Source: Patescibacteria group bacterium (GTDB lineage Bacteria; Patescibacteriota; Patescibacteriia; Patescibacteriales; UBA12075). Taken from it: a stretch of 64,000 nt of DNA. Position 1 is the first letter of the stretch. Every line of letters begins with the position of its first letter. The position numbers and the translations under genes are program-made. The notes under the pieces were generated by a model. The model ran no database searches and was not told the DNA's origin. It was given only the letters and a program-made list of their open reading frames with translations. Positions 1 to 64,000 of this stretch are shown here, piece by piece. Where the stretch lies: positions 128,745 to 192,744 of the forward strand of contig JAHILH010000005.1 in NCBI GenBank assembly GCA_018897195.1, in the 5' to 3' direction.

Positions 1-1
1 C

Positions 2-1576
2 GGTGTTAAGGTGGCCGACTTGTCTATTTCCGACGTCAGTGGCATGCCCTTGGGCGAGGCAAAAACTTTTTTCGAGACCTTGAGCGAATCAACTACCCTA
101 TCCGCCCGTGACAAGAAAATTTCGGTGCAGATTTTCAAAGAAATTATCTCTCGTTTAGAATTTTTACTTAACGTTGGTTTGAGTTATCTAACATTAGATC
201 GTTCCGCCAATACTCTATCCGGCGGTGAAGCCCAACGCATCAGATTAGCCAATCAAATCGGCACAAAACTAGTTGGTGTCTTATATATTCTCGACGAACC
301 ATCAATCGGTCTCCACCAACGAGACAACCAAAAATTGATTCAAACCATCAAAAACCTACGTGATATCGGTAACACCATCATCGTGGTCGAACACGATGAA
401 GATACTATGGAAGCTTCTGACTGGCTCATCGACATCGGACCTGGCGCTGGCGTTCACGGTGGCGAAGTAATGGCGCAAGGCACACCGGCCGAAGTCATGG
501 CCAACCCCAATTCCATCACTGGCCAATACTTATCTGGCAAAAAATCTATTCCCGGACCAAAAACTTATCGCCCAGGCAATAAAATGGCCATCAAAATCAC
601 CGGCGCGCGCGAACACAATCTTAAAAATATAGATGTCAGTTTTCCATTAGGTAAATTTATTGCTATCACTGGTGTTTCCGGCTCAGGTAAATCAACCTTG
701 ATGACTGACATCCTAGCCACTGCCTTGAATAAAAAGTTCTACCGTGCCAAAGCCGAACCGGGAGCCCACACCAGCATCGAAGGTTTACAATATATTGATA
801 AAGTAATCAATATCGATCAATCCGCCATCGGCCGCACTCCCCGCTCCAACCCAGCGACTTACACCGGCGCCTTCACTCCAATCAGAGATTTATTTGCGAG
901 CCTACCCGAAGCCAAAATCAAAGGCTACAAAGCTGGTCGCTTCTCCTTCAACGTCACTGGTGGCCGCTGCGAAGCTTGCGCCGGCGATGGCATGGTCAAA
1001 ATCGAAATGCAATTCCTGCCTGATGTTTACGTCGAATGCGATGTTTGCCATGGACACAGATACAACAAAGAAGCCTTAAGCATCGAATACAAGGGCAAGA
1101 ATATTTCCGATGTCCTTAATATGACCATCGAAGAAGGCATGCGCTTCTTCAAAAATATTCCCGCGATTCACCAAAAATTAGCGACACTAAATGAAGTCGG
1201 ACTTGGTTATATTAAATTAGGACAATCAGCCACCACTCTGTCTGGTGGTGAAGCCCAACGCGTGAAGCTCTCCACTGAGTTAGCCCGCCGCTCAACCGGC
1301 AAGACTTTATATATTCTCGATGAGCCCACTACCGGTCTTCACTTTGACGATATCAAAAGATTATTAGAAGTTCTAAATAAATTAGTTGACAAGGGCAACA
1401 CCGTCCTCGTCATCGAACACAATCTCGATGTTATCAAATCTGTTGACTGGGTCATCGACATGGGTCCGGAAGGTGGCAACAAAGGTGGCTACATCGTCGC
1501 CCAAGGCACGCCGGTTGACGTGACGAAAGTGAAAGAGAGTTATACGGGACAATATTTGAAAAAGGTCATCAAGTAA
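2..1576 (+). CDS. uvrA: Excinuclease ABC subunit A (UvrA), C-terminal ~520 aa; 5' end outside window
   Basis: ORF open to window edge; two [11 protein letters not shown] signatures, Walker B YILDEP, zinc module CEACAGDG...CDVCHGHRY. Confidence 0.95.
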
Positions 1577-1577
1577 T

Positions 1578-1630
1578 TCCCTCTCCTTGCCAGGAGAGGG
1601 TTAGGGTGAGGTAGATTTTCGGCGAGGGAG
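1578..1630 (-). repeat. GC-rich palindromic repeat, family 1 (CCCTCTCC-n-GGAGAGGG + GGGTGAGG) with partial second unit
   Basis: tccctctccttgccaggagagggttagggtgagg...ggcgagggag; near-identical to 37551-37600. Confidence 0.85.
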
Positions 1631-1702
1631 AAATCTAATCCTCTACTTATATAATAAAAAGCGCGATTTCCCAGTCGCACTTTTTTGTTGGCAATTTTGC
1701 AA

Positions 1703-2180
1703 AAAAAAGAAGGCTATATGAGATTTTCGAAAAAATCTCATATAGCCTCTTGCAAACGGAAATCGTGTTTTAGTTACCGGTGTTGAGTTTTTTGTCAACA
1801 CCTAGCCAAAGGTACTTCGGCCACGCATGCGGAATTTTCCGGTCATTTTTTTTGGCCTCTTGGTGGGCTCTTGTCCAAAATGGACGTGTATGTTTTTTCC
1901 GGCCCCCTCACTACTCGGTCAGCTGTACTAAAACACATTCTTACTACTGGGGCCGAGTTCTTCATGTCGGCCAGGCGGTTGCCGATCAGCCGGCGACGCA
2001 GGTCAGGGCGGTGCGAGTCAGAGCATCATCAATAAGGGCGCACTTGGCGCTTGCGGTTACGACTACGGGCTTTCCTTTGTTTCGGGGCATCGTTCGTCCT
2101 CCTGGTGAATTTTTACCGTTCCGGTCGTCGGCACGGTTACTGCATTCTACTTCTTTTTTATTGTCAAAAATCAACTTCGT
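1703..2180 (-). ncRNA. Unclassified GC-rich transcript (candidate structured ncRNA and/or carrier of a 34-codon sORF at 2090..1986)
   Basis: Bounded by consensus promoter and strong terminator; visibly higher GC than flanks; many local GC stems; AGGAGG 7 nt before ATG 2090 (MPRNKGKPVVVTASAKCALIDDALTRTALTCVAG). Confidence 0.35.
1711..1748 (-). terminator. Intrinsic terminator (17-bp perfect stem, CGAA loop, U8 on minus strand)
   Basis: aggctatatgagatttt-cgaa-aaaatctcatatagcct; A8 at 1701-1708 gives a U-tract only for the minus-strand transcript. Confidence 0.8.
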
Positions 2181-2186
2181 AAAAAC

Positions 2187-2215
2187 ATCATAGCACACAA
2201 CAAAAAACTTGTCAA
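2187..2215 (-). promoter_or_regulatory. Sigma70-type promoter TTGACA-17-TATGAT
   Basis: Minus strand: TTGACA (2215-2210), 17-nt spacer, TATGAT (2192-2187). Confidence 0.6.
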
Positions 2216-2273
2216 GCCTTTCGGCGACAAGTTTTATTTTTGTATCTAATATTAGGATAATTTATCAAACTTT

Positions 2274-2310
2274 CCCCTCACCCCGACCCTCTCCCGCCGG
2301 GGCGAGGGAG
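2274..2310 (+). repeat. GC-rich palindromic repeat, family 1 (CCCTCACCCCGACCCTCTCCCGCCGGGGCGAGGGAG)
   Basis: Direct read; same unit at 2903, 35346, 37601. Confidence 0.9.
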
Positions 2311-2325
2311 ATTACTTATTCTCTT

Positions 2326-2880
2326 TTAATTTTCTTCCCCAAACACTTCCGCCTCAAATACTTCAATCACCGCCTCCGAATCTTTATAACAATCCTTTCC
2401 TAGTCCAGCTTTCTGTTTACACAATTCTTCCAAAAATTTCTTCCGACCCCAACCCGTTTCCGTGGCTACTTGGGGCAAAAACAGACCGGCGCAAGTGCCT
2501 TTACGAATTATCACGCCATGTTTACCTAGTTCAATCTTTTTCCAATCAGCAATTCTGGTCGGCGCAGATAAAACACTAACTTCATAATGCAACTCTACTA
2601 ACTCATCGACTGCCACTGGATCAAAACGTGAATCTTCGCAACAAGCCGCCATCGCCATCTCGCTCACAACACGCCAAAGCGGTTTTTCTGAGGCAATAAT
2701 TTGACCGATGCAGCCGCGCAATTTTCCATTTTTTGACAATGTTACAAAAGCCCCCTTCCATTCCTTCAAACCTTCATCGGTGATTTTAAATTCAGCCACC
2801 TTACCATCACGCACCAAGCTCTCAGCCGACGCGCGCGCAATTCGTAATAATTCTTTTTTTTGAGTTTTATTTAATTTCAT
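2326..2880 (-). CDS. AMMECR1 domain protein
   Basis: 184 aa; GCIGQI...CEDSRFDPV...HGVIIRKG...GLFLPQVA pattern typical of AMMECR1. Confidence 0.85.
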   Translation of the reverse strand: MKLNKTQKKELLRIARASAESLVRDGKVAEFKITDEGLKEWKGAFVTLSKNGKLRGCIGQIIASEKPLWRVVSEMAMAACCEDSRFDPVAVDELVELHYEVSVLSAPTRIADWKKIELGKHGVIIRKGTCAGLFLPQVATETGWGRKKFLEELCKQKAGLGKDCYKDSEAVIEVFEAEVFGEEN

Positions 2881-2902
2881 ATCCGTCGTCTATTTTCCTA
2901 AA

Positions 2903-2941
2903 CGCCCCCTCACCCCAACCCTCTCCCGCGGGGCGAGGGAG
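2903..2941 (+). repeat. GC-rich palindromic repeat, family 1
   Basis: cgccccctcaccccaaccctctcccgcggggcgagggag. Confidence 0.9.
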
Positions 2942-2944
2942 ACT

Positions 2945-3436
2945 TTAAATTTGTTCCAAAATTTTCAATTCAAATGTCCCAGTCTCTATTTCCCAATAAG
3001 CAAAGGTGGCCATAAAGAAGTTACCCCCCAGTGTTCCCGGATTTATATATTGAGTATTGCCTTTTTTTTGAATATGCGGTCGATGCGTGTGCCCGTAAAA
3101 AACTAAGTTACAAGTGCACATTTCTTCCGTTTGACTAAAAAATTCCGGCTCATGGCACATGCCAATATTAAATCCCTCCAATACAAACTTACCAAAACGA
3201 CCATGGTCGGTATAATTTTTATAATATTCCAATTCCTCTTCATAATAAATATCCGCATTACCTCGGATAATGTGGATATTATTTTTGAAACCTTCTGATA
3301 AATATTTTATTGTTTCACTATTAGCTACATCACCACAACAAATAAGCTGATCGATGGTATTGTCACGGCACCACTGCAAACATTTTTCGAGATTAGGGAT
3401 ATTGTCGTGAATGTCGGAGATGATGACTATTTTCAT
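2945..3436 (-). CDS. YfcE/MJ0936-type metallophosphoesterase
   Basis: MKIVIISDIHDN, CCGDV, GNADI, YGHTH motifs; start set at ATG 3436 (the upstream TTG extension reads through a palindrome). Confidence 0.85.
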   Translation of the reverse strand: MKIVIISDIHDNIPNLEKCLQWCRDNTIDQLICCGDVANSETIKYLSEGFKNNIHIIRGNADIYYEEELEYYKNYTDHGRFGKFVLEGFNIGMCHEPEFFSQTEEMCTCNLVFYGHTHRPHIQKKGNTQYINPGTLGGNFFMATFAYWEIETGTFELKILEQI

Positions 3437-3493
3437 GTGGCATATAACCCGAATCCGCCGTGGCGGATCCAAATATTACAAATAATTATGTGA

Positions 3494-4063
3494 CTATTTT
3501 CTAAGATTAACTTCGTAGGCAACTTGCTCAATTTTGCGCAGATTACCTTTTGCTTGATCATATTTTGTTCGCAAATAACCAGTCATGTCAAATTCTACCA
3601 ATTCGGCCATAATGTCATTAATAATATTTTTAATCTTATCGACTTCTTTAAAATTACCCTTAGCCGCCTCATTTACTGCACGTCGCACCAGCTCACCAGT
3701 GGTGTCACAAATGCCGCCTAAGTAGCTATCATATTTTATACTTAATCCCTTGATCTTGTCAATCTTATCACCGGAAATAATCAAGTAGTACATTTTGGCC
3801 TCCACATACTCCTCCATCCCCGCCTTATATGATCCTTCCTCTAGTAATCTAGTAAAGCTAAACTTTTTTTCCAAATTCGCCAAGATTTTTTCAATCTCAG
3901 TTAAGCTCTCATTAGCTTTCTTCATATCACCACGATGCATTGAAAAAATTGCTCGCTTTGAATCATGTAAAACCACATTGGCTAAAGCAATAATTTGTCT
4001 GCGCTGACTATTCTGATCATCATATTCTTTTTTTAACTTCTGAATGAATTTCTTGTTTATCAT
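3494..4063 (-). CDS. Translin-family-like protein (COG2178-like)
   Basis: 189 aa helical protein; YKAGMEEYVEA and ICDTTGELVRRAV resemble translin/TRAX family motifs (from memory). Confidence 0.55.
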   Translation of the reverse strand: MINKKFIQKLKKEYDDQNSQRRQIIALANVVLHDSKRAIFSMHRGDMKKANESLTEIEKILANLEKKFSFTRLLEEGSYKAGMEEYVEAKMYYLIISGDKIDKIKGLSIKYDSYLGGICDTTGELVRRAVNEAAKGNFKEVDKIKNIINDIMAELVEFDMTGYLRTKYDQAKGNLRKIEQVAYEVNLRK

Positions 4064-4087
4064 TTTCTTATATCTTAAATAAATTAA

Positions 4088-7000
4088 TTATCGTGCCACA
4101 CGCAAAACCTCCTCTACCGTTGTCTCGCCTTCTAGCGCCTTAAGAATACCATCTTGAATCATCAAGACCGTTCCATTTTTAACAGCGTTCTCTTCAATGT
4201 CAGCATTAGTCACATTATCAATTTGAATAATTTTTTGCATTTCGTCATCCATGCTAATCGCCTCATAAATACCAATTCTACCCTTATAGCCAATCCCACT
4301 ACACTCAGGACAGCCCTCACCTTTATAAAATTTCAACTCAGTCGGAATCTGAATATTTAAATCCTTATTAATACCAGCCAAAATATTCTGAACTTCTTTC
4401 AAAAGAACTTCATCTAACTCAATTTCTTTTTTGCATTTTTGACAAACCCTGCGCACTAATCTTTGACCAATGGAACACTCCATGGAGCTGGCTAAGGCTT
4501 GGCGATCCATGCCCAAGCCGACAAAACGAGCAATCGCACCCGCGGCACTATTGGCATGGATCGTGGACAAAACTAAATGTCCAGTCAAGCTGGCCTCAAT
4601 AGCCACCTTGGCTGTTTCTGCATCCCTGATTTCTCCCACCATGATAATATTTGGATTTTGGCGCATAAATGACCGAATTGCCATCCCAAAAGTATAACCA
4701 CCAGCACTATCAATTTGAGTCTGCAAAATGCCATTCAAGTGATATTCAATCGGATCTTCAATGGTCATAATTTTCACATCAGGACTATTTAATTTATTCA
4801 AAGCACTATATAATGTTGTTGTCTTACCAGATCCAGTCGGACCAGTGGTGATAACAATGCCCTTACTCTTGTGAATTGCCTTATTAATCTTTTCTAATGA
4901 ATATGGCCTAATACCCAAATCTTCCATTTTTAATTCAGCTGCTTGGCTAGTCAACATTCTAATTACAACTGTTTCACCATAGGCACCAGAAATTATCGAC
5001 AAACGACAGTCAATATTTTTTGAATTGAACGTAATACTAAAACGTCCATCGATGGTTGGTTGCTTAATATTTGTAGCAATACCAGCTGTTGATTTTATTT
5101 TAGATAAAATTTGAATATAATTCTCCTTTGTTACATCAGAAACATCGGACAAAATACCATCAATTCTAAAACGCACCTTAACGCCGTTTTCTATCGGCTC
5201 GATATGAATATCACCTGCCTCCACCTTTATCGCTAAAGCTAAAATGTAATTTAACATCTCGCCAGAAGAGGAGTTTTTGATAATACCCCCTGACTTTAGA
5301 ATATCGCTAGACACTCCGCCCATTTTTATCAATGTCTCGTCTGACAAAACAAAGCCCCGTCCAAGTGTCTTGGATACAACTACGTCATACAAGGCATCAA
5401 CATATTCAAACTTGCCAATCACACGATAAACTTCTTCCAAACTAGTAACACCGTCCATACACTTCAAAACTCCGTCTTGCAACATCGTCACCATTCCATT
5501 CTCAATCGCCTGATACAATATCTTAAACGCCGGCGCCCCATTATCAGCCAGTTCCTTAACATCATCACTCATAGTCAAGATTTCATAAATACCTATTCGC
5601 CCCTTATAGCCTGTCCCGCCACATTTCTCACAACCAGCTCCCGCCTTAAAAATCTTTGGCAATTCGTTGGGAATATTCACTTCCGCTTTCGGAGATATTA
5701 CCGCTAATATTTTTTGTACCAATTGCTTCTCTTCCGCCGTTAAGACATGTTCAACTTTGCAATTATTACAGACCTTTCTAATCAATCTTTGTCCGATTAA
5801 AGCATTAATAGATGGCGTCAAAAAATAAGATTTAACTCCCATGTCAATCAAGCGTGGAATTACACCGGCTGCGTCATTAGTGTGCAAGGTCGACAGAACC
5901 AAATGCCCGGTCAAGCTCGCCTGAATGGCAATCTCAGCTGTTTCTAAATCACGAATTTCTCCAACCATCACCACATCCGGATCTTGACGCAAAACCGAAC
6001 GAAGACCATTTGCAAAAGTATAACCCTTCTTTTCATCAATCTGACTTTGGTTAATACCCTTCAATTGATATTCAATCGGATTTTCCAAGGTAATAATCTT
6101 TGTATTCTCTGTATTTAAAGTATTTAAAATCGCGTACAAGGAAGTTGTCTTACCAGAGCCAGTCGGACCAGTAGTCAAAATCATTCCATTCGGCTTGACC
6201 ATTTCTTTTTTTAAAATTTCAAACTCACGCGCACGTAAGCCTAATTGCTCAAAACCAAGCGTAACTGAATCAGAAAACAACAAACGCATTACCACGCTCT
6301 CTCCATAAGACGTTGGCAAAAAAGAAGCACGTACGTCTATCTTTTTTTCATTCAAAAAAATCGTAAACCGTCCATCCTGTGGTTTGTTTTCAATATTTAT
6401 TTTCACCTTTGCCAATAACTTCATTCTAGAAATTATCTTTTTCCATTTATCCTTATCAATCACCGCTGCATCATGCAACACCCCGTCAATTCTATAACGA
6501 ATCACAATGCCTTTTTCTTCTGCCTCAATGTGAATATCACTGGAGTTCATTTTTATCGAAGCTGCTAAAATTAAAGTAACAACATCAGAAATATTTACTT
6601 CATTGATTTTTTTATCTAAACTTTTATAATCATTTATCTCTTGTTCGAATTTTTCTACATCCGCACCCTTAATTTCTACACCATTAACTAATTTTTTTAT
6701 TTTAGGCAAGCTGGCATATTGCTTTAAAGCATAAATCAAACTATTATCAGAAATCAAATAAATCGCCCCTTTACTATATTTTTCTGCACAGATTTCTTCC
6801 ATTTTTTTAAGTACTACCGGATTGTCAGGATTGGTTGCAGCAATGCGGATATTTTCACCATCATAAAAAAAACAAACTATCTTTTCTTGGATAGCTATTT
6901 TCTCGTCAATCAGGCTCAAGGCCTCGGCACTGATTGGAAAACCGAAGAGATTAATGTAGGGCACGCCAAGACCGACGGCCATCTGTTCCGCGACTCTTTC

Positions 7001-7111
7001 TTTTTCTTTTATTTTCATCCCTTTTTGTTTCTTAGCAAAGACACCCTCTGTGCTATCTTCGTCAACAAAACCACCGCTCGATGATGAAATTAAATCTTCA
7101 ATTGATTGCAT
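4088..7111 (-). CDS. pilB: Type IV pilus/T2SS assembly ATPase PilB/GspE with two complete ATPase modules fused in tandem
   Basis: 1007 aa; T2SSE N-domain, then two modules each with Walker A GPTGSGKTT (nt ~6149-6175 and ~4823-4849), Walker B/Asp box (DPDVVMVGEIRD / NPNIIMVGEIRD), His box (TGHLVLST) and tetracysteine CxxC...CxxC...GYKGRIGIYE. Confidence 0.9.
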   Translation of the reverse strand: MQSIEDLISSSSGGFVDEDSTEGVFAKKQKGMKIKEKERVAEQMAVGLGVPYINLFGFPISAEALSLIDEKIAIQEKIVCFFYDGENIRIAATNPDNPVVLKKMEEICAEKYSKGAIYLISDNSLIYALKQYASLPKIKKLVNGVEIKGADVEKFEQEINDYKSLDKKINEVNISDVVTLILAASIKMNSSDIHIEAEEKGIVIRYRIDGVLHDAAVIDKDKWKKIISRMKLLAKVKINIENKPQDGRFTIFLNEKKIDVRASFLPTSYGESVVMRLLFSDSVTLGFEQLGLRAREFEILKKEMVKPNGMILTTGPTGSGKTTSLYAILNTLNTENTKIITLENPIEYQLKGINQSQIDEKKGYTFANGLRSVLRQDPDVVMVGEIRDLETAEIAIQASLTGHLVLSTLHTNDAAGVIPRLIDMGVKSYFLTPSINALIGQRLIRKVCNNCKVEHVLTAEEKQLVQKILAVISPKAEVNIPNELPKIFKAGAGCEKCGGTGYKGRIGIYEILTMSDDVKELADNGAPAFKILYQAIENGMVTMLQDGVLKCMDGVTSLEEVYRVIGKFEYVDALYDVVVSKTLGRGFVLSDETLIKMGGVSSDILKSGGIIKNSSSGEMLNYILALAIKVEAGDIHIEPIENGVKVRFRIDGILSDVSDVTKENYIQILSKIKSTAGIATNIKQPTIDGRFSITFNSKNIDCRLSIISGAYGETVVIRMLTSQAAELKMEDLGIRPYSLEKINKAIHKSKGIVITTGPTGSGKTTTLYSALNKLNSPDVKIMTIEDPIEYHLNGILQTQIDSAGGYTFGMAIRSFMRQNPNIIMVGEIRDAETAKVAIEASLTGHLVLSTIHANSAAGAIARFVGLGMDRQALASSMECSIGQRLVRRVCQKCKKEIELDEVLLKEVQNILAGINKDLNIQIPTELKFYKGEGCPECSGIGYKGRIGIYEAISMDDEMQKIIQIDNVTNADIEENAVKNGTVLMIQDGILKALEGETTVEEVLRVAR

Positions 7112-7128
7112 ATTGTCTGATTAACTTA

Positions 7129-8106
7129 TTATCTCGTAAACATTCTCACTAATTTACTCTTTGCACCCTTGCCAATTAATTCGACGAACAAAGAAGTCCA
7201 AGCAGAAATCTGAAAAGTGGCCACTAATGAGCCGGTCACAATTAAAAAAGCAAAGAAGAAAATAATGCCCACACCGATAATAAACAAGAACATACCAGTC
7301 ATAGACAATCCTGAAGCCAAGAAAGCCAACAAGGCGAAAGGGGTCGCAAAAACTAAAACAACTATAATAAATAATAGCGCAATCACAATGTTCAAAAAAT
7401 ACAAGATGAACGCCATTTCTAAGCTAATCAACCAATTTTTTCTAAAAAGCTCCCAGCCAGATTTAAAGGCATTAACGAATTCAACATTATTAATTACGGA
7501 ATAACCAATACTATATTTCACGATAAACGAAAAAGACATTGCAACCGGAATAAACAATAAAATAACAAAAGTATAAACAATAAGAGACATGGTTGATCCC
7601 AAATTATTACCCATAACCACAATAAAAGAAATTATCGCCAATGAAATTATCGTAATAAGCTTGGAGACAAAATTAAAGCCAAAAACTGGCCAAAACTTTT
7701 TCATTCCACTCTCTAATGCCTCCCTAAAAGAAGTCTGCTTATTATCAATTTTTAATAAAGTATTATTAACCAAGGCAGCCTGCGAAACATTAACCAGCCA
7801 AATTACAAACGCAAACAAGGCTAAGAAAATAACTAGCACCAAAAGGGCCACAATCACTGAAATCGGCTGTGTGATTAACAAATTACCAAAATTGCGTAAT
7901 CCCTGCCAGGAAAAGACACCAGTCTGAGCAATCATCCTAAAGCCAGAAAAAAAGTCATTGTTAAAATTCCCAGATAAAGCTCGGAATAAAATTTCATACT
8001 CACCACCATTGCCCAATAAAGCTGCAAACAACCCAAAAAACCAAAGATACTTACTCTTCCAGGTAACATCCAGGGCTTGTTTTATAATTCCTCGATATAG
8101 TTGCAT
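7129..8106 (-). CDS. Polytopic membrane protein, family unknown
   Basis: About 7-8 hydrophobic segments; start set at ATG 8106 (longer ORF starts at TTG). Confidence 0.6.
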   Translation of the reverse strand: MQLYRGIIKQALDVTWKSKYLWFFGLFAALLGNGGEYEILFRALSGNFNNDFFSGFRMIAQTGVFSWQGLRNFGNLLITQPISVIVALLVLVIFLALFAFVIWLVNVSQAALVNNTLLKIDNKQTSFREALESGMKKFWPVFGFNFVSKLITIISLAIISFIVVMGNNLGSTMSLIVYTFVILLFIPVAMSFSFIVKYSIGYSVINNVEFVNAFKSGWELFRKNWLISLEMAFILYFLNIVIALLFIIVVLVFATPFALLAFLASGLSMTGMFLFIIGVGIIFFFAFLIVTGSLVATFQISAWTSLFVELIGKGAKSKLVRMFTR

Positions 8107-8289
8107 AAATTTAAATTTGTAGAATTTGAATTTTTTAATAATCCACTTGCTCGCCAAGTGCGAGAATACTACAAAATAATAATGAAGTTAATTTATACAA
8201 TTATTATAACATATTATTTTATAAAAGCCAAAGACTTTTTGAGTATTTAATTTAGCTATAACAGATTCCGTAACTGCAAAAAACAAAAA

Positions 8290-8316
8290 ACAGGAATAAC
8301 TAATTTGTATTCCTGT
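8290..8316 (-). terminator. Intrinsic terminator downstream of glgA
   Basis: acaggaata-n9-tattcctgt flanked by A6/T4. Confidence 0.6.
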
Positions 8317-8334
8317 TTTAAATAATTAAATTCT

Positions 8335-9738
8335 CTATTTTAGGGCCTTTTTATACAATTCTATATACCTCTGGGCTGAATGATTCCAAGAAAAATCAGT
8401 TGTCATGCCAGTCCGTTGAATTTTTTTCCACTCATCACTATTGGAATATAAGGCTATTGCTCTTTTTAATGCATCTTTCAGGCCTTTTATCGTCATTGTC
8501 TCAAAAGAAAAGCCATTCATCTGACACCTTACATGCCTTGCCTCACATTCAAATACCGTATCCACCAAGCCACCGACTGCGCGCACGACGGGCACAGTCC
8601 CATAGCGCATCGCAATCATTTGGCCTAAACCACATGGCTCAAAGCGTGACGGCATCAAAAATATGTCCGAACCGGCATAAATAAGCTGGGCTAATTTTAT
8701 ATCAAATTTATTTTGTACACTAACCTTTTGTGGATATTGTTTTGCTAATTTTTTCAATAAGTCTTCGTATTTTTTATCACCAGTTCCTAAAAAAACAAAC
8801 TGACAATCAAGATTGATAATTTCCTCCGTAATTAATCCCAACCCCTTTTGTTCCACAAATCTTGAAATAAGCCCAACAAGGGGCTTGCTCGACATCTCAA
8901 GTCCAACCAATTCTTGAAGCTTTGTTTTGTTTATTTTCTTACCAGTCAAATTATCACTTGAATATTTTTTTGCAATCAATTTATCCTTGGCTGGGTTAAA
9001 GAAATCCATATCAATGCCGTTTAAAATACCAGATACTTTATTTTTATTTTTTAGCAAAAGTTTTTCAAGCCCAGCTCCGAATAGCTTTCCAAAAATTTCT
9101 TTGGAATATGTCGGACTCACCGTGTTTACTTGATTGGCATAGACAATACCCTTTTCCATAAAATTTAAAGTCTTCTCCCCTACATCACGATCCAGTCCAA
9201 TTAATTCTAAAACTTTTTGACTTGTCTTGCCTTGATATTGTAAATTATGAATAGTTAAAACTGTTTTGATGTTTTTAAAATATTCATAATTAGAGGATTT
9301 TAACAAAAGCGGTATCATGGAAGTGTGATAATCATGACAATGAATAATATCAGGCTGGAATTTTAAAACTGGCAAGACATACAGACTAGCCTGTGAGAAA
9401 AATAGATATCTCTCTGCATTGTCGTCGTGGATATAAACATCTTTTTTCCCAAAATATTTTGAGTACTCAATAAAATAAACCTTAACACTTTTAAAACTAG
9501 TTTCCCAGACATTAACTTTAACCATCTTGTCCGCAAAAGGCACGGCAATATTGGCAAATTTTTTTTGGATATTATATTTCTCCTTGTCAATTAAACCATA
9601 AAGAGGCATGACGATGCGCACATCGCAATTATTTTTTTTCAAAGCCATTGGCAAGCTTCCCAAAACATCTGCCAGACCACCTACTTTAGCAAATGGCGCC
9701 ATTTCCGCGGTCACCATTAAAATTTTTAATTTTTTCAT
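8335..9738 (-). CDS. glgA: Glycogen/starch synthase (GT5), paralogue 1
   Basis: 467 aa; N-terminal EMAPFAKVGGLADV motif, GT-B fold C-terminal PSRFEPCGL. Confidence 0.9.
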   Translation of the reverse strand: MKKLKILMVTAEMAPFAKVGGLADVLGSLPMALKKNNCDVRIVMPLYGLIDKEKYNIQKKFANIAVPFADKMVKVNVWETSFKSVKVYFIEYSKYFGKKDVYIHDDNAERYLFFSQASLYVLPVLKFQPDIIHCHDYHTSMIPLLLKSSNYEYFKNIKTVLTIHNLQYQGKTSQKVLELIGLDRDVGEKTLNFMEKGIVYANQVNTVSPTYSKEIFGKLFGAGLEKLLLKNKNKVSGILNGIDMDFFNPAKDKLIAKKYSSDNLTGKKINKTKLQELVGLEMSSKPLVGLISRFVEQKGLGLITEEIINLDCQFVFLGTGDKKYEDLLKKLAKQYPQKVSVQNKFDIKLAQLIYAGSDIFLMPSRFEPCGLGQMIAMRYGTVPVVRAVGGLVDTVFECEARHVRCQMNGFSFETMTIKGLKDALKRAIALYSNSDEWKKIQRTGMTTDFSWNHSAQRYIELYKKALK

Positions 9739-9794
9739 AAAAGTAAATAACTAGGCGACCAGCTAACTGGGCAACCAGAATAATAAGTTAATTA

Positions 9795-10364
9795 TTATTG
9801 CTCCCCAATCCAATGTAAAATGTCTTGCACTAATTTATCATCGGGCAGGGTATTTGTTTCCACCACCAATGATGGCAGTCGAGACTCCTTAACAGCTTTT
9901 ATATATTTGTGTTGCTGTTCGATATACCAAGTGGCACTATGTAGAATATTTTTATAATTAGGATAAATATTCAAACGATCCTGAATTCTTTTTTCCAAAA
10001 TATTTTCATCCTCCGGAAATTTGATTAAAATTATTTTAAAATCTAAATTTTGCAAACGATCTTCCACCAGTGAATAATCCAGCTCTAAATTATTATAAAT
10101 CTGATTATAAACCTTGTCGGAAATATGCAATTTTTCTACGATTAAATTTTTTTCTCGCAGTTCTTCAAAGATGCCCAAATAGCCATCAATCACTTTTTGG
10201 CCATGTCCTGTTCCGTAAACTCCAATGTCGCAATTAAACCAATGACAACCATCCAAAATATTTTTATTTTGGTTATACTTTGGCTCCAAGTGATTATAAA
10301 CCTGGCTCATCAACCAGCTCTTACCAGCCAATTCCGCGCCTTCAAATATTAAATGTTGAGCCAT
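9795..10364 (-). CDS. P-loop kinase-like protein (dNK/TMPK-like fold), function unknown
   Basis: Walker A-like FEGAELAGKS at N-terminus; start set at ATG 10364 to avoid overlap with upstream PHP gene. Confidence 0.5.
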   Translation of the reverse strand: MAQHLIFEGAELAGKSWLMSQVYNHLEPKYNQNKNILDGCHWFNCDIGVYGTGHGQKVIDGYLGIFEELREKNLIVEKLHISDKVYNQIYNNLELDYSLVEDRLQNLDFKIILIKFPEDENILEKRIQDRLNIYPNYKNILHSATWYIEQQHKYIKAVKESRLPSLVVETNTLPDDKLVQDILHWIGEQ

Positions 10365-10371
10365 ATACAAT

Positions 10372-11235
10372 TTATTCAATAATTTCATTAATTTTTCGTA
10401 ATTTAGATGAATCGATTTTAAAATAATTCCAAGAATTTTGAATTCTAAAATTATTACCTTCATGACGATGAAAATCAGAACCACCAGTTTCAATCAAATC
10501 AAACTCACGAGCCATTAATTGCGCGTACACTACCGCGCCATAACTATGATGTGGTGACAAAACCTCAATACCATCGATTCCCATGTGCTTCAAATCCTCC
10601 AATACTGGTTTTCGAAGTTGGTTGTACTTGCCCGGATGATTAAAAATAATTTTTCCCCCTAGATCTTTTTTCAATTTTAAAATTCTTTCCAAGCTGACAT
10701 AAGTATTATCCAAAAAACTAGTTTCCTTGTTGTAAAAATATTTATTAATAACTTCATTTTCACGTAAAATATTAGTTTGCATTTCCGCCATCACCCTGGC
10801 AGCATTTTCCGGAACGGCTAAAAAGCGGTCAACAACTTGATTGACGGGAATATAATGATTGAATTCGTCCAAGATATTGTCAACGTCAATTTCAAAACCC
10901 TTGACCACTAATTTATTCAAGGCTTCACGAACTTTTTTACGACGTCGCACCTGCGTATCGCGCAACAACTTGTGTAATTGCGGGTTACGATCATCAAAAT
11001 TATACCACAAAAAATTCAAGCGCTTATTTTTATGCTTCACGTACAACTCCAAACCCGTAATTGGCTTGATACCTTTAGCAATACAGGCAGCGCGAAATTC
11101 ATCCAAGCCACCGACGGTGTTATGATCAGTCAAAGCCGCCACCTTGATACCCTTGGAATGAATAAAATCCACCACCTCGGTTGGCGTTAAATATCCATCT
11201 GAATAAGTTGAATGAAGTTGTAAATCAATTAACAT
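10372..11235 (-). CDS. PHP-domain phosphoesterase
   Basis: DLQLHSTYSDG, ALTDHNTVGG, GGSDFH metal-binding motifs; start at ATG 11235. Confidence 0.8.
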   Translation of the reverse strand: MLIDLQLHSTYSDGYLTPTEVVDFIHSKGIKVAALTDHNTVGGLDEFRAACIAKGIKPITGLELYVKHKNKRLNFLWYNFDDRNPQLHKLLRDTQVRRRKKVREALNKLVVKGFEIDVDNILDEFNHYIPVNQVVDRFLAVPENAARVMAEMQTNILRENEVINKYFYNKETSFLDNTYVSLERILKLKKDLGGKIIFNHPGKYNQLRKPVLEDLKHMGIDGIEVLSPHHSYGAVVYAQLMAREFDLIETGGSDFHRHEGNNFRIQNSWNYFKIDSSKLRKINEIIE

Positions 11236-11334
11236 AAATTTTGGAATAACCAGGAAACAATAACCAATAATCACAAAGATCATTTATTAGTTATTGAAAT
11301 TTGGTTATTTATTATTAATAAAAAATTACACGAA

Positions 11335-12354
11335 TTATATATTTAAATTCTGTTTAACTCTATCAATTAGGATTTGCGCCCTCTCTGGATTAGGGTCGTA
11401 TTTCAATAAAAGAAAAGTGGCAGTTCTGATTGCCGTCCAGTTATAATAATTATCAATTCTTTTTTGTAAATCTTCTGTTAGTTTTACTCTGCTACTCTTG
11501 AAATAACTATCCAAAAATAAATTTTTAATTTTTTTCTGGTAACTCTCGTCGGCAATTTTTCGACTACACATATACTCTAGTTGTTGTGAAAATGTTCCTA
11601 AGTCTCTTGCGAAATCTGTAAACGATAAATCCGTAAAATCGATAACCCCAATTTTTCTCTTGCCCATTCTAATTACATTCTCTGGGTGTGCATCACCATG
11701 AACCAGCCATCGCTTACTTGTTGACGATAAAAACTCTTCTTCATTTTTTACAAAAATTGCATACGCCTTTACATAAAAATCATAATATTCCGGAAAATCA
11801 TTTTGTATTCTTTCTAGTGTATGCTCTACACCCGGATACACTGTCTTGATACGACTATTATCTTCGTTGAATCGTTGTTCATCAGAAACTTTTAATTTGT
11901 GCAAACGAGAGAACCACTTAGCTGTCTTGGGCACCATATCTTCAATGATTGGAAAATTACTCTCTCTAATAAAATAATATAAATTACTGCCTTTAACGCC
12001 GCGATAAAATGTGGCTCGAAAATAGTCGGAGTAATAAAGTGGATGCGGGATACTTAAATAGCCGTCGCCAAATCCATGACTCCATAGAAATTTCAAATTA
12101 TCATAAACATTCTTTCGAGGCTCAGTAGAATGAGCTGTACAAAAAATTGGTAGCTCACGGCGCTTACCTTTTTTATCAACAAACGTAGTTACAAACTCAA
12201 TCACCACATGATACGTAGTTTCCCAAATAAGCTTTTTCCAAGGTTTAATAACTACTTTTTTAATATCAACAAAATCTGGATAACTTGGCAAAATCCTTTT
12301 TTTTAAATATGTAATAACATATTCATCATCCAATAATTGATTTATTCTATTCAT
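11335..12354 (-). CDS. Aminoglycoside-phosphotransferase/choline-kinase-fold kinase (substrate unknown)
   Basis: 339 aa; catalytic HGDAHPENV and VIDFTD motifs of the APH/protein-kinase-like superfamily. Confidence 0.75.
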   Translation of the reverse strand: MNRINQLLDDEYVITYLKKRILPSYPDFVDIKKVVIKPWKKLIWETTYHVVIEFVTTFVDKKGKRRELPIFCTAHSTEPRKNVYDNLKFLWSHGFGDGYLSIPHPLYYSDYFRATFYRGVKGSNLYYFIRESNFPIIEDMVPKTAKWFSRLHKLKVSDEQRFNEDNSRIKTVYPGVEHTLERIQNDFPEYYDFYVKAYAIFVKNEEEFLSSTSKRWLVHGDAHPENVIRMGKRKIGVIDFTDLSFTDFARDLGTFSQQLEYMCSRKIADESYQKKIKNLFLDSYFKSSRVKLTEDLQKRIDNYYNWTAIRTATFLLLKYDPNPERAQILIDRVKQNLNI

Positions 12355-12369
12355 AACTTTCCAGTATCG

Positions 12370-12402
12370 CTATTCCCGCTCTTGCGGAAATACAGGTACC
12401 AC
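12370..12402 (+). repeat. Degenerate copy of repeat family 2
   Basis: ctattcccgctcttgcggaaatacaggtaccac versus gtcattcccgcgaaggcgggaatccaggcgccac. Confidence 0.5.
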
Positions 12403-12457
12403 GTCTTATATTTTAATTAAATTATTTTTTAAACAAAGAGCCCGACAAGAAGATTGA

Positions 12458-13630
12458 TTAATTTTTTTTCCAATGGTACTCCCAATGCTCATGCCAAATC
12501 ATATGTTTTATTTTTATATAAAGCTTTTCGCCTTTTATTTTCACACTCCTAGTTTCCACATTATGCAAGGATCTGATTGCGCGAATAAACTCATTAACAC
12601 CGCGCTCAACCTCATCCGGATTCCAGGAAACAGAGCCAAATAGTTTAAAGTCGCGTCCCGATGCCCACCAAAAAGTACAACTTGCCAAACCCAGAGTATA
12701 GTGTCTTTGCGCCCAAATAATATTTTCATCCTCAGCATTGTTCTCAATAACCTCATTAGCCAAATTGGCTAAATTCCAAAGCTGTTTGTGTATTTTATTT
12801 CTAGGATCTAGCCATAGTGCATAAGGCACGCTTTTGGTGATTTCTGACTCCGTTGACTCCCAATTACAAGGAGTGATTTTTACTTTCACCGCGGTTTTAT
12901 TCTGAAGATGCTCGGAAATTGTCAACGTTTTTAAATCAGCTCTTTTTAAGAGTTTTTCAAATTCAGCCGTATGGTCAAGATGTCGTAAGCCATAAAGCTC
13001 AGCATCCGTCGCCGTAATATATAACTCATGTTTATTTTTATAATCCAACAGTTTTTGGTCATTACCCAAAATATCCGGCACAAAGTTTTGCGACAAGCCC
13101 CTCATCCGAAACACAACCTTTAGTCCACTATTCTCATCTAGATAGTTTTTAGAAAAATCAACATTACCAAACTGTCCACCATGAGCGATTTCATCCACGA
13201 TAATCCACTCATAGCCCAAGCTCTTTACCAGTTTGGCTGCCTCCACACCATAAGCCATTTCTGGGAAAAAAAATCCCCTGGGCTTGAAGTCGGATCCAAA
13301 ATGCTTTTGCAAAATAATCTCATTTTCTTTAATTTGCCTTTCCACCTCCTCAAGCGGTATCAATGGCACTAAGGGATGATAGGCACAAGTCCCGGTGAGT
13401 TCTACCTGCCCTTTTTTAACTAATTTTTTAATTCTCCCAATTAAGTCACCCTCATTTAACGCCTCCCAGTGCGCGAACAAACAACCTTGAATATTTAAAG
13501 TAAACTTAGTTTGCGGATTTTCCTCCAAGGCTCTTACAATTCTCCGATAGCTCATGTCAGTTGCTTCTTGAATAAAATAAGCATCCTTGTTGGCTGGTTG
13601 ATATAAATGTAAAAAATTAATCCAAAGCAT
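12458..13630 (-). CDS. Glycoside hydrolase family 57-like alpha-glucan enzyme
   Basis: N-terminal NFLHLYQPAN, EMAYG region typical of GH57; start at ATG 13630. Confidence 0.7.
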   Translation of the reverse strand: MLWINFLHLYQPANKDAYFIQEATDMSYRRIVRALEENPQTKFTLNIQGCLFAHWEALNEGDLIGRIKKLVKKGQVELTGTCAYHPLVPLIPLEEVERQIKENEIILQKHFGSDFKPRGFFFPEMAYGVEAAKLVKSLGYEWIIVDEIAHGGQFGNVDFSKNYLDENSGLKVVFRMRGLSQNFVPDILGNDQKLLDYKNKHELYITATDAELYGLRHLDHTAEFEKLLKRADLKTLTISEHLQNKTAVKVKITPCNWESTESEITKSVPYALWLDPRNKIHKQLWNLANLANEVIENNAEDENIIWAQRHYTLGLASCTFWWASGRDFKLFGSVSWNPDEVERGVNEFIRAIRSLHNVETRSVKIKGEKLYIKIKHMIWHEHWEYHWKKN

Positions 13631-13719
13631 AACAGAATAATTAATAACCAAGTTACAATCACCATAGATTGAGCATCTTGATATTTATTAATATTATATA
13701 AATTTTCTTTAAGTAAATA

Positions 13720-15186
13720 TTATTTCAACTTCAACGCCTTCTTGTATAGCGCCAAATATTTCTTCGCTGGTATTTCCCAGCTATTTGATTCTTGCATACC
13801 GCGCACCACTAAATCCTTCCATGTTTCTTTGTCTTTATACACTTCTAGCGCCCTAATGATCGCTCCATACAATGAAAATTTATCAAACCCGGCAAAAGAA
13901 AAACCAGTTCCTCTTTTTACTGTTGGGTTAAAATTACGCACAGTATCATTCAGACCACCGATTTTGCGAACGATTGGCACACAGCCATAACGCATGGCGA
14001 TTAATTGGTTAATACCACAAGGCTCGTGATGTGACGGTAATAAGAAAAAATCTGAGCCAGCATAAACCAAGGTCTCATATTTCTGATTCTCCTCGTGCGA
14101 AGGTATCACGGCCAACTTGTTAGGGTATTTCTTGGCAACTTTTTGCAACTCCTTGATGTATTTTTTATCACCAGCGCCAATCACGATCATTTGCAAATTC
14201 AACTCCATTAATTGCCAGATAATTTTTAGTATTAATTCAAAGCCTTTCTGAAAGGTCACACGCGACGTTGAACAAATAAGTGGAACATCGGGATCAATTG
14301 TTAAGCCAAATTTTTCCTGAACAAATAATTTATTTTCTTTTTTGTTCTGACTTTTTTGATAATCATATTTCTTGTGTAATCCCGGATCTTCTAATGGGTT
14401 ATAAGCCTTATAATCAATACCGTTCACAATGCCAAACAGGCGATCTTCTCGATTTTTCAAAACACGATGCAAGTCCTGCCCAATATTCTTTGTAATTATC
14501 TCTTCCCGATATTGCTCACTTACCGTGTTTACCATATCAGCTGACAAAATTGCTCGCTTGGCAAAATTAAGATATTTAATATCCGGATCAGTGATATGGG
14601 GAATTTTTTTACGCCCAAAGTCCTTTTTCTCTATTGGCACCTCCCACCAATTCATTCCCAGCTGAAAAATTAAATTGTGAATTGTAAATATAGTCTTTGC
14701 GTTGCGCAATGTTTTGGAATAGCGGAAATCTGTTTTTAAATAAAATGGGATTAAACCAGTCTGCCAATCATGACAATGAACTATATCAGCTTCAAACTTT
14801 AACATTGAAATCAATTTTAAAGCCGCTACATCAAAAATCAAAAAACGCTCATTTTCACGATCAGACCCATATAGGGTTTTTTTCTTGGAAAAATATTTCG
14901 TATTCTCAATAAAATAAACTGGCAAATTTTTCAATAAATAACCCTTCCAATAATTAACAACCACTTCCTCTTTTGAATTTAAAGAAACTTTTACATTTTT
15001 ATAAAGTAGTTTTAAATCATATTTTTCTTTATCAATCACTTGTCCATACAAGGGTGTAATGCAAATAATCTCATGACCCAGCCTGGACAAGGCCTTGGGT
15101 AAACTACGAGCCACATCAGCCAAACCACCAGACTTAGAAAAAGGCGAAAGCTCTGCAGATATTGAAACTATTTTTAATTTATTCAT
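13720..15186 (-). CDS. glgA: Glycogen/starch synthase (GT5), paralogue 2
   Basis: 488 aa; ELSPFSKSGGLADV, PSHHEPCGI motifs. Confidence 0.9.
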   Translation of the reverse strand: MNKLKIVSISAELSPFSKSGGLADVARSLPKALSRLGHEIICITPLYGQVIDKEKYDLKLLYKNVKVSLNSKEEVVVNYWKGYLLKNLPVYFIENTKYFSKKKTLYGSDRENERFLIFDVAALKLISMLKFEADIVHCHDWQTGLIPFYLKTDFRYSKTLRNAKTIFTIHNLIFQLGMNWWEVPIEKKDFGRKKIPHITDPDIKYLNFAKRAILSADMVNTVSEQYREEIITKNIGQDLHRVLKNREDRLFGIVNGIDYKAYNPLEDPGLHKKYDYQKSQNKKENKLFVQEKFGLTIDPDVPLICSTSRVTFQKGFELILKIIWQLMELNLQMIVIGAGDKKYIKELQKVAKKYPNKLAVIPSHEENQKYETLVYAGSDFFLLPSHHEPCGINQLIAMRYGCVPIVRKIGGLNDTVRNFNPTVKRGTGFSFAGFDKFSLYGAIIRALEVYKDKETWKDLVVRGMQESNSWEIPAKKYLALYKKALKLK

Positions 15187-15218
15187 ACAACGAATTTTGA
15201 TTTATTTTTTATAAACAA

Positions 15219-15713
15219 TTAGACTGTGTCCAGGTGCTGATTGCACGCACAAATCGCGACGGCAAGAGCATCAGCCGCATCATCGGGCTGAGGAATATTT
15301 TTCAAATTCAACAACATTTTTACCATTCTTTGCACCTGCGCCTTGGGCGCTTTTCCATAAGAAGAAACTGCCTGCTTTACTTGTAGTGGTGTAAACTCAA
15401 CCACGCGCACATTTTGCTGTCTTGCTGTTAACAAAATAACACCGCGAGCATGTCCAACCACAAGCGCGGTTTTTACATTCTTATTAAAGAATAATTCTTC
15501 GACTGAAATTAAATCCGGTTTATACTTTTTGATAATATCGGCAAGCGCGCGATTTAAAATTTCTAAACGATCTGTCAGTGGTGTGTGAGCGTCGGTTTTT
15601 ACTGAACCATAATCAAGACATTTGATTTTACCTTGCGCATCTTTGGAAATAACACCAAACCCAGTGTCGGCAATGCCAGGGTCAATGCCAAGTATAATTT
15701 TAACTTTTTGCAT
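15219..15713 (-). CDS. ruvC: Crossover junction endodeoxyribonuclease RuvC
   Basis: 164 aa; ILGIDPGIADTGFGVI N-terminus and C-terminal DAADALAVA. Confidence 0.92.
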   Translation of the reverse strand: MQKVKIILGIDPGIADTGFGVISKDAQGKIKCLDYGSVKTDAHTPLTDRLEILNRALADIIKKYKPDLISVEELFFNKNVKTALVVGHARGVILLTARQQNVRVVEFTPLQVKQAVSSYGKAPKAQVQRMVKMLLNLKNIPQPDDAADALAVAICACNQHLDTV

Positions 15714-15715
15714 TT

Positions 15716-16441
15716 TTAAATATTCGCATTAGTATAATAATCAGCCACATCATCCGAATAATCCAAACTATCAATAAAATTTTCCACTTTCTCTTTGTCC
15801 TCATCACTTAATTCCAATTGCTCCTTAGCCACAAATTCAATTTCTGCCGACTCGGTCGCAACGCCCTGACTTTCCAAAAATTTCTGTACTACCTGCAAAT
15901 CACCCATTGTTGTATAAATAGTCACACCACCTTCTTCGCTCACAATATCATCCGCCCCCGCTTCAATTAAATCTAATTCCAAATCATCTATCTTAATACT
16001 TTTCTCTTTCAAGCTTTCGGCTGAAACACTAATCACGCCCCTCTTGTCGAAATTCCACATTACAGAACCCAACGACCCACCAATTTTGGTAAATAAATGA
16101 CGAATTTGCGCCGCACTCCGATTCTTATTATCTGTCAATGTCTTGATAATAAACTGCGCATTCGCTGGACCAACGCCTTCATAATACAACTCCTCTATCA
16201 CCCCACCGTCCAAAGCCCCGGTTCCTTTTTTAATCGCCCGCTCAATATTCTCCTTCGGCATATTCGCGGCTTTGGCCTTATCAACGGCCATACGTAAAGT
16301 GAAGTTTGTATCGAGGTCACCTCCCTTTTCCCGCGCTGCAATTGTAATTAAATTCGATAATTTTGTAAAAATAGCACCTCTTTTAGCATCAACCACCGCT
16401 TTGGCTCTTTTAGTTGTCGCCCATTTAGAATGTCCTGACAT
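15716..16441 (-). CDS. yebC: YebC/PmpR family DNA-binding regulator
   Basis: MSGHSKWATTKRAKAVVDAKRG N-terminus; 241 aa. Confidence 0.92.
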   Translation of the reverse strand: MSGHSKWATTKRAKAVVDAKRGAIFTKLSNLITIAAREKGGDLDTNFTLRMAVDKAKAANMPKENIERAIKKGTGALDGGVIEELYYEGVGPANAQFIIKTLTDNKNRSAAQIRHLFTKIGGSLGSVMWNFDKRGVISVSAESLKEKSIKIDDLELDLIEAGADDIVSEEGGVTIYTTMGDLQVVQKFLESQGVATESAEIEFVAKEQLELSDEDKEKVENFIDSLDYSDDVADYYTNANI

Positions 16442-16592
16442 ATATTTAGCTTTAATTATAATTCACTCTCCTTATAATGACACGGATGGAATAAAAAATC
16501 AAGTTTTTATTTTTTTTTCATCACAAAATTACCTTGATTACTTAAATAAAAAATGTTAAAATTAACACATTAATTATCTTAAAATAAATCAT

Positions 16593-17660
16593 ATGGATGC
16601 CAAAAAAGCTTTATTTGAATATAAACAAAAAGTTGACGTCGAATTAGAAAGTTTTTTTCAAAAAGTCATTAGCGAAAATGAAAAAATCGACGTTGATATT
16701 GCCGGTGCAATGGATTATGTTCGACAAATCACCATGGCTGGCGGCAAACGTGCTCGAGCTGCTTTTATGTATTACGGATATTTAGCGGCGGGCGGCACAA
16801 GAAAAAAAGATATAACCAGAGCTAGTATTAGCACTGAGATCATGCATTCTTTTGCCCTAATCCATGACGACATTATTGACCAAGACAGTCTTCGTCATGG
16901 TATTACCACGACACATGTTCACTACAGCAAGATGGCTAAAAAATATTTCAAAAATAAAAATGCTGCACATTTTGGCGATTCTATGGCCATTGTCGTTGGT
17001 GACATGATAAATGCTCTAGGAAATCGTGTTTTATTAGAGGCAAATTTTTCACCACACCTAGTCGCTAAGGCAGCGCACCGTCTGCAAAACATAATTTTTA
17101 TAACCATTGTCGGTGAGACTGAAGATATTTTAATTGAAAATCGTGGTCAAGCAACTGAAAAAGAAATTTTGCAAATGTATAAAAATAAAACTGCCACATA
17201 CACCATTGAGGGTCCATTACACATAGGGGCAATTCTGGCTGGGGCTGATGAAAAATTTTTACTAGCCCTGAGCAACTACGCCATCCCCACGGGCATTGCT
17301 TTTCAAATTCAAGATGATGTTTTAGGAATCTTTGGAACAAAAAGTAAAACAGGAAAATCCATTGATTCGGACATTAGGCAAGGCAAACAAACTATTTTAG
17401 TGGTCAAGGCCCAAGAAAAAGCTAACAAAAAACAAAAAACTATTCTTAAAAATTGCCTAGGCAACAAGAATTTAACCGAAACCGATTTAGCTGATTTTAA
17501 ACAAGTAATCATTGATACTGGTTCATTGAAATACGCCCAGGCTATGGCAACGAAATTAATCACCAAGGCAAAGAATGAAATTACTAATCAAAAAATATCC
17601 AAAGAAGCTAAGGACTTCTTAATAAATATTGCCGACTACATGCTTAATCGTGAAATTTAA
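16593..17660 (+). CDS. Polyprenyl diphosphate synthase (trans-IPPS)
   Basis: Two Asp-rich motifs, LIHDDIIDQD and FQIQDDVLG. Confidence 0.88.
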   Translation: MDAKKALFEYKQKVDVELESFFQKVISENEKIDVDIAGAMDYVRQITMAGGKRARAAFMYYGYLAAGGTRKKDITRASISTEIMHSFALIHDDIIDQDSLRHGITTTHVHYSKMAKKYFKNKNAAHFGDSMAIVVGDMINALGNRVLLEANFSPHLVAKAAHRLQNIIFITIVGETEDILIENRGQATEKEILQMYKNKTATYTIEGPLHIGAILAGADEKFLLALSNYAIPTGIAFQIQDDVLGIFGTKSKTGKSIDSDIRQGKQTILVVKAQEKANKKQKTILKNCLGNKNLTETDLADFKQVIIDTGSLKYAQAMATKLITKAKNEITNQKISKEAKDFLINIADYMLNREI

Positions 17661-17753
17661 ATCATTTGTCATCACCGTATCTACGTGGTGCGCCTCTATA
17701 AATATAATAAACCAGGAACTTAAAATAACAATTATAAAATTAAATATAACTAC

Positions 17754-18467
17754 ATGACCAAGGAAAAATTAAACAGACCAAAACACCTCGTTATCATTCC
17801 CGACGGCAATCGTCGCTGGGCCAAGGCCCTGGGTCTCAAACCATGGGATGGACACGAAGCTGGGGCTAAGAATACCGAAAAACTCTTAACATACGCCTTG
17901 GAAAACAATATCGAATGCGTTACCATCTGGGGTTCTTCAATCGACAATATTAAAAAACGCCCCTTAATGGAAAAGAGGGCGCTCTTGAAAATTTACGAAG
18001 TCTATTTCAAAAAACTTTTAACTAACCCAGCCATCGAAGCCGAACAAGCCAAAGTCAGTTTTCTCGGCCGTTGGGAGACACAATTCCCCAACTCCCTTAA
18101 AACGACCATCTACGCCCTGATTGAAAAAACCAAAAATTACGACAAGAAAATGCTCAACTTTATGTTGGCATACAGTGGCGACGACGAAATGCTCGACACG
18201 ATTAATCGCATTCATGATAAATATAAAAAAGGTACCGAGATCACTGCCAAGATTTTAAAAGAAAGTCTCATGACCTCCCAACTACCACCAGTCGACTACA
18301 TGATCCGCACCGGTGGCGACGCCCACCTCAGTGCCGGCTTCATGATGTGGGATACGGCCAATGCTCAACTTTTTTTCGCTGACGAGAAATTCCCCGACTT
18401 TGATACTAAAAAACTTGCGGCCGCTCTAGTTGAATATAGCAATCGACAAAGACGTTTTGGAAAATAA
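17754..18467 (+). CDS. uppS: Undecaprenyl (cis-prenyl) diphosphate synthase
   Basis: HLVIIPDGNRRWA motif, IRTGG region; 237 aa. Confidence 0.92.
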   Translation: MTKEKLNRPKHLVIIPDGNRRWAKALGLKPWDGHEAGAKNTEKLLTYALENNIECVTIWGSSIDNIKKRPLMEKRALLKIYEVYFKKLLTNPAIEAEQAKVSFLGRWETQFPNSLKTTIYALIEKTKNYDKKMLNFMLAYSGDDEMLDTINRIHDKYKKGTEITAKILKESLMTSQLPPVDYMIRTGGDAHLSAGFMMWDTANAQLFFADEKFPDFDTKKLAAALVEYSNRQRRFGK

Positions 18468-18472
18468 CAAAA

Positions 18473-18496
18473 AGAGAGCCGACGCACTGGCTCTCT
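18473..18496. terminator. Bidirectional hairpin terminator between convergent uppS and NERD genes
   Basis: agagagcc-gacgcact-ggctctct flanked by A5 and T5. Confidence 0.65.
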
Positions 18497-18539
18497 TTTT
18501 GTTATTTATAAATAAATCTAATTACCCCTCAATCAGTAA

Positions 18540-19247
18540 TCACTCGACATTTCTACACCTCTTGATTGTCTTATATATCGCTCCTACTTCTTCTGGGCTA
18601 AGTTTCCCTTTTTGCTCTTGTAAAATTTTTGCTAAATATTTTGCCTGCACTACAAGGACATTGTCTCGCTCAATGCCTCTAAATAAATCATCAGAATAAA
18701 CTCCATGCACGCTCGATAGCACGACTGTTGCCTTCACCCAATAATTTTTCTTCAAATTTGCTGATAAAATTTTATTTATTTTTAAGGCTTTAATTTTAAT
18801 TTTTTTTAAAATTTTTTCATCAAACTGATTATTTTTCTTATAAATCTTGCCGCTCAAATTCCTAAATCTCCCTAAATAATTTTTTATTTCAATCGCAGAT
18901 ATTCCCGTTGGGCCGATAACAACTAAATCAATATCCCCATATTGATCAACCACTATATTTGATAATAATTTATAATTACTCGGCAATTCTGTTAACAACC
19001 TACGCGACACCTCATTTTCACCTCTCAGGCCAGACCGATAATTCCTAAAGCCTTTCACTGATTTCACAAACACCTTAAAAGAAAAATAAAAAAAGATAAA
19101 TAAATAGATAACTATCACCGATGGATCCACAATCAAATATTTCCTAATTAAATATAAGCCAAACAAAAAACTCACCAAAGTTAAAATCGGACTAAAAAAA
19201 TACATCACTATTTTTCGTTCAATATATTTGGAATTAATTTTTACCAT
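18540..19247 (-). CDS. Membrane-anchored NERD-domain protein
   Basis: Two N-terminal TM segments, then RGENEVSRRL...GDIDLVVIGPTGISAIEIKN, typical of NERD nuclease-related domains. Confidence 0.7.
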   Translation of the reverse strand: MVKINSKYIERKIVMYFFSPILTLVSFLFGLYLIRKYLIVDPSVIVIYLFIFFYFSFKVFVKSVKGFRNYRSGLRGENEVSRRLLTELPSNYKLLSNIVVDQYGDIDLVVIGPTGISAIEIKNYLGRFRNLSGKIYKKNNQFDEKILKKIKIKALKINKILSANLKKNYWVKATVVLSSVHGVYSDDLFRGIERDNVLVVQAKYLAKILQEQKGKLSPEEVGAIYKTIKRCRNVE

Positions 19248-19333
19248 AAAAAATTTAATTTTAATTATTTACTACTATTTTAGCATAATAAAAAAATATG
19301 CTATAATTAATACATTACAATTAATATTATCTT

Positions 19334-20407
19334 ATGAATCTAGACAATATCAAAGATGTCAAAAAATTAGACACCGCGCTCGTGTCTGAATCAATCGAGG
19401 CTCTACCGAGACAAATTAAACAAGTGTTAAAAGAAGCCAACAATATTAAGATTCCAGCGGCTTATAAAAAAATAAACAAAGTAGTCGTCAGTGGTATGGG
19501 TGGCTCCAATTTAGGTGCGCGCATTATCGAATCGGTTTTTAGTGATCAAATTAAGGTACCAGTCATCATCTTGGCTGACTATACCGTGCCGGCGATGGTT
19601 GATAAAAATACGCTTTACATCCTTTCTTCTTACTCGGGCAATACTGAAGAAACTTTGAGCACTTACTTTGAAGTGAAAAAACGCAAGGCCAAGATTATTG
19701 CCATCACGGCGCATCATGAGAAAAACTCTTTGCAAAAGTTAATGGCCAAGGATAAAATTCCGGGTTATGTTTTCAAACATGATCACAACCCATCAGATCA
19801 ACCGCGTCTTGGCTTGGGCTATTCTATTTTTGGAATGATTTCGCTAATGAGCAAAGCGGGTGTTTTCAAACTTGGCAAAAAAGAAGTTGAGCAAATGGTC
19901 GCTAAATTAGAACAATGGAATAAGACCTTAAACACTGATAGTAAATTAATCAAAAATACGGCTAAGAAAATTGCAACCAAGCTCAAAGGCAAGGAACCAG
20001 TTTTGGTTGGTGCCGAATTTTTACACGGCAACCTACACGCCTTACGCAATCAATTTTCGGAAACCAGTAAAAACTTCGCCAGCTTCTTAATCTTGCCTGA
20101 CCTTAATCACTTCGCCATGGAAGGCCTGGCCCACCCTATCAGCAACAAAAAAGATTTCGTCTTCTTGTTTTTTGACAGCACTCTGTATCATCCCCGCATC
20201 CAAAAGCGAGCTCACCTAACTAAACAAGTGGTCAAGAAAAATAAGATTCAAGTTTTGGACTATCAATTAAAAGGCTTAACTAAATTAGAGCAATCTTTTG
20301 AAGTTTTACAACTCGGCACCTGGATTACTTATTATCTAGGACTCTTAAATGAAATCAAACCAGGACAAGTTCCTTTTGTCGACTGGTTTAAAGCCCAATT
20401 AGGTTAA
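19334..20407 (+). CDS. Bifunctional phosphoglucose/phosphomannose isomerase (SIS family)
   Basis: 357 aa; SGMGGSNLGA SIS motif, size and layout of the PGI/PMI family. Confidence 0.7.
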   Translation: MNLDNIKDVKKLDTALVSESIEALPRQIKQVLKEANNIKIPAAYKKINKVVVSGMGGSNLGARIIESVFSDQIKVPVIILADYTVPAMVDKNTLYILSSYSGNTEETLSTYFEVKKRKAKIIAITAHHEKNSLQKLMAKDKIPGYVFKHDHNPSDQPRLGLGYSIFGMISLMSKAGVFKLGKKEVEQMVAKLEQWNKTLNTDSKLIKNTAKKIATKLKGKEPVLVGAEFLHGNLHALRNQFSETSKNFASFLILPDLNHFAMEGLAHPISNKKDFVFLFFDSTLYHPRIQKRAHLTKQVVKKNKIQVLDYQLKGLTKLEQSFEVLQLGTWITYYLGLLNEIKPGQVPFVDWFKAQLG

Positions 20408-20569
20408 AATTGACCAATATTAGAAATATTATTTCCCAAAAACATAAATTGTTGTAAATTTCACGTAACCGCGTTAAGTTTACAACAATTTTTTGTTTTT
20501 ACGAAGAAAACTTGACATTTACCCCAAAATCATTACACTATATATATTAAATATTAAAAAAGGAAACCA

Positions 20570-20603
20570 CCTCACCCTGCCCTCTCCTGGCCAGGAGAGG
20601 GAG
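20570..20603 (+). repeat. GC-rich palindromic repeat, family 1, in topA 5' leader
   Basis: cctcaccctgccctctcctggccaggagagggag (perfect 11-bp palindrome arms). Confidence 0.9.
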
Positions 20604-20621
20604 TAATCTTAGTTAAAATAC

Positions 20622-22838
20622 ATGAATTTAGTTATCGTTGAGTCACCTACCAAGGCCAAAACTATTACCAAGTTTTTGGGCAAGGAATACAAAATTGAGT
20701 CCTCTTTTGGACATATTCGCGATTTACCTAAAAGCGTGATGGGTATTGATACTGAGAATAATTTTGAACCAACCTATATCATTCCAGAAGATAAGGAGAA
20801 AAATTTAAATAACCTAAAAAGACTCGCCAAGACGGCTGAGAACATCATACTAGCAACCGATGAAGACCGAGAGGGAGAAGCGATTGCTTGGCACTTGGCG
20901 GAGGCTTTGGAAATTCCCGAAGAAAAACGTAGCCGAATTGCCTTTCATGAAATTACCAAGACGGCGATCTTGGAAGCCTTGAAACATCCACGCAAGATTG
21001 ATATGGAAATGGTGAATGCCCAACAAGCACGCCGAATTTTGGATCGTTTAGTTGGTTATGAATTATCACCGTTTCTTTGGAAAAAAGTGGCTCGTGGTCT
21101 TTCTGCTGGTCGTGTCCAAAGTGTCGCTGTCCGTTTAGTAGTTGAAAGAGAAAGAGAAATTAAAGCTTTCAATATTGATGAATACTGGACAATTGATGCC
21201 TTATTAGAAAATGACAAGAAAGAACCGATTGAGGCACGTTTAAATAAAATTAATGGCAAAACCGCTGACAAATTAGAGATCAAGACCAAAGAAGATTCTG
21301 AAAAAGTTTTAGAAACTTTAGCTAAGGCAACTTACGAAATTTCCAATATCGAAAAAAAGAAAGCAATTAAAAATCAACCAAAACCTTTAACCACTTCCAC
21401 CTTGCAACAAGCGGCCAATCGCTCATTAGGATTCTCCGCGAAACAAACCATGATGTTGGCGCAGAAGCTTTACGAATTGGGTCATATCACCTACATGAGA
21501 ACTGACTCTTTGAATTTGTCGGAAAAGTTTTTAACCGAAGCACAAACATATTTAAAAACCAACGTTGGTGAACAATATGCCCTAGCACAACCAAGGGTAT
21601 TTAAAACAAAATCAAAGGGTGCGCAAGAAGCGCATGAGGCGATTCGTCCGACTGATCCGAATAATACCCCAGAATCATTAACACTAGAAGATAAACAACA
21701 AAGACTATATAGATTAATTTGGCAAAGAACTTTGGCGAGTCAAATGCCAGAAGCCATTTTTGATGCAACAACTATTGACGTCGTAGCCAAGGGCACGCCT
21801 TATGAATTCCGTGCCAGCGGACAGGTCATGCAATTTGATGGTTATTTGAAAATTTGGCCTGAAAAAAGCAAGGAATTAAATTTGCCAAATGTGTCCGCGC
21901 ACGAAATTTTAAAACTAAACGAATTAAAACCCGAACAACATTTTACCAAACCACCCGCTCGTTACTCTGATGCTGGCCTGGTCAAAAAAATGGAAGAATA
22001 CGGCATTGGTCGTCCTTCGACTTATGCGCCAACTATTGCTACTATTGAAGCGCGTAATTATGTAGCGCGTGATGAGAATAAAAAACTCGAACCTACTGAT
22101 ATTGCCTTTGTCGTAACTGACATGCTAGTAAATCATTTTCACACCGTCATCGACTATCGCTTTACCGCTCAGATGGAACACGATCTAGACCGCATCTCCG
22201 AGGGTAAAATTGAATGGCAACCGGTAATCAAAGATTTTTACAACCCCTTCCATAGGAATTTAGAGGAAAAATCAGAAAATTTGAACAAGGATGATATTTC
22301 TCCTGTCGAAGAGTCGGACGAAATTTGTGAAAAATGTAATTCCAAAATGATAGTCAAAACTGGACGCTACGGCCGTTTTTTGGCTTGCTCCAATTATCCA
22401 ACCTGTAAAAATATCAAAGGTATCGACAAAAAACCAGGCACGACCGCAAGTCCGGAAATGACTGAAAAAATGAAAGAGATGCAAGACAAATACAAAGACG
22501 AGAAATGTGAAAAATGCGGTGAACCGATGGCGGTCAAAACTGGTCGCTTCGGACCATTTCTAGCCTGCACTGGCTATCCAAAATGCAAGAACATCAAAAA
22601 CACCGGCGACAGCAATTCCGGCACCGGCGTCACCTGTCCGAAATGTAGCACTGGCGAAATCGTCGCCAAAAAAAGTGCCCGTGGCATCTTCTATGCTTGC
22701 AACAAATATCCTGATTGTAAAAATGCTTACTATGGCAAACCGACCGGCGAGAAATGTCCAGACTGTGAAGGCTTATTGATCGAATGGAAAGAAGGCGCGG
22801 TTAAGTGCTCGACTAAAGGATGTAAGTTTAAGAAATAA
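20622..22838 (+). CDS. topA: DNA topoisomerase I
   Basis: TOPRIM start MNLVIVESPTKAKTI, DEDREGE, catalytic ITYMRTDS, four C-terminal CxxC..CxxC zinc ribbons. Confidence 0.95.
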   Translation: MNLVIVESPTKAKTITKFLGKEYKIESSFGHIRDLPKSVMGIDTENNFEPTYIIPEDKEKNLNNLKRLAKTAENIILATDEDREGEAIAWHLAEALEIPEEKRSRIAFHEITKTAILEALKHPRKIDMEMVNAQQARRILDRLVGYELSPFLWKKVARGLSAGRVQSVAVRLVVEREREIKAFNIDEYWTIDALLENDKKEPIEARLNKINGKTADKLEIKTKEDSEKVLETLAKATYEISNIEKKKAIKNQPKPLTTSTLQQAANRSLGFSAKQTMMLAQKLYELGHITYMRTDSLNLSEKFLTEAQTYLKTNVGEQYALAQPRVFKTKSKGAQEAHEAIRPTDPNNTPESLTLEDKQQRLYRLIWQRTLASQMPEAIFDATTIDVVAKGTPYEFRASGQVMQFDGYLKIWPEKSKELNLPNVSAHEILKLNELKPEQHFTKPPARYSDAGLVKKMEEYGIGRPSTYAPTIATIEARNYVARDENKKLEPTDIAFVVTDMLVNHFHTVIDYRFTAQMEHDLDRISEGKIEWQPVIKDFYNPFHRNLEEKSENLNKDDISPVEESDEICEKCNSKMIVKTGRYGRFLACSNYPTCKNIKGIDKKPGTTASPEMTEKMKEMQDKYKDEKCEKCGEPMAVKTGRFGPFLACTGYPKCKNIKNTGDSNSGTGVTCPKCSTGEIVAKKSARGIFYACNKYPDCKNAYYGKPTGEKCPDCEGLLIEWKEGAVKCSTKGCKFKK

Positions 22839-22861
22839 AATTCATTAAAGCATAATAAAAA

Positions 22862-22882
22862 AGCGTTCACACTGTGAACGCT
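22862..22882. terminator. Hairpin terminator after topA
   Basis: agcgttcac-act-gtgaacgct with A6 upstream and a T-rich tail. Confidence 0.6.
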
Positions 22883-22894
22883 TTTATGTTTTAT

Positions 22895-23101
22895 TCAAAA
22901 AACATCTGTTTCGCGTAGCCTTTGCTGCCACTTATCCAAGTCCAGACTTTCTCTAGTTGAAAAAGAACCAACCTTTCTTTCGACCACCTTTTTCACAATT
23001 ACCTTGTGACCATCTGTGCTAACTTCCGGATTTACCGTGACTAATTCGTGCACGTTTTTACCATCATCTAAGGTTTTTTTAAATCCTTTTTGCGCAAACA
23101 C
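22895..23101 (-). CDS. Small hypothetical ORF (GTG start, no SD); probably the C-terminal part of a frameshifted or recoded gene with 23068..23250
   Basis: Starts directly after an in-frame stop; overlaps the upstream ORF by 34 nt across an A7 run. Confidence 0.4.
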   Translation of the reverse strand: MFAQKGFKKTLDDGKNVHELVTVNPEVSTDGHKVIVKKVVERKVGSFSTRESLDLDKWQQRLRETDVF

Positions 23102-23250
23102 AGATCAACGGCCGGCATCATTACAAATCTTACGAAAACAATGAAACAGATTGTAATAATAAAAGGAACTTCTACTGCGGAAAAGATTGCCCTTAACCAA
23201 CTTAGAGCCAAACCCACAAAAGAACTAATAATATTCAATAGATCATCCAT
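23068..23250 (-). CDS. Small membrane protein (60 aa)
   Basis: GGAGGA SD upstream of ATG; two hydrophobic segments. Confidence 0.55.
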   Translation of the reverse strand: MDDLLNIISSFVGLALSWLRAIFSAVEVPFIITICFIVFVRFVMMPAVDLCLRKKDLKKP

Positions 23251-23266
23251 ACGTCCTCCAATTGTT

Positions 23267-23620
23267 TTAAAAATCTTTATCCCCGTTTTTTTTCAGACCT
23301 CGTTTAAAAACAACACCTCTTCTTCTGTCTAATTCATTGTAATACTTCTTTCTCTCTTTTTCGTTTAAAAGAAATAGCAATTTTACATCAACAGATAAGG
23401 AATAATGATTCTCATTTTTTCCTGCATAATAACTATGCAGCCAAAACCTCAATTGGTATAATTTTTTAGTCAGCCATTTAATCATTAACTCTCCCCTTAT
23501 ATAAATGATTAGCAAAGCTAAGCCAACTATATAGATAAAAATTATCAATCCAGGTGTTGTTGATATAAAAATCAAAAGGTCATTTTTTATAGAAAGAACT
23601 AATTGTAATAATTTATCCAT
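23267..23620 (-). CDS. Small membrane protein (117 aa)
   Basis: TAAGGAG SD 7 nt before ATG; N-terminal TM hairpin, basic C-terminus. Confidence 0.6.
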   Translation of the reverse strand: MDKLLQLVLSIKNDLLIFISTTPGLIIFIYIVGLALLIIYIRGELMIKWLTKKLYQLRFWLHSYYAGKNENHYSLSVDVKLLFLLNEKERKKYYNELDRRRGVVFKRGLKKNGDKDF

Positions 23621-23908
23621 GACAAGCTCCTTATATTTAGCTTATTTTGATAAGATTACTGCATATAAGATAACAAAAAAAACAACATTAGTCAAAGCAA
23701 AAAATAAACCTAAAAAACCATGATTGACAAAAACACTTTTTTCATCTAAGCTAATATTATGAAATATAATATTAACCAACTAAATAAAAATATTTGGAGC
23801 ACCGTCAATGGATTGCCCTATTTTTGCATGCCTGCAAAAACTTTTTATTTAGCTGTCTTTATGTAAAGAAAAACCAAATTGGTAATTTCAATTAACATAC
23901 TCTTGCAA

Positions 23909-23940
23909 AATAATCTCGGCTAAATAAAGTCGAGATTATT
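23909..23940 (+). terminator. Hairpin plus T7 terminator in orphan intergenic region
   Basis: aataatctcg-n12-cgagattatt followed by ttttttt. Confidence 0.5.
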
Positions 23941-24130
23941 TTTTTAAATAAACAAATATGAATAAGATAAAAAACCACAAATTTACTATAATTATGCCGA
24001 CCTGTTTTTTGATAGTCTCTTTTGATGTTCCGCAAGAGGCTTACTTGTATCAAATGCTTTTATATAGTCGCAGCTATTTTATCAATATGAAAAATAATAG
24101 GTGAAAAATCACTTAACTATTTCTCGATAA

Positions 24131-24163
24131 AATAACTCCGGCTGGATAAAAGCCGGAGTTATT
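24131..24163. terminator. 13-bp hairpin in orphan intergenic region
   Basis: aataactccggct-ggataaa-agccggagttatt. Confidence 0.55.
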
Positions 24164-24199
24164 TTATTAAACGCTAATTAACTTAACAAGGAGTAAAAA

Positions 24200-25384
24200 A
24201 TGGAAAATTCACAAACTGATCGTAACATTAAATTATTCAAAATCTTTAAAATGTTTAGCGGCCCTCTTTTTTGGGGACCAGTGCTAATCTCGTACATTGT
24301 CAATGTTGGGAAAATGAGCTTGGCAGACATATATACCATGGAAGCAATTGTCGTTACTGGTATGATTTTTATGGAAGTATATTCGAGTGGTTGGGCCGAT
24401 CTCTTGGGCCGAAAAAAAACGGTCATCCTTGGCTCTGCCCTGCAAGCCATAGCTCTTATTATCTTTACCATCGCTGCATCGCCAGCATCAATCTGGATTG
24501 CAAATATCTTAATCATGATTGGCGGCGCCATCATATCCGGAGCTGATGAGGCCTTCTTAGTTGACACCCTCAAAGACGCTGGTCGCTTTGACGAGTTAAC
24601 TAAAATTAACCGTGACATCGGCAACAAAGTCTTTGCCATGATCACTTTCAGCTCAGTCGCCGCTGGCTATCTCTATTCCATCAACCCACGCCTTCCGATG
24701 ATTCTTTCAATTCCTGGTGTACTGCTTGCTTTTGTTGTTACGTTCTTTTTTTATGAACCAAGGACAACGGAAAAATCTGGACATAGAGAACATTTCGATT
24801 TAATCAAAATGAGTGTACTCTTTGTTGCCAATAACAAAAAAGTAAAATGGATTATTGCTTACATCGCCCTGATTGCCGTGGCTTCAAAAATATGGTTTTT
24901 TTCCTATAATCCATATTTTGAACTAACCATGATCAGTCCTAAGTATTTTGGGTGGATATTTTTCTCCCTAAATTTTGTCGCCTGGCAGGCAAACAAACAT
25001 GCCCATGTCCTCGAAAATAAGTTTAGTGAGAGAACAATTATTACCATTCTCGTACTCCTGATATCAGTACCAATAATTCTCTTTGGTAACTTCGTCGCCC
25101 AAATATCAATTCTCTTTTTATTTGGCGACAGTATTGTTAGAGGGTTTAAAAGAGCTTTCTTTTCCCGGCTCATCAATGAGCACTTGGATTCCAAAAACCG
25201 AGCCACTGTGCTCTCAATCCAATCTGCCTCCGAATCAATTGTGGGCGCCATTGGCCTCTGGATTTTCGGCATCGGTTTAAAAATATTTTCATTACCAAGC
25301 GCCTTGCAAATACACGGCCTGGCAATGTTAATTATCGGCCTTCTAATAATTTCACAATATCGAAAAATTTTTCGGTCACAATAA
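24200..25384 (+). CDS. MFS-type transporter
   Basis: 394 aa, about 12 hydrophobic segments; AAGGAG SD. Confidence 0.75.
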   Translation: MENSQTDRNIKLFKIFKMFSGPLFWGPVLISYIVNVGKMSLADIYTMEAIVVTGMIFMEVYSSGWADLLGRKKTVILGSALQAIALIIFTIAASPASIWIANILIMIGGAIISGADEAFLVDTLKDAGRFDELTKINRDIGNKVFAMITFSSVAAGYLYSINPRLPMILSIPGVLLAFVVTFFFYEPRTTEKSGHREHFDLIKMSVLFVANNKKVKWIIAYIALIAVASKIWFFSYNPYFELTMISPKYFGWIFFSLNFVAWQANKHAHVLENKFSERTIITILVLLISVPIILFGNFVAQISILFLFGDSIVRGFKRAFFSRLINEHLDSKNRATVLSIQSASESIVGAIGLWIFGIGLKIFSLPSALQIHGLAMLIIGLLIISQYRKIFRSQ

Positions 25385-25389
25385 AAAAA

Positions 25390-25413
25390 GAGGGTGAATA
25401 AATTTTCACCCTC
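25390..25413 (+). terminator. Intrinsic terminator after MFS gene
   Basis: gagggtgaa-n6-ttcaccctc + T5. Confidence 0.7.
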
Positions 25414-25468
25414 TTTTTATTTTAAAATCAAAAAAATAGCTCCAATTAATCGGAACTATTTTTCTATG

Positions 25469-25541
25469 TGCGCCCAACAGGATTTGAACCTGTGACCGTT
25501 TGCTTAAGAGGCAACTGCTCTACCAGCTGAGCTATGAGCGC
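25469..25541 (-). tRNA. tRNA-Lys (anticodon CTT), CCA not encoded
   Basis: Minus strand GCGCTCATAGCTCAGCTGGTAGAGCAGTTGCCTCTTAAGCAAACGGTCACAGGTTCAAATCCTGTTGGGCGCA folds as a cloverleaf; loop CT-CTT-AA. Confidence 0.9.
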
Positions 25542-25577
25542 ATGTATATGACATAAAATTACTCTTATGTATTTGTG

Positions 25578-25651
25578 TGGCTGAGGAGAGACTTGAACTC
25601 TCGACCTTAGCGTTATGAGTGCTACGCTCTAACCAGCTGAGCTACCCAGCC
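25578..25651 (-). tRNA. tRNA with CAT anticodon (elongator Met type; Ile2-lysidine not excluded), CCA not encoded
   Basis: GGCTGGGTAGCTCAGCTGGTTAGAGCGTAGCACTCATAACGCTAAGGTCGAGAGTTCAAGTCTCTCCTCAGCCA; lacks the 3 G-C anticodon-stem pairs of initiators. Confidence 0.85.
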
Positions 25652-25669
25652 CTATATTTCTGCTCTATG

Positions 25670-25743
25670 TGCACCTGACAGGATTCGAACCTGTAACCTC
25701 TTGGTCCGAAGCCAAGCACTCTATCCAGTTGAGCTACAAGTGC
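25670..25743 (-). tRNA. tRNA-Arg (anticodon TCG), CCA not encoded
   Basis: GCACTTGTAGCTCAACTGGATAGAGTGCTTGGCTTCGGACCAAGAGGTTACAGGTTCGAATCCTGTCAGGTGCA; loop CT-TCG-GA. Confidence 0.9.
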
Positions 25744-25944
25744 AAAAAAGAATAATGCAAAAAACTCCTCAAAGGAGTTCTTTTAAATATTAGCATATTT
25801 AAAAAAATAATCAACCCCCAGAACAACAAATATTTAATTAGTGTTTTTGTTCAATATTAGCCACTTTTTATCCACGAGGCATTGACAAGCTATTTTATTT
25901 ATGTTGATATTTATAAATATTTTTTGAACAAAAAAACTTGTTTA

Positions 25945-26640
25945 TTACTTCTTTAAAACCAAATAATAATTATACTCATCCTTATACAACTTCTCAATCT
26001 TCAAGCCTGACTTTTTCACCAATCGCGTCAATTCCCATTTTGTAAACGCATGATAATATCTTTTCTTCGAAACATCCTCCGCTTCATTTTTCCAGTGAAA
26101 TAAAATATCACCGAAATCCATTTTGTTTTTACCAATTAATTTCAAAAAGAAATACTTCCAAATTAGCTTTTTATTTTTTTTATTTGCCCACAAATTCCAT
26201 GCTGAGATTATAATTCGCCCATCATCCTTAATCTTGTTTTTCATCTGACGCAAGGCGTTAATGCGTAACTCTTGATCTGGCAAGTGATGTAATACAGCAA
26301 TTGAATAAACAAAATCAAAATCTAATTCATTAATCTTACCCAAATCTAAAATATCAGCCACGGCAAATTCAGATTCAGGATACTGCTTCTGTGCCAAGGT
26401 AATTAAATTTTCACTTTGATCAATGCCTAGATACTTTATTTTCTTACCAGCAAACGCCTCTAACAGGCGTCCATTGCCACAACCAGCATCAAGCATCTTG
26501 TCACCGTCTTTTACGTCTCTGGTCAGATTTAACAACTCTGGCCAAATGCCTTTCTTGCGCGTCTCATCAAACTCCGCCGCAATACTTTCATAATTATCTT
26601 TAACGATGGTTAGCAATTCTTTTTGTGTATTTTTATCCAT
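25945..26640 (-). CDS. Class I SAM-dependent methyltransferase
   Basis: 231 aa; motif I LDAGCGNGRL, post-I and motif II pattern. Confidence 0.8.
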   Translation of the reverse strand: MDKNTQKELLTIVKDNYESIAAEFDETRKKGIWPELLNLTRDVKDGDKMLDAGCGNGRLLEAFAGKKIKYLGIDQSENLITLAQKQYPESEFAVADILDLGKINELDFDFVYSIAVLHHLPDQELRINALRQMKNKIKDDGRIIISAWNLWANKKNKKLIWKYFFLKLIGKNKMDFGDILFHWKNEAEDVSKKRYYHAFTKWELTRLVKKSGLKIEKLYKDEYNYYLVLKK

Positions 26641-26683
26641 ATATTTGTTTTAATTAAAGCATTATTATTTAAAAAAATAAAGA

Positions 26684-26703
26684 CCCACTCATCCATGAGT
26701 AGG
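26684..26703 (-). terminator. Hairpin plus U-rich tract at end of rRNA unit / upstream of methyltransferase
   Basis: Minus strand cctactcat-gg-atgagtggg followed by tctttattttttt. Confidence 0.6.
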
Positions 26704-26719
26704 CCAAAAAATTTTTAGA

Positions 26720-26925
26720 GAGAAAGGACAGAGGGATATTCACCATTCCTCATATCACGCCACATCCGTCGATTTATCTTACCATTCCATAGACAAGTAG
26801 TGGTTTTAATCCGTACCACCAACCTTGTTAGTCTCCTTGGTGGGCATGGCCACAATAAATCGTAAACAAAAAGAACAAATCGAATCTTTCTACTTTCTAG
26901 AAGTTTCATATTCCTTCCTCCTTTC
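26720..26925 (-). ncRNA. Unclassified structured RNA candidate between 5S rRNA and methyltransferase gene
   Basis: 5' GAAAGGAGGAAGGAAUAU (26925-26908) pairs with 3' AUAUCCCUCUGUCCUUUC (26739-26722); internal hairpins CCACCAA..UUGGUGG, CGAUUUAU..AUAAAUCG, CUUCUA..UAGAAAG. Confidence 0.35.
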
Positions 26926-26950
26926 GATTATTGAGTAATAAAAAAATCAT

Positions 26951-27070
26951 TGTTCTGGCGGCGACCTACTTTCCCAGGGCTCAGGCCCAAGTATCATCAG
27001 CGCTGAGAGGCTTAACTTCTGAGTTCGGAATGGGATCAGGTGTGACCCTCTCGCTAGTGCCACCAAAACA
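26951..27070 (-). rRNA. rrf: 5S ribosomal RNA
   Basis: Minus strand ...ttggtggcactagcgagagggtcacacctgatcccattccgaactcagaagttaagcctctcagcgctgatgatacttggg...gtaggtcgccgccagaaca. Confidence 0.93.
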
Positions 27071-27140
27071 ATGATTTCTTTATCAATGTGTAATATAATA
27101 TTATTCAAATAACGACCAGAAACTTACTTTAAACCCAAAA

Positions 27141-30186
<3,046 letters not shown>

Positions 30187-30276
30187 TTTTAAATTTAACT
30201 TTAAAATTGCAAATGCATCTCTGCATTATATTAATTTTTGGTTTCTCTAATTATTATGTTGAATAACATTATTCAG

Positions 30277-30286
30277 TTGTTAAAGT
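30277..30286 (-). promoter_or_regulatory. boxA-like antitermination element in rRNA leader
   Basis: Minus strand ACUUUAACAA matches the core of rrn boxA (GCUCUUUAACAA); nusB is encoded in this window. Confidence 0.45.
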
Positions 30287-30448
30287 ACTATCCCCGACAC
30301 TTCGTAACACTTGCAGGCATCCCTTCGCTTGGCAGCTCCAGAACAGCAAATTTCACAAATAGTATCATAGATACTAATCAGGAATTAAGGATTAAGGAAT
30401 TTATCAAATTTCTGAATTCTTAATGACTGATTTATCTTTTTTAGGAGC

Positions 30449-30470
30449 AAAAAAACCGCTTAAAGCGGTT
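30449..30470 (-). terminator. Hairpin plus U7 in region upstream of 23S
   Basis: Minus strand aaccgc-tttaa-gcggtt followed by ttttttt. Confidence 0.55.
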
Positions 30471-30570
30471 CTAGACAAAACTCTAATAAGAGCTGACTGG
30501 TTAACCGCTTACATACTTAAGATTTACTATAAAATTTATCATAAAATATCTTTTATCAAATCTGAAATTT

Positions 30571-30598
30571 ATTATACAGTAATAAAAAAATCTGTCAA
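30571..30598 (-). promoter_or_regulatory. Sigma70-type promoter TTGACA-16-TATAAT
   Basis: Minus strand TTGACA (30598-30593), 16-nt spacer, TATAAT (30576-30571). Confidence 0.55.
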
Positions 30599-30671
30599 GA
30601 ATAGGACATGACAGCCCATTATTGGCAATCATTAATAATATTTTAGCTTATATTAAATAAGAAAATAAAAA

Positions 30672-30697
30672 ATACCGATAAATAATTTTATCGGTAT
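30672..30697. terminator. Bidirectional hairpin terminator downstream of pilT
   Basis: ataccgataaa-taat-tttatcggtat with A-run before and T4 after. Confidence 0.7.
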
Positions 30698-30752
30698 TTT
30701 TGGCAAAAAATGAGATATTAACAATTTTTCAACTTTTAAAAAATTTTTATAA

Positions 30753-31805
30753 TTAAAATAGCTTAATCCTGTCCAATATTTCCGGATTATCCATATAACT
30801 TCTTGCCTCTTCCTTGCTAATCCGTTTTTCTACATAAAGTCGCTTAATATCTTGATCCAGGCTTACCATGCCTTCACGAGAGCTCGTTTCAATTACGGTG
30901 CGCATTTGGGTTACTTTGTTCTCACGGATGATATTAGAAATTGCCGGATTGTTAATCATTATTTCGCGAGCTGCTACGCGCCCTCCATCAATTTTTTGCA
31001 ACAACCTTTGTGAAACAACACCCACCAATGTCATTGACAACTGGGCCCTAATTTGATTTTGTTGATGAGGGGGGAATATGTCAATAATACGATCAACAGT
31101 TTGAGCTGCGTTGTAGGTATGCAGGGTTGCAAAAACCAAATGACCCGTTTCTGCCAAAGTGATTGCGGTCCCAATTGTTTCCAAGTCGCGCATTTCGCCC
31201 ACCATAATTACGTCCGGGTCTTGTCGCAAAGCATGACTAAGTCCTGAGCTAAAAGTTAACATATCGCGCCCTAACTGTCTTTGCATTATTAAAGACTTTT
31301 TCGCAAAAAATAAATATTCAATCGGATCTTCCAGGGTAATGATATTGCAAAATTTATTAAGATTAATATGATTCACCATCGAAGCCATAGTGGTTGACTT
31401 ACCACAACCAGTAGGACCAGTTACTAAAATAAGTCCCTGCTTAACATCTAATAAGCTGTACACCACTTTTGGCAAAGCCAAATCTTCCATGCTTGGAATA
31501 TTAGTACTAATAACCCTCGCGACCAAACCAACTCTATTTTTTTCAAAATGAAAATTTACTCTAAAGCGAAAATCGTCTTGGTCATAACTCACATCTAATT
31601 CTTTTTCCGCAATGAATTTCTTTTTTTCCTCTGGGGAAACTAGAGCATCCAACATATCATCCATCTCTTTTACTGTTATCTCTTTCAAACCTTCAATAAA
31701 TTTAAGCTCACCATTAATTCTGAGTGCGGGTGGCAAATTAACAAGAATGTGCAAATCCGAAGCCCCTTCATCACAGGCCTTTTTTAATAATTCTTTTATA
31801 GTCAT
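30753..31805 (-). CDS. pilT: Type IV pilus retraction ATPase PilT
   Basis: 350 aa; Walker A GPTGCGKST, DPDVIMVGEMRD, GHLVFATLHT. Confidence 0.92.
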   Translation of the reverse strand: MTIKELLKKACDEGASDLHILVNLPPALRINGELKFIEGLKEITVKEMDDMLDALVSPEEKKKFIAEKELDVSYDQDDFRFRVNFHFEKNRVGLVARVISTNIPSMEDLALPKVVYSLLDVKQGLILVTGPTGCGKSTTMASMVNHINLNKFCNIITLEDPIEYLFFAKKSLIMQRQLGRDMLTFSSGLSHALRQDPDVIMVGEMRDLETIGTAITLAETGHLVFATLHTYNAAQTVDRIIDIFPPHQQNQIRAQLSMTLVGVVSQRLLQKIDGGRVAAREIMINNPAISNIIRENKVTQMRTVIETSSREGMVSLDQDIKRLYVEKRISKEEARSYMDNPEILDRIKLF

Positions 31806-31949
31806 ATGGTTTATTAATTTTGAATTTTAAATTTCTAATTTTGAATTAATTTTTCAATAATCTATTTTTTAATTATTAAGCACACCTTCATTCAAAATTC
31901 ATAATTTAGAATTTAATTATAAGTAATATCCACATTATAGCACAAAAAA

Positions 31950-31976
31950 ACAGAACTGCCCAATAAGCAGTTCTGT
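31950..31976 (-). terminator. Intrinsic terminator downstream of rnc
   Basis: acagaactgc-ccaataa-gcagttctgt, A7 on plus gives U7 on minus. Confidence 0.75.
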
Positions 31977-31993
31977 TTATAATTATATAGACT

Positions 31994-32686
31994 TTACCAA
32001 CCCCTCGCCTTAATTCCCCTGGCTGCCGCATCTACTTGCGCTTCTTGTTTAGAAGAGCCAGTTCCTTTAGCTACCAATTCTTCACCCAAGTATAAACCGA
32101 CTTCAAAAATTTTCTCATGATCCGGTCCACTTTCTTTTAGCACTTTATAATGAGGTGTAACTTTTTCAAACTCTTGAGACTTTTCCTGGAATTTTGATTT
32201 TGGATCAAGGTGTAAGTCATTGGACAAAATATGTGCTAGCTTCGAAATGATATGACTATGAATGAATTTCGCTGCCGCCTCCGTGCCTTGGTCTAAGTAC
32301 ATCGCGCCGATTAAAGCCTCAACGGCATTCGCCAAAATATATTGACGCGCTTTTGAACCAGCGTCTTTCGCTTCGCCTTTTGATAAGTACAAATAATCAT
32401 CCAAGCCAACTTCAGATGCGATTAGAGCCAACATCTTGGAATTTACCAAACTTGCCCGCCAGTTTGTTAAATCACCCTCTGGTGTTTCTGTAAAAGATTT
32501 ATACAAATACTCCGTCACGATAATTTCCAAAACGGCATCACCAAGAAACTCCAAGCGCTCATTATGCGGGAGTTCAAATTTTGGATGTTCATTTAAATAA
32601 GACCGATGAACAACCGCTTGTTTTAATAAATCCTTATTTTTAAATTGAAGACCAACAATCTTTTCCAATGTGGAAAAATCTTTCAT
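31994..32686 (-). CDS. rnc: Ribonuclease III
   Basis: ERLEFLGDAVLE signature, C-terminal dsRBD; start at ATG 32686. Confidence 0.93.
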   Translation of the reverse strand: MKDFSTLEKIVGLQFKNKDLLKQAVVHRSYLNEHPKFELPHNERLEFLGDAVLEIIVTEYLYKSFTETPEGDLTNWRASLVNSKMLALIASEVGLDDYLYLSKGEAKDAGSKARQYILANAVEALIGAMYLDQGTEAAAKFIHSHIISKLAHILSNDLHLDPKSKFQEKSQEFEKVTPHYKVLKESGPDHEKIFEVGLYLGEELVAKGTGSSKQEAQVDAAARGIKARGW

Positions 32687-32758
32687 ATTTTTTGATTGCT
32701 GTATTATTGCATTGTTACATCCATGATGAAACAATGAAATAATGAAACAATATTTAAA

Positions 32759-33238
32759 TTATTCTAATTCTATTCCTTCTTCGGATATTGTAATTGGAAC
32801 TTTGGCCTCTGCCTCTTCTTTAGAATGATCCATATCCTTATAAATCGCCCCCAGTACTCCATTTACGAACTTACCAGATGAATCTCCACCATAAGTCTTG
32901 GCAATTTCAATCGCCTCATTAATGGCTACCTTGGATGGAATCTCATCATTAACTTTTAACTCATAGACACCGATACGCAAAACATTTCTATCGACAAGAG
33001 TAATCTGGTCCAACGGCCATTCAGTCGCATATTTGGTAATATACTCATCAATCATCGCCACATTCTCAACAACACCCTTAACCAAACTCTTCACAAAGCC
33101 TTGATCATCAAAACTCGGTGCAAAATTCAAAAAAACATTATCCACGATTTCTGTTAAATCGTTTCTCTGTTTCTCCTCAAAATCCCAAAGGAACAATGTT
33201 TGCATGGCAAGCGTTCTTGCCAAATGTCTATTAGACAT
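32759..33238 (-). CDS. nusB: Transcription antitermination factor NusB
   Basis: 159 aa, [14 protein letters not shown]-terminus and helical NusB pattern. Confidence 0.88.
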
Positions 33239-33262
33239 AGTTTATTCTATTAAAATGAAATA

Positions 33263-33463
33263 TTATTTAGCTTCTTTCGCAGTCTTAACTTTGATAGTTA
33301 AAATTTCTTTACCCTTATAGTTTCCGCAAAAACTGCAAGCAGCGTGAGCCTCAACAGCCTTGCCACATTTTGAACATTTTGCTAAAACTAGCGCATCTAA
33401 TGCATGGTGTGATCGTCTGTTGCGAACATGACCCTTTGTTCTCTTTTTCTTTGGTACTGACAT
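33263..33463 (-). CDS. rpmF: 50S ribosomal protein L32
   Basis: MSVPKKKRTKGHVRNRRSHHAL..CSKCG..CSFCG. Confidence 0.93.
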   Translation of the reverse strand: MSVPKKKRTKGHVRNRRSHHALDALVLAKCSKCGKAVEAHAACSFCGNYKGKEILTIKVKTAKEAK

Positions 33464-33703
33464 AGTATAACGATTATGAACTGCCTCCGCCGCAGCGGAT
33501 CGAATTCCGTAAATTAATAATTTTAGTATAACTTAAAAACCTAAAAAAAGTCAAGGACCTTCCAGCGACTTTTTTCTATAAATATATTTATATCATATTT
33601 TTGGATAATGTCAATAACCCTCAAAATATCCTCAAATTAATCAAAAAATAAAAACGGCTCAATAATGGAACCGTTTTTTTAAGGTTTTGGCCAAGGCTGA
33701 ATT

Positions 33704-34399
33704 TTATTTTTCTACTATGGCCAGATTTATTTCTTTCTGTGTTTCCAACACTGCTTCAACTGGATTGGTCGCCATGGTTATCGGGCGACCAATAACAAGA
33801 TAATCTGCGCCCATTTTTACCGCATCATAGGGCGTGGTAATTCTGGACTGATCATCATTGGGATCAAGATGCCACTTTGGACGAATACCGGGAGTCACTT
33901 TCTTCAATTTATTCAACTCGGGAAACTGAGACAGAAACTTAAGCTCCATTGGTGAGCAGACAATTCCATAAACCCCGGCGAGTACAGCATTTCTGGCAAA
34001 TTGCAAAACTTTTGCCTTGACAGGCATGCCGTAATTAATATTACACTCTTCTTCATTCAATGAAGTTAAAACTGTAACAGCCAGAATTTTTGAATCGCCA
34101 GCCGCTTCCACGGCCGCCCTCATCATCGCCACACCACCAGAGGCATGAACCGTTATTAAAGACGGTTTATAGAAGATATGCTTTTTAACACGATTCTTGA
34201 CCGTATTGGGAATGTCGTGAAACTTGGCATCATCCATAACCTCAGCATGTCTGCTAAGCACTTCAAGGATTGTAACCCCAAGACCTCCATCGAGTAAATC
34301 GTTGGCCTTAAGAATTACACCGGTGCCTTCTAGGTTTTTTGCCAAAACCAATGCATCTTCGGTATCCATTCCATCTAATGCCACAATAATTTTCGACAT
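33704..34399 (-). CDS. pyrF: Orotidine 5'-phosphate decarboxylase
   Basis: IVALD...LKAND...DAKFHDIPNTV...VIGRPI. Confidence 0.85.
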   Translation of the reverse strand: MSKIIVALDGMDTEDALVLAKNLEGTGVILKANDLLDGGLGVTILEVLSRHAEVMDDAKFHDIPNTVKNRVKKHIFYKPSLITVHASGGVAMMRAAVEAAGDSKILAVTVLTSLNEEECNINYGMPVKAKVLQFARNAVLAGVYGIVCSPMELKFLSQFPELNKLKKVTPGIRPKWHLDPNDDQSRITTPYDAVKMGADYLVIGRPITMATNPVEAVLETQKEINLAIVEK

Positions 34400-34535
34400 C
34401 TTTATTCCTCCCTCATTGATTTGATATTTATGGATTTATAAAAATCCGACTTAAACGAACAAAATAAAATAACCACTAAGGGTTATTTTATTTTTTGATA
34501 TTACTACATATTTCTTAAAAAATCAATAGGCATAA

Positions 34536-37508
34536 CTACAACTTCCGAAACTCACAAATATCATTAAAATCACAATACTTACACAAAATCGACGGCTTGG
34601 CCGGGAATTCGCCTTTGTTTATTTCTTTGATATTCTTCACGATATTTTCTTTTAGCTTTTCTATTTCTTTGTCCGTGCCGAGGAATTCCATTTCGGTGTT
34701 GTCGTCGAGATAATAGAAGACGAGGGAGTCGACTTTGTAGCCGAAGATTTCTTCGGCGGCGATTTGGTAGATGAAGAGTTGAGCCTTGTCTTCGAAGGTT
34801 AGTTTGTCTTTGGGATTACCGGTTTTGTAATCAACGATGCGGACTTTGCCGTCGACGGCATCGACGCGATCGACAACGCCGCGGATGGTGTAGATGTCCT
34901 CATCAGATTTCAATTTTATATTGAAACCTTTTTCTAAATGTTTAATGCTTGGCCAATTGTCTTTATGTTTGGCGTAAAAAGTTTTTAGAATTTCTTTGCC
35001 CTTGGCGCGATATTCTTCCTTTTGTTCCGCGTCATTATACCAATCATCAATCCAAGATTCTTCGTAAATTTTCAGCACCTCTTCCCAAGTTACATTCTCA
35101 TCGCCCTTCTTGGGCTCGGTAAATAAATCTTGTTGCCCAAAACCTTTTTTCTCTACCACTAATTCAAACAGTTTTTGTAAAGTGCTGTGCATGGTGCGAC
35201 CGAAGGAGAAAACGCCTTTGCCTTGGCGGGGGATTTTTAGGATATGGGCAAAGCGATATTGGTAGGGGCAACTTGAAAAGGCGGTTAGTTGGGTGTAGGA
35301 ATAATGCTTCGGAGGTATGTAGTCAATTTTATCATTCTTCGATGACGCCCCCTCACCCCGACCCTCTCCCGCGGGGCGAGGGAGTTTTAATAGATTATCA
35401 ATAACTGGTAATTCTTCTGCCACCGCCAAATCTTTTTTCGTTTTTTTCACTTCTTCTTTAACCAATCCTGCTTCAAGCAAAAATCGTGATGGCTTTTTAT
35501 CACGCGCACCACCATAATTCTTGCTCCATGAAAAATATAAACCAGCTTTCGCGCGCGTCGCGGCGACGTAAAACAAACGACGTTCTTCTTCGATATGCAT
35601 ATCGCCTTGCGGTAAATTTTCTTTGATCAGAGCGTCAGGGATCAAGATTTTGTCTTTACGTTCGATAGTTGGGAAACGCTTATCAACCATGCCGACGATG
35701 AAGACATATTTAAACTCAAGACCCTTGGAGCCGTGGATTGTCATCACCTTGATTGTCTCTGGTCCAGCTTCGACATCCGGCGTCACTGAGCCTTGCTCGC
35801 CTGACTCTAATTCCATGCGGAATTCACTTAAGAAATTTTTAACACTTTTGTCATCATTGGCAACTTCAAAAGTTAAGACGCGCTTGATAAATTTATTAAG
35901 ATAACCAATCTGTTCACGGCTTTGCTTTTCTGGTAAATCCATTAAGTGTTGTAAATAACCAGTCTCATTTATAAAGGTCACCAATACTTCACGTACTGGT
36001 TTTGTTTTAACTAATTGTGTATGCTTGCTGATATTTTCTAAAACCACCCCTACTCTTTTTATAAAATCAACTCCAAAGTTTAGTTGGTTGGCATTTTTTA
36101 AAGCTTCGTATAATGACCAAGATTTTTTATTAGCTAGGTGATTAAGATCAACTAATTCCTTATGAGTAAATTTATAAATCGGAAAATTTAAAACACGATA
36201 AAGATAAATACTCTCGTGATAATTATCTAACATCCGTAAATACGCCACCGCATCCATAATCACTGGCTTGTTATATAATCCGCGTGATGCGTAAAAAACA
36301 TAAGGTAGGTTCGCTTCTTCCAAGGCAACACACACATCATTAGCACTATCGTTGGCCCGCACCAAAATACCAAAGTCACCCCAATTCGCCTCCGCGTCCT
36401 TCACTTTCAAATCAGCCATCTTCTCCACCACCAAACGAATCTCATCTTCCAAGTCAGTCCCTTCTAATAATTCAATCTCACCCGTCTCGCCGATATTCGC
36501 TTTCAGCTTCTTACTCAATTTCCCATCACCCTGTTGTTGCAATTGATATTCCAATCGATTCGGATTGTTGTGTTGAATAAAATCATAAGACAAATCCAAA
36601 ATATTTTGCTTATTGCGATAATTATTGGTCAGCACTAATTCCTGCGCCTGCGGATAGTCAGTTTTAAAATGCAAAATATTCGCTACTGAACCGCCACGGA
36701 ATTTATAAATCGATTGATCATCATCGCCCACGACTACTAAATTAGAATCGCCGGCCGCTAATAATTTTATCAATTCATACTGCGCCAAATTCGTATCTTG
36801 AAATTCATCCAATAAAATATACTTAAACTGATTTTTATATTTCGCCAAAATATTTGGTCGCTCTCTAAATAATTTCAAACAATAATTAATCAAATCACCA
36901 AAGTCCAAGGCACTGTTATCCAAAAGTAATTGTTGATAAACTTTATAAGCGTTCGCCACCTCGGCAATGCGTTTAATTTCTTGCTCGTCATCATCTTTTA
37001 ACTTACTCGCAAAAGCAACATACTCCTCCGCAGTAACATCTTCGTCTTTAGCACGTGAAAAATGTTTCACCAAATCATGAATAAACTTCGTCGGATTCCC
37101 AAGCGGTCGATAATATTCCAAATTAAACTTATCCAAGTTTCGACGCACCATCGCCCACTGTTCATATTCATTCAAGAGCTTGAAATTACCCGGCAAGCCA
37201 ATCTCAATTGCATGCTCGCGCAAAATGCGTTCACCAAAGCTATGAAAAGTGGATATCCACAAATCTACATAACCAAAAGGCAATAATTTATCAACGCGCT
37301 CCTCCATCTCCTGTGCCGCCTTTTCGGTAAAGGTTAACGCTAAAATCTCGTCCGTCTTTGCCCAGCCTTGCTCAATGATATAAGCAATCCGCTTCGTCAC
37401 CACCGTCGTCTTACCAGTTCCAGCCCCCGCCACAATCAATAAAGGACCGCCGTTATGAGTAACCGCCTGTTCTTGTTCTTTATTTAAACCTTTTAATAGT
37501 TCTGACAT
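34536..37508 (-). CDS. UvrD/PcrA-type helicase fused to a C-terminal PD-(D/E)XK (AddB/Cas4-like, Fe-S) nuclease
   Basis: 990 aa; motif I VAGAGTGKTT, motif II LLDEFQDTN; C-terminus with Cys (FSSCPYQY) + CKYCDFNDIC (CxxCx5C) and DRVD..DYK nuclease core. Confidence 0.88.
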   Translation of the reverse strand: MSELLKGLNKEQEQAVTHNGGPLLIVAGAGTGKTTVVTKRIAYIIEQGWAKTDEILALTFTEKAAQEMEERVDKLLPFGYVDLWISTFHSFGERILREHAIEIGLPGNFKLLNEYEQWAMVRRNLDKFNLEYYRPLGNPTKFIHDLVKHFSRAKDEDVTAEEYVAFASKLKDDDEQEIKRIAEVANAYKVYQQLLLDNSALDFGDLINYCLKLFRERPNILAKYKNQFKYILLDEFQDTNLAQYELIKLLAAGDSNLVVVGDDDQSIYKFRGGSVANILHFKTDYPQAQELVLTNNYRNKQNILDLSYDFIQHNNPNRLEYQLQQQGDGKLSKKLKANIGETGEIELLEGTDLEDEIRLVVEKMADLKVKDAEANWGDFGILVRANDSANDVCVALEEANLPYVFYASRGLYNKPVIMDAVAYLRMLDNYHESIYLYRVLNFPIYKFTHKELVDLNHLANKKSWSLYEALKNANQLNFGVDFIKRVGVVLENISKHTQLVKTKPVREVLVTFINETGYLQHLMDLPEKQSREQIGYLNKFIKRVLTFEVANDDKSVKNFLSEFRMELESGEQGSVTPDVEAGPETIKVMTIHGSKGLEFKYVFIVGMVDKRFPTIERKDKILIPDALIKENLPQGDMHIEEERRLFYVAATRAKAGLYFSWSKNYGGARDKKPSRFLLEAGLVKEEVKKTKKDLAVAEELPVIDNLLKLPRPAGEGRGEGASSKNDKIDYIPPKHYSYTQLTAFSSCPYQYRFAHILKIPRQGKGVFSFGRTMHSTLQKLFELVVEKKGFGQQDLFTEPKKGDENVTWEEVLKIYEESWIDDWYNDAEQKEEYRAKGKEILKTFYAKHKDNWPSIKHLEKGFNIKLKSDEDIYTIRGVVDRVDAVDGKVRIVDYKTGNPKDKLTFEDKAQLFIYQIAAEEIFGYKVDSLVFYYLDDNTEMEFLGTDKEIEKLKENIVKNIKEINKGEFPAKPSILCKYCDFNDICEFRKL
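35346..35384 (+). repeat. Family 1 GC-rich repeat inside the helicase-nuclease CDS (in frame)
   Basis: cgccccctcaccccgaccctctcccgcggggcgagggag; translated on minus strand as LPRPAGEGRGEGAS in the inter-domain linker. Confidence 0.9.
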
Positions 37509-37550
37509 AAGATTAATTTTCGAATTTTAATAAAAAGATAACTACATAAT

Positions 37551-37583
37551 TCCCTCTCCTGGATAGGAGAGGGCAGGGTGAGG
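37551..37583 (-). repeat. Family 1 repeat (CCCTCTCC-n-GGAGAGGG subtype)
   Basis: tccctctcctggataggagagggcagggtgagg. Confidence 0.9.
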
Positions 37584-37600
37584 TAGATTTTCGGTGACGG

Positions 37601-37638
37601 CTCCCTCACCCCGACCCTCTCCCGGCGGGGCGAGGGAG
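37601..37638 (+). repeat. Family 1 repeat (CCCTCACCCC...GGGGCGAGGG subtype)
   Basis: ctccctcaccccgaccctctcccggcggggcgagggag. Confidence 0.9.
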
Positions 37639-37648
37639 AAGCCTTGAA

Positions 37649-38869
37649 TTAAAAAATCTTAACGACCCCATATTGTCCATCAAACCCAGGCGCCACTGTT
37701 AATTCTCCCGCGCGCATTCGGCGTATACCTTCCGCAATTTTATCAGTTGTCACCGCCGCAATTTTCTCAATCGGTGCATCAAGTAAAATATCAATTTCAC
37801 TAGCTTGTAATTCACTAATTAGCTTATCGTATTCTACTAAAACTTTTTTAGCTTGTGGTGATTTCACTCCCACCGCCTCAGCGATAATTTTATTCAAGCC
37901 TACTAATTTTTTAAAACTCGGCTTGCCTTTTAACTGCTTCCCAACCTTACGATTTGCTAATTCATTCACGCGATAATCAACACCAATTGTCAGTGCCCGG
38001 TTACAAACTGGACACAATCCCTTTTTCTCTTTTGTCTCAACCGGAGACAAGCACGCACCACAAGCCCGATGTCCGTCCCAGTGATACATACCTTCTTCCG
38101 GATAAAATTCAATCGTATAATCCAAAAATGATTTTTTATTTTCACCTTTAATTATTTGATAAATCGCATCATAGGTCACCTCTTCATTAAACTCAAACAC
38201 ATTTGCTTCGCGCGCTAAATTTTGCAATGAATGCGCATCTGAATTAGACAACAAAGTTAATTTATCCAAAGCTGACACGCGCCAATTCATTTCAGGGTCC
38301 GATGACAAACCGGTCTCATAAGCAAAAATTTGATTAGTATATTCCCCAAAACATTCTTCCAGCGAATCAAAACCCGACTTCGAACCAAAGACCGAAAACC
38401 ACGGTGTCCAAATGTGCGCCGGATAAATCAAAAATTTCGGATCAATCGAAAAACACAACTGACACAAAGTCGGTACACTCATTCCCAAAATCGGACGACC
38501 ATCCGAACGAATATTATAATGCTTACCCAAAAAATCATTCAGCTTTTGGACCGCTACTACATTCGGCGCATGAATCACAATATGAATCCGTCGCGCTCGT
38601 CCGCCCTGCTTATAAATCAAAGCCACCTCGGTGCTCAAAATAAACTTCACACCATTATCATCTTCCTGTAATTTATAAAGACCGCTACTCCCAATCTCAA
38701 CCAGTTCATCCTTAATCGATTTGAACCAAGCGGGATGCGTAAAATCGCCCGTCCCCACAATATCAATTCCTTTTATCAGGCACGTTTTAGCAATATTAGC
38801 TAAGGTTAAGTCCCGCGAGCAAGCTCGGGAATATCGAGAATGAATATGAAAATCAGCTATTTGACGCAT
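37649..38869 (-). CDS. Endonuclease Q-like PHP-domain protein (TIGR00375-like)
   Basis: N-terminal DFHIHSRYSRACS PHP motif, central Cys cluster CGAC...CPVC; start at ATG 38869; family call from memory. Confidence 0.6.
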   Translation of the reverse strand: MRQIADFHIHSRYSRACSRDLTLANIAKTCLIKGIDIVGTGDFTHPAWFKSIKDELVEIGSSGLYKLQEDDNGVKFILSTEVALIYKQGGRARRIHIVIHAPNVVAVQKLNDFLGKHYNIRSDGRPILGMSVPTLCQLCFSIDPKFLIYPAHIWTPWFSVFGSKSGFDSLEECFGEYTNQIFAYETGLSSDPEMNWRVSALDKLTLLSNSDAHSLQNLAREANVFEFNEEVTYDAIYQIIKGENKKSFLDYTIEFYPEEGMYHWDGHRACGACLSPVETKEKKGLCPVCNRALTIGVDYRVNELANRKVGKQLKGKPSFKKLVGLNKIIAEAVGVKSPQAKKVLVEYDKLISELQASEIDILLDAPIEKIAAVTTDKIAEGIRRMRAGELTVAPGFDGQYGVVKIF

Positions 38870-38925
38870 AAAAAATTGGTTCAATTTACCTATTTAATAT
38901 ACCACTTACATTATTAAAAATCAAA

Positions 38926-38951
38926 AACCCCTGTCAAATTCGACAGGGGTT
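38926..38951. terminator. Hairpin terminator downstream of glmS
   Basis: aacccctgtc-aaattc-gacaggggtt flanked by A5/T5. Confidence 0.75.
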
Positions 38952-38957
38952 GTTTTT

Positions 38958-40811
38958 CTACTCCACGGTAACACTTTTCGCCAAGTTTCTTGGATTATCA
39001 ACATCTCTACCCAAAATTACCGCCATGTGATAGGCAAATAATTGAGTCACGATGGTTACGAGAATGGGATAAAGAATATCCAATGTTGAAGGGATAAATA
39101 CTACATCATCAACCAATTCAATAATATCCTCATCACCTTCGGTAGCAATAGCAATAATTTTGCCATCACGGGCCTTTATTTCTTTGATACTGCTCTTGTT
39201 TTTTGCATACAGAGCATCACGCGGAATAATTGCCATCGTCGGAAAGTCATTGCAGATTAGAGCAATCGAACCATGTTTCAGTTCTCCAGCCGGATAACCT
39301 TCAGCGTGGATATAAGAAATCTCCTTCAACTTCAAAGCTCCTTCGAGGGCAGTCGGGTAATTAAACCCTCTGCCGATATAAGCAAAGTGTTCTGTTTGAT
39401 TGCCATTTTCAGTTCGGCTATATTTTTGCGCCAAAGCCCTAACGGCATCATTCAGCTCCAGCACAACCTTCACCTTCTCAGGAATACTTTGCAGTTCGTG
39501 AAAGATATTTTGCGCTTCAACCGCTGTCATCTTTCGCTGACGGGCAAGATAAATTGTCACCAAGACCAAAATGGCAACTTGTGACGTAAAGGCCTTTGTT
39601 GAAGCCACTGATATTTCCGGACCAGCATGATTGTGCACACCAGCTTTCACCTCACGATCAATCAACGAGCCAACAACATTTACTATGCCGACTGTTAAGC
39701 AGCCATGCTGATTTGTCTCATTAACAGCAAACAAAGTGTCTGCTGTTTCACCGGACTGGCTAATGACCAATACAAGCGACTTGTCATTCGTAATCATCGG
39801 GCGATAGCGGAATTCCGAAGCAGTAACAGTCTTAACCGGAATGCCCGCAAGGCTTTCAATCATATACTCACCGATTAGACCGGCATGATAAGCCGTGCCA
39901 CAGGCAACGATTAAAATATTATCAACCTCTCTCAGCTGATCATTATTATCCTGAAAGCCACCAAACACCGCTATGCCATCATCCATATTCATCCGCCCGC
40001 GCAAGGCGTTTGTGATTGAATTCGGCTGTTCCATTATTTCTTTGAGCATAAAATGAGGAAAACCACCTTTCTCAATATCGCTAATTTCGAGAGAAGTATG
40101 TTCTGTGTCTCTTTCGACAGAGATGCTATCGAGACTGAAGATTTCATATCTTCCCGCCTCAACAATTGCAATTTCACCGTCCTTGAGACGCAAAATCTTC
40201 CTGGTGTACTGCACAATCGCCTCTTCTCCTGATGCGATAATGCTTTCATTATCACCAACTCCGATTACCACCGGACTGCCGTGCCGAGCTACAAAGATTT
40301 TATCCGGTTCGCCATTGCAAATCATTACGATTGCGTAGGCGCCGACCAAATTCCTAATCGCTTTTCTGAAAGCTGTTGTAATGTCATATTTGACGAGATA
40401 CTCCTCAATCAAATGAGCAATAACTTCCGTATCGGTTTCGCTCACAAAAATATGACCGGCTACTTCGAGCGATTTTTTCAGTTCTTGATAATTTTCAATA
40501 ATACCATTGTGAACTAAAAAAACATTCTTCTTGCAATCAAAATGCGGATGCGCATTTTTTTCTGATGGCGCGCCGTGAGTTGCCCAACGCGTGTGACCGA
40601 CACCAACAAAACCTTCGAGACATCCTTTGATGGTTTCCGTTTTCTTAATAAGACTCGCCACTCGACCAACCTCTTTGACACACTCAATGCCATTCGAAGT
40701 CACAACTGCTAATCCAGCCGAATCATAACCTCGATACTCCAACCTCTTTAATCCATCTAAAATAATTTCACGAGCCTGTCTTGGTCCGATATAACCCACA
40801 ATTCCACACAT
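38958..40811 (-). CDS. glmS: Glutamine--fructose-6-phosphate aminotransferase
   Basis: MCGIVGYIG N-terminus (Cys nucleophile), two SIS domains, C-terminal AKSVTVE. Confidence 0.95.
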   Translation of the reverse strand: MCGIVGYIGPRQAREIILDGLKRLEYRGYDSAGLAVVTSNGIECVKEVGRVASLIKKTETIKGCLEGFVGVGHTRWATHGAPSEKNAHPHFDCKKNVFLVHNGIIENYQELKKSLEVAGHIFVSETDTEVIAHLIEEYLVKYDITTAFRKAIRNLVGAYAIVMICNGEPDKIFVARHGSPVVIGVGDNESIIASGEEAIVQYTRKILRLKDGEIAIVEAGRYEIFSLDSISVERDTEHTSLEISDIEKGGFPHFMLKEIMEQPNSITNALRGRMNMDDGIAVFGGFQDNNDQLREVDNILIVACGTAYHAGLIGEYMIESLAGIPVKTVTASEFRYRPMITNDKSLVLVISQSGETADTLFAVNETNQHGCLTVGIVNVVGSLIDREVKAGVHNHAGPEISVASTKAFTSQVAILVLVTIYLARQRKMTAVEAQNIFHELQSIPEKVKVVLELNDAVRALAQKYSRTENGNQTEHFAYIGRGFNYPTALEGALKLKEISYIHAEGYPAGELKHGSIALICNDFPTMAIIPRDALYAKNKSSIKEIKARDGKIIAIATEGDEDIIELVDDVVFIPSTLDILYPILVTIVTQLFAYHMAVILGRDVDNPRNLAKSVTVE

Positions 40812-41010
40812 AACCATTCTCCTTTTTTTATAATTTCAAAGATCGAAAATTAATTTCTAAAATTCAGTAAAATTTTAAAAACCTCTACTCAAATAATAAA
40901 CTAATACGCAAAAAGGTCAAGCTATTTGGCAAATTATTTCCCAAGCACTCGGGATTGAAATTTCTGCTCAATCAGCTATAATGGAAGGTAATTAATCCTA
41001 AAATTATTTT

Positions 41011-41709
41011 ATGAAAAAATACCTCTTTATTGGCAATTTCAACTTCGACAATAAAACATTAATCATCAAAGATAAAGAATTTACCAACCAAGTTAAAAAT
41101 GTTTTGCGTTTCAAAATCGGCGATACTATTTTCCTGGGCAATGGTCAAAACACAGAAGCTAGAACAGAAATCTTGGAAATAAAAAAGGATGAGGTCGTGG
41201 TTAAAATCATCAGCATTGAAGCGAACAAGAATGAATACACTAAAGACGTCACGCTTTATCTCGCTATTCTAAAAAGAGAAAACTTCGAGCTCGTCATTCA
41301 AAAGGCCACCGAGATCGGCATCAAACAAATCGTCCCCGTCATCAGTGAGCGCACTATCAAAACCGGTCTCAAAACTGAACGCCTCGAAAAAATCATCAAG
41401 GAAGCCAGCGAACAATCCGGCCGCGGCATTCTACCTACCATCACCGAACCAATGAAGTTTAAAGATGCCCTCGCCCACGCCCAAGCCAACCAAGTCAATC
41501 TTTTCTTTCACCTTGACGGCGAAGCGCTAAATAAAATCAAATTGACAGAAAATAAAATCGGCCTCTTTGTCGGCCCCGAAGGCGGCTGGTCTGCTTCTGA
41601 AGTTGCTGAAATAAAAAAAAGCGACACCTTTAAAAAAGTATCGCTTGGCAAGTTAACTCTCCGTGGCGAAACCGCCGCTATCGTCGCCTGCTATTTAGGA
41701 TTACAATAA
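41011..41709 (+). CDS. rsmE: 16S rRNA (uracil1498-N3)-methyltransferase RsmE
   Basis: 232 aa; PUA-like N-terminus, VGPEGGWS and SLGKLTLR motifs. Confidence 0.85.
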   Translation: MKKYLFIGNFNFDNKTLIIKDKEFTNQVKNVLRFKIGDTIFLGNGQNTEARTEILEIKKDEVVVKIISIEANKNEYTKDVTLYLAILKRENFELVIQKATEIGIKQIVPVISERTIKTGLKTERLEKIIKEASEQSGRGILPTITEPMKFKDALAHAQANQVNLFFHLDGEALNKIKLTENKIGLFVGPEGGWSASEVAEIKKSDTFKKVSLGKLTLRGETAAIVACYLGLQ

Positions 41710-41711
41710 AA

Positions 41712-42101
41712 CTAAAAATCAATCTGGTCCTCATTGCCACTTACGTATAACGAAAAACGTGATGCTCTATCTTTGTCATTTGGACTAGTGTCCTTATGTT
41801 CAGTACCGAACAACATTAAACATAACTGATTATGAAATATTCTTCTTTCGCTTTCACTAATTCTTCTAATTCTTGGGACTGTTCTCGCTAATACTGAAAC
41901 ATCAGTGCGAAGAAATTCCTTGGCATAACCTTCGCTAATTGCTACCAATCTATCATAGGCTGGTGTGCCCACGTTGGGCAATTTTGCTTTAATTCCATAT
42001 TTAAGAGCCGCCTCCTCTATAACATCATCCTCAACCTCTACATCATTCTCGGCGTCTACGCCTTTGGGTATTTCTTGTTTAAAATTAAAATTTTCTTTCA
42101 T
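41712..42101 (-). CDS. Hypothetical protein (129 aa)
   Basis: Intact ORF with acidic N-terminus; no recognisable motif. Confidence 0.45.
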   Translation of the reverse strand: MKENFNFKQEIPKGVDAENDVEVEDDVIEEAALKYGIKAKLPNVGTPAYDRLVAISEGYAKEFLRTDVSVLARTVPRIRRISESERRIFHNQLCLMLFGTEHKDTSPNDKDRASRFSLYVSGNEDQIDF

Positions 42102-42109
42102 AAATATTA

Positions 42110-42448
42110 TTACTTAATTAAAAATTGATTTAATAAATAACTAATCACTGACAAAACCATACTAAACAAAACCGCCACCCAAAATCCTTGCACCGCAAAA
42201 CCCTTAATAATACTCGACGCCAATAATACCAACAAGCCATTGATCACAAAAGTAAACAAACCTAAGGTAAAAATATTTATCGGCAAAGTTATCAAAATCA
42301 AAATCGGCCTGATAACTGCATTAATTAAACCCAAAATAAGAGCCACCCACAAAGACGCCCAAAAACTCGCGATTTGAATACCAGGAATTAATTTAGCTGT
42401 GATTATTATCGCCAAGGCGGACAATAACCAACGAAGTAGAATTTGCAT
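42110..42448 (-). CDS. Four-TM membrane protein, phage holin family IV / DUF360-like
   Basis: 112 aa; pattern LIPGI...LINAVIRPIL..LTLP...GLFTFVINGL. Confidence 0.65.
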   Translation of the reverse strand: MQILLRWLLSALAIIITAKLIPGIQIASFWASLWVALILGLINAVIRPILILITLPINIFTLGLFTFVINGLLVLLASSIIKGFAVQGFWVAVLFSMVLSVISYLLNQFLIK

Positions 42449-42545
42449 AAATTTTACAATTTAATTAATTATCTTTATTTAATTATATCATAATAATAAA
42501 AAAAACAAAAAAAGAGAATCTTAATTAAGATTCTCTTTTTATCTG

Positions 42546-42619
42546 TGGGTGAACAAGGATTCGAACCCTGGACCCTCTCGGTGTAAACGAGATGCTCTAA
42601 CCAGCTGAGCTATTCACCC
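42546..42619 (-). tRNA. tRNA-Val (anticodon TAC), CCA not encoded
   Basis: GGGTGAATAGCTCAGCTGGTTAGAGCATCTCGTTTACACCGAGAGGGTCCAGGGTTCGAATCCTTGTTCACCCA. Confidence 0.9.
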
Positions 42620-42626
42620 AAATTTG

Positions 42627-42710
42627 TGTCGCAAAAGGGATTTGAACCCTTACGTCCTTACGGACACCAGCCCCTCAAGCTGACCTGTCTACCAATTCCA
42701 GCACTGCGAC
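42627..42710 (-). tRNA. tRNA-Leu (anticodon GAG), long variable arm, CCA not encoded
   Basis: GTCGCAGTGCTGGAATTGGTAGACAGGTCAGCTTGAGGGGCTGGTGTCCGTAAGGACGTAAGGGTTCAAATCCCTTTTGCGACA. Confidence 0.88.
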
Positions 42711-42770
42711 ATCATCCTAGTAGACCAGATCTATCCAAATTATAACCTATCAACGAAACTAAATCAAATT

Positions 42771-43142
42771 TTATTTCTTAGTAGAAATAATTTTCTCCTT
42801 AAATTTCTTTTTGTAACCATCTCTCAAGAAGTTCAACTTTGCTCTTCTAACTTCAGCAATTCTCTTCACCTCAATCTTTTCGATTGTTGGCAAGTTTAAA
42901 GGGAAGATTTTCTCAACAGCCACGCCGTCAGAAATTTTTCTTACTGTAATTGTGCCACCGATCTCTTTACCATGTTTCATGCCAATAATCATGCCTTCGA
43001 AATACTGAGTTCTTTCTTTTTCCTCACCCTTAGTATTTAATTCTTTGATTTTTTGAAAAACACGAATAGTCATGCCTGGTTTTAATTCCGGGAATTTTTC
43101 GGTTGTTGCCTCTTCTTGAGTTGTTTTTGCATTGTCTGCCAT
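42771..43142 (-). CDS. rplS: 50S ribosomal protein L19
   Basis: RVFQKIKE...RTQYFEGMIIGMKHG...ITVRKIS.GVAVEKIFPLN. Confidence 0.92.
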   Translation of the reverse strand: MADNAKTTQEEATTEKFPELKPGMTIRVFQKIKELNTKGEEKERTQYFEGMIIGMKHGKEIGGTITVRKISDGVAVEKIFPLNLPTIEKIEVKRIAEVRRAKLNFLRDGYKKKFKEKIISTKK

Positions 43143-43409
43143 ATATTTAAAATTAATTTTAGCAATTTATAAAAAGCCAAAGGCTTTTTTGTATGGTTAG
43201 GAGCTAATACTCCATAACCATAAAAATAGAACGCTTGTGTTCTATTGATAATCTCGATATGAATTATAGAATATATATTATAACATTATTCAAAATAAGT
43301 CAAGATTGAAATAATAGTAAATTTCCAAATAATATTTACCCAATATTAGCTAAATAGCAATAAGCCACTCTGGAAAGAATGGCTTATCTTATATTTCACG
43401 AAAATTATC

Positions 43410-43691
43410 TTACGCTGCCTTCAAAGCATCCTTCAAAGTCTTACCAGTCTTAAACTTAGCCACTTTTACCTCTGGAATAGTAATTCGCTCAGTTGGCTTC
43501 TGAGGATTAACACCACCTCTTGCGTGTCTGATTCTTGGTGAGAAAGTACCAAAACCAGTAATAGTCACTTCATTGCCAGCTTTTAGTTCGCTAATAATGA
43601 TATCAACCAAAGAATCAAGCATGCCTTCGGCATCTTTTTTTGAAACGGCTGATTGAGTAGCAATGCGCTCAATTAATGCAGCTTTGTTCAT
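43410..43691 (-). CDS. hup: HU-family DNA-binding protein
   Basis: MNKAALIERIA...GFGTFSPRIRHARGGVNPQ. Confidence 0.92.
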   Translation of the reverse strand: MNKAALIERIATQSAVSKKDAEGMLDSLVDIIISELKAGNEVTITGFGTFSPRIRHARGGVNPQKPTERITIPEVKVAKFKTGKTLKDALKAA

Positions 43692-43840
43692 ATTTTTATA
43701 TAAGTAAGGATAATAAGAAGATTAAGATATCAACCTATATTATTCCTACTATTAATTAACGATTTTAATTACTTAATAGCAGTATAACAAATAATAAAAA
43801 AGTATGCAAATAAATATACTAATGTTTGCACAAATAAAAA

Positions 43841-43861
43841 AGATAGCCATGATGGCTATCT
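43841..43861. terminator. Hairpin terminator downstream of rny
   Basis: agatagccat-g-atggctatct flanked by A6/T7. Confidence 0.7.
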
Positions 43862-43882
43862 TTTTTTGTTCAATAAATAATT

Positions 43883-45400
43883 TTAGCGTGCGTATTCAGT
43901 TACTTTCATTTCTCTAATCACGGTTACTTTAATTTCACCCGGGTATTTCAAGTCTGATTCAATCTTCTTGGCCACGTCACGAGCTAGGTCATGCGCTTGT
44001 AGGTCATTGATATCTTCTGGTGTTACAAACACTCTTACTTCACGTCCAGCTTGAATCGCGTAGGTTTTCTCAACGCCTGCAAAGCCATTAGCAATGTTTT
44101 CCAATTCTTCTAAGCGTTGCAAATATCTTTCATATGAATCGCTACGGGCGCCTGGGCGCGCTGAGGAGATGGCATCCGCTACTTTCACAATCACAGAGAT
44201 CAAACCTCTTGGCTTATCATCATGATGAGTTTCAATCGGATCAATAATCTCTTGTGGCAGACCGAACTTCTTGGCAATATCGCGACCGATTTCAGGATGA
44301 GTTCCCTTCACTTCGTGGTCAACTGCCTTACCAATATCATGTAAAAGACCACCTTTCTTCGCCAAAGTCACATCTGCTCCCAATTCCTCTGCAATCATCG
44401 CTGATAGGTGGGCCACTTCAAGTGAATGGCGCAAAGCATTTTGTCCATAACTGGAACGATATTTCAAGCGACCAATAACTTGTACCAATTTTGGATCGAA
44501 GCCAGTGACGCCGATTTCAAACAAAGCATCTTCGCCGGCTTTCTTGATATCCATTGCCAAACCTTTCTTCGCTTCTTCGATTGCTTCTTCAATCTTGGTT
44601 GGATGAATACGACCGTCAAGAATTAAATAATCCAAAGCGCGTTTCGCAATGTGACGACGAATACCAGAAAAACCAGAAATCGTAATTACATTTGGCGTAT
44701 CATCAACGACAATTTCCGTACCGGTCAATTGTTCGATCACTTTAATATTACGACCTTCACGACCGATGACGCGTCCCTTCATTTCATCACTCGGCAATTC
44801 TACTATCGTGGTAGTAATTTCCGGAGTAAACTTCGACACCAATCTCTGCATCGAGCTCGCCATAATTTCCTTGGCCTTCACTTCCCAAACGTCAGAGGCA
44901 TCATTTTCCAATTTGCGCATACGAGACAATAACTCATCCTGCACCTTTTCTTCAATATTCTTCAAAAGAATTTCTTTAGCCTCTTCATTGCTTAAACCAG
45001 CGATTTGTTGCAATTTATCTAGTTGCTCTTGTCTAATTTCTTTGATTTTCTCCTTAGCCTCTTCTACTTTAGCCACTTTGTCATAAAGACTTTGTTGCTT
45101 GCTTTCTAGTTCTAATAATTTTTGCGAGAATAGGTTTTCTCTTTTCTCTAAACGACCCTGTAGGTCATTCATATCCTGACGACGCTTTTTCTCATCTTGT
45201 TTAGCATCCTCAATAATCTTTAAGGCTTTTTCCTGAGCATGCAATAGCACCTCACTTTGTTTTGCCTTCGCCTCGGAAACAATTTTCTCAACATGCTCCT
45301 CGGCATTCTTCTGAGCGGTTGTTGCTTTTTGTTGACGAAACCAAGAGCCAACAAAAAAAGCACCCACAATCAGAACTACCGAAATTAAATATACTTCCAT
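43883..45400 (-). CDS. rny: Ribonuclease Y
   Basis: N-terminal TM helix, coiled coil, KH domain, HD domain GLLHDIGKA. Confidence 0.93.
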   Translation of the reverse strand: MEVYLISVVLIVGAFFVGSWFRQQKATTAQKNAEEHVEKIVSEAKAKQSEVLLHAQEKALKIIEDAKQDEKKRRQDMNDLQGRLEKRENLFSQKLLELESKQQSLYDKVAKVEEAKEKIKEIRQEQLDKLQQIAGLSNEEAKEILLKNIEEKVQDELLSRMRKLENDASDVWEVKAKEIMASSMQRLVSKFTPEITTTIVELPSDEMKGRVIGREGRNIKVIEQLTGTEIVVDDTPNVITISGFSGIRRHIAKRALDYLILDGRIHPTKIEEAIEEAKKGLAMDIKKAGEDALFEIGVTGFDPKLVQVIGRLKYRSSYGQNALRHSLEVAHLSAMIAEELGADVTLAKKGGLLHDIGKAVDHEVKGTHPEIGRDIAKKFGLPQEIIDPIETHHDDKPRGLISVIVKVADAISSARPGARSDSYERYLQRLEELENIANGFAGVEKTYAIQAGREVRVFVTPEDINDLQAHDLARDVAKKIESDLKYPGEIKVTVIREMKVTEYAR

Positions 45401-45811
45401 ATTCGATATTATTCTATTGCTCGGGGGCTTTATCAGAAGAGATTAGGTTTATTTGAAGTCAAACAAAAATCACCAAAATATTATTTGGTTTGCATTTTTT
45501 TCAGTATTCTACCGTTGTTTTTGTTATTAAATGAAGTGTAATTTCTCATCATTTTTTTTCTAACTTTAAATACTTTTAACCCAATATACCACCGTTCTCG
45601 CCTCCCCTCACAATCAGAATTTATAAATTATTTATTTATAATCAAATCCTAACATAAAGATTTGTTCTTGTAAAGTTGCTAATCTTGACTAAATACCTAA
45701 TATAACTTAAAGTCTTTATATGCTCCTTTAAATAAAATTTATATGCGAAATTAAAAAACCATTATATCCTTAAACATCATCTTTATCAACCATAAACTTA
45801 AAGGATAAACC

Positions 45812-46081
45812 ATGTCTTATTCAGAATTGGGTGAGGTAGTGGCACAAGTATGTGGCGGAAAACCGTGGAGTGATTGCTGGTGTGGCGCAAAGGAGAGGAG
45901 TGGTGGTTGTCGCAATTGTCAAACTTATCAGCTCATGTATGGCCTTGGACCGACTTGTGGCGATGACGGAAAACCAACAAAATACATAGCATCGCGAAAC
46001 GGTTCTTTTACTATCACAGATGAAGAATTAATAAAATTAGTAGAAACTCAGAAAAGGATGAAAACGAAGGGATATAAATAA
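45812..46081 (+). CDS. Small Cys-rich hypothetical protein (89 aa)
   Basis: Six Cys in the first 50 aa (C14, C22, C24, C33, C36, C49); AAAGGA SD-like; followed by a terminator. Confidence 0.5.
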   Translation: MSYSELGEVVAQVCGGKPWSDCWCGAKERSGGCRNCQTYQLMYGLGPTCGDDGKPTKYIASRNGSFTITDEELIKLVETQKRMKTKGYK

Positions 46082-46095
46082 ATTGCAAACCAAAA

Positions 46096-46116
46096 AGCCG
46101 ATCATTATGACCGGCT
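46096..46116. terminator. Weak bidirectional hairpin between convergent genes
   Basis: agccg-n11-cggct flanked by A5/T7. Confidence 0.45.
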
Positions 46117-46133
46117 TTTTTTAATTCGTATTT

Positions 46134-47912
46134 TTAAAAACTGCCCAAGTAATCCCGTTTTGGCAATTCTCTTTTCTTCGGACGATTGACATTGGTCAAA
46201 CAAATATCACATTTCTCACAAACAGCCGCGTCTTTATCGCCAAAATAATTCAAAATATATTTTTGCCGACATTGGTAGGAATGGACATAGCTTTCCATTT
46301 TGTCTAATTTTTCGTAAGCACGGTCTTTTTTCTCTTTCATTGCCGTAGTATCTATATCAATTTCGTAGGGATCCATTCTTTTCAGAATCTTGATCTCCGT
46401 ACCTCGAAAAGGTGGGGTGTATTCCATGATTCCCAGTTCGGTCATTTTTTTGATAAATCTAGTTAAAGCGTCTTTTTTGATTTCCAAAAAATCTGCCATT
46501 TCTACGATGCTGATTTCCGCGCCCTCTTTTAAATCATCTTGATATTTTGCGCGAATCTTCTGAAACATTTCTAACGGCTTTTTTGAGCGCGTGCCAAATC
46601 GTTTCAAGGCCTCTTCGTCTTCGACTAATAATTTAAAATACGCATTAGTTTGTTTTTCTTTTGATTTAAAAATCAGACCTTCTTTTTCCAAAATCTTAAT
46701 ACTTGTGCCCACCGCCATTTCCGGCATATTTTCGGATAACATCTTTCCTAGTTCGCTATATGTAATCAAAACCGAATCAGTTTCGTGATTTAATAAGACA
46801 CTGTAAATTTCTGAGATCATATTTACGGGCGGATTGTCGCCTTTGATAAAAAATTCGTGCAGATGTCGATCGCGTGAGTTATAAAGAAGTAAACAAAAAC
46901 TTGGCTTGCCGTCTCGTCCGGCTCGACCCGCTTCTTGATAATAAGCCTCGACGGTGCCAGGCATATCATAATGAATCACAAAACGCGTATCCGACTTGTC
47001 AATTCCCAAACCAAAAGCATTTGTCGCCACAATCACCTTTGTTGAGCCAGTCATGAAACCATCCTGCACCATCTTGCGCTCTGCTGCTTCCATGCCCGCA
47101 TGATAACCTGCCGCGTCAATATCATTTTCTAATAAAGCCTGGACCACTGCATCCGCGCGTGCTCGCGTACTCACATAAACAATCCCCACGCCCTCAGTTA
47201 AATTCATCGCCGCATCAATAACATATTGCGTCTTTTCACCCTCACTCGCCTTCGCCACGCCAAATTGCAAATTCGGGCGCGCAAACCCAGTCACAATCAT
47301 CTCCGGATCAGTCAATCCCAATTGCTTCACAATATCGCCCTTCACCTCTGGCGTCGCCGTCGCCGTCAAAGCCACCACGGTCGGATGATTCATCAGTTCA
47401 ATAGCCCTTTGCAAACGCGTATAGCTCGGACGGAAATCATGTCCCCACTGACTAATACAGTGCGCTTCATCAATCGCAAACAAAGATACTTTAATTTCCG
47501 ACAAAGCCTTCACAAAAGCCTGATCATAAAAACGCTCCGGGGCAATATACAAAAGTTTTATAAATCCTTGCTTAATATCATCCAATCGTTTCAAACTCTC
47601 CGCCTGGTTAATCGTCGAATTAATAAAAGTCGCCGGAATCCCGACCGTCTGCAAACTATCGACCTGGTCTTTCATCAAAGAAATAAGAGGAGACACCACA
47701 ATCGTCGCGCCCTCCAAAACCAAAGCCGGTAATTGATAAATCAAAGACTTACCCCCACCAGTCGGCATAATCACAATCGTATTCTTCCCCTGCAAAATAG
47801 CATCAATCGCCTTTTCTTGACCCGGACGAAATTTATCAAAACCATAGTGTAACTTCAAAAGCTCTTGCACTTGTTGTTTGTTATTTTTAAATTGAGTACT
47901 TGTTTCTTGCAT
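46134..47912 (-). CDS. recQ: ATP-dependent DNA helicase RecQ
   Basis: [25 protein letters not shown] Zn-binding Cys cluster; 592 aa. Confidence 0.93.
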
Positions 47913-47955
47913 TTTTACAATTTAGCAAGAATCGTGGTTAAAGTCAAAATAATAT

Positions 47956-47997
47956 GTCATTCTGGAACGAAGCGTAGGCGGAGTGATAGAATCTTCG
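47956..47997 (+). repeat. Repeat family 3 (GTCATTCTGGAA...GATAGAATCTTC)
   Basis: gtcattctggaacgaagcgtaggcggagtgatagaatcttcg. Confidence 0.85.
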
Positions 47998-48005
47998 CAT
48001 TTTTT

Positions 48006-48029
48006 CCCTCTCCTGCCGGGGCGAGGGAG
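48006..48029 (+). repeat. Short family 1 repeat
   Basis: ccctctcctgccggggcgagggag. Confidence 0.8.
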
Positions 48030-48098
48030 TATAATAACCATATATTTTCTAAATAAAAAAATCCCCAAGTCTTTTCAACTTAGGGATTAACGAAGATT

Positions 48099-48911
48099 TC
48101 ACAAATCTTGAAAAATGCTTTTTCCAAGCGTGTGTCTATATTCAGGCCACGGGTCAAATTTTTCTTCAGCACCGAGAATAATAAATTCTTCACCGCAGGG
48201 ATAATGACACATCAACTTGACATTGCCGGACTCATCTATATCATGACGCGAAACATTTCTTTTTCCACTACACCTTGGGCATTCAATTTCAACAAACAAA
48301 ACTGGAAAATGAGGCTTGCCATCCCTGAATGGATATTTAGGAAATGATCCCTCTTTTAAGTTCATGAAATTAAAATTCTCGTGATTAATATGATTTGCCA
48401 TATTAATTATTGTGCCCATCTCATAGTTCGGAAAAATACCAGACGGTAAATCGTAACCCAACACTCTTTGAATAAAAGAGGCTAATCTGCTTGCTCCGGC
48501 AGACGGCGCATCCATATTCAGAGATATATCGGCTGCATAACTGGATTTTACAATTTCTAAATCCGTGCCGCCACCCCATACTATGGGATAAACAATAATT
48601 TTTCCCTCTTTTTTTACTTCGCTAACAAATTGCATTACTTCTTCTACATTCTGAGCAGGTGCCCCCGACAATATTAAAAATATTGCGACAAGATTTTCTG
48701 AACCTGTGAGCATCTCTTCGACGTGGCGCTTAACAGTATCCAAAACTTCGTTAAAATCAAGACACTTTTCGCCAGAATAATCAAAATACATTGGAGCATA
48801 GCCATTTGCGTTGTATTCATTACCAAATTCATCAAAGTCACGATGAACCATGGATCGCGAACCAAGCAATAAAGGCAATGCCAATACTTTCTCACTCTCA
48901 CTATTTTCCAT
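48099..48911 (-). CDS. Hypothetical protein; possible vWA-like fold with degenerate MIDAS plus C-terminal Cys4 zinc ribbon
   Basis: GGAGG SD before ATG 48911; beta-strand pattern VLALPLLLGSRSM / VAIFLILSGAP / IVYPIVWGGGTD; CPRC...CHYPC. Confidence 0.6.
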   Translation of the reverse strand: MENSESEKVLALPLLLGSRSMVHRDFDEFGNEYNANGYAPMYFDYSGEKCLDFNEVLDTVKRHVEEMLTGSENLVAIFLILSGAPAQNVEEVMQFVSEVKKEGKIIVYPIVWGGGTDLEIVKSSYAADISLNMDAPSAGASRLASFIQRVLGYDLPSGIFPNYEMGTIINMANHINHENFNFMNLKEGSFPKYPFRDGKPHFPVLFVEIECPRCSGKRNVSRHDIDESGNVKLMCHYPCGEEFIILGAEEKFDPWPEYRHTLGKSIFQDL

Positions 48912-49006
48912 TTTTTCCTCCAAAGATCTTTATTATTGATAAAATGAGCAATGTTTTAATTAAATGAAATATACCCACTATATATCAAAAAGTCAAGCTA
49001 TAGTCT

Positions 49007-49124
49007 GTCATTCTGGAAGGAGTGAAACGACTGATAGAATCTTCCGATGTTTAAAAGTAGAATATTTTATAATCTTTCTTTTTTTTAAACAGTTGAAGAT
49101 TCTATCGCTTCGCTCCAGAATGAC
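49007..49124. repeat. MITE-like unit: inverted pair of family 3 repeats around a 48-bp AT-rich core
   Basis: 49007-49046 gtcattctggaaggagtgaaacgactgatagaatcttccg; 49095-49124 is the reverse complement of gtcattctggagcgaagcgatagaatcttc. Confidence 0.8.
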
Positions 49125-49176
49125 AAACAAAAAATCCCCATTCATTACAAACAGGGATTTTAAAATCTTCAATTAT

Positions 49177-50019
49177 CTATTTCTTATTCCTCTTATACAA
49201 CTCCACCACATTCCGAAACAACATCGCAATCGTCATCGGACCGACACCGCCCGGCACTGGCGTAATAAAACCGATCTTGTCCTGGACATCGATAAAGTCC
49301 ACATCGCCGTAAACATGTTTCATTTTTTTCTCAATCCCGATATCAATCACCACCACATCCTCCTTAATCATTTCTTTCTTAATAAAATTCGCCCTGCCAA
49401 TCGCCGTAATCAAAACATCGGCTTGAGTTGTCGCCGCTGACAAATCTGCATCATCTGCTTTTTTCACGACCACCTTCGCCCCAAGACGTTCTAAAATTTT
49501 CGCTAAATTATTACCAAAGATATCTGAATTACCAACGATGCAAACATTTTTACCATTCAAGTCATATTTAATACTTTCCAACATTTCTACAACCACCGCA
49601 AAAACTGGTGACACCACCTTTTGACTTTCCAAATTATCCGGATGAAAGCCGTCTACATCCTTAGCCGGGTCGATCGCCTTGATTATCTTATCTGCATCAA
49701 AACCATCAGGCAAAGGCAACTGCACCAAAATCGCATCCACCTCTTCATCTTTATTCAAAAACTCAATCATCTGCAAAATATCCGCCTCGGGCACACTCGC
49801 ATCCATCTTGTATGTATGAGTATCAATCCCCACCTTCTTCGCCTCCTGCTCTTTCAAGCGCACATAAATCTTTGAATCTTCTCTTTCGCCCACCAAAATA
49901 ATCGCCAAACTCGGTCGGCGTTCGACCAATTTAGAAGCCTGGCAAAGCGCCTCGATATCTAAAACGATCTGATCCTTAATTTTCTCAGCCAACACTCGGC
50001 CGTTTATTATTTTTGACAT
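49177..50019 (-). CDS. folD: Bifunctional methylenetetrahydrofolate dehydrogenase/cyclohydrolase
   Basis: 280 aa; YVRLKEQ, VQLPLP, PVPGGVGPMT. Confidence 0.93.
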   Translation of the reverse strand: MSKIINGRVLAEKIKDQIVLDIEALCQASKLVERRPSLAIILVGEREDSKIYVRLKEQEAKKVGIDTHTYKMDASVPEADILQMIEFLNKDEEVDAILVQLPLPDGFDADKIIKAIDPAKDVDGFHPDNLESQKVVSPVFAVVVEMLESIKYDLNGKNVCIVGNSDIFGNNLAKILERLGAKVVVKKADDADLSAATTQADVLITAIGRANFIKKEMIKEDVVVIDIGIEKKMKHVYGDVDFIDVQDKIGFITPVPGGVGPMTIAMLFRNVVELYKRNKK

Positions 50020-50134
50020 ATATATAAATAATGTATTAATTACTGAAAATCGTACCAGTTAAAAGTGATTTTGTCAAAAACACAAAAAGCCACTCCTGCA
50101 GGGAATGGCTTTTTTAAATTTTCAGTTTGCACTT

Positions 50135-51373
50135 TTAAATTTTAAATTGTTCACACATCCCCTTCACTTCTTTCTTAATCTTACTCAAAACACTCTCATC
50201 TTCCCGATTCTCAATCGCTTTCACAATCAATCCCGCTACCACGCGCACATCATCCTCTTTCATGCCTCGTGTAGTAATCGCCGCTGTTCCAAAACGTACT
50301 CCCGATGGATTCATCGGCGGATTCGGATCATTAGGAATTGTTGAACGACTAACTGAGATACCAACTTTATCAAGCGCTACTTCCGCTTCTTTACCAGCTA
50401 AGCCCTTGCTCGTCATGTCAACGACGATCAAGTGATTATCGGTTCCACCAGACATTACGCGGAAGCCAGCTTTGATCATTTCTTCGGATAAGGTTTGTGC
50501 ATTCACAATTACTTGCTTGGCATATTCTTTAAACTCTGGTTGTAGCGCCTCACCAAAAGCCACTGCCTTTGCTGCATTAATGTGATCATGGGGTCCGCCT
50601 TGCATACCTGGAAAAACTGCCTTATCAATTTGTTTCGCAAATTGTTCTTTACACATAATCATCGCCCCGCGTGGTCCACGCAAAGTTTTGTGAGTAGTAG
50701 TTGAGACTACATCGAAGATCGGCACTGGATTTTCCATCTGTCCACCCGCAATCAAACCAGCCGTATGGGCAATATCCGCAAAAGTAAAAGCGCCAACTTC
50801 GTCCGCAATCTCTTTAAACTTCTGCCATTCAATCTCGCGTGAATAAGCCGAGTAACCAGCGACAATCATTTTTGGTTTTTCCCGCAACGCAATCTCACGC
50901 ACTGCTTCCATATCAATCTTACCAGTCGTCGCATCCACTTCATATTGCACAAAATTATAAAGCATGCCCGAGAAATTCACAGGATGACCATGAGACAAAT
51001 GTCCGCCGTGATCCAATTTCAATCCCAAGACTTTATCGCCCGGTTTTAGAAAAGCAAAATACACTGCCGCATTCGCCGGCGACCCAGACAAAGCCTGCAC
51101 ATTCACATGCTCAGCGCCAAAAAGTTTCTTTGCTCGCTCAATCGCAATATTCTCCACCTCATCAATACACTTATTACCACCATAATATCTCTTACCCGGA
51201 TAACCTTCACTATACTTATTCGTCAGCACTGTTCCCATCGCCTCCAAGACCGCCTGTGAGACATAATTCTCGCTAGCAATCATTTCCAATTCGTCCCGCT
51301 GACGCTCCGCTTCGTGCTCACACGCTGCAAAAACTTCTGGATCATTTTTTTGTAGATTTTGATAAGTTGGCAT
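50135..51373 (-). CDS. glyA: Serine hydroxymethyltransferase
   Basis: PLP-lysine region VVSTTTHKTLRGPRG; 412 aa. Confidence 0.95.
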   Translation of the reverse strand: MPTYQNLQKNDPEVFAACEHEAERQRDELEMIASENYVSQAVLEAMGTVLTNKYSEGYPGKRYYGGNKCIDEVENIAIERAKKLFGAEHVNVQALSGSPANAAVYFAFLKPGDKVLGLKLDHGGHLSHGHPVNFSGMLYNFVQYEVDATTGKIDMEAVREIALREKPKMIVAGYSAYSREIEWQKFKEIADEVGAFTFADIAHTAGLIAGGQMENPVPIFDVVSTTTHKTLRGPRGAMIMCKEQFAKQIDKAVFPGMQGGPHDHINAAKAVAFGEALQPEFKEYAKQVIVNAQTLSEEMIKAGFRVMSGGTDNHLIVVDMTSKGLAGKEAEVALDKVGISVSRSTIPNDPNPPMNPSGVRFGTAAITTRGMKEDDVRVVAGLIVKAIENREDESVLSKIKKEVKGMCEQFKI

Positions 51374-51464
51374 AAAATTAATTATTTTAAAAATTTATTT
51401 AAATCTAACTTAATCTTAACGATATTTCTAATATTAATCAAGTGAAATTAAATTGACAGACTTT

Positions 51465-51493
51465 TTGCCAAATTGAAAATAAAATTGTATAAT
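51465..51493 (+). promoter_or_regulatory. Candidate promoter TTGCCA-17-TATAAT for LCP gene
   Basis: TTGCCA 51465-51470, TATAAT 51488-51493. Confidence 0.4.
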
Positions 51494-51534
51494 AAAATCT
51501 CCATTTAATAAAATTTATACAAGTATAAACATCT

Positions 51535-53025
51535 ATGACTAATAATGAGCAAAATTTTGATGAGAAGGCGACAAGTAGTGAACCGTCTCAAGAAAAAGTA
51601 ATTAAAAAATCCAAAAAATTAAAAAATATTACCAAATTCTTCATCTACTTATCAGTTTTTTTTGTAACCGTTGGGATTGTTTTTTCCAGCCAAGTTTTGA
51701 TGTCGGAAAAAGGCACTGGCTCTTGGTTTTCCAGCTTACCGATGGTTAAGCAAATCAAACAATTAGCCGAAAGCGCTAATCGTGAATTAAAAGGTGAAAA
51801 AAATGATCGTATCAATATCCTCCTCCTTGGCATCGGTGGCAAAAATCACAGTGGCGGTCTTTTAACTGACACAATCATGTTAAACAGCATCCAACCATCA
51901 ACCAATAAAGTTTCCATGATTTCCATTCCTCGCGACCTGGTTGTACCGATTGAAAATATGGGTTGGAAAAAAATCAACTCCATTAATGCCTACGCCGAAC
52001 AAGATAAAAAAGGTAGCGGTGGTTTGGCGACCTGTCAAGCTATTGGCGATATTTTAAACCTACCAATTGATTACTATGTCCGTGTTGACTTTCAAGGCTT
52101 TATTAATGTCGTTGACAAAATCGGAGGCGTCACTATTGACGTTGAGAATACTTTTGACGATTATTCTTATCCAGTTCTTGGTAATGAGGACGCAGCCAAT
52201 TATGCTTCTCGCTATGAACACCTGCATTTTGACAAAGGCATCCAAACCATGGATGGCAGTCTTGCTTTGAAATATGCCCGTTCTCGTCACGGTTATGGCG
52301 TTGAAGGTTCTGATTTTGCCCGTGCTAAAAGACAACAAAAAATCATCGCTGCTGTCAAAGAAAAAGTTCTATCCAAAGACATGCTATTTAAACCAATGAC
52401 CATTGTGGATATCATCAATGAACTAAGTGATCACATCGATACCAATTTAAAAGTCTGGGAAATTCTTAAATTCTGGGATATGGCCAAAGAGATTGACTCC
52501 AGCAATATGAAAAGCAGTGTCATTGATAACGGCCCTAACGGCCTACTGATTAACGGCCGAGGTGAAAGCGGCGCTTATATCCTTGAACCAAGAAGTGGCG
52601 ACTTTAAAGAGATTCAATATTTTGCCAACAACATCTTCAATGACATGCCAACTGAAATAACTGATACAATTATCAAGGACAACGCCAAGGTGGAGGTTTA
52701 CAACGGCACTTGGATCAACGGTCTCGCTTCTGAAAAAGCGCAAGACATTGAAAAATACGGCTTTAAGGTTATTAAACTCGGCAACAGTGGGAAACAAAAT
52801 TTCCAAAAATCCGTTATCTACGATTTAACCTTTGGAGAAAAAGAAGAATCCCTAAAAATTCTTAAAGAAAAAACTGGCGCCAATGTCGCCCTTGGTTTGC
52901 CAGAGTGGCTAGTTGAAGACATCAACCAAAAAACCAAAGAAGAACAAGAACAACCAGACTTCATCCTCGTCATCGGTCAAGATGCTGACAAAACCAAATC
53001 TGGAACTGTTAACCCGGTACAATAA
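51535..53025 (+). CDS. LytR-CpsA-Psr (LCP) family protein
   Basis: N-terminal TM, INILLLGIGG...DTIML...ISIPRD LCP core, extended C-terminal domain. Confidence 0.85.
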   Translation: MTNNEQNFDEKATSSEPSQEKVIKKSKKLKNITKFFIYLSVFFVTVGIVFSSQVLMSEKGTGSWFSSLPMVKQIKQLAESANRELKGEKNDRINILLLGIGGKNHSGGLLTDTIMLNSIQPSTNKVSMISIPRDLVVPIENMGWKKINSINAYAEQDKKGSGGLATCQAIGDILNLPIDYYVRVDFQGFINVVDKIGGVTIDVENTFDDYSYPVLGNEDAANYASRYEHLHFDKGIQTMDGSLALKYARSRHGYGVEGSDFARAKRQQKIIAAVKEKVLSKDMLFKPMTIVDIINELSDHIDTNLKVWEILKFWDMAKEIDSSNMKSSVIDNGPNGLLINGRGESGAYILEPRSGDFKEIQYFANNIFNDMPTEITDTIIKDNAKVEVYNGTWINGLASEKAQDIEKYGFKVIKLGNSGKQNFQKSVIYDLTFGEKEESLKILKEKTGANVALGLPEWLVEDINQKTKEEQEQPDFILVIGQDADKTKSGTVNPVQ

Positions 53026-53032
53026 ACTTCCT

Positions 53033-53210
53033 CCGTCATCCCCGCGAAGGCGGGGATCCAGGTTCCACGGTAGATGAATTAAAAAATTATAGTAATTTAT
53101 CTCAAAAAAAGATTGTCTATACAAATAGACAATCTTTTTTTTATTTTAACTCGTTTAGTTCTAAAAAAGGAATTCGAGGTGCCTGGATTCCCGCCTTCGC
53201 GGGAATGACG
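53033..53210. repeat. MITE-like unit: inverted pair of family 2 repeats (GTCATYCCCGCGAAGGCGGGRATCCAGG) enclosing the intergenic terminator
   Basis: 53033-53070 ccgtcatccccgcgaaggcggggatccaggttccacgg; 53176-53210 is the reverse complement of cgtcattcccgcgaaggcgggaatccaggcacctc. Confidence 0.85.
53110..53135. terminator. Bidirectional terminator between LCP gene and elp3
   Basis: agattgtctat-acaa-atagacaatct flanked by A7/T8. Confidence 0.8.
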
Positions 53211-53216
53211 AAAGTA

Positions 53217-54815
53217 CTAAATATTTTTCACCATATAAGTATCTTTCAATTTATATCCCAACTTCCGATAATATCCACGCACTCCCACTCCGGAAATAAT
53301 CGCCATTTTTTGACAACCACTCTCCTTGGCTATTTTCTCCGCCGTTAAAATCAATTGCTTACCCAAGCCGGTATGCTGAACTTTTGTTTCCGCTCCCACG
53401 GACACTAATTCTCCATACACATGCAGCTCTCGAATAATTGCCGCCTTGTCCAAAGTCGGAATCACGCCAATTGCTTCGGAAATATACAAACGACAAAAAC
53501 CATAAAGTGTTTTTTTATCAAGCGAATCAATGCTTAAGAAATATTCTTGACCAGTTCCGGCTTCGTAATTAATAACTGATGATTGATATTTAGTTACTAG
53601 TGCGTCTTTTGCCTCGCGACAACGAATACAGTTGCACTGCAATCCCTTATCTTTCATAATCTGGCGCAAATTCGTAATACGATTTCCTGCAATAATTGAT
53701 TCTCCAGGAATATCGCGAATCAAACGAATCACGCGCACGTATTTTGGTACCACTGCCTTGCAATCAATAATTAATTGTTGCAATTCTTCATCTTCATATG
53801 GCTTATATTTTCCTTGCTTCCACCAACGATACATCAGGCTACCTTTCGTCACGACGGTTGGATAAAATTTAATCTGATCTGGTTGAAAACGCGCATCGGT
53901 AAATAATTGTTTAAACATTTCCAAGTCGCGCTTTGAGGTCGCTCCCGGCAAACCAGGCATCAGGTGATAAGTAATCTTAAAACCGAAACCACGCAACAGC
54001 GCCGTTGCCTCCGCAATCGCCGCCACACCATGACCGCGTTTATTTTTTTTCAAAATTTCATCATCAATTGCCTGCACTCCCAACTCTACCCGCGTACAAC
54101 CAAGCTCCCGCATTTCCAAAAGTTCTTTTTGATTAATATAATCTGGACGAGTTTCTAATGTAATGCCAATCAAATTATATTTCGCTTTTTCATTTCGTTT
54201 CTGTTCTCGATACAAATCCTCTTTAACCTTATCAATTTTTAAATTTTCTTTATACGTTTGTTTTTTATGCTTTTCAATTTTCAACTGAAAATCATTGGCC
54301 GCTCGAAAACATTCGGCAATATACCAAAACTTATAATTCGTCGGCAAGACTGACCACGTCCCTCCAATCACAATCAACTCAATCTTCGTCGGCTCATGTC
54401 CATTCGCTTCCAGGGCGCGCAAACGATCCTGTACTTGCACATAGGGATGGTAATCGCAGCGAATCGCCCGCATCACCGCCGGTTCATTTGAGAGATAACT
54501 CTGTGGCACATCTTTTTCAGTCGGACAAAAAGCACAATTACCAGGGCAAGGAAAAGGCTTGGTTAAAACCGCCACTGGCGCAATTCCCGACATAGTGCGC
54601 ACACCCCGCTTCCGCAAAACCTTATCCAAAATATCTGATTTTTTTATTTTACCAGCCACTATCATTTCACGATAAACCTCCAAGACTTGTGAGTTCGCAA
54701 AAATCGGCAAACCATACTTAGTCGCCGCATCTCTTTTTGCCAACATCAAATCAGCCGCAGTTTTAATCGGCTTTTTTAAAATCTCAGTAATCGCTTTTCG
54801 TTGTTGCTCATTCAT
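53217..54815 (-). CDS. elp3: Elp3-type radical SAM/GNAT tRNA U34 modification enzyme
   Basis: 532 aa; radical SAM CPGNCAFC (Cx3Cx2C), Elp3-like SYLSNEPAVMRA, C-terminal GNAT QHTGLGKQL. Confidence 0.85.
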   Translation of the reverse strand: MNEQQRKAITEILKKPIKTAADLMLAKRDAATKYGLPIFANSQVLEVYREMIVAGKIKKSDILDKVLRKRGVRTMSGIAPVAVLTKPFPCPGNCAFCPTEKDVPQSYLSNEPAVMRAIRCDYHPYVQVQDRLRALEANGHEPTKIELIVIGGTWSVLPTNYKFWYIAECFRAANDFQLKIEKHKKQTYKENLKIDKVKEDLYREQKRNEKAKYNLIGITLETRPDYINQKELLEMRELGCTRVELGVQAIDDEILKKNKRGHGVAAIAEATALLRGFGFKITYHLMPGLPGATSKRDLEMFKQLFTDARFQPDQIKFYPTVVTKGSLMYRWWKQGKYKPYEDEELQQLIIDCKAVVPKYVRVIRLIRDIPGESIIAGNRITNLRQIMKDKGLQCNCIRCREAKDALVTKYQSSVINYEAGTGQEYFLSIDSLDKKTLYGFCRLYISEAIGVIPTLDKAAIIRELHVYGELVSVGAETKVQHTGLGKQLILTAEKIAKESGCQKMAIISGVGVRGYYRKLGYKLKDTYMVKNI

Positions 54816-54897
54816 AACTCTAACTTACAATAAATATGTGATTTCTGCAAATATAAAAGCGGTTTCATCCAGAAACCGCTCGTTAATAATTCAAACA

Positions 54898-55194
54898 TTA
54901 AACTCTGTCCACTTTTCTCGCCGTGAATTTTGCAATTCTTTTTTCAATATCACAATCTGCAAGGCGGAAACAATACTGCCAACTTCTTTTTTGTGCCCCC
55001 GTTGCAGGAATGTCCACAATGATATCCGTATTGCCCGTTGGCAAATACTTCATATAGGTATCGTTCTTGATATGAACGTCAATTGAACGACCTCTTCCCA
55101 TAGCACCATTCGCCTTTATATAGCCTGCTAAAGCCGACCTGATTTTCTTGTAAACCTCATCGGCGGTTATTGCTCGCATAGTATCTTGAATCAT
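54898..55194 (-). CDS. Hypothetical protein (98 aa) upstream of elp3
   Basis: Strong SD AAGGAGGG before ATG; no recognisable motif. Confidence 0.55.
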   Translation of the reverse strand: MIQDTMRAITADEVYKKIRSALAGYIKANGAMGRGRSIDVHIKNDTYMKYLPTGNTDIIVDIPATGAQKRSWQYCFRLADCDIEKRIAKFTARKVDRV

Positions 55195-55320
55195 TTTTCC
55201 CTCCTTATAATTATATTAAAATGAACAACTCACTTAATGCAACTATAGCACAGAAATAAATATTTGTCAATAAGCCGGTCAAAATGATATAATAAGGCTA
55301 TAAATCACTAACAAAATTTT

Positions 55321-56685
55321 ATGGAAATAAACCCAGGTATTTTTAAAGCCTACGACATTCGCGGTATCTATGGAACAGAACTAAGCGAAGAGGTAGCCTA
55401 TCGTCTTGGCAAAGCCTATGTAGAATTACGTCGTGAAGATGGTCTTCAGAATGATTTACAAATTGTTGTCGGTGAAGATATGCGCCTATCTTCACCCCAA
55501 TTAAAAGAATCCCTAATCAAAGGTCTTACGGAAGCTGGTGCTAATGTCATCGACATCGGTCTTGCCTCAACTCCGACATTTTATTTTGCCGTGGCCAATT
55601 ATAATTACGATGGCGGTATTATTGTTTCTGCATCTCATAATCCAGGCGAATACAATGGTTTCAAAATAACCCGCTCCAAAGCTATTCCCGTTAGCGGCGA
55701 AACTGGCATGATGATTTTACGCGACAAAGTCATTGCTAACAATTTCACACCCAGTGACAAAATTGGCCAGGTTATCAAAAAGGACAATGTGCTTCAAGAT
55801 CAAATCGCGCATGACCTACAATTCGGTAATCTACAAAATATCAAACCGATTAAAATCGCCATCGACACTGCTAATAGCATGGGCGCTCAATATTTAGACG
55901 AATTATTCAAACATTTGCCTTGCGAGTTAATAAAAATGAACTGGGAGCTCGACGGCACCTTCCCGGCGCACGAAGCCGACCCGCTTAAAGAAGAAAATTT
56001 AGAAGATTTAAAAAAGAAAGTTCTTGAGACAAGCTCTGATTTCGGCATCACCACTGACGGCGACGGCGACCGCATTTTCTTTGTTGATAACGAAGGCCAA
56101 GCCATCGACCAAGCTATCATCCGTGGCATTCTCTCGATGATTTTTCTTAAAGAAAAACCTGGCTCCAAGATTTGCTACGACATTCGTCCAGGCAAAATCA
56201 CTCAAGACCTAATTGAAGAAAATGGCGGCATCCCGATTGTTACGCGCGTTGGTCATTCTCTCATCAAAGAACAAACATTAAAAGAAGGCGCTTACTTCGC
56301 TGGCGAATCCAGCGGCCACTTCTTCCTCAATATGCCGATTGGCTGTTTTGAAGTTCCTGTCATTGTTACTCTTAAATTATTAGAATACTTTTCTCAAAGT
56401 GGCCAAACCGTCGCCGAGACTGTCAAACCCTTCAAGAGATATTTTCATTCAGGTGAGATCAACTCCGTGGTTGCTGACAAAGATATTGTCATCGCTACTC
56501 TCATCGCCAAATATCCCGATGGTCAACTCAACCGCCTTGATGGCATTACCATAGAATACCCTGATTTCTGGTTCAATGTCCGTGGCTCTAATACTGAACC
56601 AAAATTACGCCTAAATCTTGAAGCTAGAACCAAAGAAATCATGGAAGTTAGACGAGATGAGGTATTAGGCATAATTCGCGCCTAA
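55321..56685 (+). CDS. Phosphomannomutase/phosphoglucomutase (alpha-D-phosphohexomutase)
   Basis: Phosphoserine loop SASHNPGEYNGFK, metal site TDGDGDR, GESSGH. Confidence 0.92.
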   Translation: MEINPGIFKAYDIRGIYGTELSEEVAYRLGKAYVELRREDGLQNDLQIVVGEDMRLSSPQLKESLIKGLTEAGANVIDIGLASTPTFYFAVANYNYDGGIIVSASHNPGEYNGFKITRSKAIPVSGETGMMILRDKVIANNFTPSDKIGQVIKKDNVLQDQIAHDLQFGNLQNIKPIKIAIDTANSMGAQYLDELFKHLPCELIKMNWELDGTFPAHEADPLKEENLEDLKKKVLETSSDFGITTDGDGDRIFFVDNEGQAIDQAIIRGILSMIFLKEKPGSKICYDIRPGKITQDLIEENGGIPIVTRVGHSLIKEQTLKEGAYFAGESSGHFFLNMPIGCFEVPVIVTLKLLEYFSQSGQTVAETVKPFKRYFHSGEINSVVADKDIVIATLIAKYPDGQLNRLDGITIEYPDFWFNVRGSNTEPKLRLNLEARTKEIMEVRRDEVLGIIRA

Positions 56686-56694
56686 TAACTCATT

Positions 56695-56844
56695 CTCCCT
56701 CGCCCCGCCAGGAGAGGGTTAACGTAATCCTCGTCCAACTAATAATAAAGGGGACGGGGTGAGGGAGCATTATTAAAGACATTTCCGCTTATTTTCATCA
56801 CCCGTTCTACCTCACCCCAGCCCTCTCCTACAAAGGAGAGGGAG
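56695..56844. repeat. Cluster of three family 1 repeat units/fragments
   Basis: 56695-56718 ctccctcgccccgccaggagaggg; 56750-56767 ggggacggggtgagggag; 56810-56844 cctcaccccagccctctcctacaaaggagagggag. Confidence 0.85.
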
Positions 56845-56858
56845 TTAATAGTTACCTC

Positions 56859-56886
56859 TTGACATTTTCTGGGAATAGTACATAAT
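56859..56886 (+). promoter_or_regulatory. Sigma70-type promoter TTGACA-16-CATAAT
   Basis: TTGACA 56859-56864; CATAAT 56881-56886. Confidence 0.5.
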
Positions 56887-56893
56887 ACTGATA

Positions 56894-57033
56894 AGGAATT
56901 GTTTTTCGCCTAAAAAAAGGCCCTCCCTCAGCCACCATTCTTCGGGCGACTCAAAGTCTCAAAAATTCAATTCCCCACCCTGGGAGGTATCTCACGAAGC
57001 TATGCTTTGTGAGATACCTCCCTCCCTTTTTTT
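56894..57033 (+). ncRNA. Candidate ~140-nt small RNA with C-rich motifs
   Basis: Promoter upstream; perfect 14-bp terminator stem gggaggtatctcac/gtgagatacctccc (56982-57022) + T7; no ORF; no downstream same-strand gene. Confidence 0.45.
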
Positions 57034-57055
57034 AAAAAATACATTTATACAAAAA

Positions 57056-57083
57056 AACTCGTCCTGGATATTTAGGACGAGTT
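57056..57083. terminator. Hairpin terminator downstream of trpS
   Basis: aactcgtcct-ggatattt-aggacgagtt flanked by A7/T6. Confidence 0.75.
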
Positions 57084-57102
57084 TTTTAATTTGAAATAAT
57101 TT

Positions 57103-58086
57103 TTACATTCCCAAAACTTTCTTCGCTCGCGCCAAAACCTCCTGCGCCATCGGCCGCACCTTCGCCGCTCCTTCATCCAAAACTCGACGCACTTCTTCGT
57201 CGCTAATCTGATTATATTTTTCTTGAAAACTAATTAAGAAATTTTTCACCACTTCGGCTAAGTCTTTCTTAAACGGTCCGTAATTCATGCCTGCATATTT
57301 CTTTTCCAAGCTAGCAATCGTCTCGCCGGTCAAGGAAGAATAAATCGTCAACAAATTAGCAATTCCCGGCTTCTGCTCGACATTATAAACAACTTCCGCG
57401 CCCGAGTCTGTGGTTGCCTTCATAATTTTCTTTGCTGCCTTCTCCGGACTATCAAGCAGGGCAATATAACCAGCTTCACTCTCCGCACTCTTACTCATTT
57501 TCTTTTCCGGATTATCTAAAGCCATAATGCGTGCACCCTCCTTACGAATAAGCGCTTGTGGCACCACGAATGTTTGCTCAAAATGATGATTAAAGCGTCG
57601 CGCCAAATCACGCGCTAATTCCACGTGTTGCAACTGATCATCGCCCACTGGCACAATTTCTGTGTTATACAAAATTATATCCGCTGCCATTAAAACTGGG
57701 TAATCAAACAAACCAACACTCACATTCTCCTGGTTCTCGCCTGCCTTATCCTTAAACTGCGTCATCTTATTCATGTCACTCATGCGTGCCGCCGTACAAT
57801 TCAATATCCAAGCCAATTCAGTATGCTCTGTCATCGTTGATTGCTGAAAAATTGTCGCCTTTTTTGGATCAATTCCAAAGGCTAAATAAATCTTCGCGAT
57901 TTCAATAATCCGTCGTCGCAACAACTCCGGCTTTTGCATCACCGTAATCGCATGATAATCGACCACACAAAAAACCGCCTCATACTCATCCTGCATTGGC
58001 ACCCACTGCGAAATCGCCCCAATATAATTACCAATATGCAAATCACCACTCGGCTTGATGCCGGAAAATATTCTTTTTTTAGACAT
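57103..58086 (-). CDS. trpS: Tryptophan--tRNA ligase
   Basis: GIKPSGDLHIGNYIGA (HIGH) and KKMSKSA (KMSKS); 327 aa. Confidence 0.95.
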   Translation of the reverse strand: MSKKRIFSGIKPSGDLHIGNYIGAISQWVPMQDEYEAVFCVVDYHAITVMQKPELLRRRIIEIAKIYLAFGIDPKKATIFQQSTMTEHTELAWILNCTAARMSDMNKMTQFKDKAGENQENVSVGLFDYPVLMAADIILYNTEIVPVGDDQLQHVELARDLARRFNHHFEQTFVVPQALIRKEGARIMALDNPEKKMSKSAESEAGYIALLDSPEKAAKKIMKATTDSGAEVVYNVEQKPGIANLLTIYSSLTGETIASLEKKYAGMNYGPFKKDLAEVVKNFLISFQEKYNQISDEEVRRVLDEGAAKVRPMAQEVLARAKKVLGM

Positions 58087-58277
58087 ATATTCAAAAATTA
58101 CTTTTTAACCTAATATTATTATATAATACCCCCTCCCAGAACACAAGTATTGACATTTTGGCGAAAGTATGACACAATATCAGTATAATTCTCGTTTTCG
58201 TGTGAAAAAGAGAAAAAAAATTACAAATTGCCCTTTATAAATACTAAATATCTAAATAACTCAAGGAGGAGTAATAG

Positions 58278-58745
58278 ATGACCATAAACAAATCAGTCCT
58301 CGTAAGGGCATATTTTATCAACTATTCCATCAAACTGCTTTTTCTGCTGATTGCACTTTGCTGTATAGCCATGTTATTCTGGATGACCTTAAACCGCCAC
58401 GAGATTCCAGCTTCAGTCATCTTTCAGTCCGATACTGCAATTGCCGATTTGGCCAACAATATTGTCAATCAAAGTTTTAATAACTTTATAGTTGTTATTT
58501 TGACAATGTCTGCAATTCACTGTCTTCTTAAAAACAAGGAGTCATTAATTATGGAAGTACAATGTCTTTGTGGTCAGAAGTTCACGCTCGTGATAAATAC
58601 AAGCGCCAATTACGGTCTTGGTCAAAACTTTAATTGTCCAGAATGCACAACACCTTACTGGTTTGATGAACAAACAAGAAGAATTATTCTTTTACAAGAA
58701 CCAGACCCAGCATATTTTGAAAAAATAGTCCGCACAAAAAATTAA
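58278..58745 (+). CDS. Hypothetical membrane protein with C-terminal CxC...CxxC zinc-ribbon-like segment
   Basis: AAGGAGG SD; two TM segments; CLCGQK...CPEC. Confidence 0.55.
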   Translation: MTINKSVLVRAYFINYSIKLLFLLIALCCIAMLFWMTLNRHEIPASVIFQSDTAIADLANNIVNQSFNNFIVVILTMSAIHCLLKNKESLIMEVQCLCGQKFTLVINTSANYGLGQNFNCPECTTPYWFDEQTRRIILLQEPDPAYFEKIVRTKN

Positions 58746-58835
58746 CCCCTAATCCAAAACATTTCAAGCCGCGATCGATAAGACGCGGCTTTTTCTTTTC
58801 TTGACTTTTCCTTTATTAAGTAACAAAATATAAAT

Positions 58836-59657
58836 ATGTTTAATTTCCTACACACCTTCAATCCCAATCCAATTCTAATTGAACTCGGCCCAATCAAAAT
58901 CCATTGGTACGGCTTATTTATTGTTCTTGGAATCTTATCGGCTCTATATATCATTATCAAATTAGCCGACTATTACAAAATTAACAAAGACGACATTATT
59001 GATATCTCCTTTTGGATAATTATTTTTGGAATTTTAGGCGGAAGAGCATATGATGTTTTATTAGAATGGCCATACTATCTAGGACACCCAGCTAATATTA
59101 TAAAAATATGGCAAGGCGGTCTTGCTATTCACGGCGCCATCATCGCTGGTCTTGCTGCCACTATTTATCTCACTAAAAAAAAATCCATTCCCCTTCTACC
59201 CTTTTTAGCCATCATCACCCCTGGTCTCGCCCTCGCCCAAGCTATTGGTCGTTGGGGTAATTATTTTAACCAAGAACTTTTCGGTTTACCAACCAAGCTG
59301 CCCTGGGGCATCCCAATCGATTTTATCCATCGTGTTCCCGATTATTACTATGACAATTTTTTTCATCCTACTTTCCTCTACGAGAGTCTTGGAAATTTAA
59401 TGATTTTTTTAATCTTAATCAGTCTGCATTATTTAGTCAGAAAAAATAAAATAAAAACTACGGCTGAAGAAATAATTATTGCCACTTATTTAATTTTATA
59501 CTCCATTTTACGCTTTTCTCTAGAATTCATCAAAATTGACCAAACTCCAATAATATTTAGCCTAAGATTCCCGCAAATTATCAGTATTGCTATTGTAATA
59601 AGCTCTATAATATGGCTAGTCTTGCAAAAATCAAAGAAACATGCTACGATAGAATAG
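58836..59657 (+). CDS. lgt: Prolipoprotein diacylglyceryl transferase
   Basis: IHWYGL..., GGRAYD, GRWGNYFNQELFG, HPTFLYES. Confidence 0.93.
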   Translation: MFNFLHTFNPNPILIELGPIKIHWYGLFIVLGILSALYIIIKLADYYKINKDDIIDISFWIIIFGILGGRAYDVLLEWPYYLGHPANIIKIWQGGLAIHGAIIAGLAATIYLTKKKSIPLLPFLAIITPGLALAQAIGRWGNYFNQELFGLPTKLPWGIPIDFIHRVPDYYYDNFFHPTFLYESLGNLMIFLILISLHYLVRKNKIKTTAEEIIIATYLILYSILRFSLEFIKIDQTPIIFSLRFPQIISIAIVISSIIWLVLQKSKKHATIE

Positions 59658-59748
59658 CTCTCGCACCATAGGTGTTGTAATTTATCTTAAACAACACCCA
59701 CGCGATTTAATTAATAAAAAAGGACTTTCTAGTCCACATTTAAAATAA

Positions 59749-60018
59749 ATGCCAAATCTAAAATCAGCAATCAAGGAATTGAGAAAAAGTAAATCAAGAG
59801 GTCATAGAAACCAACTTGTTAAGGATGATCTTAAAACTCAAATAAAAAAAACTAGAAAATTAATCGTCGGAAAAGACAAGACAGTTGAAGAAGTTGTAAA
59901 AGCAACTTTAAAAACAATTGATAAAGCTGCTCAAAAAGGCGTAATCAAGAAAAATGCTCGCGACCGAAAGAAATCTAGACTGCAATTAATGCTAAACGCA
60001 TCAAAGAAAACAAAATAA
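59749..60018 (+). CDS. rpsT: 30S ribosomal protein S20
   Basis: MPNLKSAIKELRKSKSRGHRN...; 89 aa, basic, helical. Confidence 0.9.
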   Translation: MPNLKSAIKELRKSKSRGHRNQLVKDDLKTQIKKTRKLIVGKDKTVEEVVKATLKTIDKAAQKGVIKKNARDRKKSRLQLMLNASKKTK

Positions 60019-60033
60019 CTCAGATATAAAAAA

Positions 60034-60060
60034 ATCGCCCTGGTTAACTACCAGGGCGAT
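60034..60060 (+). terminator. Intrinsic terminator after rpsT
   Basis: atcgccctgg-ttaacta-ccagggcgat + T8. Confidence 0.8.
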
Positions 60061-60076
60061 TTTTTTTATTGCACTT

Positions 60077-60297
60077 GTCATTCCCGCGAAGGCGGGAATC
60101 CAGGCGCCACAATTATTGGATTTATAATTATAGAGACTAATTTTGATACAAACATTAATAATAAATAATGCTTTGTAAATTTAAGTTAAGGAATTTGAAT
60201 TCCCAACTATATAAAAAGTTATAAGCTTTTATATAATTCTCCTTATACTGAAAACAATCTACGAGGTGCCTGGATCCCCGCCTTCGCGGGGATGACG
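60077..60297. repeat. MITE-like unit: inverted pair of family 2 repeats around a 152-bp AT-rich core
   Basis: 60077-60110 gtcattcccgcgaaggcgggaatccaggcgccac; 60263-60297 is the reverse complement of cgtcatccccgcgaaggcggggatccaggcacctc. Confidence 0.85.
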
Positions 60298-60310
60298 ATG
60301 GAAAAAATAT

Positions 60311-61282
60311 CTATATCTTCGCCATAAACAAACTAATCATATTCCCCAAGTCCCCCTGTCCCGTCTTGAATAAATAATCCATCTCCACCAATTTCAAATA
60401 AATATCTTTTAATGTGTCCAAGTTAAAATTCCGCACCTGCGCCGACGCTTTTTGCACCACAAAGGGATGCAATTTCAAATCACCAATAATCTGACGAGAG
60501 CTATGACCAGAATCCAGGGCCTGCCTCACCTGCATCAATATTTTGAATTGTCGCGCAATCATATGAATTAATAAATGCTCCGCCACGCCTGCTTCGATTT
60601 CTTTTTCAAACAATTCCAGGGCCAAACTTTTATTTTTATTACTAATCGCGTCCGTCATCGCAAAAATATTTTCATCCACGACGCCCCGCGACATTAGCTC
60701 AATATCTTTTAATTCAATTACAGTCTCTCCTTTTTCTTTCAAACTTTTTTTGTAGTTAACTAGCTTCTCAATTTCTGAGCTCAACTGCCAGAGATTGCTA
60801 GCAAACAAAGAAGATAAATGTGTCGCCACTTGCAAGGTAATTTGCGCCCCTTTTTTTTCCACCTCCTTTTTTACCCAGGTCGTTGCCTCTGTATTCGACA
60901 CTGGCAAAAAATGTTGCACAAACTTTTGCGTACTCAAAAATTTAAATAATTTGTTCGCCTTTTGTTTTTCACCAGAAACAGCATCCCAAAAAATTATAAT
61001 ATTATCATTACTCTCTTTTTGATTCTGTAAATATTCCGTCAACTCCTCAATAAAAGTTTTATTCTTATTTGCAAGAATATTTTCCACAACCACCATGCGC
61101 TTGCGCACAAAAAGAGACTGCGACGCCATCGCCTCATTAATTCGTCCCAAGTCAATTACAGTACCATCGAGCACGCTTAAATTTTCGCCAGTTGGATCAA
61201 CCTCGCGAATGAATTTATCCTTCAATTCTTGTAATTTTTGTCGGCTCAAATAAGTATTTTCACCGTATATAAATAATATCAT
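60311..61282 (-). CDS. holA: DNA polymerase III delta subunit
   Basis: 323 aa; MILFIYGENTYL N-terminus and helical C-terminal layout typical of HolA. Confidence 0.75.
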   Translation of the reverse strand: MILFIYGENTYLSRQKLQELKDKFIREVDPTGENLSVLDGTVIDLGRINEAMASQSLFVRKRMVVVENILANKNKTFIEELTEYLQNQKESNDNIIIFWDAVSGEKQKANKLFKFLSTQKFVQHFLPVSNTEATTWVKKEVEKKGAQITLQVATHLSSLFASNLWQLSSEIEKLVNYKKSLKEKGETVIELKDIELMSRGVVDENIFAMTDAISNKNKSLALELFEKEIEAGVAEHLLIHMIARQFKILMQVRQALDSGHSSRQIIGDLKLHPFVVQKASAQVRNFNLDTLKDIYLKLVEMDYLFKTGQGDLGNMISLFMAKI

Positions 61283-61288
61283 ACTGTT

Positions 61289-62512
61289 TTATTTCCCAAT
61301 TTCACACTCAGCCTTATTATCCAACAAACGAAAGGCAGGCCAAAGACCGGTAAATAATGCTACAAAAAGAATTAAGAAAACCGTCTTGACTGGATAATAT
61401 TGTAACACTACCACCGAAATTAAAGCAAAAGCAATATAAGCCGTTGCCATTGAAGTCCTAAAAAGGTCAATCTTGGCCACATCATTGCCACAGATTCGTT
61501 TATAAAAATAAGAATCGCGCAAAACTTCAAGCATTGAAATGCCCACCCTTGTCATTAATAATGCCGCTCCCCACACATATACACTGGATGAGTCCAAAAA
61601 ATAAATATAAGCAACCGAAAATCCCGTAATCAATAAAGAAAAAATAATCAATTCCTTTTCTCCTAAATATTTATCTGCCAAACGCCCAACTGGATATTGT
61701 AATAACAAAAAAGGCAAAAGCATAAAGGTAAACATATTTCCCAAATCAGCATCACTAAATCCAATTGAATTCAAATATATTGGCGTATAAATAATCATCG
61801 TCGCGTAGAAAAAATCCACCAAGAAAGCGATATAATAAATCCGTTTTAAGTTTTTGTGTCGAAAAAAGGCATGAATAATTTGTCGCGCTGACAAACGACG
61901 TTCATCATTGCCCTTAACTCCTCGTAACCAAATTAAATCAACAACAAAAATTAGTAAATCAATAGCCAGGACAGTGATAAAAATACCATAAAAACCATGA
62001 ACCACTTTAATAGACATCGCCAATTTTGGTCCAAGTATAAACCCTAAACTAAAAATTGCCAAAAATAAGCCGCGAATTCGTCCTGACATCCGGTCAACTG
62101 AAAAAGTTTCCAAAAGCACATCCAAATTTACTCGAGCAATATTACCAACAATCAAATACAAAACCAAAAGAATCGAGCCGATGAAGGTAACCGGTAAATT
62201 TATCAAAATGATGGCAAAAATAATTTTCGCAATCAAAAAAACAAACAAGGCGTTCGATTGGCCAATTTTATTAATAATCTTATGCAGGTTAAACAGAAGA
62301 ACAAAAATCGCTACATCAATAAATAAGTAATAAACACTGACATTATTATTCTTCAAAACCGCTTGAAAATAAAAAGAAACATTGTAAGATAAAATTGATG
62401 ACACAAAACCGAATAAAAAAGAAGAAAGCGTGACTATCCACACTTTTTTCCTATTTAAATGCTCGTTATGGTTTAAATTATTTACAGATTTTAACATAAA
62501 AATACTTATCAT
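61289..62512 (-). CDS. MFS-type transporter
   Basis: 407 aa, about 12 hydrophobic segments, DRMSGR-like loop between TM2 and TM3. Confidence 0.7.
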   Translation of the reverse strand: MISIFMLKSVNNLNHNEHLNRKKVWIVTLSSFLFGFVSSILSYNVSFYFQAVLKNNNVSVYYLFIDVAIFVLLFNLHKIINKIGQSNALFVFLIAKIIFAIILINLPVTFIGSILLVLYLIVGNIARVNLDVLLETFSVDRMSGRIRGLFLAIFSLGFILGPKLAMSIKVVHGFYGIFITVLAIDLLIFVVDLIWLRGVKGNDERRLSARQIIHAFFRHKNLKRIYYIAFLVDFFYATMIIYTPIYLNSIGFSDADLGNMFTFMLLPFLLLQYPVGRLADKYLGEKELIIFSLLITGFSVAYIYFLDSSSVYVWGAALLMTRVGISMLEVLRDSYFYKRICGNDVAKIDLFRTSMATAYIAFALISVVVLQYYPVKTVFLILFVALFTGLWPAFRLLDNKAECEIGK

Positions 62513-62608
62513 GAGAATGACTCATTATTATACTAACTTAATTAAAACAATATATCAATACGGAAATTTTATCAAATTTCTACAAAAACACTGGACTTTT
62601 ACTGCGTT

Positions 62609-64000
62609 TTACTGCCAAGCACAACATGCTAATGGTTTTTGGACTGAACAATTTGTCAACCACCCTTCACCACCGCTATTCTTATCAAAACTCCAGAATG
62701 AACCAAGGTCCGTCTCAGCACTACTCTTCCAACCACCACAATCATTTGAATTAGCTGTATACCCAGGAGGACCTTGTGAAATCCATGCACTACCTTCACT
62801 CCAACTAGAAATATTACCGCGTTCTATTGTAAGCATAATATCATAAGTGCGACACAAGTGCGCCCCAATAAATTCCGCTGCACAAATATCATTAGCTGCT
62901 ACATAACCAGTTAAAGTTGAGGTGGCAAAACTACCATCCGTCACCGCCGTTGTAGTGCCTACAAAAAATGATTTAGTTCCTTCTCCAGAAATACCGAGCG
63001 ATGATGTTGAAATATATTCAAACTCACCTGCCACATTACCGATTAATAATTGACCTGCTGTAGGCGGCGTACTTGTACCAGTACCACCATGCGCAATATC
63101 AATTGTCTTGCCCAGCCACTCGCCAGCCAAAACTTGTCCCACATTATTCACAATAAACTGTGCTCCGCTCGCAACACCAACAGTCAAAAGATTGCTAGGC
63201 GAAGATGTGCCGATTCCAACATAACCGTTAACATCCAATGTCATACGTGAAATGCCATTCGTATTAAATCCAATTTGATTCACAGTGCCAAAATCAACAT
63301 AATTATTACTATCACTTCCAATTCGACCGCTGGCGCCAAGATAAACAGCACTAGCTAATCCAAAAGTTGGATTGCCACTAACACCATCGCCATTAATAAC
63401 AACAATTTGATTAGCAGTTCCCGTGGCAATTCTACCAGTATAAACGCCATTTGCAGTGCGCACCATCAAACCACTAGTCGCAAAATCCGTATCAGCCAAC
63501 CAAGTGTTGGTATTAACAGTATTATAAGTATTTTGCCAATTGGTTGAACTGGCGTTGATAATATTATATGCGCTAGTCCAATTCGATGAACTCGCGTTGA
63601 CTGTGTTTGTAGTTGTATTCCAAATTGAACTAGACGCGATGTAGGTATTGGTCAGTGCCGAGCCATTCCAAGTGCCGGCAGTGACGACACCAGTGCTTGA
63701 GACTAAGAATTGCGCGCCAGTATTTGCACCGATGGTTAACATTTGTGATGCAGTGGTTGTACCAATCGCTAAACCAGTTGAATTTAATTGCATCTTTTCT
63801 ACTCCGCCAATATTAAATCTTAGTGATAATCCGTCTAACACAGTGCGACCGTTGGTGTTGCCGAAAGTGTTGATGCCGTATTCGGTTGGGTCAGAGCTAG
63901 TTTTGGAGTTAATAATGGCAATTTGTTGTTTAGTTTCATTACTTGCATAAGTGTAAATTTGACCACCATTGACTACAGCCGTTGTTTTAGTACCGTCGAC
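62609..64000 (-). CDS. Large secreted/surface repeat protein (tail-fibre-like repeats) with Cys-rich C-terminal domain; N-terminus outside window
   Basis: Frame stays open from 63841 to the window edge; G/T/N/S-rich with GISRMTLDVNGYVGIGTSSP-type and NASS.NW..YN repeats; C-terminal 110 aa with 7 Cys. Confidence 0.7.
   Translation of the reverse strand, partial: VDGTKTTAVVNGGQIYTYASNETKQQIAIINSKTSSDPTEYGINTFGNTNGRTVLDGLSLRFNIGGVEKMQLNSTGLAIGTTTASQMLTIGANTGAQFLVSSTGVVTAGTWNGSALTNTYIASSSIWNTTTNTVNASSSNWTSAYNIINASSTNWQNTYNTVNTNTWLADTDFATSGLMVRTANGVYTGRIATGTANQIVVINGDGVSGNPTFGLASAVYLGASGRIGSDSNNYVDFGTVNQIGFNTNGISRMTLDVNGYVGIGTSSPSNLLTVGVASGAQFIVNNVGQVLAGEWLGKTIDIAHGGTGTSTPPTAGQLLIGNVAGEFEYISTSSLGISGEGTKSFFVGTTTAVTDGSFATSTLTGYVAANDICAAEFIGAHLCRTYDIMLTIERGNISSWSEGSAWISQGPPGYTANSNDCGGWKSSAETDLGSFWSFDKNSGGEGWLTNCSVQKPLACCAWQ

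What the first reader, a model, noticed from the sequence alone, without database searches (positions are those of the whole stretch)
4088..7111. Two complete PilB/GspE secretion ATPase modules fused in one 1007-aa polypeptide
After a single T2SSE N-terminal domain, the ORF contains two full N2E+CTE ATPase units. Each has its own Walker A (TGPTGSGKTT; nt ~6149-6175 and ~4823-4849), Asp box/Walker B (DPDVVMVGEIRD and NPNIIMVGEIRD) and His box (TGHLVLSTLHTND and TGHLVLSTIHANS). Each also has a tetracysteine motif ending GYKGRIGIYE (CNNC..CEKC and CQKC..CPEC). PilB-type ATPases act as homohexamers with C2 asymmetry. A covalent dimer would give a trimer of dimers and allow the alternating subunits to specialise. 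No pilC, pilM, pilN, pilO or pilin genes are adjacent, and PilT is 24 kb away.
Basis: partly seen in the sequence, partly recalled or inferred. Interest (0 to 1): 0.65.

Follow-up and report, generated by a model that had tools for sequence, protein, structure and literature searches.

The report
Natural double-motor PilB ATPase in Parcubacteria
This gene really does encode two complete, catalytically intact pilus-motor ATPase units joined in one protein; the fusion is conserved in many uncultivated Parcubacteria and lies beside an unknown membrane protein and a nuclease, not beside pilus genes, so it is a natural tool for asking how these six-subunit motors fire and may mark an undescribed machine.

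Summary
ORF 4088-7111(-) encodes 1007 aa: one N1 (T2SSE_N) domain followed by two full PilB-type N2D+CTD modules, 48% identical to each other, each with a complete motif set.

It is not an assembly artefact. More than 130 protein clusters share the architecture. In 80 independent metagenome loci fetched through the fusion-specific linker, all 77 that can be evaluated read through the junction.

Both modules keep all catalytic and Arg-finger residues family-wide. Module B is the more diverged, with 11 fixed A/B differences.

Tandem PilBs arose repeatedly. P0127, P0129 and the non-CPR P0135 are independent duplications, and P0135 has a dead first module.

The gene sits in its own conserved cassette: non-PilC polytopic membrane protein (39/53), double PilB, C3PO/TRAX-type nuclease (46/54), YfcE phosphodiesterase (31/42). 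No pilC, pilT or pilin lies within ±8 kb, whereas pilC is common near canonical PilB genes (50 pilC-like ORFs across 80 loci).

The trimer-of-dimers (A3B3) ring is the most parsimonious assembly but was not testable here (AF2 pTM 0.55 and 0.66). I found no solved structure and no paper describing this architecture. Verdict: new variant of a known kind, interest about 0.68.

The parts
4088..7111 (-). Complete ORF of the double-motor PilB-family ATPase (1007 aa plus stop)
   Evidence: identical protein P0001 seen on 5 contigs from NCBI/JGI/ENA/Logan
6710..6970 (-). Single N1 domain (T2SSE_N / Pfam MshEN), aa 48-134. No RLGxxLLxxG c-di-GMP motif is visible in the sequence.
   Evidence: E 3e-8; AF2 pLDDT about 90; motif definition from PMC5013675
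6587..6709 (-). N1-N2 linker, aa 135-175 (helices 149-158 and 164-169)
6251..6586 (-). Module A N2D, aa 176-287, with equivalents of the GmPilB Arg fingers (DGR, DVR, VMR)
5417..6250 (-). Module A CTD, aa 288-565: Walker A (nt 6146-6175), Asp box ENPIEY, RQDPD-VVMVGE, His box, Cys4
5261..5416 (-). Inter-module linker, aa 566-617. Fixed length (51-54 aa) in the core family. Conserved motif GKF(D/E)YIDxLYDxVxSxTxGRG, predicted as helix 569-582.
   Evidence: the motif was specific enough to retrieve 80 fused loci
4928..5260 (-). Module B N2D, aa 618-728 (DGR, DCR, VIR Arg fingers kept; LPT changed to ISG)
4091..4927 (-). Module B CTD, aa 729-1007: Walker A (nt 4820-4849), Asp box EDPIEY, RQNPN-IIMVGE, His box, Cys4
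7129..8157 (-). Conserved upstream partner: polytopic membrane protein (about 6-8 TM; probable true start at Met18). Sub-threshold DUF7544 match, no NCBIfam family, not homologous to PilC. Separated from pilBB by 17 nt.
3494..4063 (-). Conserved downstream partner: translin-family, archaeal C3PO/TRAX-type nuclease with all four catalytic acidic residues and the Arg. Starts 24 nt after the pilBB stop.
2945..3472 (-). YfcE-family metallophosphoesterase, frequently the next gene of the cassette
2326..2880 (-). AMMECR1 / AmmeMemoRadiSam protein A, occasionally part of the same gene string
30753..31805 (-). PilT/PilU-family retraction ATPase (AISNIIRE variant of the signature), unlinked to the fused gene. 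It shows the genome has T4P-type machinery.

Best explanation
The gene is real and under purifying selection. It encodes a covalent tandem of two catalytically competent PilB/GspE-type extension-ATPase modules (N2D+CTD each) behind a single N1 domain.

Shown here: both modules keep the Walker A Lys, the Mg-binding Asp-box Glu, the catalytic Glu after the atypical Walker B, the His box, the three N2D Arg fingers, the pore Glu and the Zn tetracysteine across the family. The junction is an open reading frame in every evaluable locus. Module B is the more diverged copy.

Inferred: three chains assemble into one pseudo-hexameric A3B3 ring in which A and B alternate. This reuses the pre-existing N2D(n):CTD(n+1) packing interfaces, with the 52-aa linker (derived in part from the N1-N2 linker) tethering neighbours. 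In the C2 rotary cycle described for PilB, opposite subunits act together. In an A3B3 ring each opposite pair is one A plus one B, which would explain why neither site may decay. The ring would carry only three N1 anchors and two kinds of N2D face, matching a trimeric partner that presents alternating surfaces, as modelled for PulF/PilC (Cyto1/Cyto2).

Also inferred, from conserved gene order: its working partner is the co-encoded non-PilC polytopic membrane protein. The cassette's C3PO-type nuclease and YfcE phosphodiesterase suggest that the motor's output is coupled to handling single-stranded nucleic acid, for example uptake or salvage. Canonical pilus assembly with unlinked pil genes is not excluded.
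For: Architecture and motifs.
Each module matches solved PilB/PilF/GspE over the full N2D+CTD (E 1e-102 and 4e-89), and PilT much less well. Each AF2 module superposes on GmPilB with TM 0.93.
Residue roles are taken from McCallum et al. and mapped.
Conservation: at least 120 clusters at 60-85% identity with full coverage; 13 full-length representatives at 50% clustering, down to 39% identity, all with two Walker A motifs and two His boxes; 63 complete and 14 contig-cut two-module ORFs in 80 linker-selected loci, with no junction stop.
Independent recurrences: the modules of P0127, P0129 and P0135 are mutual sisters (bootstrap 100/98/97). This shows that a fresh tandem copy (72% identical modules in P0127) is viable using only existing interfaces.
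Platform model with alternating Cyto1/Cyto2 domains, each bound to one N2D, and the TadB/TadC trimer-of-heterodimers precedent: PMC10790770.
Cassette.
Against: The oligomeric state was not tested. AF2 leaves the inter-module geometry uncertain (pTM 0.55; junction construct 0.66), and no coordinates were available to measure packing.
Gene order can be conserved by descent alone. Fourteen of 53 loci lack the membrane partner upstream, and the distant fused subfamilies (P0121, P0124, P0129) sit in other contexts.
I could not survey whole genomes, so I do not know whether these organisms also carry a canonical pilB-pilT-pilC cluster that the fused protein might serve or compete with.
Whether module B came from an internal duplication or from fusion with a paralogue is unresolved. 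A and B are not sisters in the NJ tree (0/100), and B is equally distant from A and from single-module PilBs.
Confidence: 0.6

Rival explanations
1. Assembly or annotation artefact: two adjacent pilB genes merged by a missed stop or frameshift, or a collapsed tandem repeat.
For: Nothing positive. The window is a metagenome-type sequence, and 2 of 80 related loci (L118, L127) show an extra partial ORF that looks like a local frameshift inside module A.
Against: The modules are only 48% identical with no long DNA repeat. The identical protein occurs on 5 contigs from four sources, and more than 120 further clusters have the same length and full coverage. 77 of 77 evaluable independent loci read through the junction. 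The linker has a conserved motif and a fixed length.
Confidence: 0.01
2. One module is a degenerate pseudo-ATPase acting as a structural or regulatory subunit, like the alpha subunit of F1-ATPase.
For: Module B is more diverged (mean identity to single-module PilBs 0.405 against 0.45 for module A). It carries fixed substitutions next to Walker B (RQDPD to RQNPN, 120/120) and in the N2D (LPT to ISG). A true example exists elsewhere: module 1 of P0135 has Walker A Lys changed to Thr and Asp-box Glu changed to Gln.
Against: In this family every residue known to bind nucleotide or Mg, or to catalyse hydrolysis, is invariant or nearly so in both modules across 132 sequences. RQNPN is a subclade trait, not universal: distant fused members have RQDPD or mixed forms in module B.
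Confidence: 0.07
3. Six chains form two stacked hexameric rings (an A ring on a B ring), as in ClpB, p97 or KaiC, and not a single A3B3 ring.
For: Tandem P-loop modules in one chain commonly stack in other superfamilies (general knowledge). The 52-aa linker with three predicted helices is long enough. AF2 gives no confident intramolecular A-B packing.
Against: Stacking needs a new ring-ring interface, yet tandem PilBs arose at least four times, including a young one with 72% identical modules. A second ring would have no access to a membrane platform, yet module B keeps the pore Glu and all motor motifs. No PilT/VirB11-class ATPase in the PDB hits is a stacked tandem chain.
Confidence: 0.2
4. 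It is simply the organism's canonical type IV pilus extension motor. The pil genes are scattered in this lineage, and the flanking genes are unrelated housekeeping neighbours kept by synteny.
For: Both modules are closest to bona fide PilB/PilF/GspE and carry the extension-ATPase Zn motif. A PilT-family gene also stands alone in the window. T4P components are widespread in CPR (PMC6744442). A single-module relative near the B clade (P0165) is next to a pilin-like gene.
Against: The PilC HMM gives 50 pilC-like ORFs across 80 canonical PilB loci, 0 across 80 fused loci and 0 in the window. Fused loci hold no pilT, second pilB or prepilin ORF in 751 kb of flanks. Instead there is a tightly spaced, same-strand membrane protein, which also pairs with the single-module sister PilBs at gaps of 3-14 nt, and a nuclease.
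Confidence: 0.35

Closest known systems
PilB / PilF / GspE extension ATPases (G. metallireducens PilB 5TSG/5TSH/6OLJ, T. thermophilus PilF 5IT5/5OIU, V. cholerae GspE 1P9R/4KSR)
   Same: N1 domain, N2D+CTD fold (TM 0.93), Walker A, atypical Walker B plus catalytic Glu, Asp box, His box, N2D Arg fingers, Zn tetracysteine; 40-45% identity per module.
   Different: The known proteins have one motor module per chain and form homohexamers. This protein has two diverged modules per chain, one N1 per two motors, and no pilC/pilT/pilin neighbourhood.
Systems with two separate extension or retraction motors (A. baylyi PilB + TfpB, PMC8213720; PilT + PilU, PMC6821130)
   Same: Two paralogous PilT/VirB11-class ATPases are used in one organism.
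   Different: Those are separate genes. PilT and PilU are described in that paper's title as homohexameric ATPases that coordinate. Here the two paralogous modules are covalently joined, which forces 1:1 stoichiometry. These papers were seen only as titles and abstracts.
PilC/GspF platform (internal duplication, modelled trimer with alternating Cyto1/Cyto2) and TadB/TadC (trimer of heterodimers), PMC10790770
   Same: The same logic of a pseudo-six-fold assembly built from three copies of a duplicated unit. It offers a symmetry match for an A3B3 motor.
   Different: That is the membrane platform, not the ATPase. No PilC is encoded near the fused gene, and its membrane neighbour is not homologous to PilC.
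Alternating hetero-hexameric P-loop rings (F1/V1 alpha3beta3, Pex1/Pex6, Rvb1/Rvb2) and engineered covalently linked hexamers (general knowledge, not tested here)
   Same: Duplication followed by alternation of two subunit types around a six-membered ring.
   Different: In F1, one subunit type is non-catalytic; here both are intact. P0135 is the F1-like case. Those subunits are usually separate chains and belong to other ATPase families.
T. thermophilus PilF-type long PilBs (about 800-900 aa)
   Same: Unusually long PilB-family proteins. Such lengths also occur in the GTDB and representative hits.
   Different: In PilF the extra length lies N-terminal to a single ATPase core (the 913-aa chain 6f8l_G matches module A only at residues 509-884). 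It is not a second ATPase module. Among the 80 GTDB loci only L004 has two modules.

Membership tests
PilB/GspE-type extension ATPase (Pfam T2SSE PF00437; PilT/VirB11-like ASCE ATPases) | Walker A GxxxxGK[ST] | tested here: met
   GPTGSGKT at aa 315 and 757; the Lys is 120/120 in both modules.
PilB/GspE-type extension ATPase | Atypical Walker B (hhhhG) followed by the catalytic Glu (GmPilB E395), and the pore Glu (E400) | tested here: met
   VVMVGEIRDLE and IIMVGEIRDAE. G and E are invariant in both modules; the pore Glu is 112/120 and 119/120.
PilB/GspE-type extension ATPase | Asp box with the Mg-coordinating Glu (GmPilB E357) and His box (T411/H413/H420) | tested here: met
   ENPIEY / EDPIEY and LTGHLVLSTLH / LTGHLVLSTIH, conserved in at least 119/120 in both modules.
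PilB/GspE-type extension ATPase | N2D arginine fingers (GmPilB R257, R271, R286) | tested here: met
   R248/R261/R276 in module A and R690/R703/R718 in module B, invariant or nearly so in 132 sequences.
PilB/GspE-type extension ATPase | Zn-binding tetracysteine motif of extension ATPases (absent from PilT) | tested here: met
   C448/C451/C494/C497 and C890/C893/C934/C937. A few distant members have lost some cysteines.
PilB/GspE-type extension ATPase | N-terminal N1 (T2SSE_N) domain | tested here: met
   Pfam MshEN at aa 48-134, E 3e-8. It is present once, not once per motor module.
PilB/GspE-type extension ATPase | One motor module per chain, assembling as a homohexamer | tested here: not met
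   Two modules per chain. The oligomeric state itself is not testable with these tools.
Type IV pilus / T2SS gene system | Co-location with pilC/gspF, pilM/N/O, pilT or prepilin genes | tested here: not met
   0 PilC HMM hits in the window and in 80 fused loci, against 50 across 80 canonical PilB loci. No extra T2SSE genes and no prepilin-like ORFs in the flanks. Unlinked pil genes elsewhere in the genome could not be checked.
Type IV pilus / T2SS gene system | ATP-driven pilin polymerisation | not testable with these tools
   Needs biochemistry or genetics in an uncultivated organism.
PilT/PilU retraction ATPases | About 350 aa, AIRNLIRE signature, no Zn motif, best match to the pilT_fam model | tested here: not met
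   The modules score 90-121 bits against solved PilT chains, versus 285-347 bits against PilB/GspE/PilF, and both carry the Cys4 motif. The window's true PilT is the separate gene at 30753-31805.
MshE-type c-di-GMP-binding ATPases | Tandem RLGxx(L/V/I)(L/V/I)xxG(L/V/I)(L/V/I)xxxxLxxxLxxQ motifs at the N-terminus (PMC5013675) | tested here: not met
   No such motif in aa 1-140, read directly from the sequence. The Pfam 'MshEN' hit covers the generic T2SSE_N fold.
Stacked double-ring tandem ATPases (ClpB/p97/KaiC-like organisation) | Two nucleotide-binding modules per chain | tested here: met
Stacked double-ring tandem ATPases (ClpB/p97/KaiC-like organisation) | Modules form two coaxial rings of six | tested here: inconclusive
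   AF2 pTM 0.55 (full length) and 0.66 (junction construct). No coordinates or multimer prediction were available.
C3PO/TRAX-type nucleases (for the downstream partner) | Translin fold plus four metal-binding acidic residues (NeC3PO E82, E85, D117, E121) | tested here: met
   Pfam Translin E 2e-20; NEQ131 (5JR9) E 7e-12; all four residues and R124 conserved in 50/50 family neighbours.

The most novel reading that the evidence does not exclude
The double-motor ATPase is not a pilus-assembly motor. It would be the engine of an undescribed Parcubacteria machine built with the co-encoded non-PilC polytopic membrane protein. In that reading an A3B3 pseudo-hexamer drives movement of single-stranded nucleic acid across or at the membrane, and the nucleic acid is then processed by the cassette's C3PO-type nuclease and YfcE phosphodiesterase. 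That would be a nucleotide-scavenging or uptake device in organisms that cannot make nucleotides. Separately, the family would be a natural covalent-dimer experiment that discriminates the C2 and C3 firing models for all PilT/VirB11-class motors.
Probability: 0.25. Interest if true: 0.9.

Novelty: new variant of a known kind. Interest (0 to 1): 0.68.

Why it matters
PilB/GspE/PilT-class motors power type IV pili, type II secretion, competence and archaella. How ATP turnover travels around the hexamer (C2 rotary, C3 alternating or C6) and how it couples to a dimeric or trimeric platform are still debated.

A natural protein that hard-wires two non-identical motor modules in 1:1 order lets alternate ring positions be mutated independently. 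It fixes the stoichiometry of N1 anchors at three per ring, and it predicts a three-fold partner.

The contrast between this family (both sites intact) and P0135 (one site dead) gives two natural end-points of the same duplication.

The conserved cassette also points to a possible non-pilus use of a PilB motor in CPR bacteria, whose surface machines are thought central to their episymbiotic, scavenging lifestyle. The partners are a novel membrane protein and an archaeal-type C3PO nuclease.

Tried and rejected
1. A linker-profile search of the 5.8-billion-protein database, meant to count family size, returned only 132 candidates and one 57-aa fragment. The word index evidently cannot seed from this short region, so it says nothing about family size.

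Only L004 (Ca. Moraniibacteriota) was a fused gene. The set was still useful as a canonical control.

4. No model coordinates are exposed, so packing geometry could not be measured. The junction-construct AF2 run gave an ambiguous pTM of 0.66.

5. From three context look-ups I first concluded that translin was not a conserved neighbour. The 80-locus analysis overturned that.

6. Candidate 'split' versions were examined. P0146 is a broken or chimeric copy on a 1.4x-coverage contig. P0203 is a true single-module gene nested among A modules, most simply a secondary loss of module B. Neither is evidence for separately encoded A and B subunits.

7. The membrane partner as a divergent PilC was rejected (hhalign probability 0.4%).

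8. The cassette as a known anti-phage system was rejected (no meaningful PADLOC hits).

9. c-di-GMP binding by the N1 domain was rejected (no motif).

10. The first attempt at the metagenome scan, with the diverse linker alignment, failed for lack of conserved columns. It was repeated with core sequences only.
Full report
**Observation**

The ORF at 4088-7111 on the minus strand is exactly as described: ATG start, 1007 codons, no internal stop. Pfam finds one T2SSE_N/MshEN domain (aa 48-134) and two T2SSE stretches, with whole-protein E 1.8e-230.
- Walker A at aa 315 and 757
- MVGEIRD at aa 382 and 824
- His box at aa 401 and 843
- four CxxC pairs
- GYKGR at aa 501 and 941

The two N2D+CTD modules are 48% identical over 391 residues (E 1e-130). 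At DNA level only short diverged repeats remain (66 nt at 79%). The duplication is therefore old, not a product of assembly.

**Not an artefact**

- The identical protein occurs on five contigs from four data sources. At least 120 further 90%-identity clusters (60-85% identical, 992-1029 aa, about 100% coverage) share the architecture, and where they carry a name it is mostly Parcubacteria/Patescibacteria.
- An exhaustive HMMER scan of 1.84 billion representatives finds 13 full-length two-module representatives at 50% clustering, down to 39% identity. After those, the list is ordinary single-module PilBs of about 550 aa.
- The inter-module linker carries a conserved motif. I used it to pull 80 loci from metagenome contigs. 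Of these, 63 hold a complete uninterrupted two-module ORF (median 1014 codons stop to stop), 14 hold both modules but are cut by a contig end, and 3 are truncated by contig ends. None has a stop at the junction.

**Neither module is degenerate**

I took residue roles from the G. metallireducens PilB structures and mapped them through the PDB alignments. Both modules keep:
- the Walker A Lys
- the Mg-binding Asp-box Glu (E357 equivalent)
- the catalytic Glu (E395)
- the pore Glu (E400)
- T411/H413/H420 of the His box
- the N2D Arg fingers R257/R271/R286
- the tetracysteine motif

These are invariant or nearly so in 120 close and 12 distant family members. Ninety-three positions are at least 95% conserved and identical in A and B. 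Eleven are fixed but different, for example RQDPD in A against RQNPN in B, LPT against ISG, and P307 against T749.

Module A is closer to solved and to single-module PilBs than module B is: 347 against 302 bits to PDB chains, and mean identity to single-module PilBs of 0.45 against 0.405. RQNPN turns out to be a subclade trait.

AF2 with a 132-sequence alignment gives mean pLDDT 88.9. Each module superposes on GmPilB with TM 0.93. No PDB chain covers more than one module.

**Evolution**

I built a neighbour-joining tree of modules and single-module PilBs with 100 bootstraps.
- The core family's A modules form one clade (100%) and its B modules another (100%). A and B are not exclusive sisters (0%).
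- In P0127, P0129 and P0135 the two modules are each other's closest relatives (100%, 98% and 97%; 72%, 53% and 43% identity). P0127 and P0129 also lack the core linker motif.
- Tandem PilBs therefore arose at least four times, or were homogenised in those lineages.
- The core family and most distant members share the linker motif G(K/D)xxYI(D/E)xLY...RG and a linker of about 52 aa, which argues for one ancient origin for that large group.
- P0203 is a true single-module gene nested within A modules, most simply a loss of module B. P0146 is a broken copy.
- P0135 comes from a non-CPR genome (sulfatases, ECF sigma and BatA/MoxR as neighbours). It has a T2SSF-like N-terminus, and its first module has lost the Walker A Lys and the Asp-box Glu. 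It is the F1-like outcome of the same duplication.

**Context**

The gene directly upstream in the window (7129-8157, 17-nt gap) encodes a polytopic membrane protein. Its homologues lie directly upstream of:
- fused P0088
- the single-module sister P0134
- the two closest GTDB PilBs, L001 and L002, at gaps of 3-14 nt

Across 68 distinct fused proteins from the linker-selected loci:

| Neighbour | Position | Loci with it / evaluable loci |
|---|---|---|
| Polytopic membrane protein | immediately upstream, same strand | 39/53 |
| Translin-family gene | immediately downstream, same strand | 46/54 |
| YfcE-type metallophosphoesterase | within 2.5 kb downstream, same strand | 31/42 |

The flanks (751 kb) hold no prepilin-like ORF, no pilT and no second pilB.

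As a control, canonical CPR loci do carry pilB-pilT-pilC. A PilC HMM built from them gives 50 hits across the 80 canonical loci, none in the 80 fused loci and none in the window.

The membrane partner is not a PilC relative (hhalign probability 0.4%). It has only sub-threshold DUF7544 matches and no NCBIfam family.

The translin-like partner is closest to the archaeal C3PO nucleases NEQ131 and AfTRAX. It keeps all four catalytic acidic residues and the substrate Arg in 50 of 50 family members. PADLOC does not recognise the cassette as a defence system.

Distant fused subfamilies (P0121, P0124, P0129) sit in other contexts, next to DHH, TsaE, PolA or RuvB genes. The cassette is therefore a feature of the core family.

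**Mechanism**

Shown: this is a conserved polypeptide with two intact PilB-type motors and one N1 domain.

Inferred: three chains form a single A3B3 pseudo-hexamer. The reasoning has four steps.
1. PilB rings are built from N2D(n):CTD(n+1) packing units joined by flexible linkers. A tandem duplicate can therefore join a ring using only existing interfaces.
2. That fits the repeated independent origins, including a young duplicate with 72% identical modules.
3. In the C2 cycle, opposite subunits share a state. In A3B3 those pairs are always one A plus one B, so loss of either site would stall every step. That matches the intact motifs here, while P0135 shows the alternative.
4. Three-fold organisation with two kinds of N2D face mirrors the modelled PulF/PilC trimer with alternating Cyto1/Cyto2 domains, each bound to one N2D, and the TadB/TadC trimer of heterodimers.

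A stacked double ring cannot be excluded. AF2 pTM was 0.55 for the full chain and 0.66 for the CTD-A-linker-N2D-B construct, and neither multimer prediction nor coordinates were available.

On function, the neighbourhood evidence favours a working partnership with the co-encoded membrane protein and suggests a link to single-stranded nucleic-acid processing. A canonical pilus role with unlinked pil genes remains a serious rival. A PilT-family gene stands alone at 30753-31805 in the same window, so pil genes are at least partly dispersed here.

**Prior knowledge**

The sequences are deposited and annotated only as 'GspE/PulE family protein' or 'PilB'. Full-text searches found no description of a tandem-ATPase PilB. 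Those papers included a 2024 PilB review and the CPR protein-family survey that discusses CPR pili. The PDB holds no such chain. The library covers open-access papers only, so a mention elsewhere cannot be excluded.

**Verdict**

This is a new variant of a known kind of motor: recurrent in evolution, embedded in an unexpected conserved cassette, and directly useful for an open mechanistic question. Interest 0.68.

Noticed in passing
window 7129-8157 (-); also L092 5856-6881, L089 6673-7986, L002 349-1608, L001 8975-9979: Uncharacterised polytopic membrane protein family (about 340 aa; motifs W..K.LWFFGLFA and NWL.SLEMA; sub-threshold DUF7544; no NCBIfam family). It is tightly coupled upstream of both the fused PilBs and their single-module sisters, and it is not homologous to PilC. 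The listed TTG start at 8157 is probably wrong: conservation begins at Met18 (about nt 8106).
   Followed up: partly
window 3494-4063 (-): Translin-family protein of the archaeal C3PO/TRAX type in a bacterium (best PDB match Nanoarchaeum NEQ131). Catalytic E/E/D/E and the Arg are conserved. It lies immediately downstream of the fused ATPase in 46/54 related loci.
   Followed up: partly
window 2326-3472 (-): YfcE-family phosphodiesterase and an AMMECR1 / 'AmmeMemoRadiSam system protein A' gene continue the same-strand gene string. A radical-SAM+GNAT gene lies far away at 53217-54815. Whether an AmmeMemoRadiSam system is complete here was not checked.
   Followed up: no
P0135 (loci L087 10001-13144, L088 3275-6418): Independent tandem PilB in a non-CPR genome: T2SSF-like (platform-protein) N-terminal domain plus two T2SSE modules. 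The first module has Walker A GPTGSGTTT (Lys to Thr) and Asp box PVQL (Glu to Gln), so it is a pseudo-ATPase module. The gene follows an ECF sigma / anti-sigma pair.
   Followed up: partly
P0127 (995 aa) and P0129 (994 aa; L084 10001-12985): Two further two-module PilBs whose modules are mutual sisters (72% and 53% identity). They lack the core linker motif, which suggests younger independent duplications or gene conversion.
   Followed up: partly
window 26953-30182 (-): 23S and 5S rRNA genes with no 16S gene adjacent. The PilT-family gene starts about 570 nt beyond the 23S gene, and three tRNA genes lie 1.2-1.5 kb beyond the 5S gene (25468-25743). The 23S match spans 3040 nt against a 2925-nt model, so there may be a small insertion.
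   Followed up: no
window 8335-15186 (-): Cluster of two starch/glycogen-synthase-like GT5 genes, a GH57 gene, a PHP-domain gene and an APH-like kinase gene. This looks like a glycogen-type storage locus in a reduced genome.
   Followed up: no
window 1-64000: GC skew is negative in every 2-kb bin (-0.04 to -0.30) and most genes are on the minus strand. That is consistent with a single replichore without an origin or terminus in the window.
   Followed up: no
L081 17363-23024 and L082 17363-23024: A giant ORF (product 3292 aa in one record, 2636 aa in the other) with no Pfam hit begins about 4 kb downstream of the fused gene in the P0012 genome.
   Followed up: no
L083, L093, L092, L089, L084: Recurrent deep synteny around fused and sister PilBs in other Parcubacteria: PolA-TsaE-DHH-pilBB...RuvB (P0121, P0124) and FtsH-membrane protein-pilB...TsaE (P0088, P0134). 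This is probably conserved gene order and not a functional link.
   Followed up: no
L013, L014, L041, L057 (Planctomycetota loci): pilB-pilT-pilB gene clusters with two separate PilB paralogues flanking pilT. These are unfused two-PilB systems that could be compared with the fused form.
   Followed up: no
L085 (P0146): A 540-aa 'PilB' on a 1.4x-coverage contig: 72 unrelated N-terminal residues joined to the tail of CTD-A, the linker and module B. It is likely a chimeric assembly or a rearranged remnant of a fused gene.
   Followed up: yes

Follow-up and report, generated by a model that had tools for sequence, protein, structure and literature searches.

The helicase-nuclease gene and its interdomain linker

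The window, i.e., the whole 64,000-nucleotide stretch of Patescibacteria DNA analysed in this work, harbors a gene coding for a helicase-nuclease, together with several copies of a short repeat, one of which lies inside that gene (Table 1). According to Pfam, the UvrD-helicase/UvrD_C region of the protein spans residues 8–663 and PDDEXK_1 spans residues 736–986, and the PcrA structure 1pjr was aligned to residues 3–680; therefore, the peptide LPRPAGEGRGEGA encoded by the repeat falls between the helicase and the nuclease modules, as the original prediction had placed it. The Walker A motif, D880/D893/K895, and C747/C976/C979/C985 (catalytic and Fe-S residues) are invariant, the catalytic ones being conserved both before and after the insert, and dN/dS is about 0.03–0.045 at a dS of ~1. 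The gene shows no disruption and is subject to strong purifying selection.

Three of the orthologues are referred to below by label: P0001/L001 (95% amino acid identity), P0002/L002 (93%), and the outgroup P0073/L129 (77%). The linker varies in length and sequence across all 30 aligned orthologues and across all 91 linkers parsed. In an AlphaFold2 model of the protein, a check that had been proposed beforehand, the repeat appears to fall in a low-confidence coil (residues 687–728, pLDDT < 50). The model, built from a 30-sequence alignment, is moderate (mean pLDDT 69.7, pTM 0.39); hence, it supports the disorder of the linker, short of proof. Moreover, the identical protein is found on seven independently assembled contigs, which implies that the repeat in the gene is no assembly artefact; both of the contigs fetched from these seven contain the exact 39-mer.

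Table 1. Features discussed in the text, in window coordinates.
Feature	Position	Strand	Basis or remark
PcrA/UvrD-type SF1 helicase + PD-(D/E)XK, Cas4/AddB-like four-cysteine nuclease, 990 aa, intact	34536..37508	-	Pfam, conserved residues, dN/dS, 1pjr
Interdomain linker, aa 681-735, hypervariable, predicted disordered	35304..35468	-	Pfam, orthologue alignment, AlphaFold2, 1pjr
Repeat core, BoxC/PIT/TM type	35346..35384	-	matches E. coli TMECO 'type B mm' layout (Table 1 of PMC4666352)
Probable tail of inserted unit, (G)TCATCGAAGAAT, codes for SSKN	35334..35345	-	similarity to spacer GTCACCGAAAAT, tentative
Canonical G-quadruplex motif GGGAGAGGGTCGGGGTGAGGGGG	35348..35370	-, mRNA-sense	regex
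Composite intergenic element, inverted repeat pair, just upstream of helicase start	37552..37638	.	copy scans
Intergenic copy, 6 nt past stop of gene 2945-3472	2908..2941	-	38/39 identical to helicase copy over 2903-2941
Intergenic copy, 18 nt past stop of gene 2326-2880	2276..2310	-	
Intergenic copy, GGAGAGGG-arm variant, 3 nt past stop of gene 11-1576	1579..1611	+	followed by remnant 1612-1630
Intergenic copy, upstream of topA	20570..20603	-	
Intergenic copy, between convergent genes	56810..56844	-	nearby: half copy 56697-56718, fragment 56756-56765
Intergenic half copy, hairpin part only	48006..48027	-	

Copies of the repeat in the window

A sequence search located the exact 39-mer in the minus-strand ORF, where it is in frame, as claimed, and encodes LPRPAGEGRGEGA through codons 709–721; its order on the mRNA strand is CTCCCTCGCCCC-GC-GGGAGAGGG-TCG-GGGTGAGGGGGCG. 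A second match, with one mismatch, is the intergenic copy at 2903–2941 (0 expected in 100 shuffles); it bears out the description of the unit as an intergenic-type repeat and counts against chance similarity. A looser pattern of the hairpin core, CCCTCTCCCNNNGGGNGAGGG (≤3 mismatches), gave six matches over both strands, corresponding to four loci (0.03 expected), and divergent copies were sought by arm-motif scans. With exact regexes, 8 copies with all three blocks and 2 half copies were retrieved; the family therefore has more than two members in the window. The nine remaining copies in the window are all intergenic. The statement that the unit otherwise occurs only between genes is therefore true of the window, but not of the family, given nine further in-frame copies elsewhere (see below).

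In the composite element upstream of the helicase start, the segment 37552–37583 is G-rich on the plus strand and the segment 37604–37638 is C-rich on the same strand, with the spacer TAGATTTTCGGTGACGG between them. Such composites were also found in L136 and L137, and a truncated version lies at 1579–1630. The 12 nucleotides at 35334–35345, which are missing in L001, match the spacer GTCACCGAAAAT beside the intergenic copy 37604–37638 at 11 of 13 bases; judging from this similarity, the inserted unit probably comprises the 39-mer and ~12 nt more, out to 35334.

Judging from the window, this Patescibacteria (Parcubacteria) genome has one copy every 6–8 kb or so, a density ~25 times that of E. 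coli (1 per 200 kb). Pfam analysis of 31 window ORFs retrieved no transposase and no RAYT. A comparison of the flanks of the four near-identical copies revealed neither a common duplication nor, apart from the internal hairpin, terminal inverted repeats; two of these four are followed by CGTC.

The locus might also be read as a fortuitous match, an assembly error, or a pseudogene whose frame is open by accident; in principle, GC-rich repeats can cause assembly errors. No other support for this reading was found, and it is hardly credible in view of the 38/39 identity, the recurrence of the sequence in different assemblies, and the low dN/dS of a gene whose catalytic residues are conserved on either side of the insert.

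Family assignment and predicted structures

The BoxC/PIT/TMECO intrastrand triplex motif is known from Bachellier et al. (1990s), Hoyne/Maher (2000), and Holder et al. (2015, PMC4666352). TMECO sequences consist of one C-rich and two G-rich blocks, CCCTC[G/T]CCC, GGGAGAGGG, and GGGTGAGGG, with loops of 1–6 nt and a total length of 34–37 nt (PMC4666352). The minus strand of 35346–35384 carries all three blocks, the loops between them measuring 2 and 3 nt, and the window repeat matches 23 E. coli TMECO sequences block for block, the blocks and spacing being the same (CCCTCGCCCCTCCGGGGAGAGGGCCGGGGTGAGGGG versus CCCTCGCCCC-GC-GGGAGAGGG-TCG-GGGTGAGGGG). The three-block pattern occurs at at least 120 loci among the matches listed, in nearly all phyla, and an exact-type metagenome scan yielded 8 loci. 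On these sequence comparisons, the repeat is assigned to the BoxC/PIT/TMECO family, which appears near-universal in bacteria.

In both the window and E. coli, the repeat is multi-copy, dispersed, single or in inverted pairs, and without an associated transposase. In contrast, the E. coli motif is 'always located intergenically' (PMC4666352), a descriptive trait and no structural criterion, whereas the helicase copy lies inside a 990-aa ORF; furthermore, the host has a 38%-GC Patescibacteria genome, from a group outside that study as far as its accessible part goes.

As a single strand, the motif forms a hairpin, a G-quadruplex, or an intrastrand triplex, the last of which is assessed by CD/NMR (PMC4666352). 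For the helicase copy, the predicted hairpin reaches −28.5 kcal/mol (z −2.7) in the sense orientation and −21.9 in the antisense orientation, the former being stronger because G-U pairs form only there. The canonical motif GGGAGAGGGTCGGGGTGAGGGGG predicts a G-quadruplex on the mRNA strand that would compete with the C-block/G-block hairpin. These predictions count in favour of a role at the nucleic acid level, with the peptide as a by-product: either an mRNA hairpin (the alternative offered in the original prediction) or G-quadruplex that would pause ribosomes between the domains or block 3'-5' decay, or a putative chromosomal DNA structure or protein-binding site. On the other hand, Rfam at gathering thresholds retrieved only rRNA and tRNA and no family at the site, a promoter/terminator scan of both strands gave no terminator-like call there, and PMC4666352 reports neither promoter/terminator activity nor in vivo triplex formation for PIT/TMECO in E. 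coli. We consider that such a role is possible, if on balance unlikely, as the reason why the embedded repeat is kept; the remaining evidence is given below.

Two further readings of the element were discarded. An intrinsic terminator (GC-rich hairpin and U-run) was dropped in the absence of a terminator-like call on either strand, only TTTT following the repeat on the antisense strand. Likewise, 13–17 residues without splicing motifs are too small for an intein.

Orthologues and the origin of the repeat-bearing linker

The repeat is missing from L001, from L129, and from a further 26 orthologues in the alignment (~60% identity). The original prediction had named coincidental similarity as the alternative to an insertion, to be recognised by a homologous peptide in orthologues without the repeat; no repeat-free orthologue has one, so this test leaves the insertion claim unrefuted. 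The linkers of L001 and of the outgroup L129 are equally long, with 21 codons between AAATTATT and GACTAC, so that the repeat-bearing linker is a replacement state: instead of the simple 13-aa insertion envisaged, ~17 codons (the repeat and its spacer-like tail) stand in place of ~13, with a net gain of ~4 residues. As judged from the alignment, the repeat in the linker is the derived state. That the L001 linker might be a decayed repeat was ruled out, since L001 and L129 share both the linker length and its DxKLL start.

Uniqueness of the insertion to the lineage of the window had been proposed as a check; it is not unique, since the related species L002 carries the repeat at the same linker site, with 24 extra nucleotides (eight codons) in the middle block. 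Over codons 700–749, the window groups with L002 at 11 informative sites versus 2 and 0 for the other groupings, whereas over the whole gene it groups with L001 (89:48:44). Given this grouping, and since the two lineages agree exactly in site, frame, and orientation, a single insertion event combined with recombination was preferred to independent insertions.

The repeat arms of the window and L002 are identical at 36 of 36 positions across a dS of ~1, while the ten adjoining non-repeat linker codons are identical at only 18 of 30 positions and gene-wide third positions at ~65%. A purely neutral insert should decay; the unchanged arms between diverged flanks thus indicate that the sequence is maintained by something, and this comparison argues for something that acts on the nucleotide sequence itself. 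It gives some indirect support to the nucleic acid role introduced above; conversely, the closest orthologue and ~90 others work without the repeat, and the middle block of L002 is interrupted.

The same data bear on the proposal, made in the original prediction, that the insert has been exapted as a linker, i.e., that the Pro/Gly/Glu/Arg peptide has acquired a function as a hinge or spacer connecting the helicase to the nuclease. The peptide does lie exactly within the linker, its flexible, hydrophilic make-up would suit a hinge, and the GEGxGEG frame recurs in other proteins. However, a hypervariable linker of nearly equal length already existed, identity at synonymous sites is beyond the reach of selection on amino acids, eight extra residues in the middle of the repeat are tolerated in L002, and other lineages have quite different repeat-derived peptides, or none, in this linker. 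Exaptation is thus very improbable.

As for the surroundings, a 411-aa ORF (37649–38884) adjoining the repeat pair and pyrF (33704–34399) are missing there in L001 and L002, in a comparison of three genomes with no control loci; the DNA flanking TMECO is described as structurally more variable among close relatives (PMC4666352).

In-frame copies in other genes

Outside the window, nine further in-frame copies were found in Pfam-verified proteins: IleRS, HsdR, an Eco57I-like methylase, a lipoyl-E3 linker, LigA (twice), a CN-hydrolase, CysRS, and a prepilin peptidase. The count leaves out L094 (a molybdopterin oxidase-like ORF with PPLPPGEGWGEG) and other candidates from GC-rich genomes. Nine of the ten independent in-CDS events lie on the sense strand, and almost all copies elsewhere are read from that strand and in the GEGxGEG frame, a bias of which peptide tolerance alone is no obvious explanation. 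Similarly, among intergenic copies ≤35 nt from a stop codon, nine are sense and two antisense relative to the upstream gene. Both biases, like the view that repetitive extragenic palindromes (REPs) work as transcribed 3' hairpins (PMC3733652), fit a role at the nucleic acid level, but a strand-specific insertion mechanism could equally produce the strand bias.

In other Patescibacteria, unrelated hairpin repeats occupy the same helicase-nuclease linker. Literature searches on the encoded peptides (GEGWGEG, GEGRGEG, and others) retrieved nothing relevant, and those on Patescibacteria and palindromic in-frame repeats no specific paper.

Interpretation and wider significance

Starting from the observed identity of the family, the position, frame, and derived state of the copy, and an intact, constrained gene recovered in several assemblies, we consider that the helicase-linker repeat is probably a BoxC/PIT/TMECO copy that replaced linker codons and is tolerated, not exapted. 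Copies of this family usually lie a few bases past stop codons; in this case, one copy with ~12 nt of the composite-element spacer would have taken the place of ~13 codons in a disordered, hypervariable linker. The new piece would be a multiple of three nucleotides, and the G-strand frame used would be the one that avoids TGA within GGGTGAGGG and yields, as GEGxGEG, small, flexible, hydrophilic residues; in this way, the ORF would have stayed open and the enzyme functional. The peptide itself would be functionally neutral, and we infer that the invariance of the arms reflects a process keeping all family copies uniform, such as selection for the hairpin or gene conversion within the family.

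The function and spread of BoxC/TM repeats have been a question since the 1990s. The ultra-small genomes of Patescibacteria are rich in this family, and their essential genes holding BoxC/TM or other hairpin repeats include those for the helicase-nuclease, LigA, CysRS, PheS/T, and prepilin peptidase, i.e., the kinds of host genes reported for the REPs of Proteobacteria. A frame-locked copy is a natural experiment, because the surrounding synonymous and linker sites form a local neutral clock. For annotation, such inserts account for odd GC-rich low-complexity patches in AT-rich genes; moreover, they can be used as lineage markers.

A much broader and decidedly speculative reading, which we hold to be less probable still than the nucleic acid role, is that BoxC/TM is a pan-bacterial counterpart of the Rickettsia palindromic elements (RPE), with recurrent strand-specific entry into coding sequences, a maintained sequence, and the Patescibacteria linker as a preferred landing site. 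If true, housekeeping and DNA-repair proteins would receive the repeat with its G-rich strand as sense, translated as ...P.PxGEGxGEG...; the active maintenance of its nucleotides would point either to a function that depends on the sequence or to a mechanism of copy correction; and the helicase-nuclease linker of Patescibacteria would draw at least four unrelated hairpin-repeat families, hinting that such repeats are linked to enzymes processing DNA ends and hairpins.

Comparison with known in-frame repeats

RPEs, which Ogata and co-workers reportedly described in Science in 2000, are said to occur both between genes and in frame in functional genes. Like the helicase-linker repeat, they form a palindromic family in a small genome, with inserts tolerated in loops or linkers; they differ in that RPE-1 is 100–150 bp long, unrelated in sequence, and confined to Rickettsia, whereas the present repeat measures 34–39 bp and occurs across nearly all phyla. 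The helicase copy shares with RPEs and intragenic REPs the occurrence of one family between and within genes, an open ORF, the lack of the insert in orthologues, a constrained host and, according to the structural model, a probable flexible-linker site.

Intragenic GTAG/CGTC-tagged REPs are known in UvrD/Rep helicases, RecBCD, DNA ligase, and tRNA synthetases (Di Nocera et al. 2013, PMC3733652), the same host-gene classes as those of the BoxC copies (helicase-nuclease, LigA, IleRS, CysRS). Two Xanthomonas species carry different REPs at about one recB site, and flexible linkers have been suggested as places of REP insertion (PMC3733652). However, a REP is a simple palindrome tagged by a tetranucleotide at its end, the GTAG class being tied to RAYT transposases (PMC3733652), whereas the present repeat has three blocks. 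MITEs are likewise small, non-autonomous repeats that can sit in genes and add amino acids, but they have terminal inverted repeats and target-site duplications (Delihas, PMC2229807, PMC3184786), neither of which was seen for the present repeat. Palindromic repeats read in frame within repair genes and tRNA synthetases have thus already been described; the helicase copy is no new kind of element, but a further case of selfish repeats tolerated within genes.

Host gene and linker

The 39-bp unit CGCCCCCTCACCCCGACCCTCTCCCGCGGGGCGAGGGAG, located by exact match search, lies in frame in a minus-strand ORF of 990 aa, as the original prediction had it, between the two domains of a helicase-nuclease: Pfam assigns UvrD-helicase/UvrD_C to residues 8-663, residues 736-986 match PDDEXK_1 and, more weakly, Cas4, and codons 709-721 encode LPRPAGEGRGEGA. 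The PcrA structure 1pjr aligns with residues 3-680. In an alignment of 30 orthologues from Patescibacteria (Falkowbacteria, Parcubacteria), residues on both sides of the insert are invariant, namely the glycines and threonine of Walker A, D880, D893 and K895 of the nuclease, and cysteines C747, C976, C979 and C985, arranged as in the Fe-S 'staple' of AddB/Cas4-type nucleases. Comparison with the two nearest orthologues yields a dN/dS of 0.033-0.045 at a dS of about 1; the gene appears to be functional, and its lineages are deeply diverged at silent sites.

The protein (NCBI MBU4216498.1 and others, 'ATP-dependent helicase [Candidatus Parcubacteria bacterium]') is found identical on seven contigs, including a 196-kb contig of GCA_018902835.1, and the exact 39-mer is present in both of the two fetched contigs encoding it; a mis-assembly is therefore excluded. 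In an AlphaFold2 model of only moderate quality (mean pLDDT 69.7, pTM 0.39), residues 687-728 are coil with pLDDT below 50, in agreement with the linker placement, and every orthologue (30 aligned; 91 linkers parsed) has a linker of different length and sequence. The finding is real, and the idea of a repeat insertion tolerated in a linker is essentially right; that it was 'exapted' as a linker is unsupported.

Many orthologues, each of about 1400 aa, have their helicase part interrupted by an intein, matching PF14890 and in some cases PF01079 (Hint) as well (P0012, P0016, P0022, P0037, P0050, P0056, P0059, P0110, P0117 and P0073/L129), unlike the window gene, which has none. The latter is flanked by pyrF (OMP decarboxylase) and a 411-aa ORF lacking Pfam hits in the window (a precomputed MJ0043_C hit exists in locus L127). 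Both are missing at the corresponding places in the related loci L001 and L002; a RelB/ParE toxin-antitoxin pair replaces pyrF in L002, and the 411-aa-ORF indel borders a repeat pair.

Repeat copies and family identity

A second copy of the 39-mer has one mismatch (none expected in shuffled sequence), and a looser hairpin-core pattern gave six matches, representing four loci on both strands, versus 0.03 expected. Arm-motif and regex scans revealed a family larger than predicted, with eight full and two half copies.

Repeat copies and other features of the window and compared loci
Feature	Locus	Position	Remark
39-mer, exact	window	35346-35384	helicase-nuclease gene
39-mer, one mismatch	window	2903-2941	
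Full three-block copy	window	2276-2310	C-rich strand on +
Full three-block copy	window	2908-2941	C-rich strand on +
Full three-block copy	window	20570-20603	C-rich strand on +
Full three-block copy	window	35351-35384	C-rich strand on +; helicase gene
Full three-block copy	window	37604-37638	C-rich strand on +
Full three-block copy	window	56810-56844	C-rich strand on +
Full copy	window	1579-1611	opposite orientation
Full copy	window	37552-37583	opposite orientation
Half copy	window	48006-48027	
Half copy	window	56697-56718	
Composite element	window	37552-37638	
Composite element	L136	1147-1233	
Composite element	L137	6069-6153	
Truncated composite-like form	window	1579-1630	
G4 motif	window	35348-35370	mRNA strand; regex
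CGTCATCCCCGCGAAGGCGGGGATCCAGG repeat	window	53030-53070, 60261-60297	both intergenic
94-nt element	L123	12296-12389	P0074 helicase linker
Nested CCCCCC/GGGGGG repeat	L124	11178-11210, 14591-14631, 15917-15957, 16552-16581, 16976-17050	
24-nt insertion	L002	8143-8166	about GACCTGCCAGCTGTGCAGCAGGCT
Helicase-nuclease ORF	window	34536..37508	minus strand
pyrF	window	33704-34399	
411-aa ORF	window	37649-38884	
23S + 5S rRNA, then three tRNAs	window	26953-30182 and 25468-25743	
GC-rich segment	window	1-3000	45-47% GC
ABC-ATPase-like ORF	window	11-1576	several GC-rich patches

Only the helicase copy lies in a long ORF; those intergenic window copies that are close to a stop codon (35 nt at most) start 3, 6, 13 and 18 nt downstream of it. 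The claim that the unit otherwise occurs only between genes holds in the window, but not for the family, which has at least nine further in-frame copies.

A full-text literature search with the arm sequences retrieved Holder et al. 2015 (PMC4666352), and the unit is identified as BoxC, an E. coli repeat later renamed the PIT element and, after that, the 'TMECO' intrastrand triplex motif (TM). The 23 E. coli TMECO copies (e.g., CCCTCGCCCCTCCGGGGAGAGGGCCGGGGTGAGGGG) and the minus strand of the helicase copy, CCCTCGCCCC-GC-GGGAGAGGG-TCG-GGGTGAGGGG, share the same three blocks and spacing. According to the same work, more than 260 genomes have many copies; the triplex is stable in vitro and was not detected in vivo; the motif has no promoter or terminator activity and no associated mobility genes; and its flanking DNA shows raised variability. 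BoxC-type sequence has also been interpreted as a G-quadruplex/hairpin switch (bioRxiv 10.1101/032615), and a canonical G4 motif lies on the mRNA strand of the helicase copy. Scanning one genome per species, at least 120 loci match the three-block repeat, the matches listed including Proteobacteria, Bacteroidota, Cyanobacteria, Planctomycetota, Chloroflexota, Verrucomicrobiota, Actinomycetota, Omnitrophota, Elusimicrobiota and others. Rfam holds no family for it. A MITE was rejected, the compared flanks having neither terminal inverted repeats nor target duplication, as was a terminator, none being called at the repeat by a promoter/terminator scan; Pfam scans of 31 window ORFs gave no transposase.

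Composite elements consist of two repeat copies, inverted relative to each other and joined by the spacer TAGATTTTCGGTGACGG; a truncated form resembles one with the second repeat mostly deleted. The near-identical direct repeats at 35351-35384 and 37604-37638 bracket about 2.2 kb, comprising the promoter region and all of the helicase-core coding part; recombination between them would remove the helicase core and keep the nuclease part. A second GC-rich hairpin family, CGTCATCCCCGCGAAGGCGGGGATCCAGG, looks like a 'CGTC-tagged' REP; its arm is also found in locus L123, within a 94-nt element that is translated as a portion of the helicase linker of P0074. Elsewhere in the window, the 23S rRNA match (3040 nt vs a 2925-nt model) may include a small insertion, no 16S rRNA occurs in the 64 kb, and the first 3000 nt, GC-richer than most of the window (about 36%), may be of foreign origin.

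Origin of the insert

The closest orthologue (P0001, locus L001; 95% amino acid and 86% nucleotide identity) lacks the repeat and has the linker DDKLLTIKKSPLVDKQAVDKIDY, while P0002/L002 (93% amino acid identity) carries it at the same place, in the same frame and orientation, the middle block being interrupted by 24 additional nt (LPRPAGDLPAVQQAEGRGEGLS). The repeat is absent from the outgroup P0073/L129 (77% identity) and from 26 others (about 60%). The stretch from AAATTATT to GACTAC spans 21 codons in both L001 and L129; the repeat-bearing linker is therefore derived. The prediction of a lineage-specific insertion is to be amended twice: the repeat is shared with L002, and the event was a replacement, about 17 codons (the repeat and the following (G)TCATCGAAGAAT) standing where about 13 stood. 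This tail tentatively resembles (11/13 bases) the spacer GTCACCGAAAAT adjoining the intergenic copy at 37604-37638, part of the 'inverted pair' composite recurring in metagenome loci L136 and L137. The 24-nt insertion of L002 is partly palindromic, adds DLPAVQQA and leaves the outer hairpin arms intact.

With L129 as root, the informative nucleotide sites of the full gene favor the pair window-L001 (89 vs 48 and 44), and those in codons 700-749 the pair window-L002 (11 vs 2 and 0). Identity changes along the gene in a mosaic fashion: in codon columns 161-200 of the alignment, for instance, the window shares 95% with L001 and 67% with L002, and in columns 281-320 80% and 93%, respectively. This pattern suggests recombination among species differing by a dS of about 1, and the simplest history is one replacement event, the linker segment being later passed by homologous recombination among related species.

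Window and L002 agree at 36/36 sites of the repeat arms, at 18/30 sites in the ten adjoining aligned non-repeat linker codons, at about 65% of third positions gene-wide and at 85% of the whole gene. If the arms evolved at the gene-wide rate, all 36 sites would stay identical with a probability of about 0.003, and at the linker rate with one of about 1e-8. Decay would be expected of a passenger that is purely neutral; the arms would be either under selection as nucleic acid or corrected from other copies. A general lead is the maintenance of BoxC/TM copies at the nucleotide level even within a reading frame.

Strand and frame of in-frame copies

By direct reading, one frame of the G-rich strand contains TGA and the remaining five frames of both strands are open. 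In-frame copies were sought in long ORFs of the loci listed by the one-genome-per-species scan and by a metagenome scan, and the ORFs were verified with Pfam.

In-frame copies in Pfam-confirmed genes of other loci
Host protein	Locus	Source	Peptide	Strand
IleRS	L022	Devosia	PSPPRGEGQGEGA	sense
HsdR	L041	uncultured bacterium (38% GC)	SPSPLGEGWGEG	sense
Eco57I-like methylase	L053	Flavobacteriaceae	LTPALSKGEGEG	antisense (sole case)
Lipoyl-E3 linker	L064	Polaromonas	PSPAGEGRGEG	sense
LigA	L079	Planctomycetota	PSPPWGEGRGEG	sense
CN-hydrolase	L012	Ginsengibacter	APSPSERAGGEA	sense
LigA	L133	low-GC metagenome contig	LAPAGEGRGEGA	sense
CysRS	L131	low-GC metagenome contig	KLPRPAGEGWGEG	sense
Prepilin peptidase	L133	low-GC metagenome contig	LPLPAGEGWGEGA	sense

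Among the loci listed, the C-block comes first on the sense strand in nine of ten independent events, helicase included, and the GEGxGEG frame is used in eight; by our own arithmetic on this small, non-random sample, P(>=9/10) is about 0.002 for a strand prior of 0.4 (2/5 open frames). Of the intergenic copies no more than 35 nt from a stop codon, nine are sense relative to the upstream gene and two antisense. The RNA hairpin is stronger on the sense strand (-28.5 vs -21.9 kcal/mol), owing to G-U pairs that only this strand allows. Orientation bias and stronger sense hairpin fit a family whose copies are transcribed into 3' hairpins, a proposal made for REPs (PMC3733652); they fit a strand-specific insertion process equally well. 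Since the arms are invariant and the strand is biased, the alternative originally offered, an mRNA hairpin, stays a live minority option beside the tolerated insertion. The biased strand and frame of BoxC/TM copies in coding sequence represent a second general lead.

In Polaromonas (L064), the Ala/Pro linker that joins the lipoyl to the E3 domain contains two repeat-like peptides in tandem, PSPQPAPASGRGS and PSPAGEGRGEG, and is another natural flexible linker taking up BoxC-type repeats.

The linker in other lineages

At least 20 of the 91 orthologue linkers include peptides of the kind that translated hairpin repeats typically give (types ICHSRE(N/S)GNPE...LDPRLRGDD, PLIKGNKGG...PLTPFVKGG and VIAASEPQSRK...GSRVKPGMT). 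All four linkers with fetched DNA contain a palindromic element, each different in sequence: 94 nt with TGTCAT...ATGACA ends (L123), a nested C6/G6 hairpin (L124), 86 nt with the L123 architecture (L125) and a small hairpin (L126). The L123 element has more copies between genes and in two ORFs; that of L124, another Patescibacteria contig, recurs within the called genes pheS and pheT (several sites) and once more within the helicase gene, at a second site. In Patescibacteria this linker seems to be colonised repeatedly by unrelated hairpin repeats, a third general lead.

Comparison with known repeats

In-frame palindromic repeats are a hallmark of the Rickettsia RPEs, reportedly described by Ogata et al. 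in 2000. E. coli BoxC/TM copies are 'always located intergenically' (PMC4666352), whereas the window helicase copy lies in a reading frame. Intragenic GTAG/CGTC REPs were catalogued by Di Nocera et al. 2013 (PMC3733652); many hosts are repair or replication genes (UvrABC, UvrD/Rep helicase, RecBCD, Pol I, ligase), tRNA synthetases are also among them, and two Xanthomonas species have different REPs at about the same recB site. The authors suggested both that REPs insert neutrally into flexible linkers and that they may influence repair. The window case fits this kind closely, differing in repeat family (BoxC/TM) and host phylum.

Follow-up and report, generated by a model that had tools for sequence, protein, structure and literature searches.

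A probable small RNA gene with a C-rich loop downstream of the phosphomannomutase gene in a narrow group of uncultured Parcubacteria

The window, that is, the whole 64-kb stretch of DNA that was analysed, belongs to an uncultured member of the Parcubacteria (Patescibacteria/CPR) and contains on its + strand a phosphomannomutase/phosphoglucomutase gene (PMM, 55321-56685, with the stop at 56685), which is separated by a 417-nt spacer from the convergent trpS gene (57103-58086, - strand; Pfam PF00579, named tryptophan--tRNA ligase). The TrpS protein of the window is 100% identical to one encoded on contig JAHIQA010000007.1 of assembly GCA_018902835.1. The spacer holds a predicted small RNA (sRNA) of ~140 nt on the + strand (56891-57033), for which we infer a start at A56891-A56893, 5-7 nt past a -10 box, and an end in a run of seven T residues. 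A covariance model built from the seven homologues described below matches 56891-57032 with 117 bits, and no + strand open reading frame (ORF) of at least 30 aa was found between the PMM stop at 56685 and position 57001. An earlier, sequence-only reading of this DNA had placed a promoter, three C-rich motifs, a terminator hairpin and a T7 run here, all at coordinates that proved correct on re-check, and had argued that the region is not a 5' leader, which is borne out by the next gene, trpS, being convergent and identified by Pfam. Between the sRNA and trpS lies the bidirectional terminator of trpS (57051-57087, A7-CTCGTCC...GGACGAG-T6), which was recognised from its sequence, has stems that covary in relatives and is a back-up stop for read-through from the sRNA.

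The element was not found in GTDB species representatives, in which trpS is at most 70% identical to that of the window, and a trpS scan of genome contigs gave 80 loci at 44-70% identity, none with nhmmer or blastn similarity to the element. Closer relatives (trpS 80-94% and PMM 88-95% identical) are present in a large protein collection. The element occurs in seven distinct versions, all from close relatives whose trpS is 86% or more, or whose PMM is 88% or more, identical, namely those of the window (also at loci L081 and L082), L092, the L083 type (also L084-86, L094 and L095), L087, L088, L091 and L099 (GCA_020720845.1). A search for homologues in relatives had been suggested as a check in the sequence-only reading, and the versions that it yielded retain both the promoter and the C-rich core. 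All seven immediately follow PMM and share its orientation, and six of them are in turn followed by the convergent trpS. It is absent from L089 and L090 (trpS 80%), which have a 157-nt spacer with an ordinary terminator, from L093 (71%), where a 91-aa ORF stands in its place, and from L100-102 (PMM 74%), where a promoter and a 98-aa membrane-protein ORF are found; since it is absent where trpS is at most 80% and PMM at most 74% identical, the sRNA would seem dispensable at that distance. A pattern scan of metagenomes for the conserved promoter and 5' end re-found only lineages already known, and covariance model R1, run over 748 kb of relatives' loci and the window, returned only the seven known members. 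The sRNA family is real but roughly genus-level. The genes for small predicted membrane proteins that occupy the slot after PMM in more distant relatives (L100, 3854-4223, 98 aa, with a consensus promoter; L093, 4162-4437 on the - strand, 91 aa) show no sequence relationship to the sRNA.

The sRNA is preceded by a sigma-70-type promoter (56859-56886, +), in which TTGACA (56859-56864) and CATAAT (56881-56886) are separated by a 16-nt spacer and together match the consensus at 11 of 12 positions. This promoter, too, had been noted from the letters of the window, and its boxes are kept in relatives: six of the seven family members share identical hexamers set 16 nt apart, and the promoter of L099 (TTGACA-17-TATCTT) is still recognisable. 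In relatives it takes the form TGCATAAT, with an extended -10. When window and relatives are compared, the 32-nt promoter shows 59-81% identity and the 4-fold degenerate sites of trpS, which are near saturation, 39-57%; conservation ends upstream of the -35 box. Promoter-like sites that match at 11 or more of 12 positions are ~6-fold enriched in the window (13, vs 2.3 +/- 1.7 in Markov-1 simulations), and on account of this enrichment they are taken to be mostly real in this organism; they include a 12/12 consensus promoter at 30598 (-), upstream of the 23S rRNA gene, and divergent promoters ahead of PMM. The 155-aa gene that is divergent from trpS has a promoter at 58150-58178 (TTGACA-17-CACAAT with TG), whose -35 box and flank (TTGACATTTT) resemble those of the sRNA promoter. 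Within the transcript, identity between window and relatives is 56-94% over the first 16 nt, 39-71% over the terminator and ~30%, with large indels, over the interior; the best-conserved part of the RNA is its 5' end, not the C-rich loop.

The whole RNA is predicted to fold at -53.5 kcal/mol (z = -7.7 vs shuffles), and the 5' domain of the window alone gives z = -3.0, within a range of -1.8 to -4.5 for the 5' domains of the seven homologues. The 5' domain is closed by a helix, P1, which joins nt 5-16 of the transcript to the segment before the terminator. Its 5' strand (GGAAUUG, then UUUUU; 56895-56906, +) belongs to the best-conserved part of the transcript (AUAAGGAAUUG), and its 3' strand (AAAAA-UU-CAAUUCC; 56963-56974, +) is supported by folding and by pairing in the alignment. 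A pyrimidine-rich linker (CCACCCU; 56975-56981, +), single-stranded with a predicted unpaired probability of ~0.9, leads from P1 to the terminator; a short C-rich linker is present in six of the seven homologues, and L091 has CAAA. The intrinsic terminator (56982-57033, +) consists of a hairpin (56982-57022), a UCCC spacer and U7 (57027-57033). The sequence-only reading had located the hairpin and its T7 correctly but had counted 14 bp, whereas the stem has 19 pairs, i.e. 14 Watson-Crick pairs followed by G-U, A-U, A-U, G-C and C-G, with a 3-nt loop. With CCUCCC present twice, the base of the stem can shift by 4 nt, and the U tract would then lie beside the stem.

These two helices were specified by hand as a structure on a MAFFT alignment of the seven homologues (A4), in which 84.9% of the positions concerned are paired, vs at most 47.6% with slid partners, and 20 pairs are changed on both sides, vs at most 9 in the slid controls; the observed values were reached in none of 500 shuffles. 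The terminator is 87% paired across relatives (slid controls at most 48%), and 15 of its 19 pairs show compensatory changes, both in the alignment and with RNAalifold. P1 is 82% paired across the alignment, lies in the minimum free energy fold of all seven homologues and shows changes of both partners in 5 of its 12 pairs, among them G-C to A-U in L099 (position 6), U-A to A-U in L088 (position 9) and U-A to C-G in L091 (position 10). With only seven related sequences, such covariation counts are supportive rather than proof, and as the family comprises only these seven closely related sequences, the apparent conservation is inflated by shared ancestry. The promoter, the 5' end and the terminator are conserved or covary across the seven sequences and no ORF is conserved, in line with the earlier description of a non-coding RNA defined by a promoter and a terminator. 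That a selected, structured transcript exists is highly likely, and the comparison of sequences suggests that it is very probably a real ~140-nt non-coding RNA gene, confined to a narrow group of uncultured Parcubacteria.

Three C-rich motifs had been proposed to be exposed in this RNA: CCCTCCCTC (56921-56929), TTCCCCACCC (56971-56980) and CCTCCCTCCC (57017-57026). The first, which reads CCCUCCCUC in the transcript (56921-56929, +) and holds CCUCC, complementary to a Shine-Dalgarno GGAGG, is the proposed seed, and it turned out to be the sole conserved island in a fast-evolving interior. Its core CC(U/A)C is aligned column for column in all seven versions, in surroundings that are ~30% identical, and the island reads CCCUC across the seven, with CCCAC in L091 and UCCUC in L099. 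The loop sequence as a whole drifts among the homologues (CCCUCCCUC, CCCCCUCUC, CCCCCUCUU, CCCACCU, UCCUCC). With a predicted unpaired probability of ~0.9 in the window, L092, L083, L087, L088 and L099, and partial exposure in L091, the first motif is mostly accessible. The UUCC of the second motif (UUCCCCACCC), by contrast, is the 3' strand of the conserved P1, and the third motif (CCUCCCUCCC, 57017-57026) is mostly paired as the 3' arm of the terminator, which leaves the first motif and the CC-rich linker exposed, roughly one and a half motifs out of three. The 5' domain is 30-35% C with a C/G ratio of 1.7-2.4 in all seven versions, vs 23% C and a C/G ratio of 1.45 for the strand of the window. 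The C-rich 9-mer alone is not significant, as it occurred at least once in 22 of 100 shuffles; what sets the element apart from chance is above all its conservation among relatives. Whatever the orientation of the genes, GC skew is strongly negative throughout the window (about -0.1 to -0.3 per 2-kb bin), so that more C-rich motifs are to be expected by chance on the + strand, and C-richness is partly a property of that strand.

A scan of the whole window at Rfam gathering scores returned rRNA and tRNA only, without SRP RNA, 6S RNA, tmRNA, RNase P RNA, T-box or other riboswitch matches, and the check for a known family that the sequence-only reading had advised accordingly gave none at that score. 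A closed 5' domain with a separate terminator does not fit the SRP, 6S, tmRNA, RNase P, T-box and riboswitch classes, and a T-box leader is impossible because trpS is on the other strand. In a permissive scan of 56600-57200, the best match was RsaE (RF01820), at 56980-57086 with 37.0 bits (E = 1.9e-4), vs a gathering score of 79; the remaining matches were noise. The RsaE match aligns with the terminator hairpin, the CUCCC that follows it and the trpS terminator, not with the body of the RNA; it is spurious and is produced by the sRNA terminator together with the trpS terminator (57051-57087). At E up to 1, RsaE had no match in L083, L087, L088, L091 and L092, and the permissive scan of these five relatives placed no family on the element. 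As the match is sub-threshold, off the RNA body and gone in relatives, the sRNA is not a member of RsaE, and the earlier comparison with RsaE/RoxS-type regulators stands as an analogy and falls as a statement of homology.

The analogy has several parts. In Bacillus subtilis, RoxS and FsrA interact with their mRNA targets through C-rich regions (PMC8216469). Like RoxS/RsaE, FsrA and CsfG of the Firmicutes, the RNA of the window is predicted to be small (~100-150 nt) with its own promoter and terminator, and its C-rich stretches, modelled in loops or linkers, may be able to pair with G-rich or Shine-Dalgarno sequences; one conserved accessible C-rich loop together with a C-rich linker is predicted in its fold. 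Unlike RsaE, which is conserved across the Bacillales and has a 5' hairpin with a CCCC loop, it belongs to the phylum Patescibacteria, is very narrowly distributed and has a closing helix around a multi-loop 5' domain. 6C RNA of the Actinobacteria (RF01066) is formed by two hairpins, each with a C-rich loop; the sRNA is similarly small and has C-rich loops, but it has one conserved C-rich loop region, which lies inside a closed multi-loop domain, and 6C RNA was absent from the 43 Rfam matches obtained at E up to 10 in 56600-57200. Type I 3'-UTR sRNAs have their own promoter; the enterobacterial examples DapZ and MicL typically depend on Hfq. Like these, the sRNA adjoins the 3' end of a gene (PMM) whose orientation it shares, and it has a promoter to itself and an apparently shared terminator, whereas it has no sequence relationship to them and, in the lineage of the window, repeats lie between the stop codon and the promoter. 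Full-text searches found no papers describing sRNAs in Patescibacteria/CPR.

Taken together, the features above suggest the following course of events. The near-consensus sigma-70 promoter would start the RNA at ~56891-56893, and P1 would pair its purine-rich 5' end (AAGGAAUUG) with the pyrimidine-rich CAAUUCC, thereby enclosing the fast-evolving, C-rich and G-poor interior and presenting the conserved CCCUC/CCUCC in loops, while the C-rich linker would lead to the strong intrinsic terminator. The exposed C-rich loop could then pair in trans with G-rich sequences, chiefly GGAGG-type Shine-Dalgarno sequences of target mRNAs, and such pairing may block translation initiation or alter mRNA stability. 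In mechanism only, and by analogy, the sRNA may thus act as RoxS/RsaE and FsrA do in Firmicutes. We put a probability of roughly 45% on this reading, according to which the locus encodes an independently transcribed sRNA of the PMM 3' region that would act in trans through its C-rich loop on G-rich or Shine-Dalgarno regions.

A purely cis-acting PMM 3' UTR is the main rival, followed by a protein-binding or sponge RNA. In the former case, the element would be a structured 3' UTR and terminator that protects against 3' exonucleases, terminates transcription and insulates against the convergent trpS, with a minor promoter and no RNA acting in trans. PMM invariably precedes the element and is read in the same direction, and the interior of the element evolves almost neutrally. 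In L088, the -35 box lies ~27 nt past the PMM stop, and in L099 it directly abuts the end of the PMM gene; no terminator was found between the PMM stop and the element in either of them, and since there is no room for another, transcription of PMM must continue across the element as far as its terminator, so that the sRNA terminator probably also ends the PMM mRNA. A type I 3'-UTR-embedded arrangement, with the same orientation, a promoter at or next to the end of PMM and a shared terminator, is found in all seven versions, and in the lineage of the window repeats are inserted between the PMM stop and the sRNA promoter. A function in cis alone would leave several observations aside, however: the -35 and -10 boxes and their spacer are conserved far above the identity of 4-fold sites, near-consensus promoters are strongly enriched and stand upstream of genes in this genome, the bidirectional trpS terminator 30 nt downstream could already stop PMM transcripts, and P1 starts 4-5 nt past the predicted start, i.e. 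the folded domain coincides with the 5' end defined by the promoter. On balance, we regard the cis-acting 3' UTR as unlikely. An RNA that titrates a protein through its conserved, purine-rich 5' AAGGA or its C-rich loops, or that sequesters G-rich RNA, would agree with the best-conserved primary sequence being the 5'-end AUAAGGAAUUG and not the loop, with the window scan having found no significant mRNA target, and with the abundance in this genome of G-rich repeat arms (GGAGAGGG, GCGAGGGAG) that are complementary to the loop. Against it, the AAGGA lies inside P1 and changes with compensation (AAGGAG, AAGAGA), which argues for structure and not for a sequence-specific protein site, only one or two GGA motifs are present, a number to which sponges of the CsrB/RsmZ type are not limited, and the data do not identify a partner protein; such a role is decidedly improbable.

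Three further explanations carry far less weight. A small protein or a dual function would have to start from the TTG/ATG at nt 9-11, after AAGGA, which opens ORFs of 4, 27, 43, 12, 37 and 36 codons (4 in the window and 12 in L087). ORFs of 27-43 codons are present in L092, L083, L088 and L099, and in distant relatives the slot is occupied by a gene for a small membrane protein that has its own promoter (98 aa in L100, 91 aa in L093), but L091 has no start codon there (TCG), a frameshift separates L092 from L083, the peptides are unrelated beyond the first residues, and the AAGGA is sequestered in P1 at a distance of 1 nt from the start codon, which is too close for a Shine-Dalgarno sequence, all of which makes coding very unlikely. 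The first two C-rich motifs had also been said to be able to rival the terminator's 3' strand for the GGGAGG of the 5' arm, which would make the RNA an orphan attenuator or riboswitch, and CCCUCCC and CCCCACCC can formally pair with GGGAGG in the window. Yet relatives do not preserve this competition: the L083 type (AGCGGUAAUUCAC) and L099 (GGAGACAC) lack a G-rich 5' arm, the 5' domain remains folded without the 3' arm and does not capture the 5' arm in six of the seven versions, hairpin energies of -16 to -34 kcal/mol dwarf alternatives of 5-6 bp, and two tandem terminators precede the convergent trpS, with no gene in the same orientation downstream, hence we consider an attenuator highly improbable. 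That the RNA is a degenerate copy of a C-rich/G-rich family-1 repeat without a function of its own, or had evolved from one as was suggested from the sequence, is hardly credible. Such repeats do adjoin the RNA in the window and both are C-rich, but blastn, nhmmer and the covariance model find no second copy of, or similarity to, the RNA anywhere else in the window, no repeat adjoins the RNA in L088 and L099, the number and type of repeats vary by lineage, and selection maintains the promoter, P1 and the terminator.

The family-1 repeats themselves are nested C-rich/G-rich hairpins (CCCTCACCCCG-ACCCTCTCC...GGAGAGGG...), which lie next to the sRNA at 56696-56775 and 56809-56845 and elsewhere in the window at 1578, 2275, 2907, 20568, 35350, 37551, 37603 and 47994. 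Between the PMM stop and the sRNA promoter, two are present in the window, one each in L083, L091 and L092, and none in L088 and L099. They behave like mobile REP/MITE-like insertions, not like ancestors of the sRNA. A second repeat family (GTCATCCCCGCGAAGGCGGGGATCCAGG...) is found at 53035-53085 with 53140-53211, at 60077-60127 with 60227-60298, and at 12369-12419; its inverted pairs flank spacers of ~55 nt (53086-53139) and ~100 nt (60128-60226), and a copy is also present in the PMM-trpS spacer of L089, which is without the sRNA.

GGAGG-type Shine-Dalgarno sequences, with which an sRNA acting in trans through its C-rich loop would pair, are in use in this organism, e.g. at 58265-58277. When the C-rich region was scanned for duplexes with 55 translation-initiation regions of the window, the outcome was not significant, as shuffled seeds did equally well in 34% of trials, a result that is weak either way because the gene starts are crude. 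The one 9-nt stretch of the window that is perfectly complementary to the loop is the Shine-Dalgarno region of pyrF (UGAGGGAGG, 34407-34415 in the - strand transcript; gene at 33704-34399, -). The closest available pyrF relative (L103) is 79% identical, comes from an unrelated sample and is not assignable to an sRNA lineage, and its Shine-Dalgarno region differs (AAGGAGAAGUGGGA). The L103 region holds GGAGAAG, which is complementary to CUUCUCC in an insertion of the L083, L092 and L087 sRNAs.

Regulatory RNAs are essentially uncharted in Patescibacteria/CPR, and no Rfam family matches here. An sRNA gene with comparative support, a clear promoter, covarying helices and a plausible seed would open a concrete way into the study of how ultra-small, host-dependent bacteria regulate genes after transcription. 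The finding carries limited weight, since the family occurs in a handful of close relatives and the proposed mechanism is a familiar one. What the sequences point to would be a new, narrow sRNA family with a mechanism of a familiar kind, in a phylum without described regulators of this sort. A bolder reading, which we hold to be quite unlikely, is that this is the first CPR riboregulator, a recently born 3'-UTR sRNA whose CCUCC loop mimics the anti-Shine-Dalgarno sequence of 16S rRNA and damps GGAGG-led mRNAs, possibly including that of pyrF; if true, it would operate in an organism with a minimal regulatory repertoire. On that reading, the slot after PMM, which in distant relatives holds a small membrane-protein gene with a promoter, might record how an RNA gene took the place of a protein gene, or how an RNA gene arose.

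Elsewhere in the window, the genes for 23S rRNA, 5S rRNA and three tRNAs lie together at 25469-30182 (- strand). The Rfam gathering scan found no 16S rRNA in the 64-kb window, and the rRNA genes therefore look unlinked. The 23S rRNA measures 3040 nt, compared with a model of 2925 nt, and thus carries ~115 nt extra.
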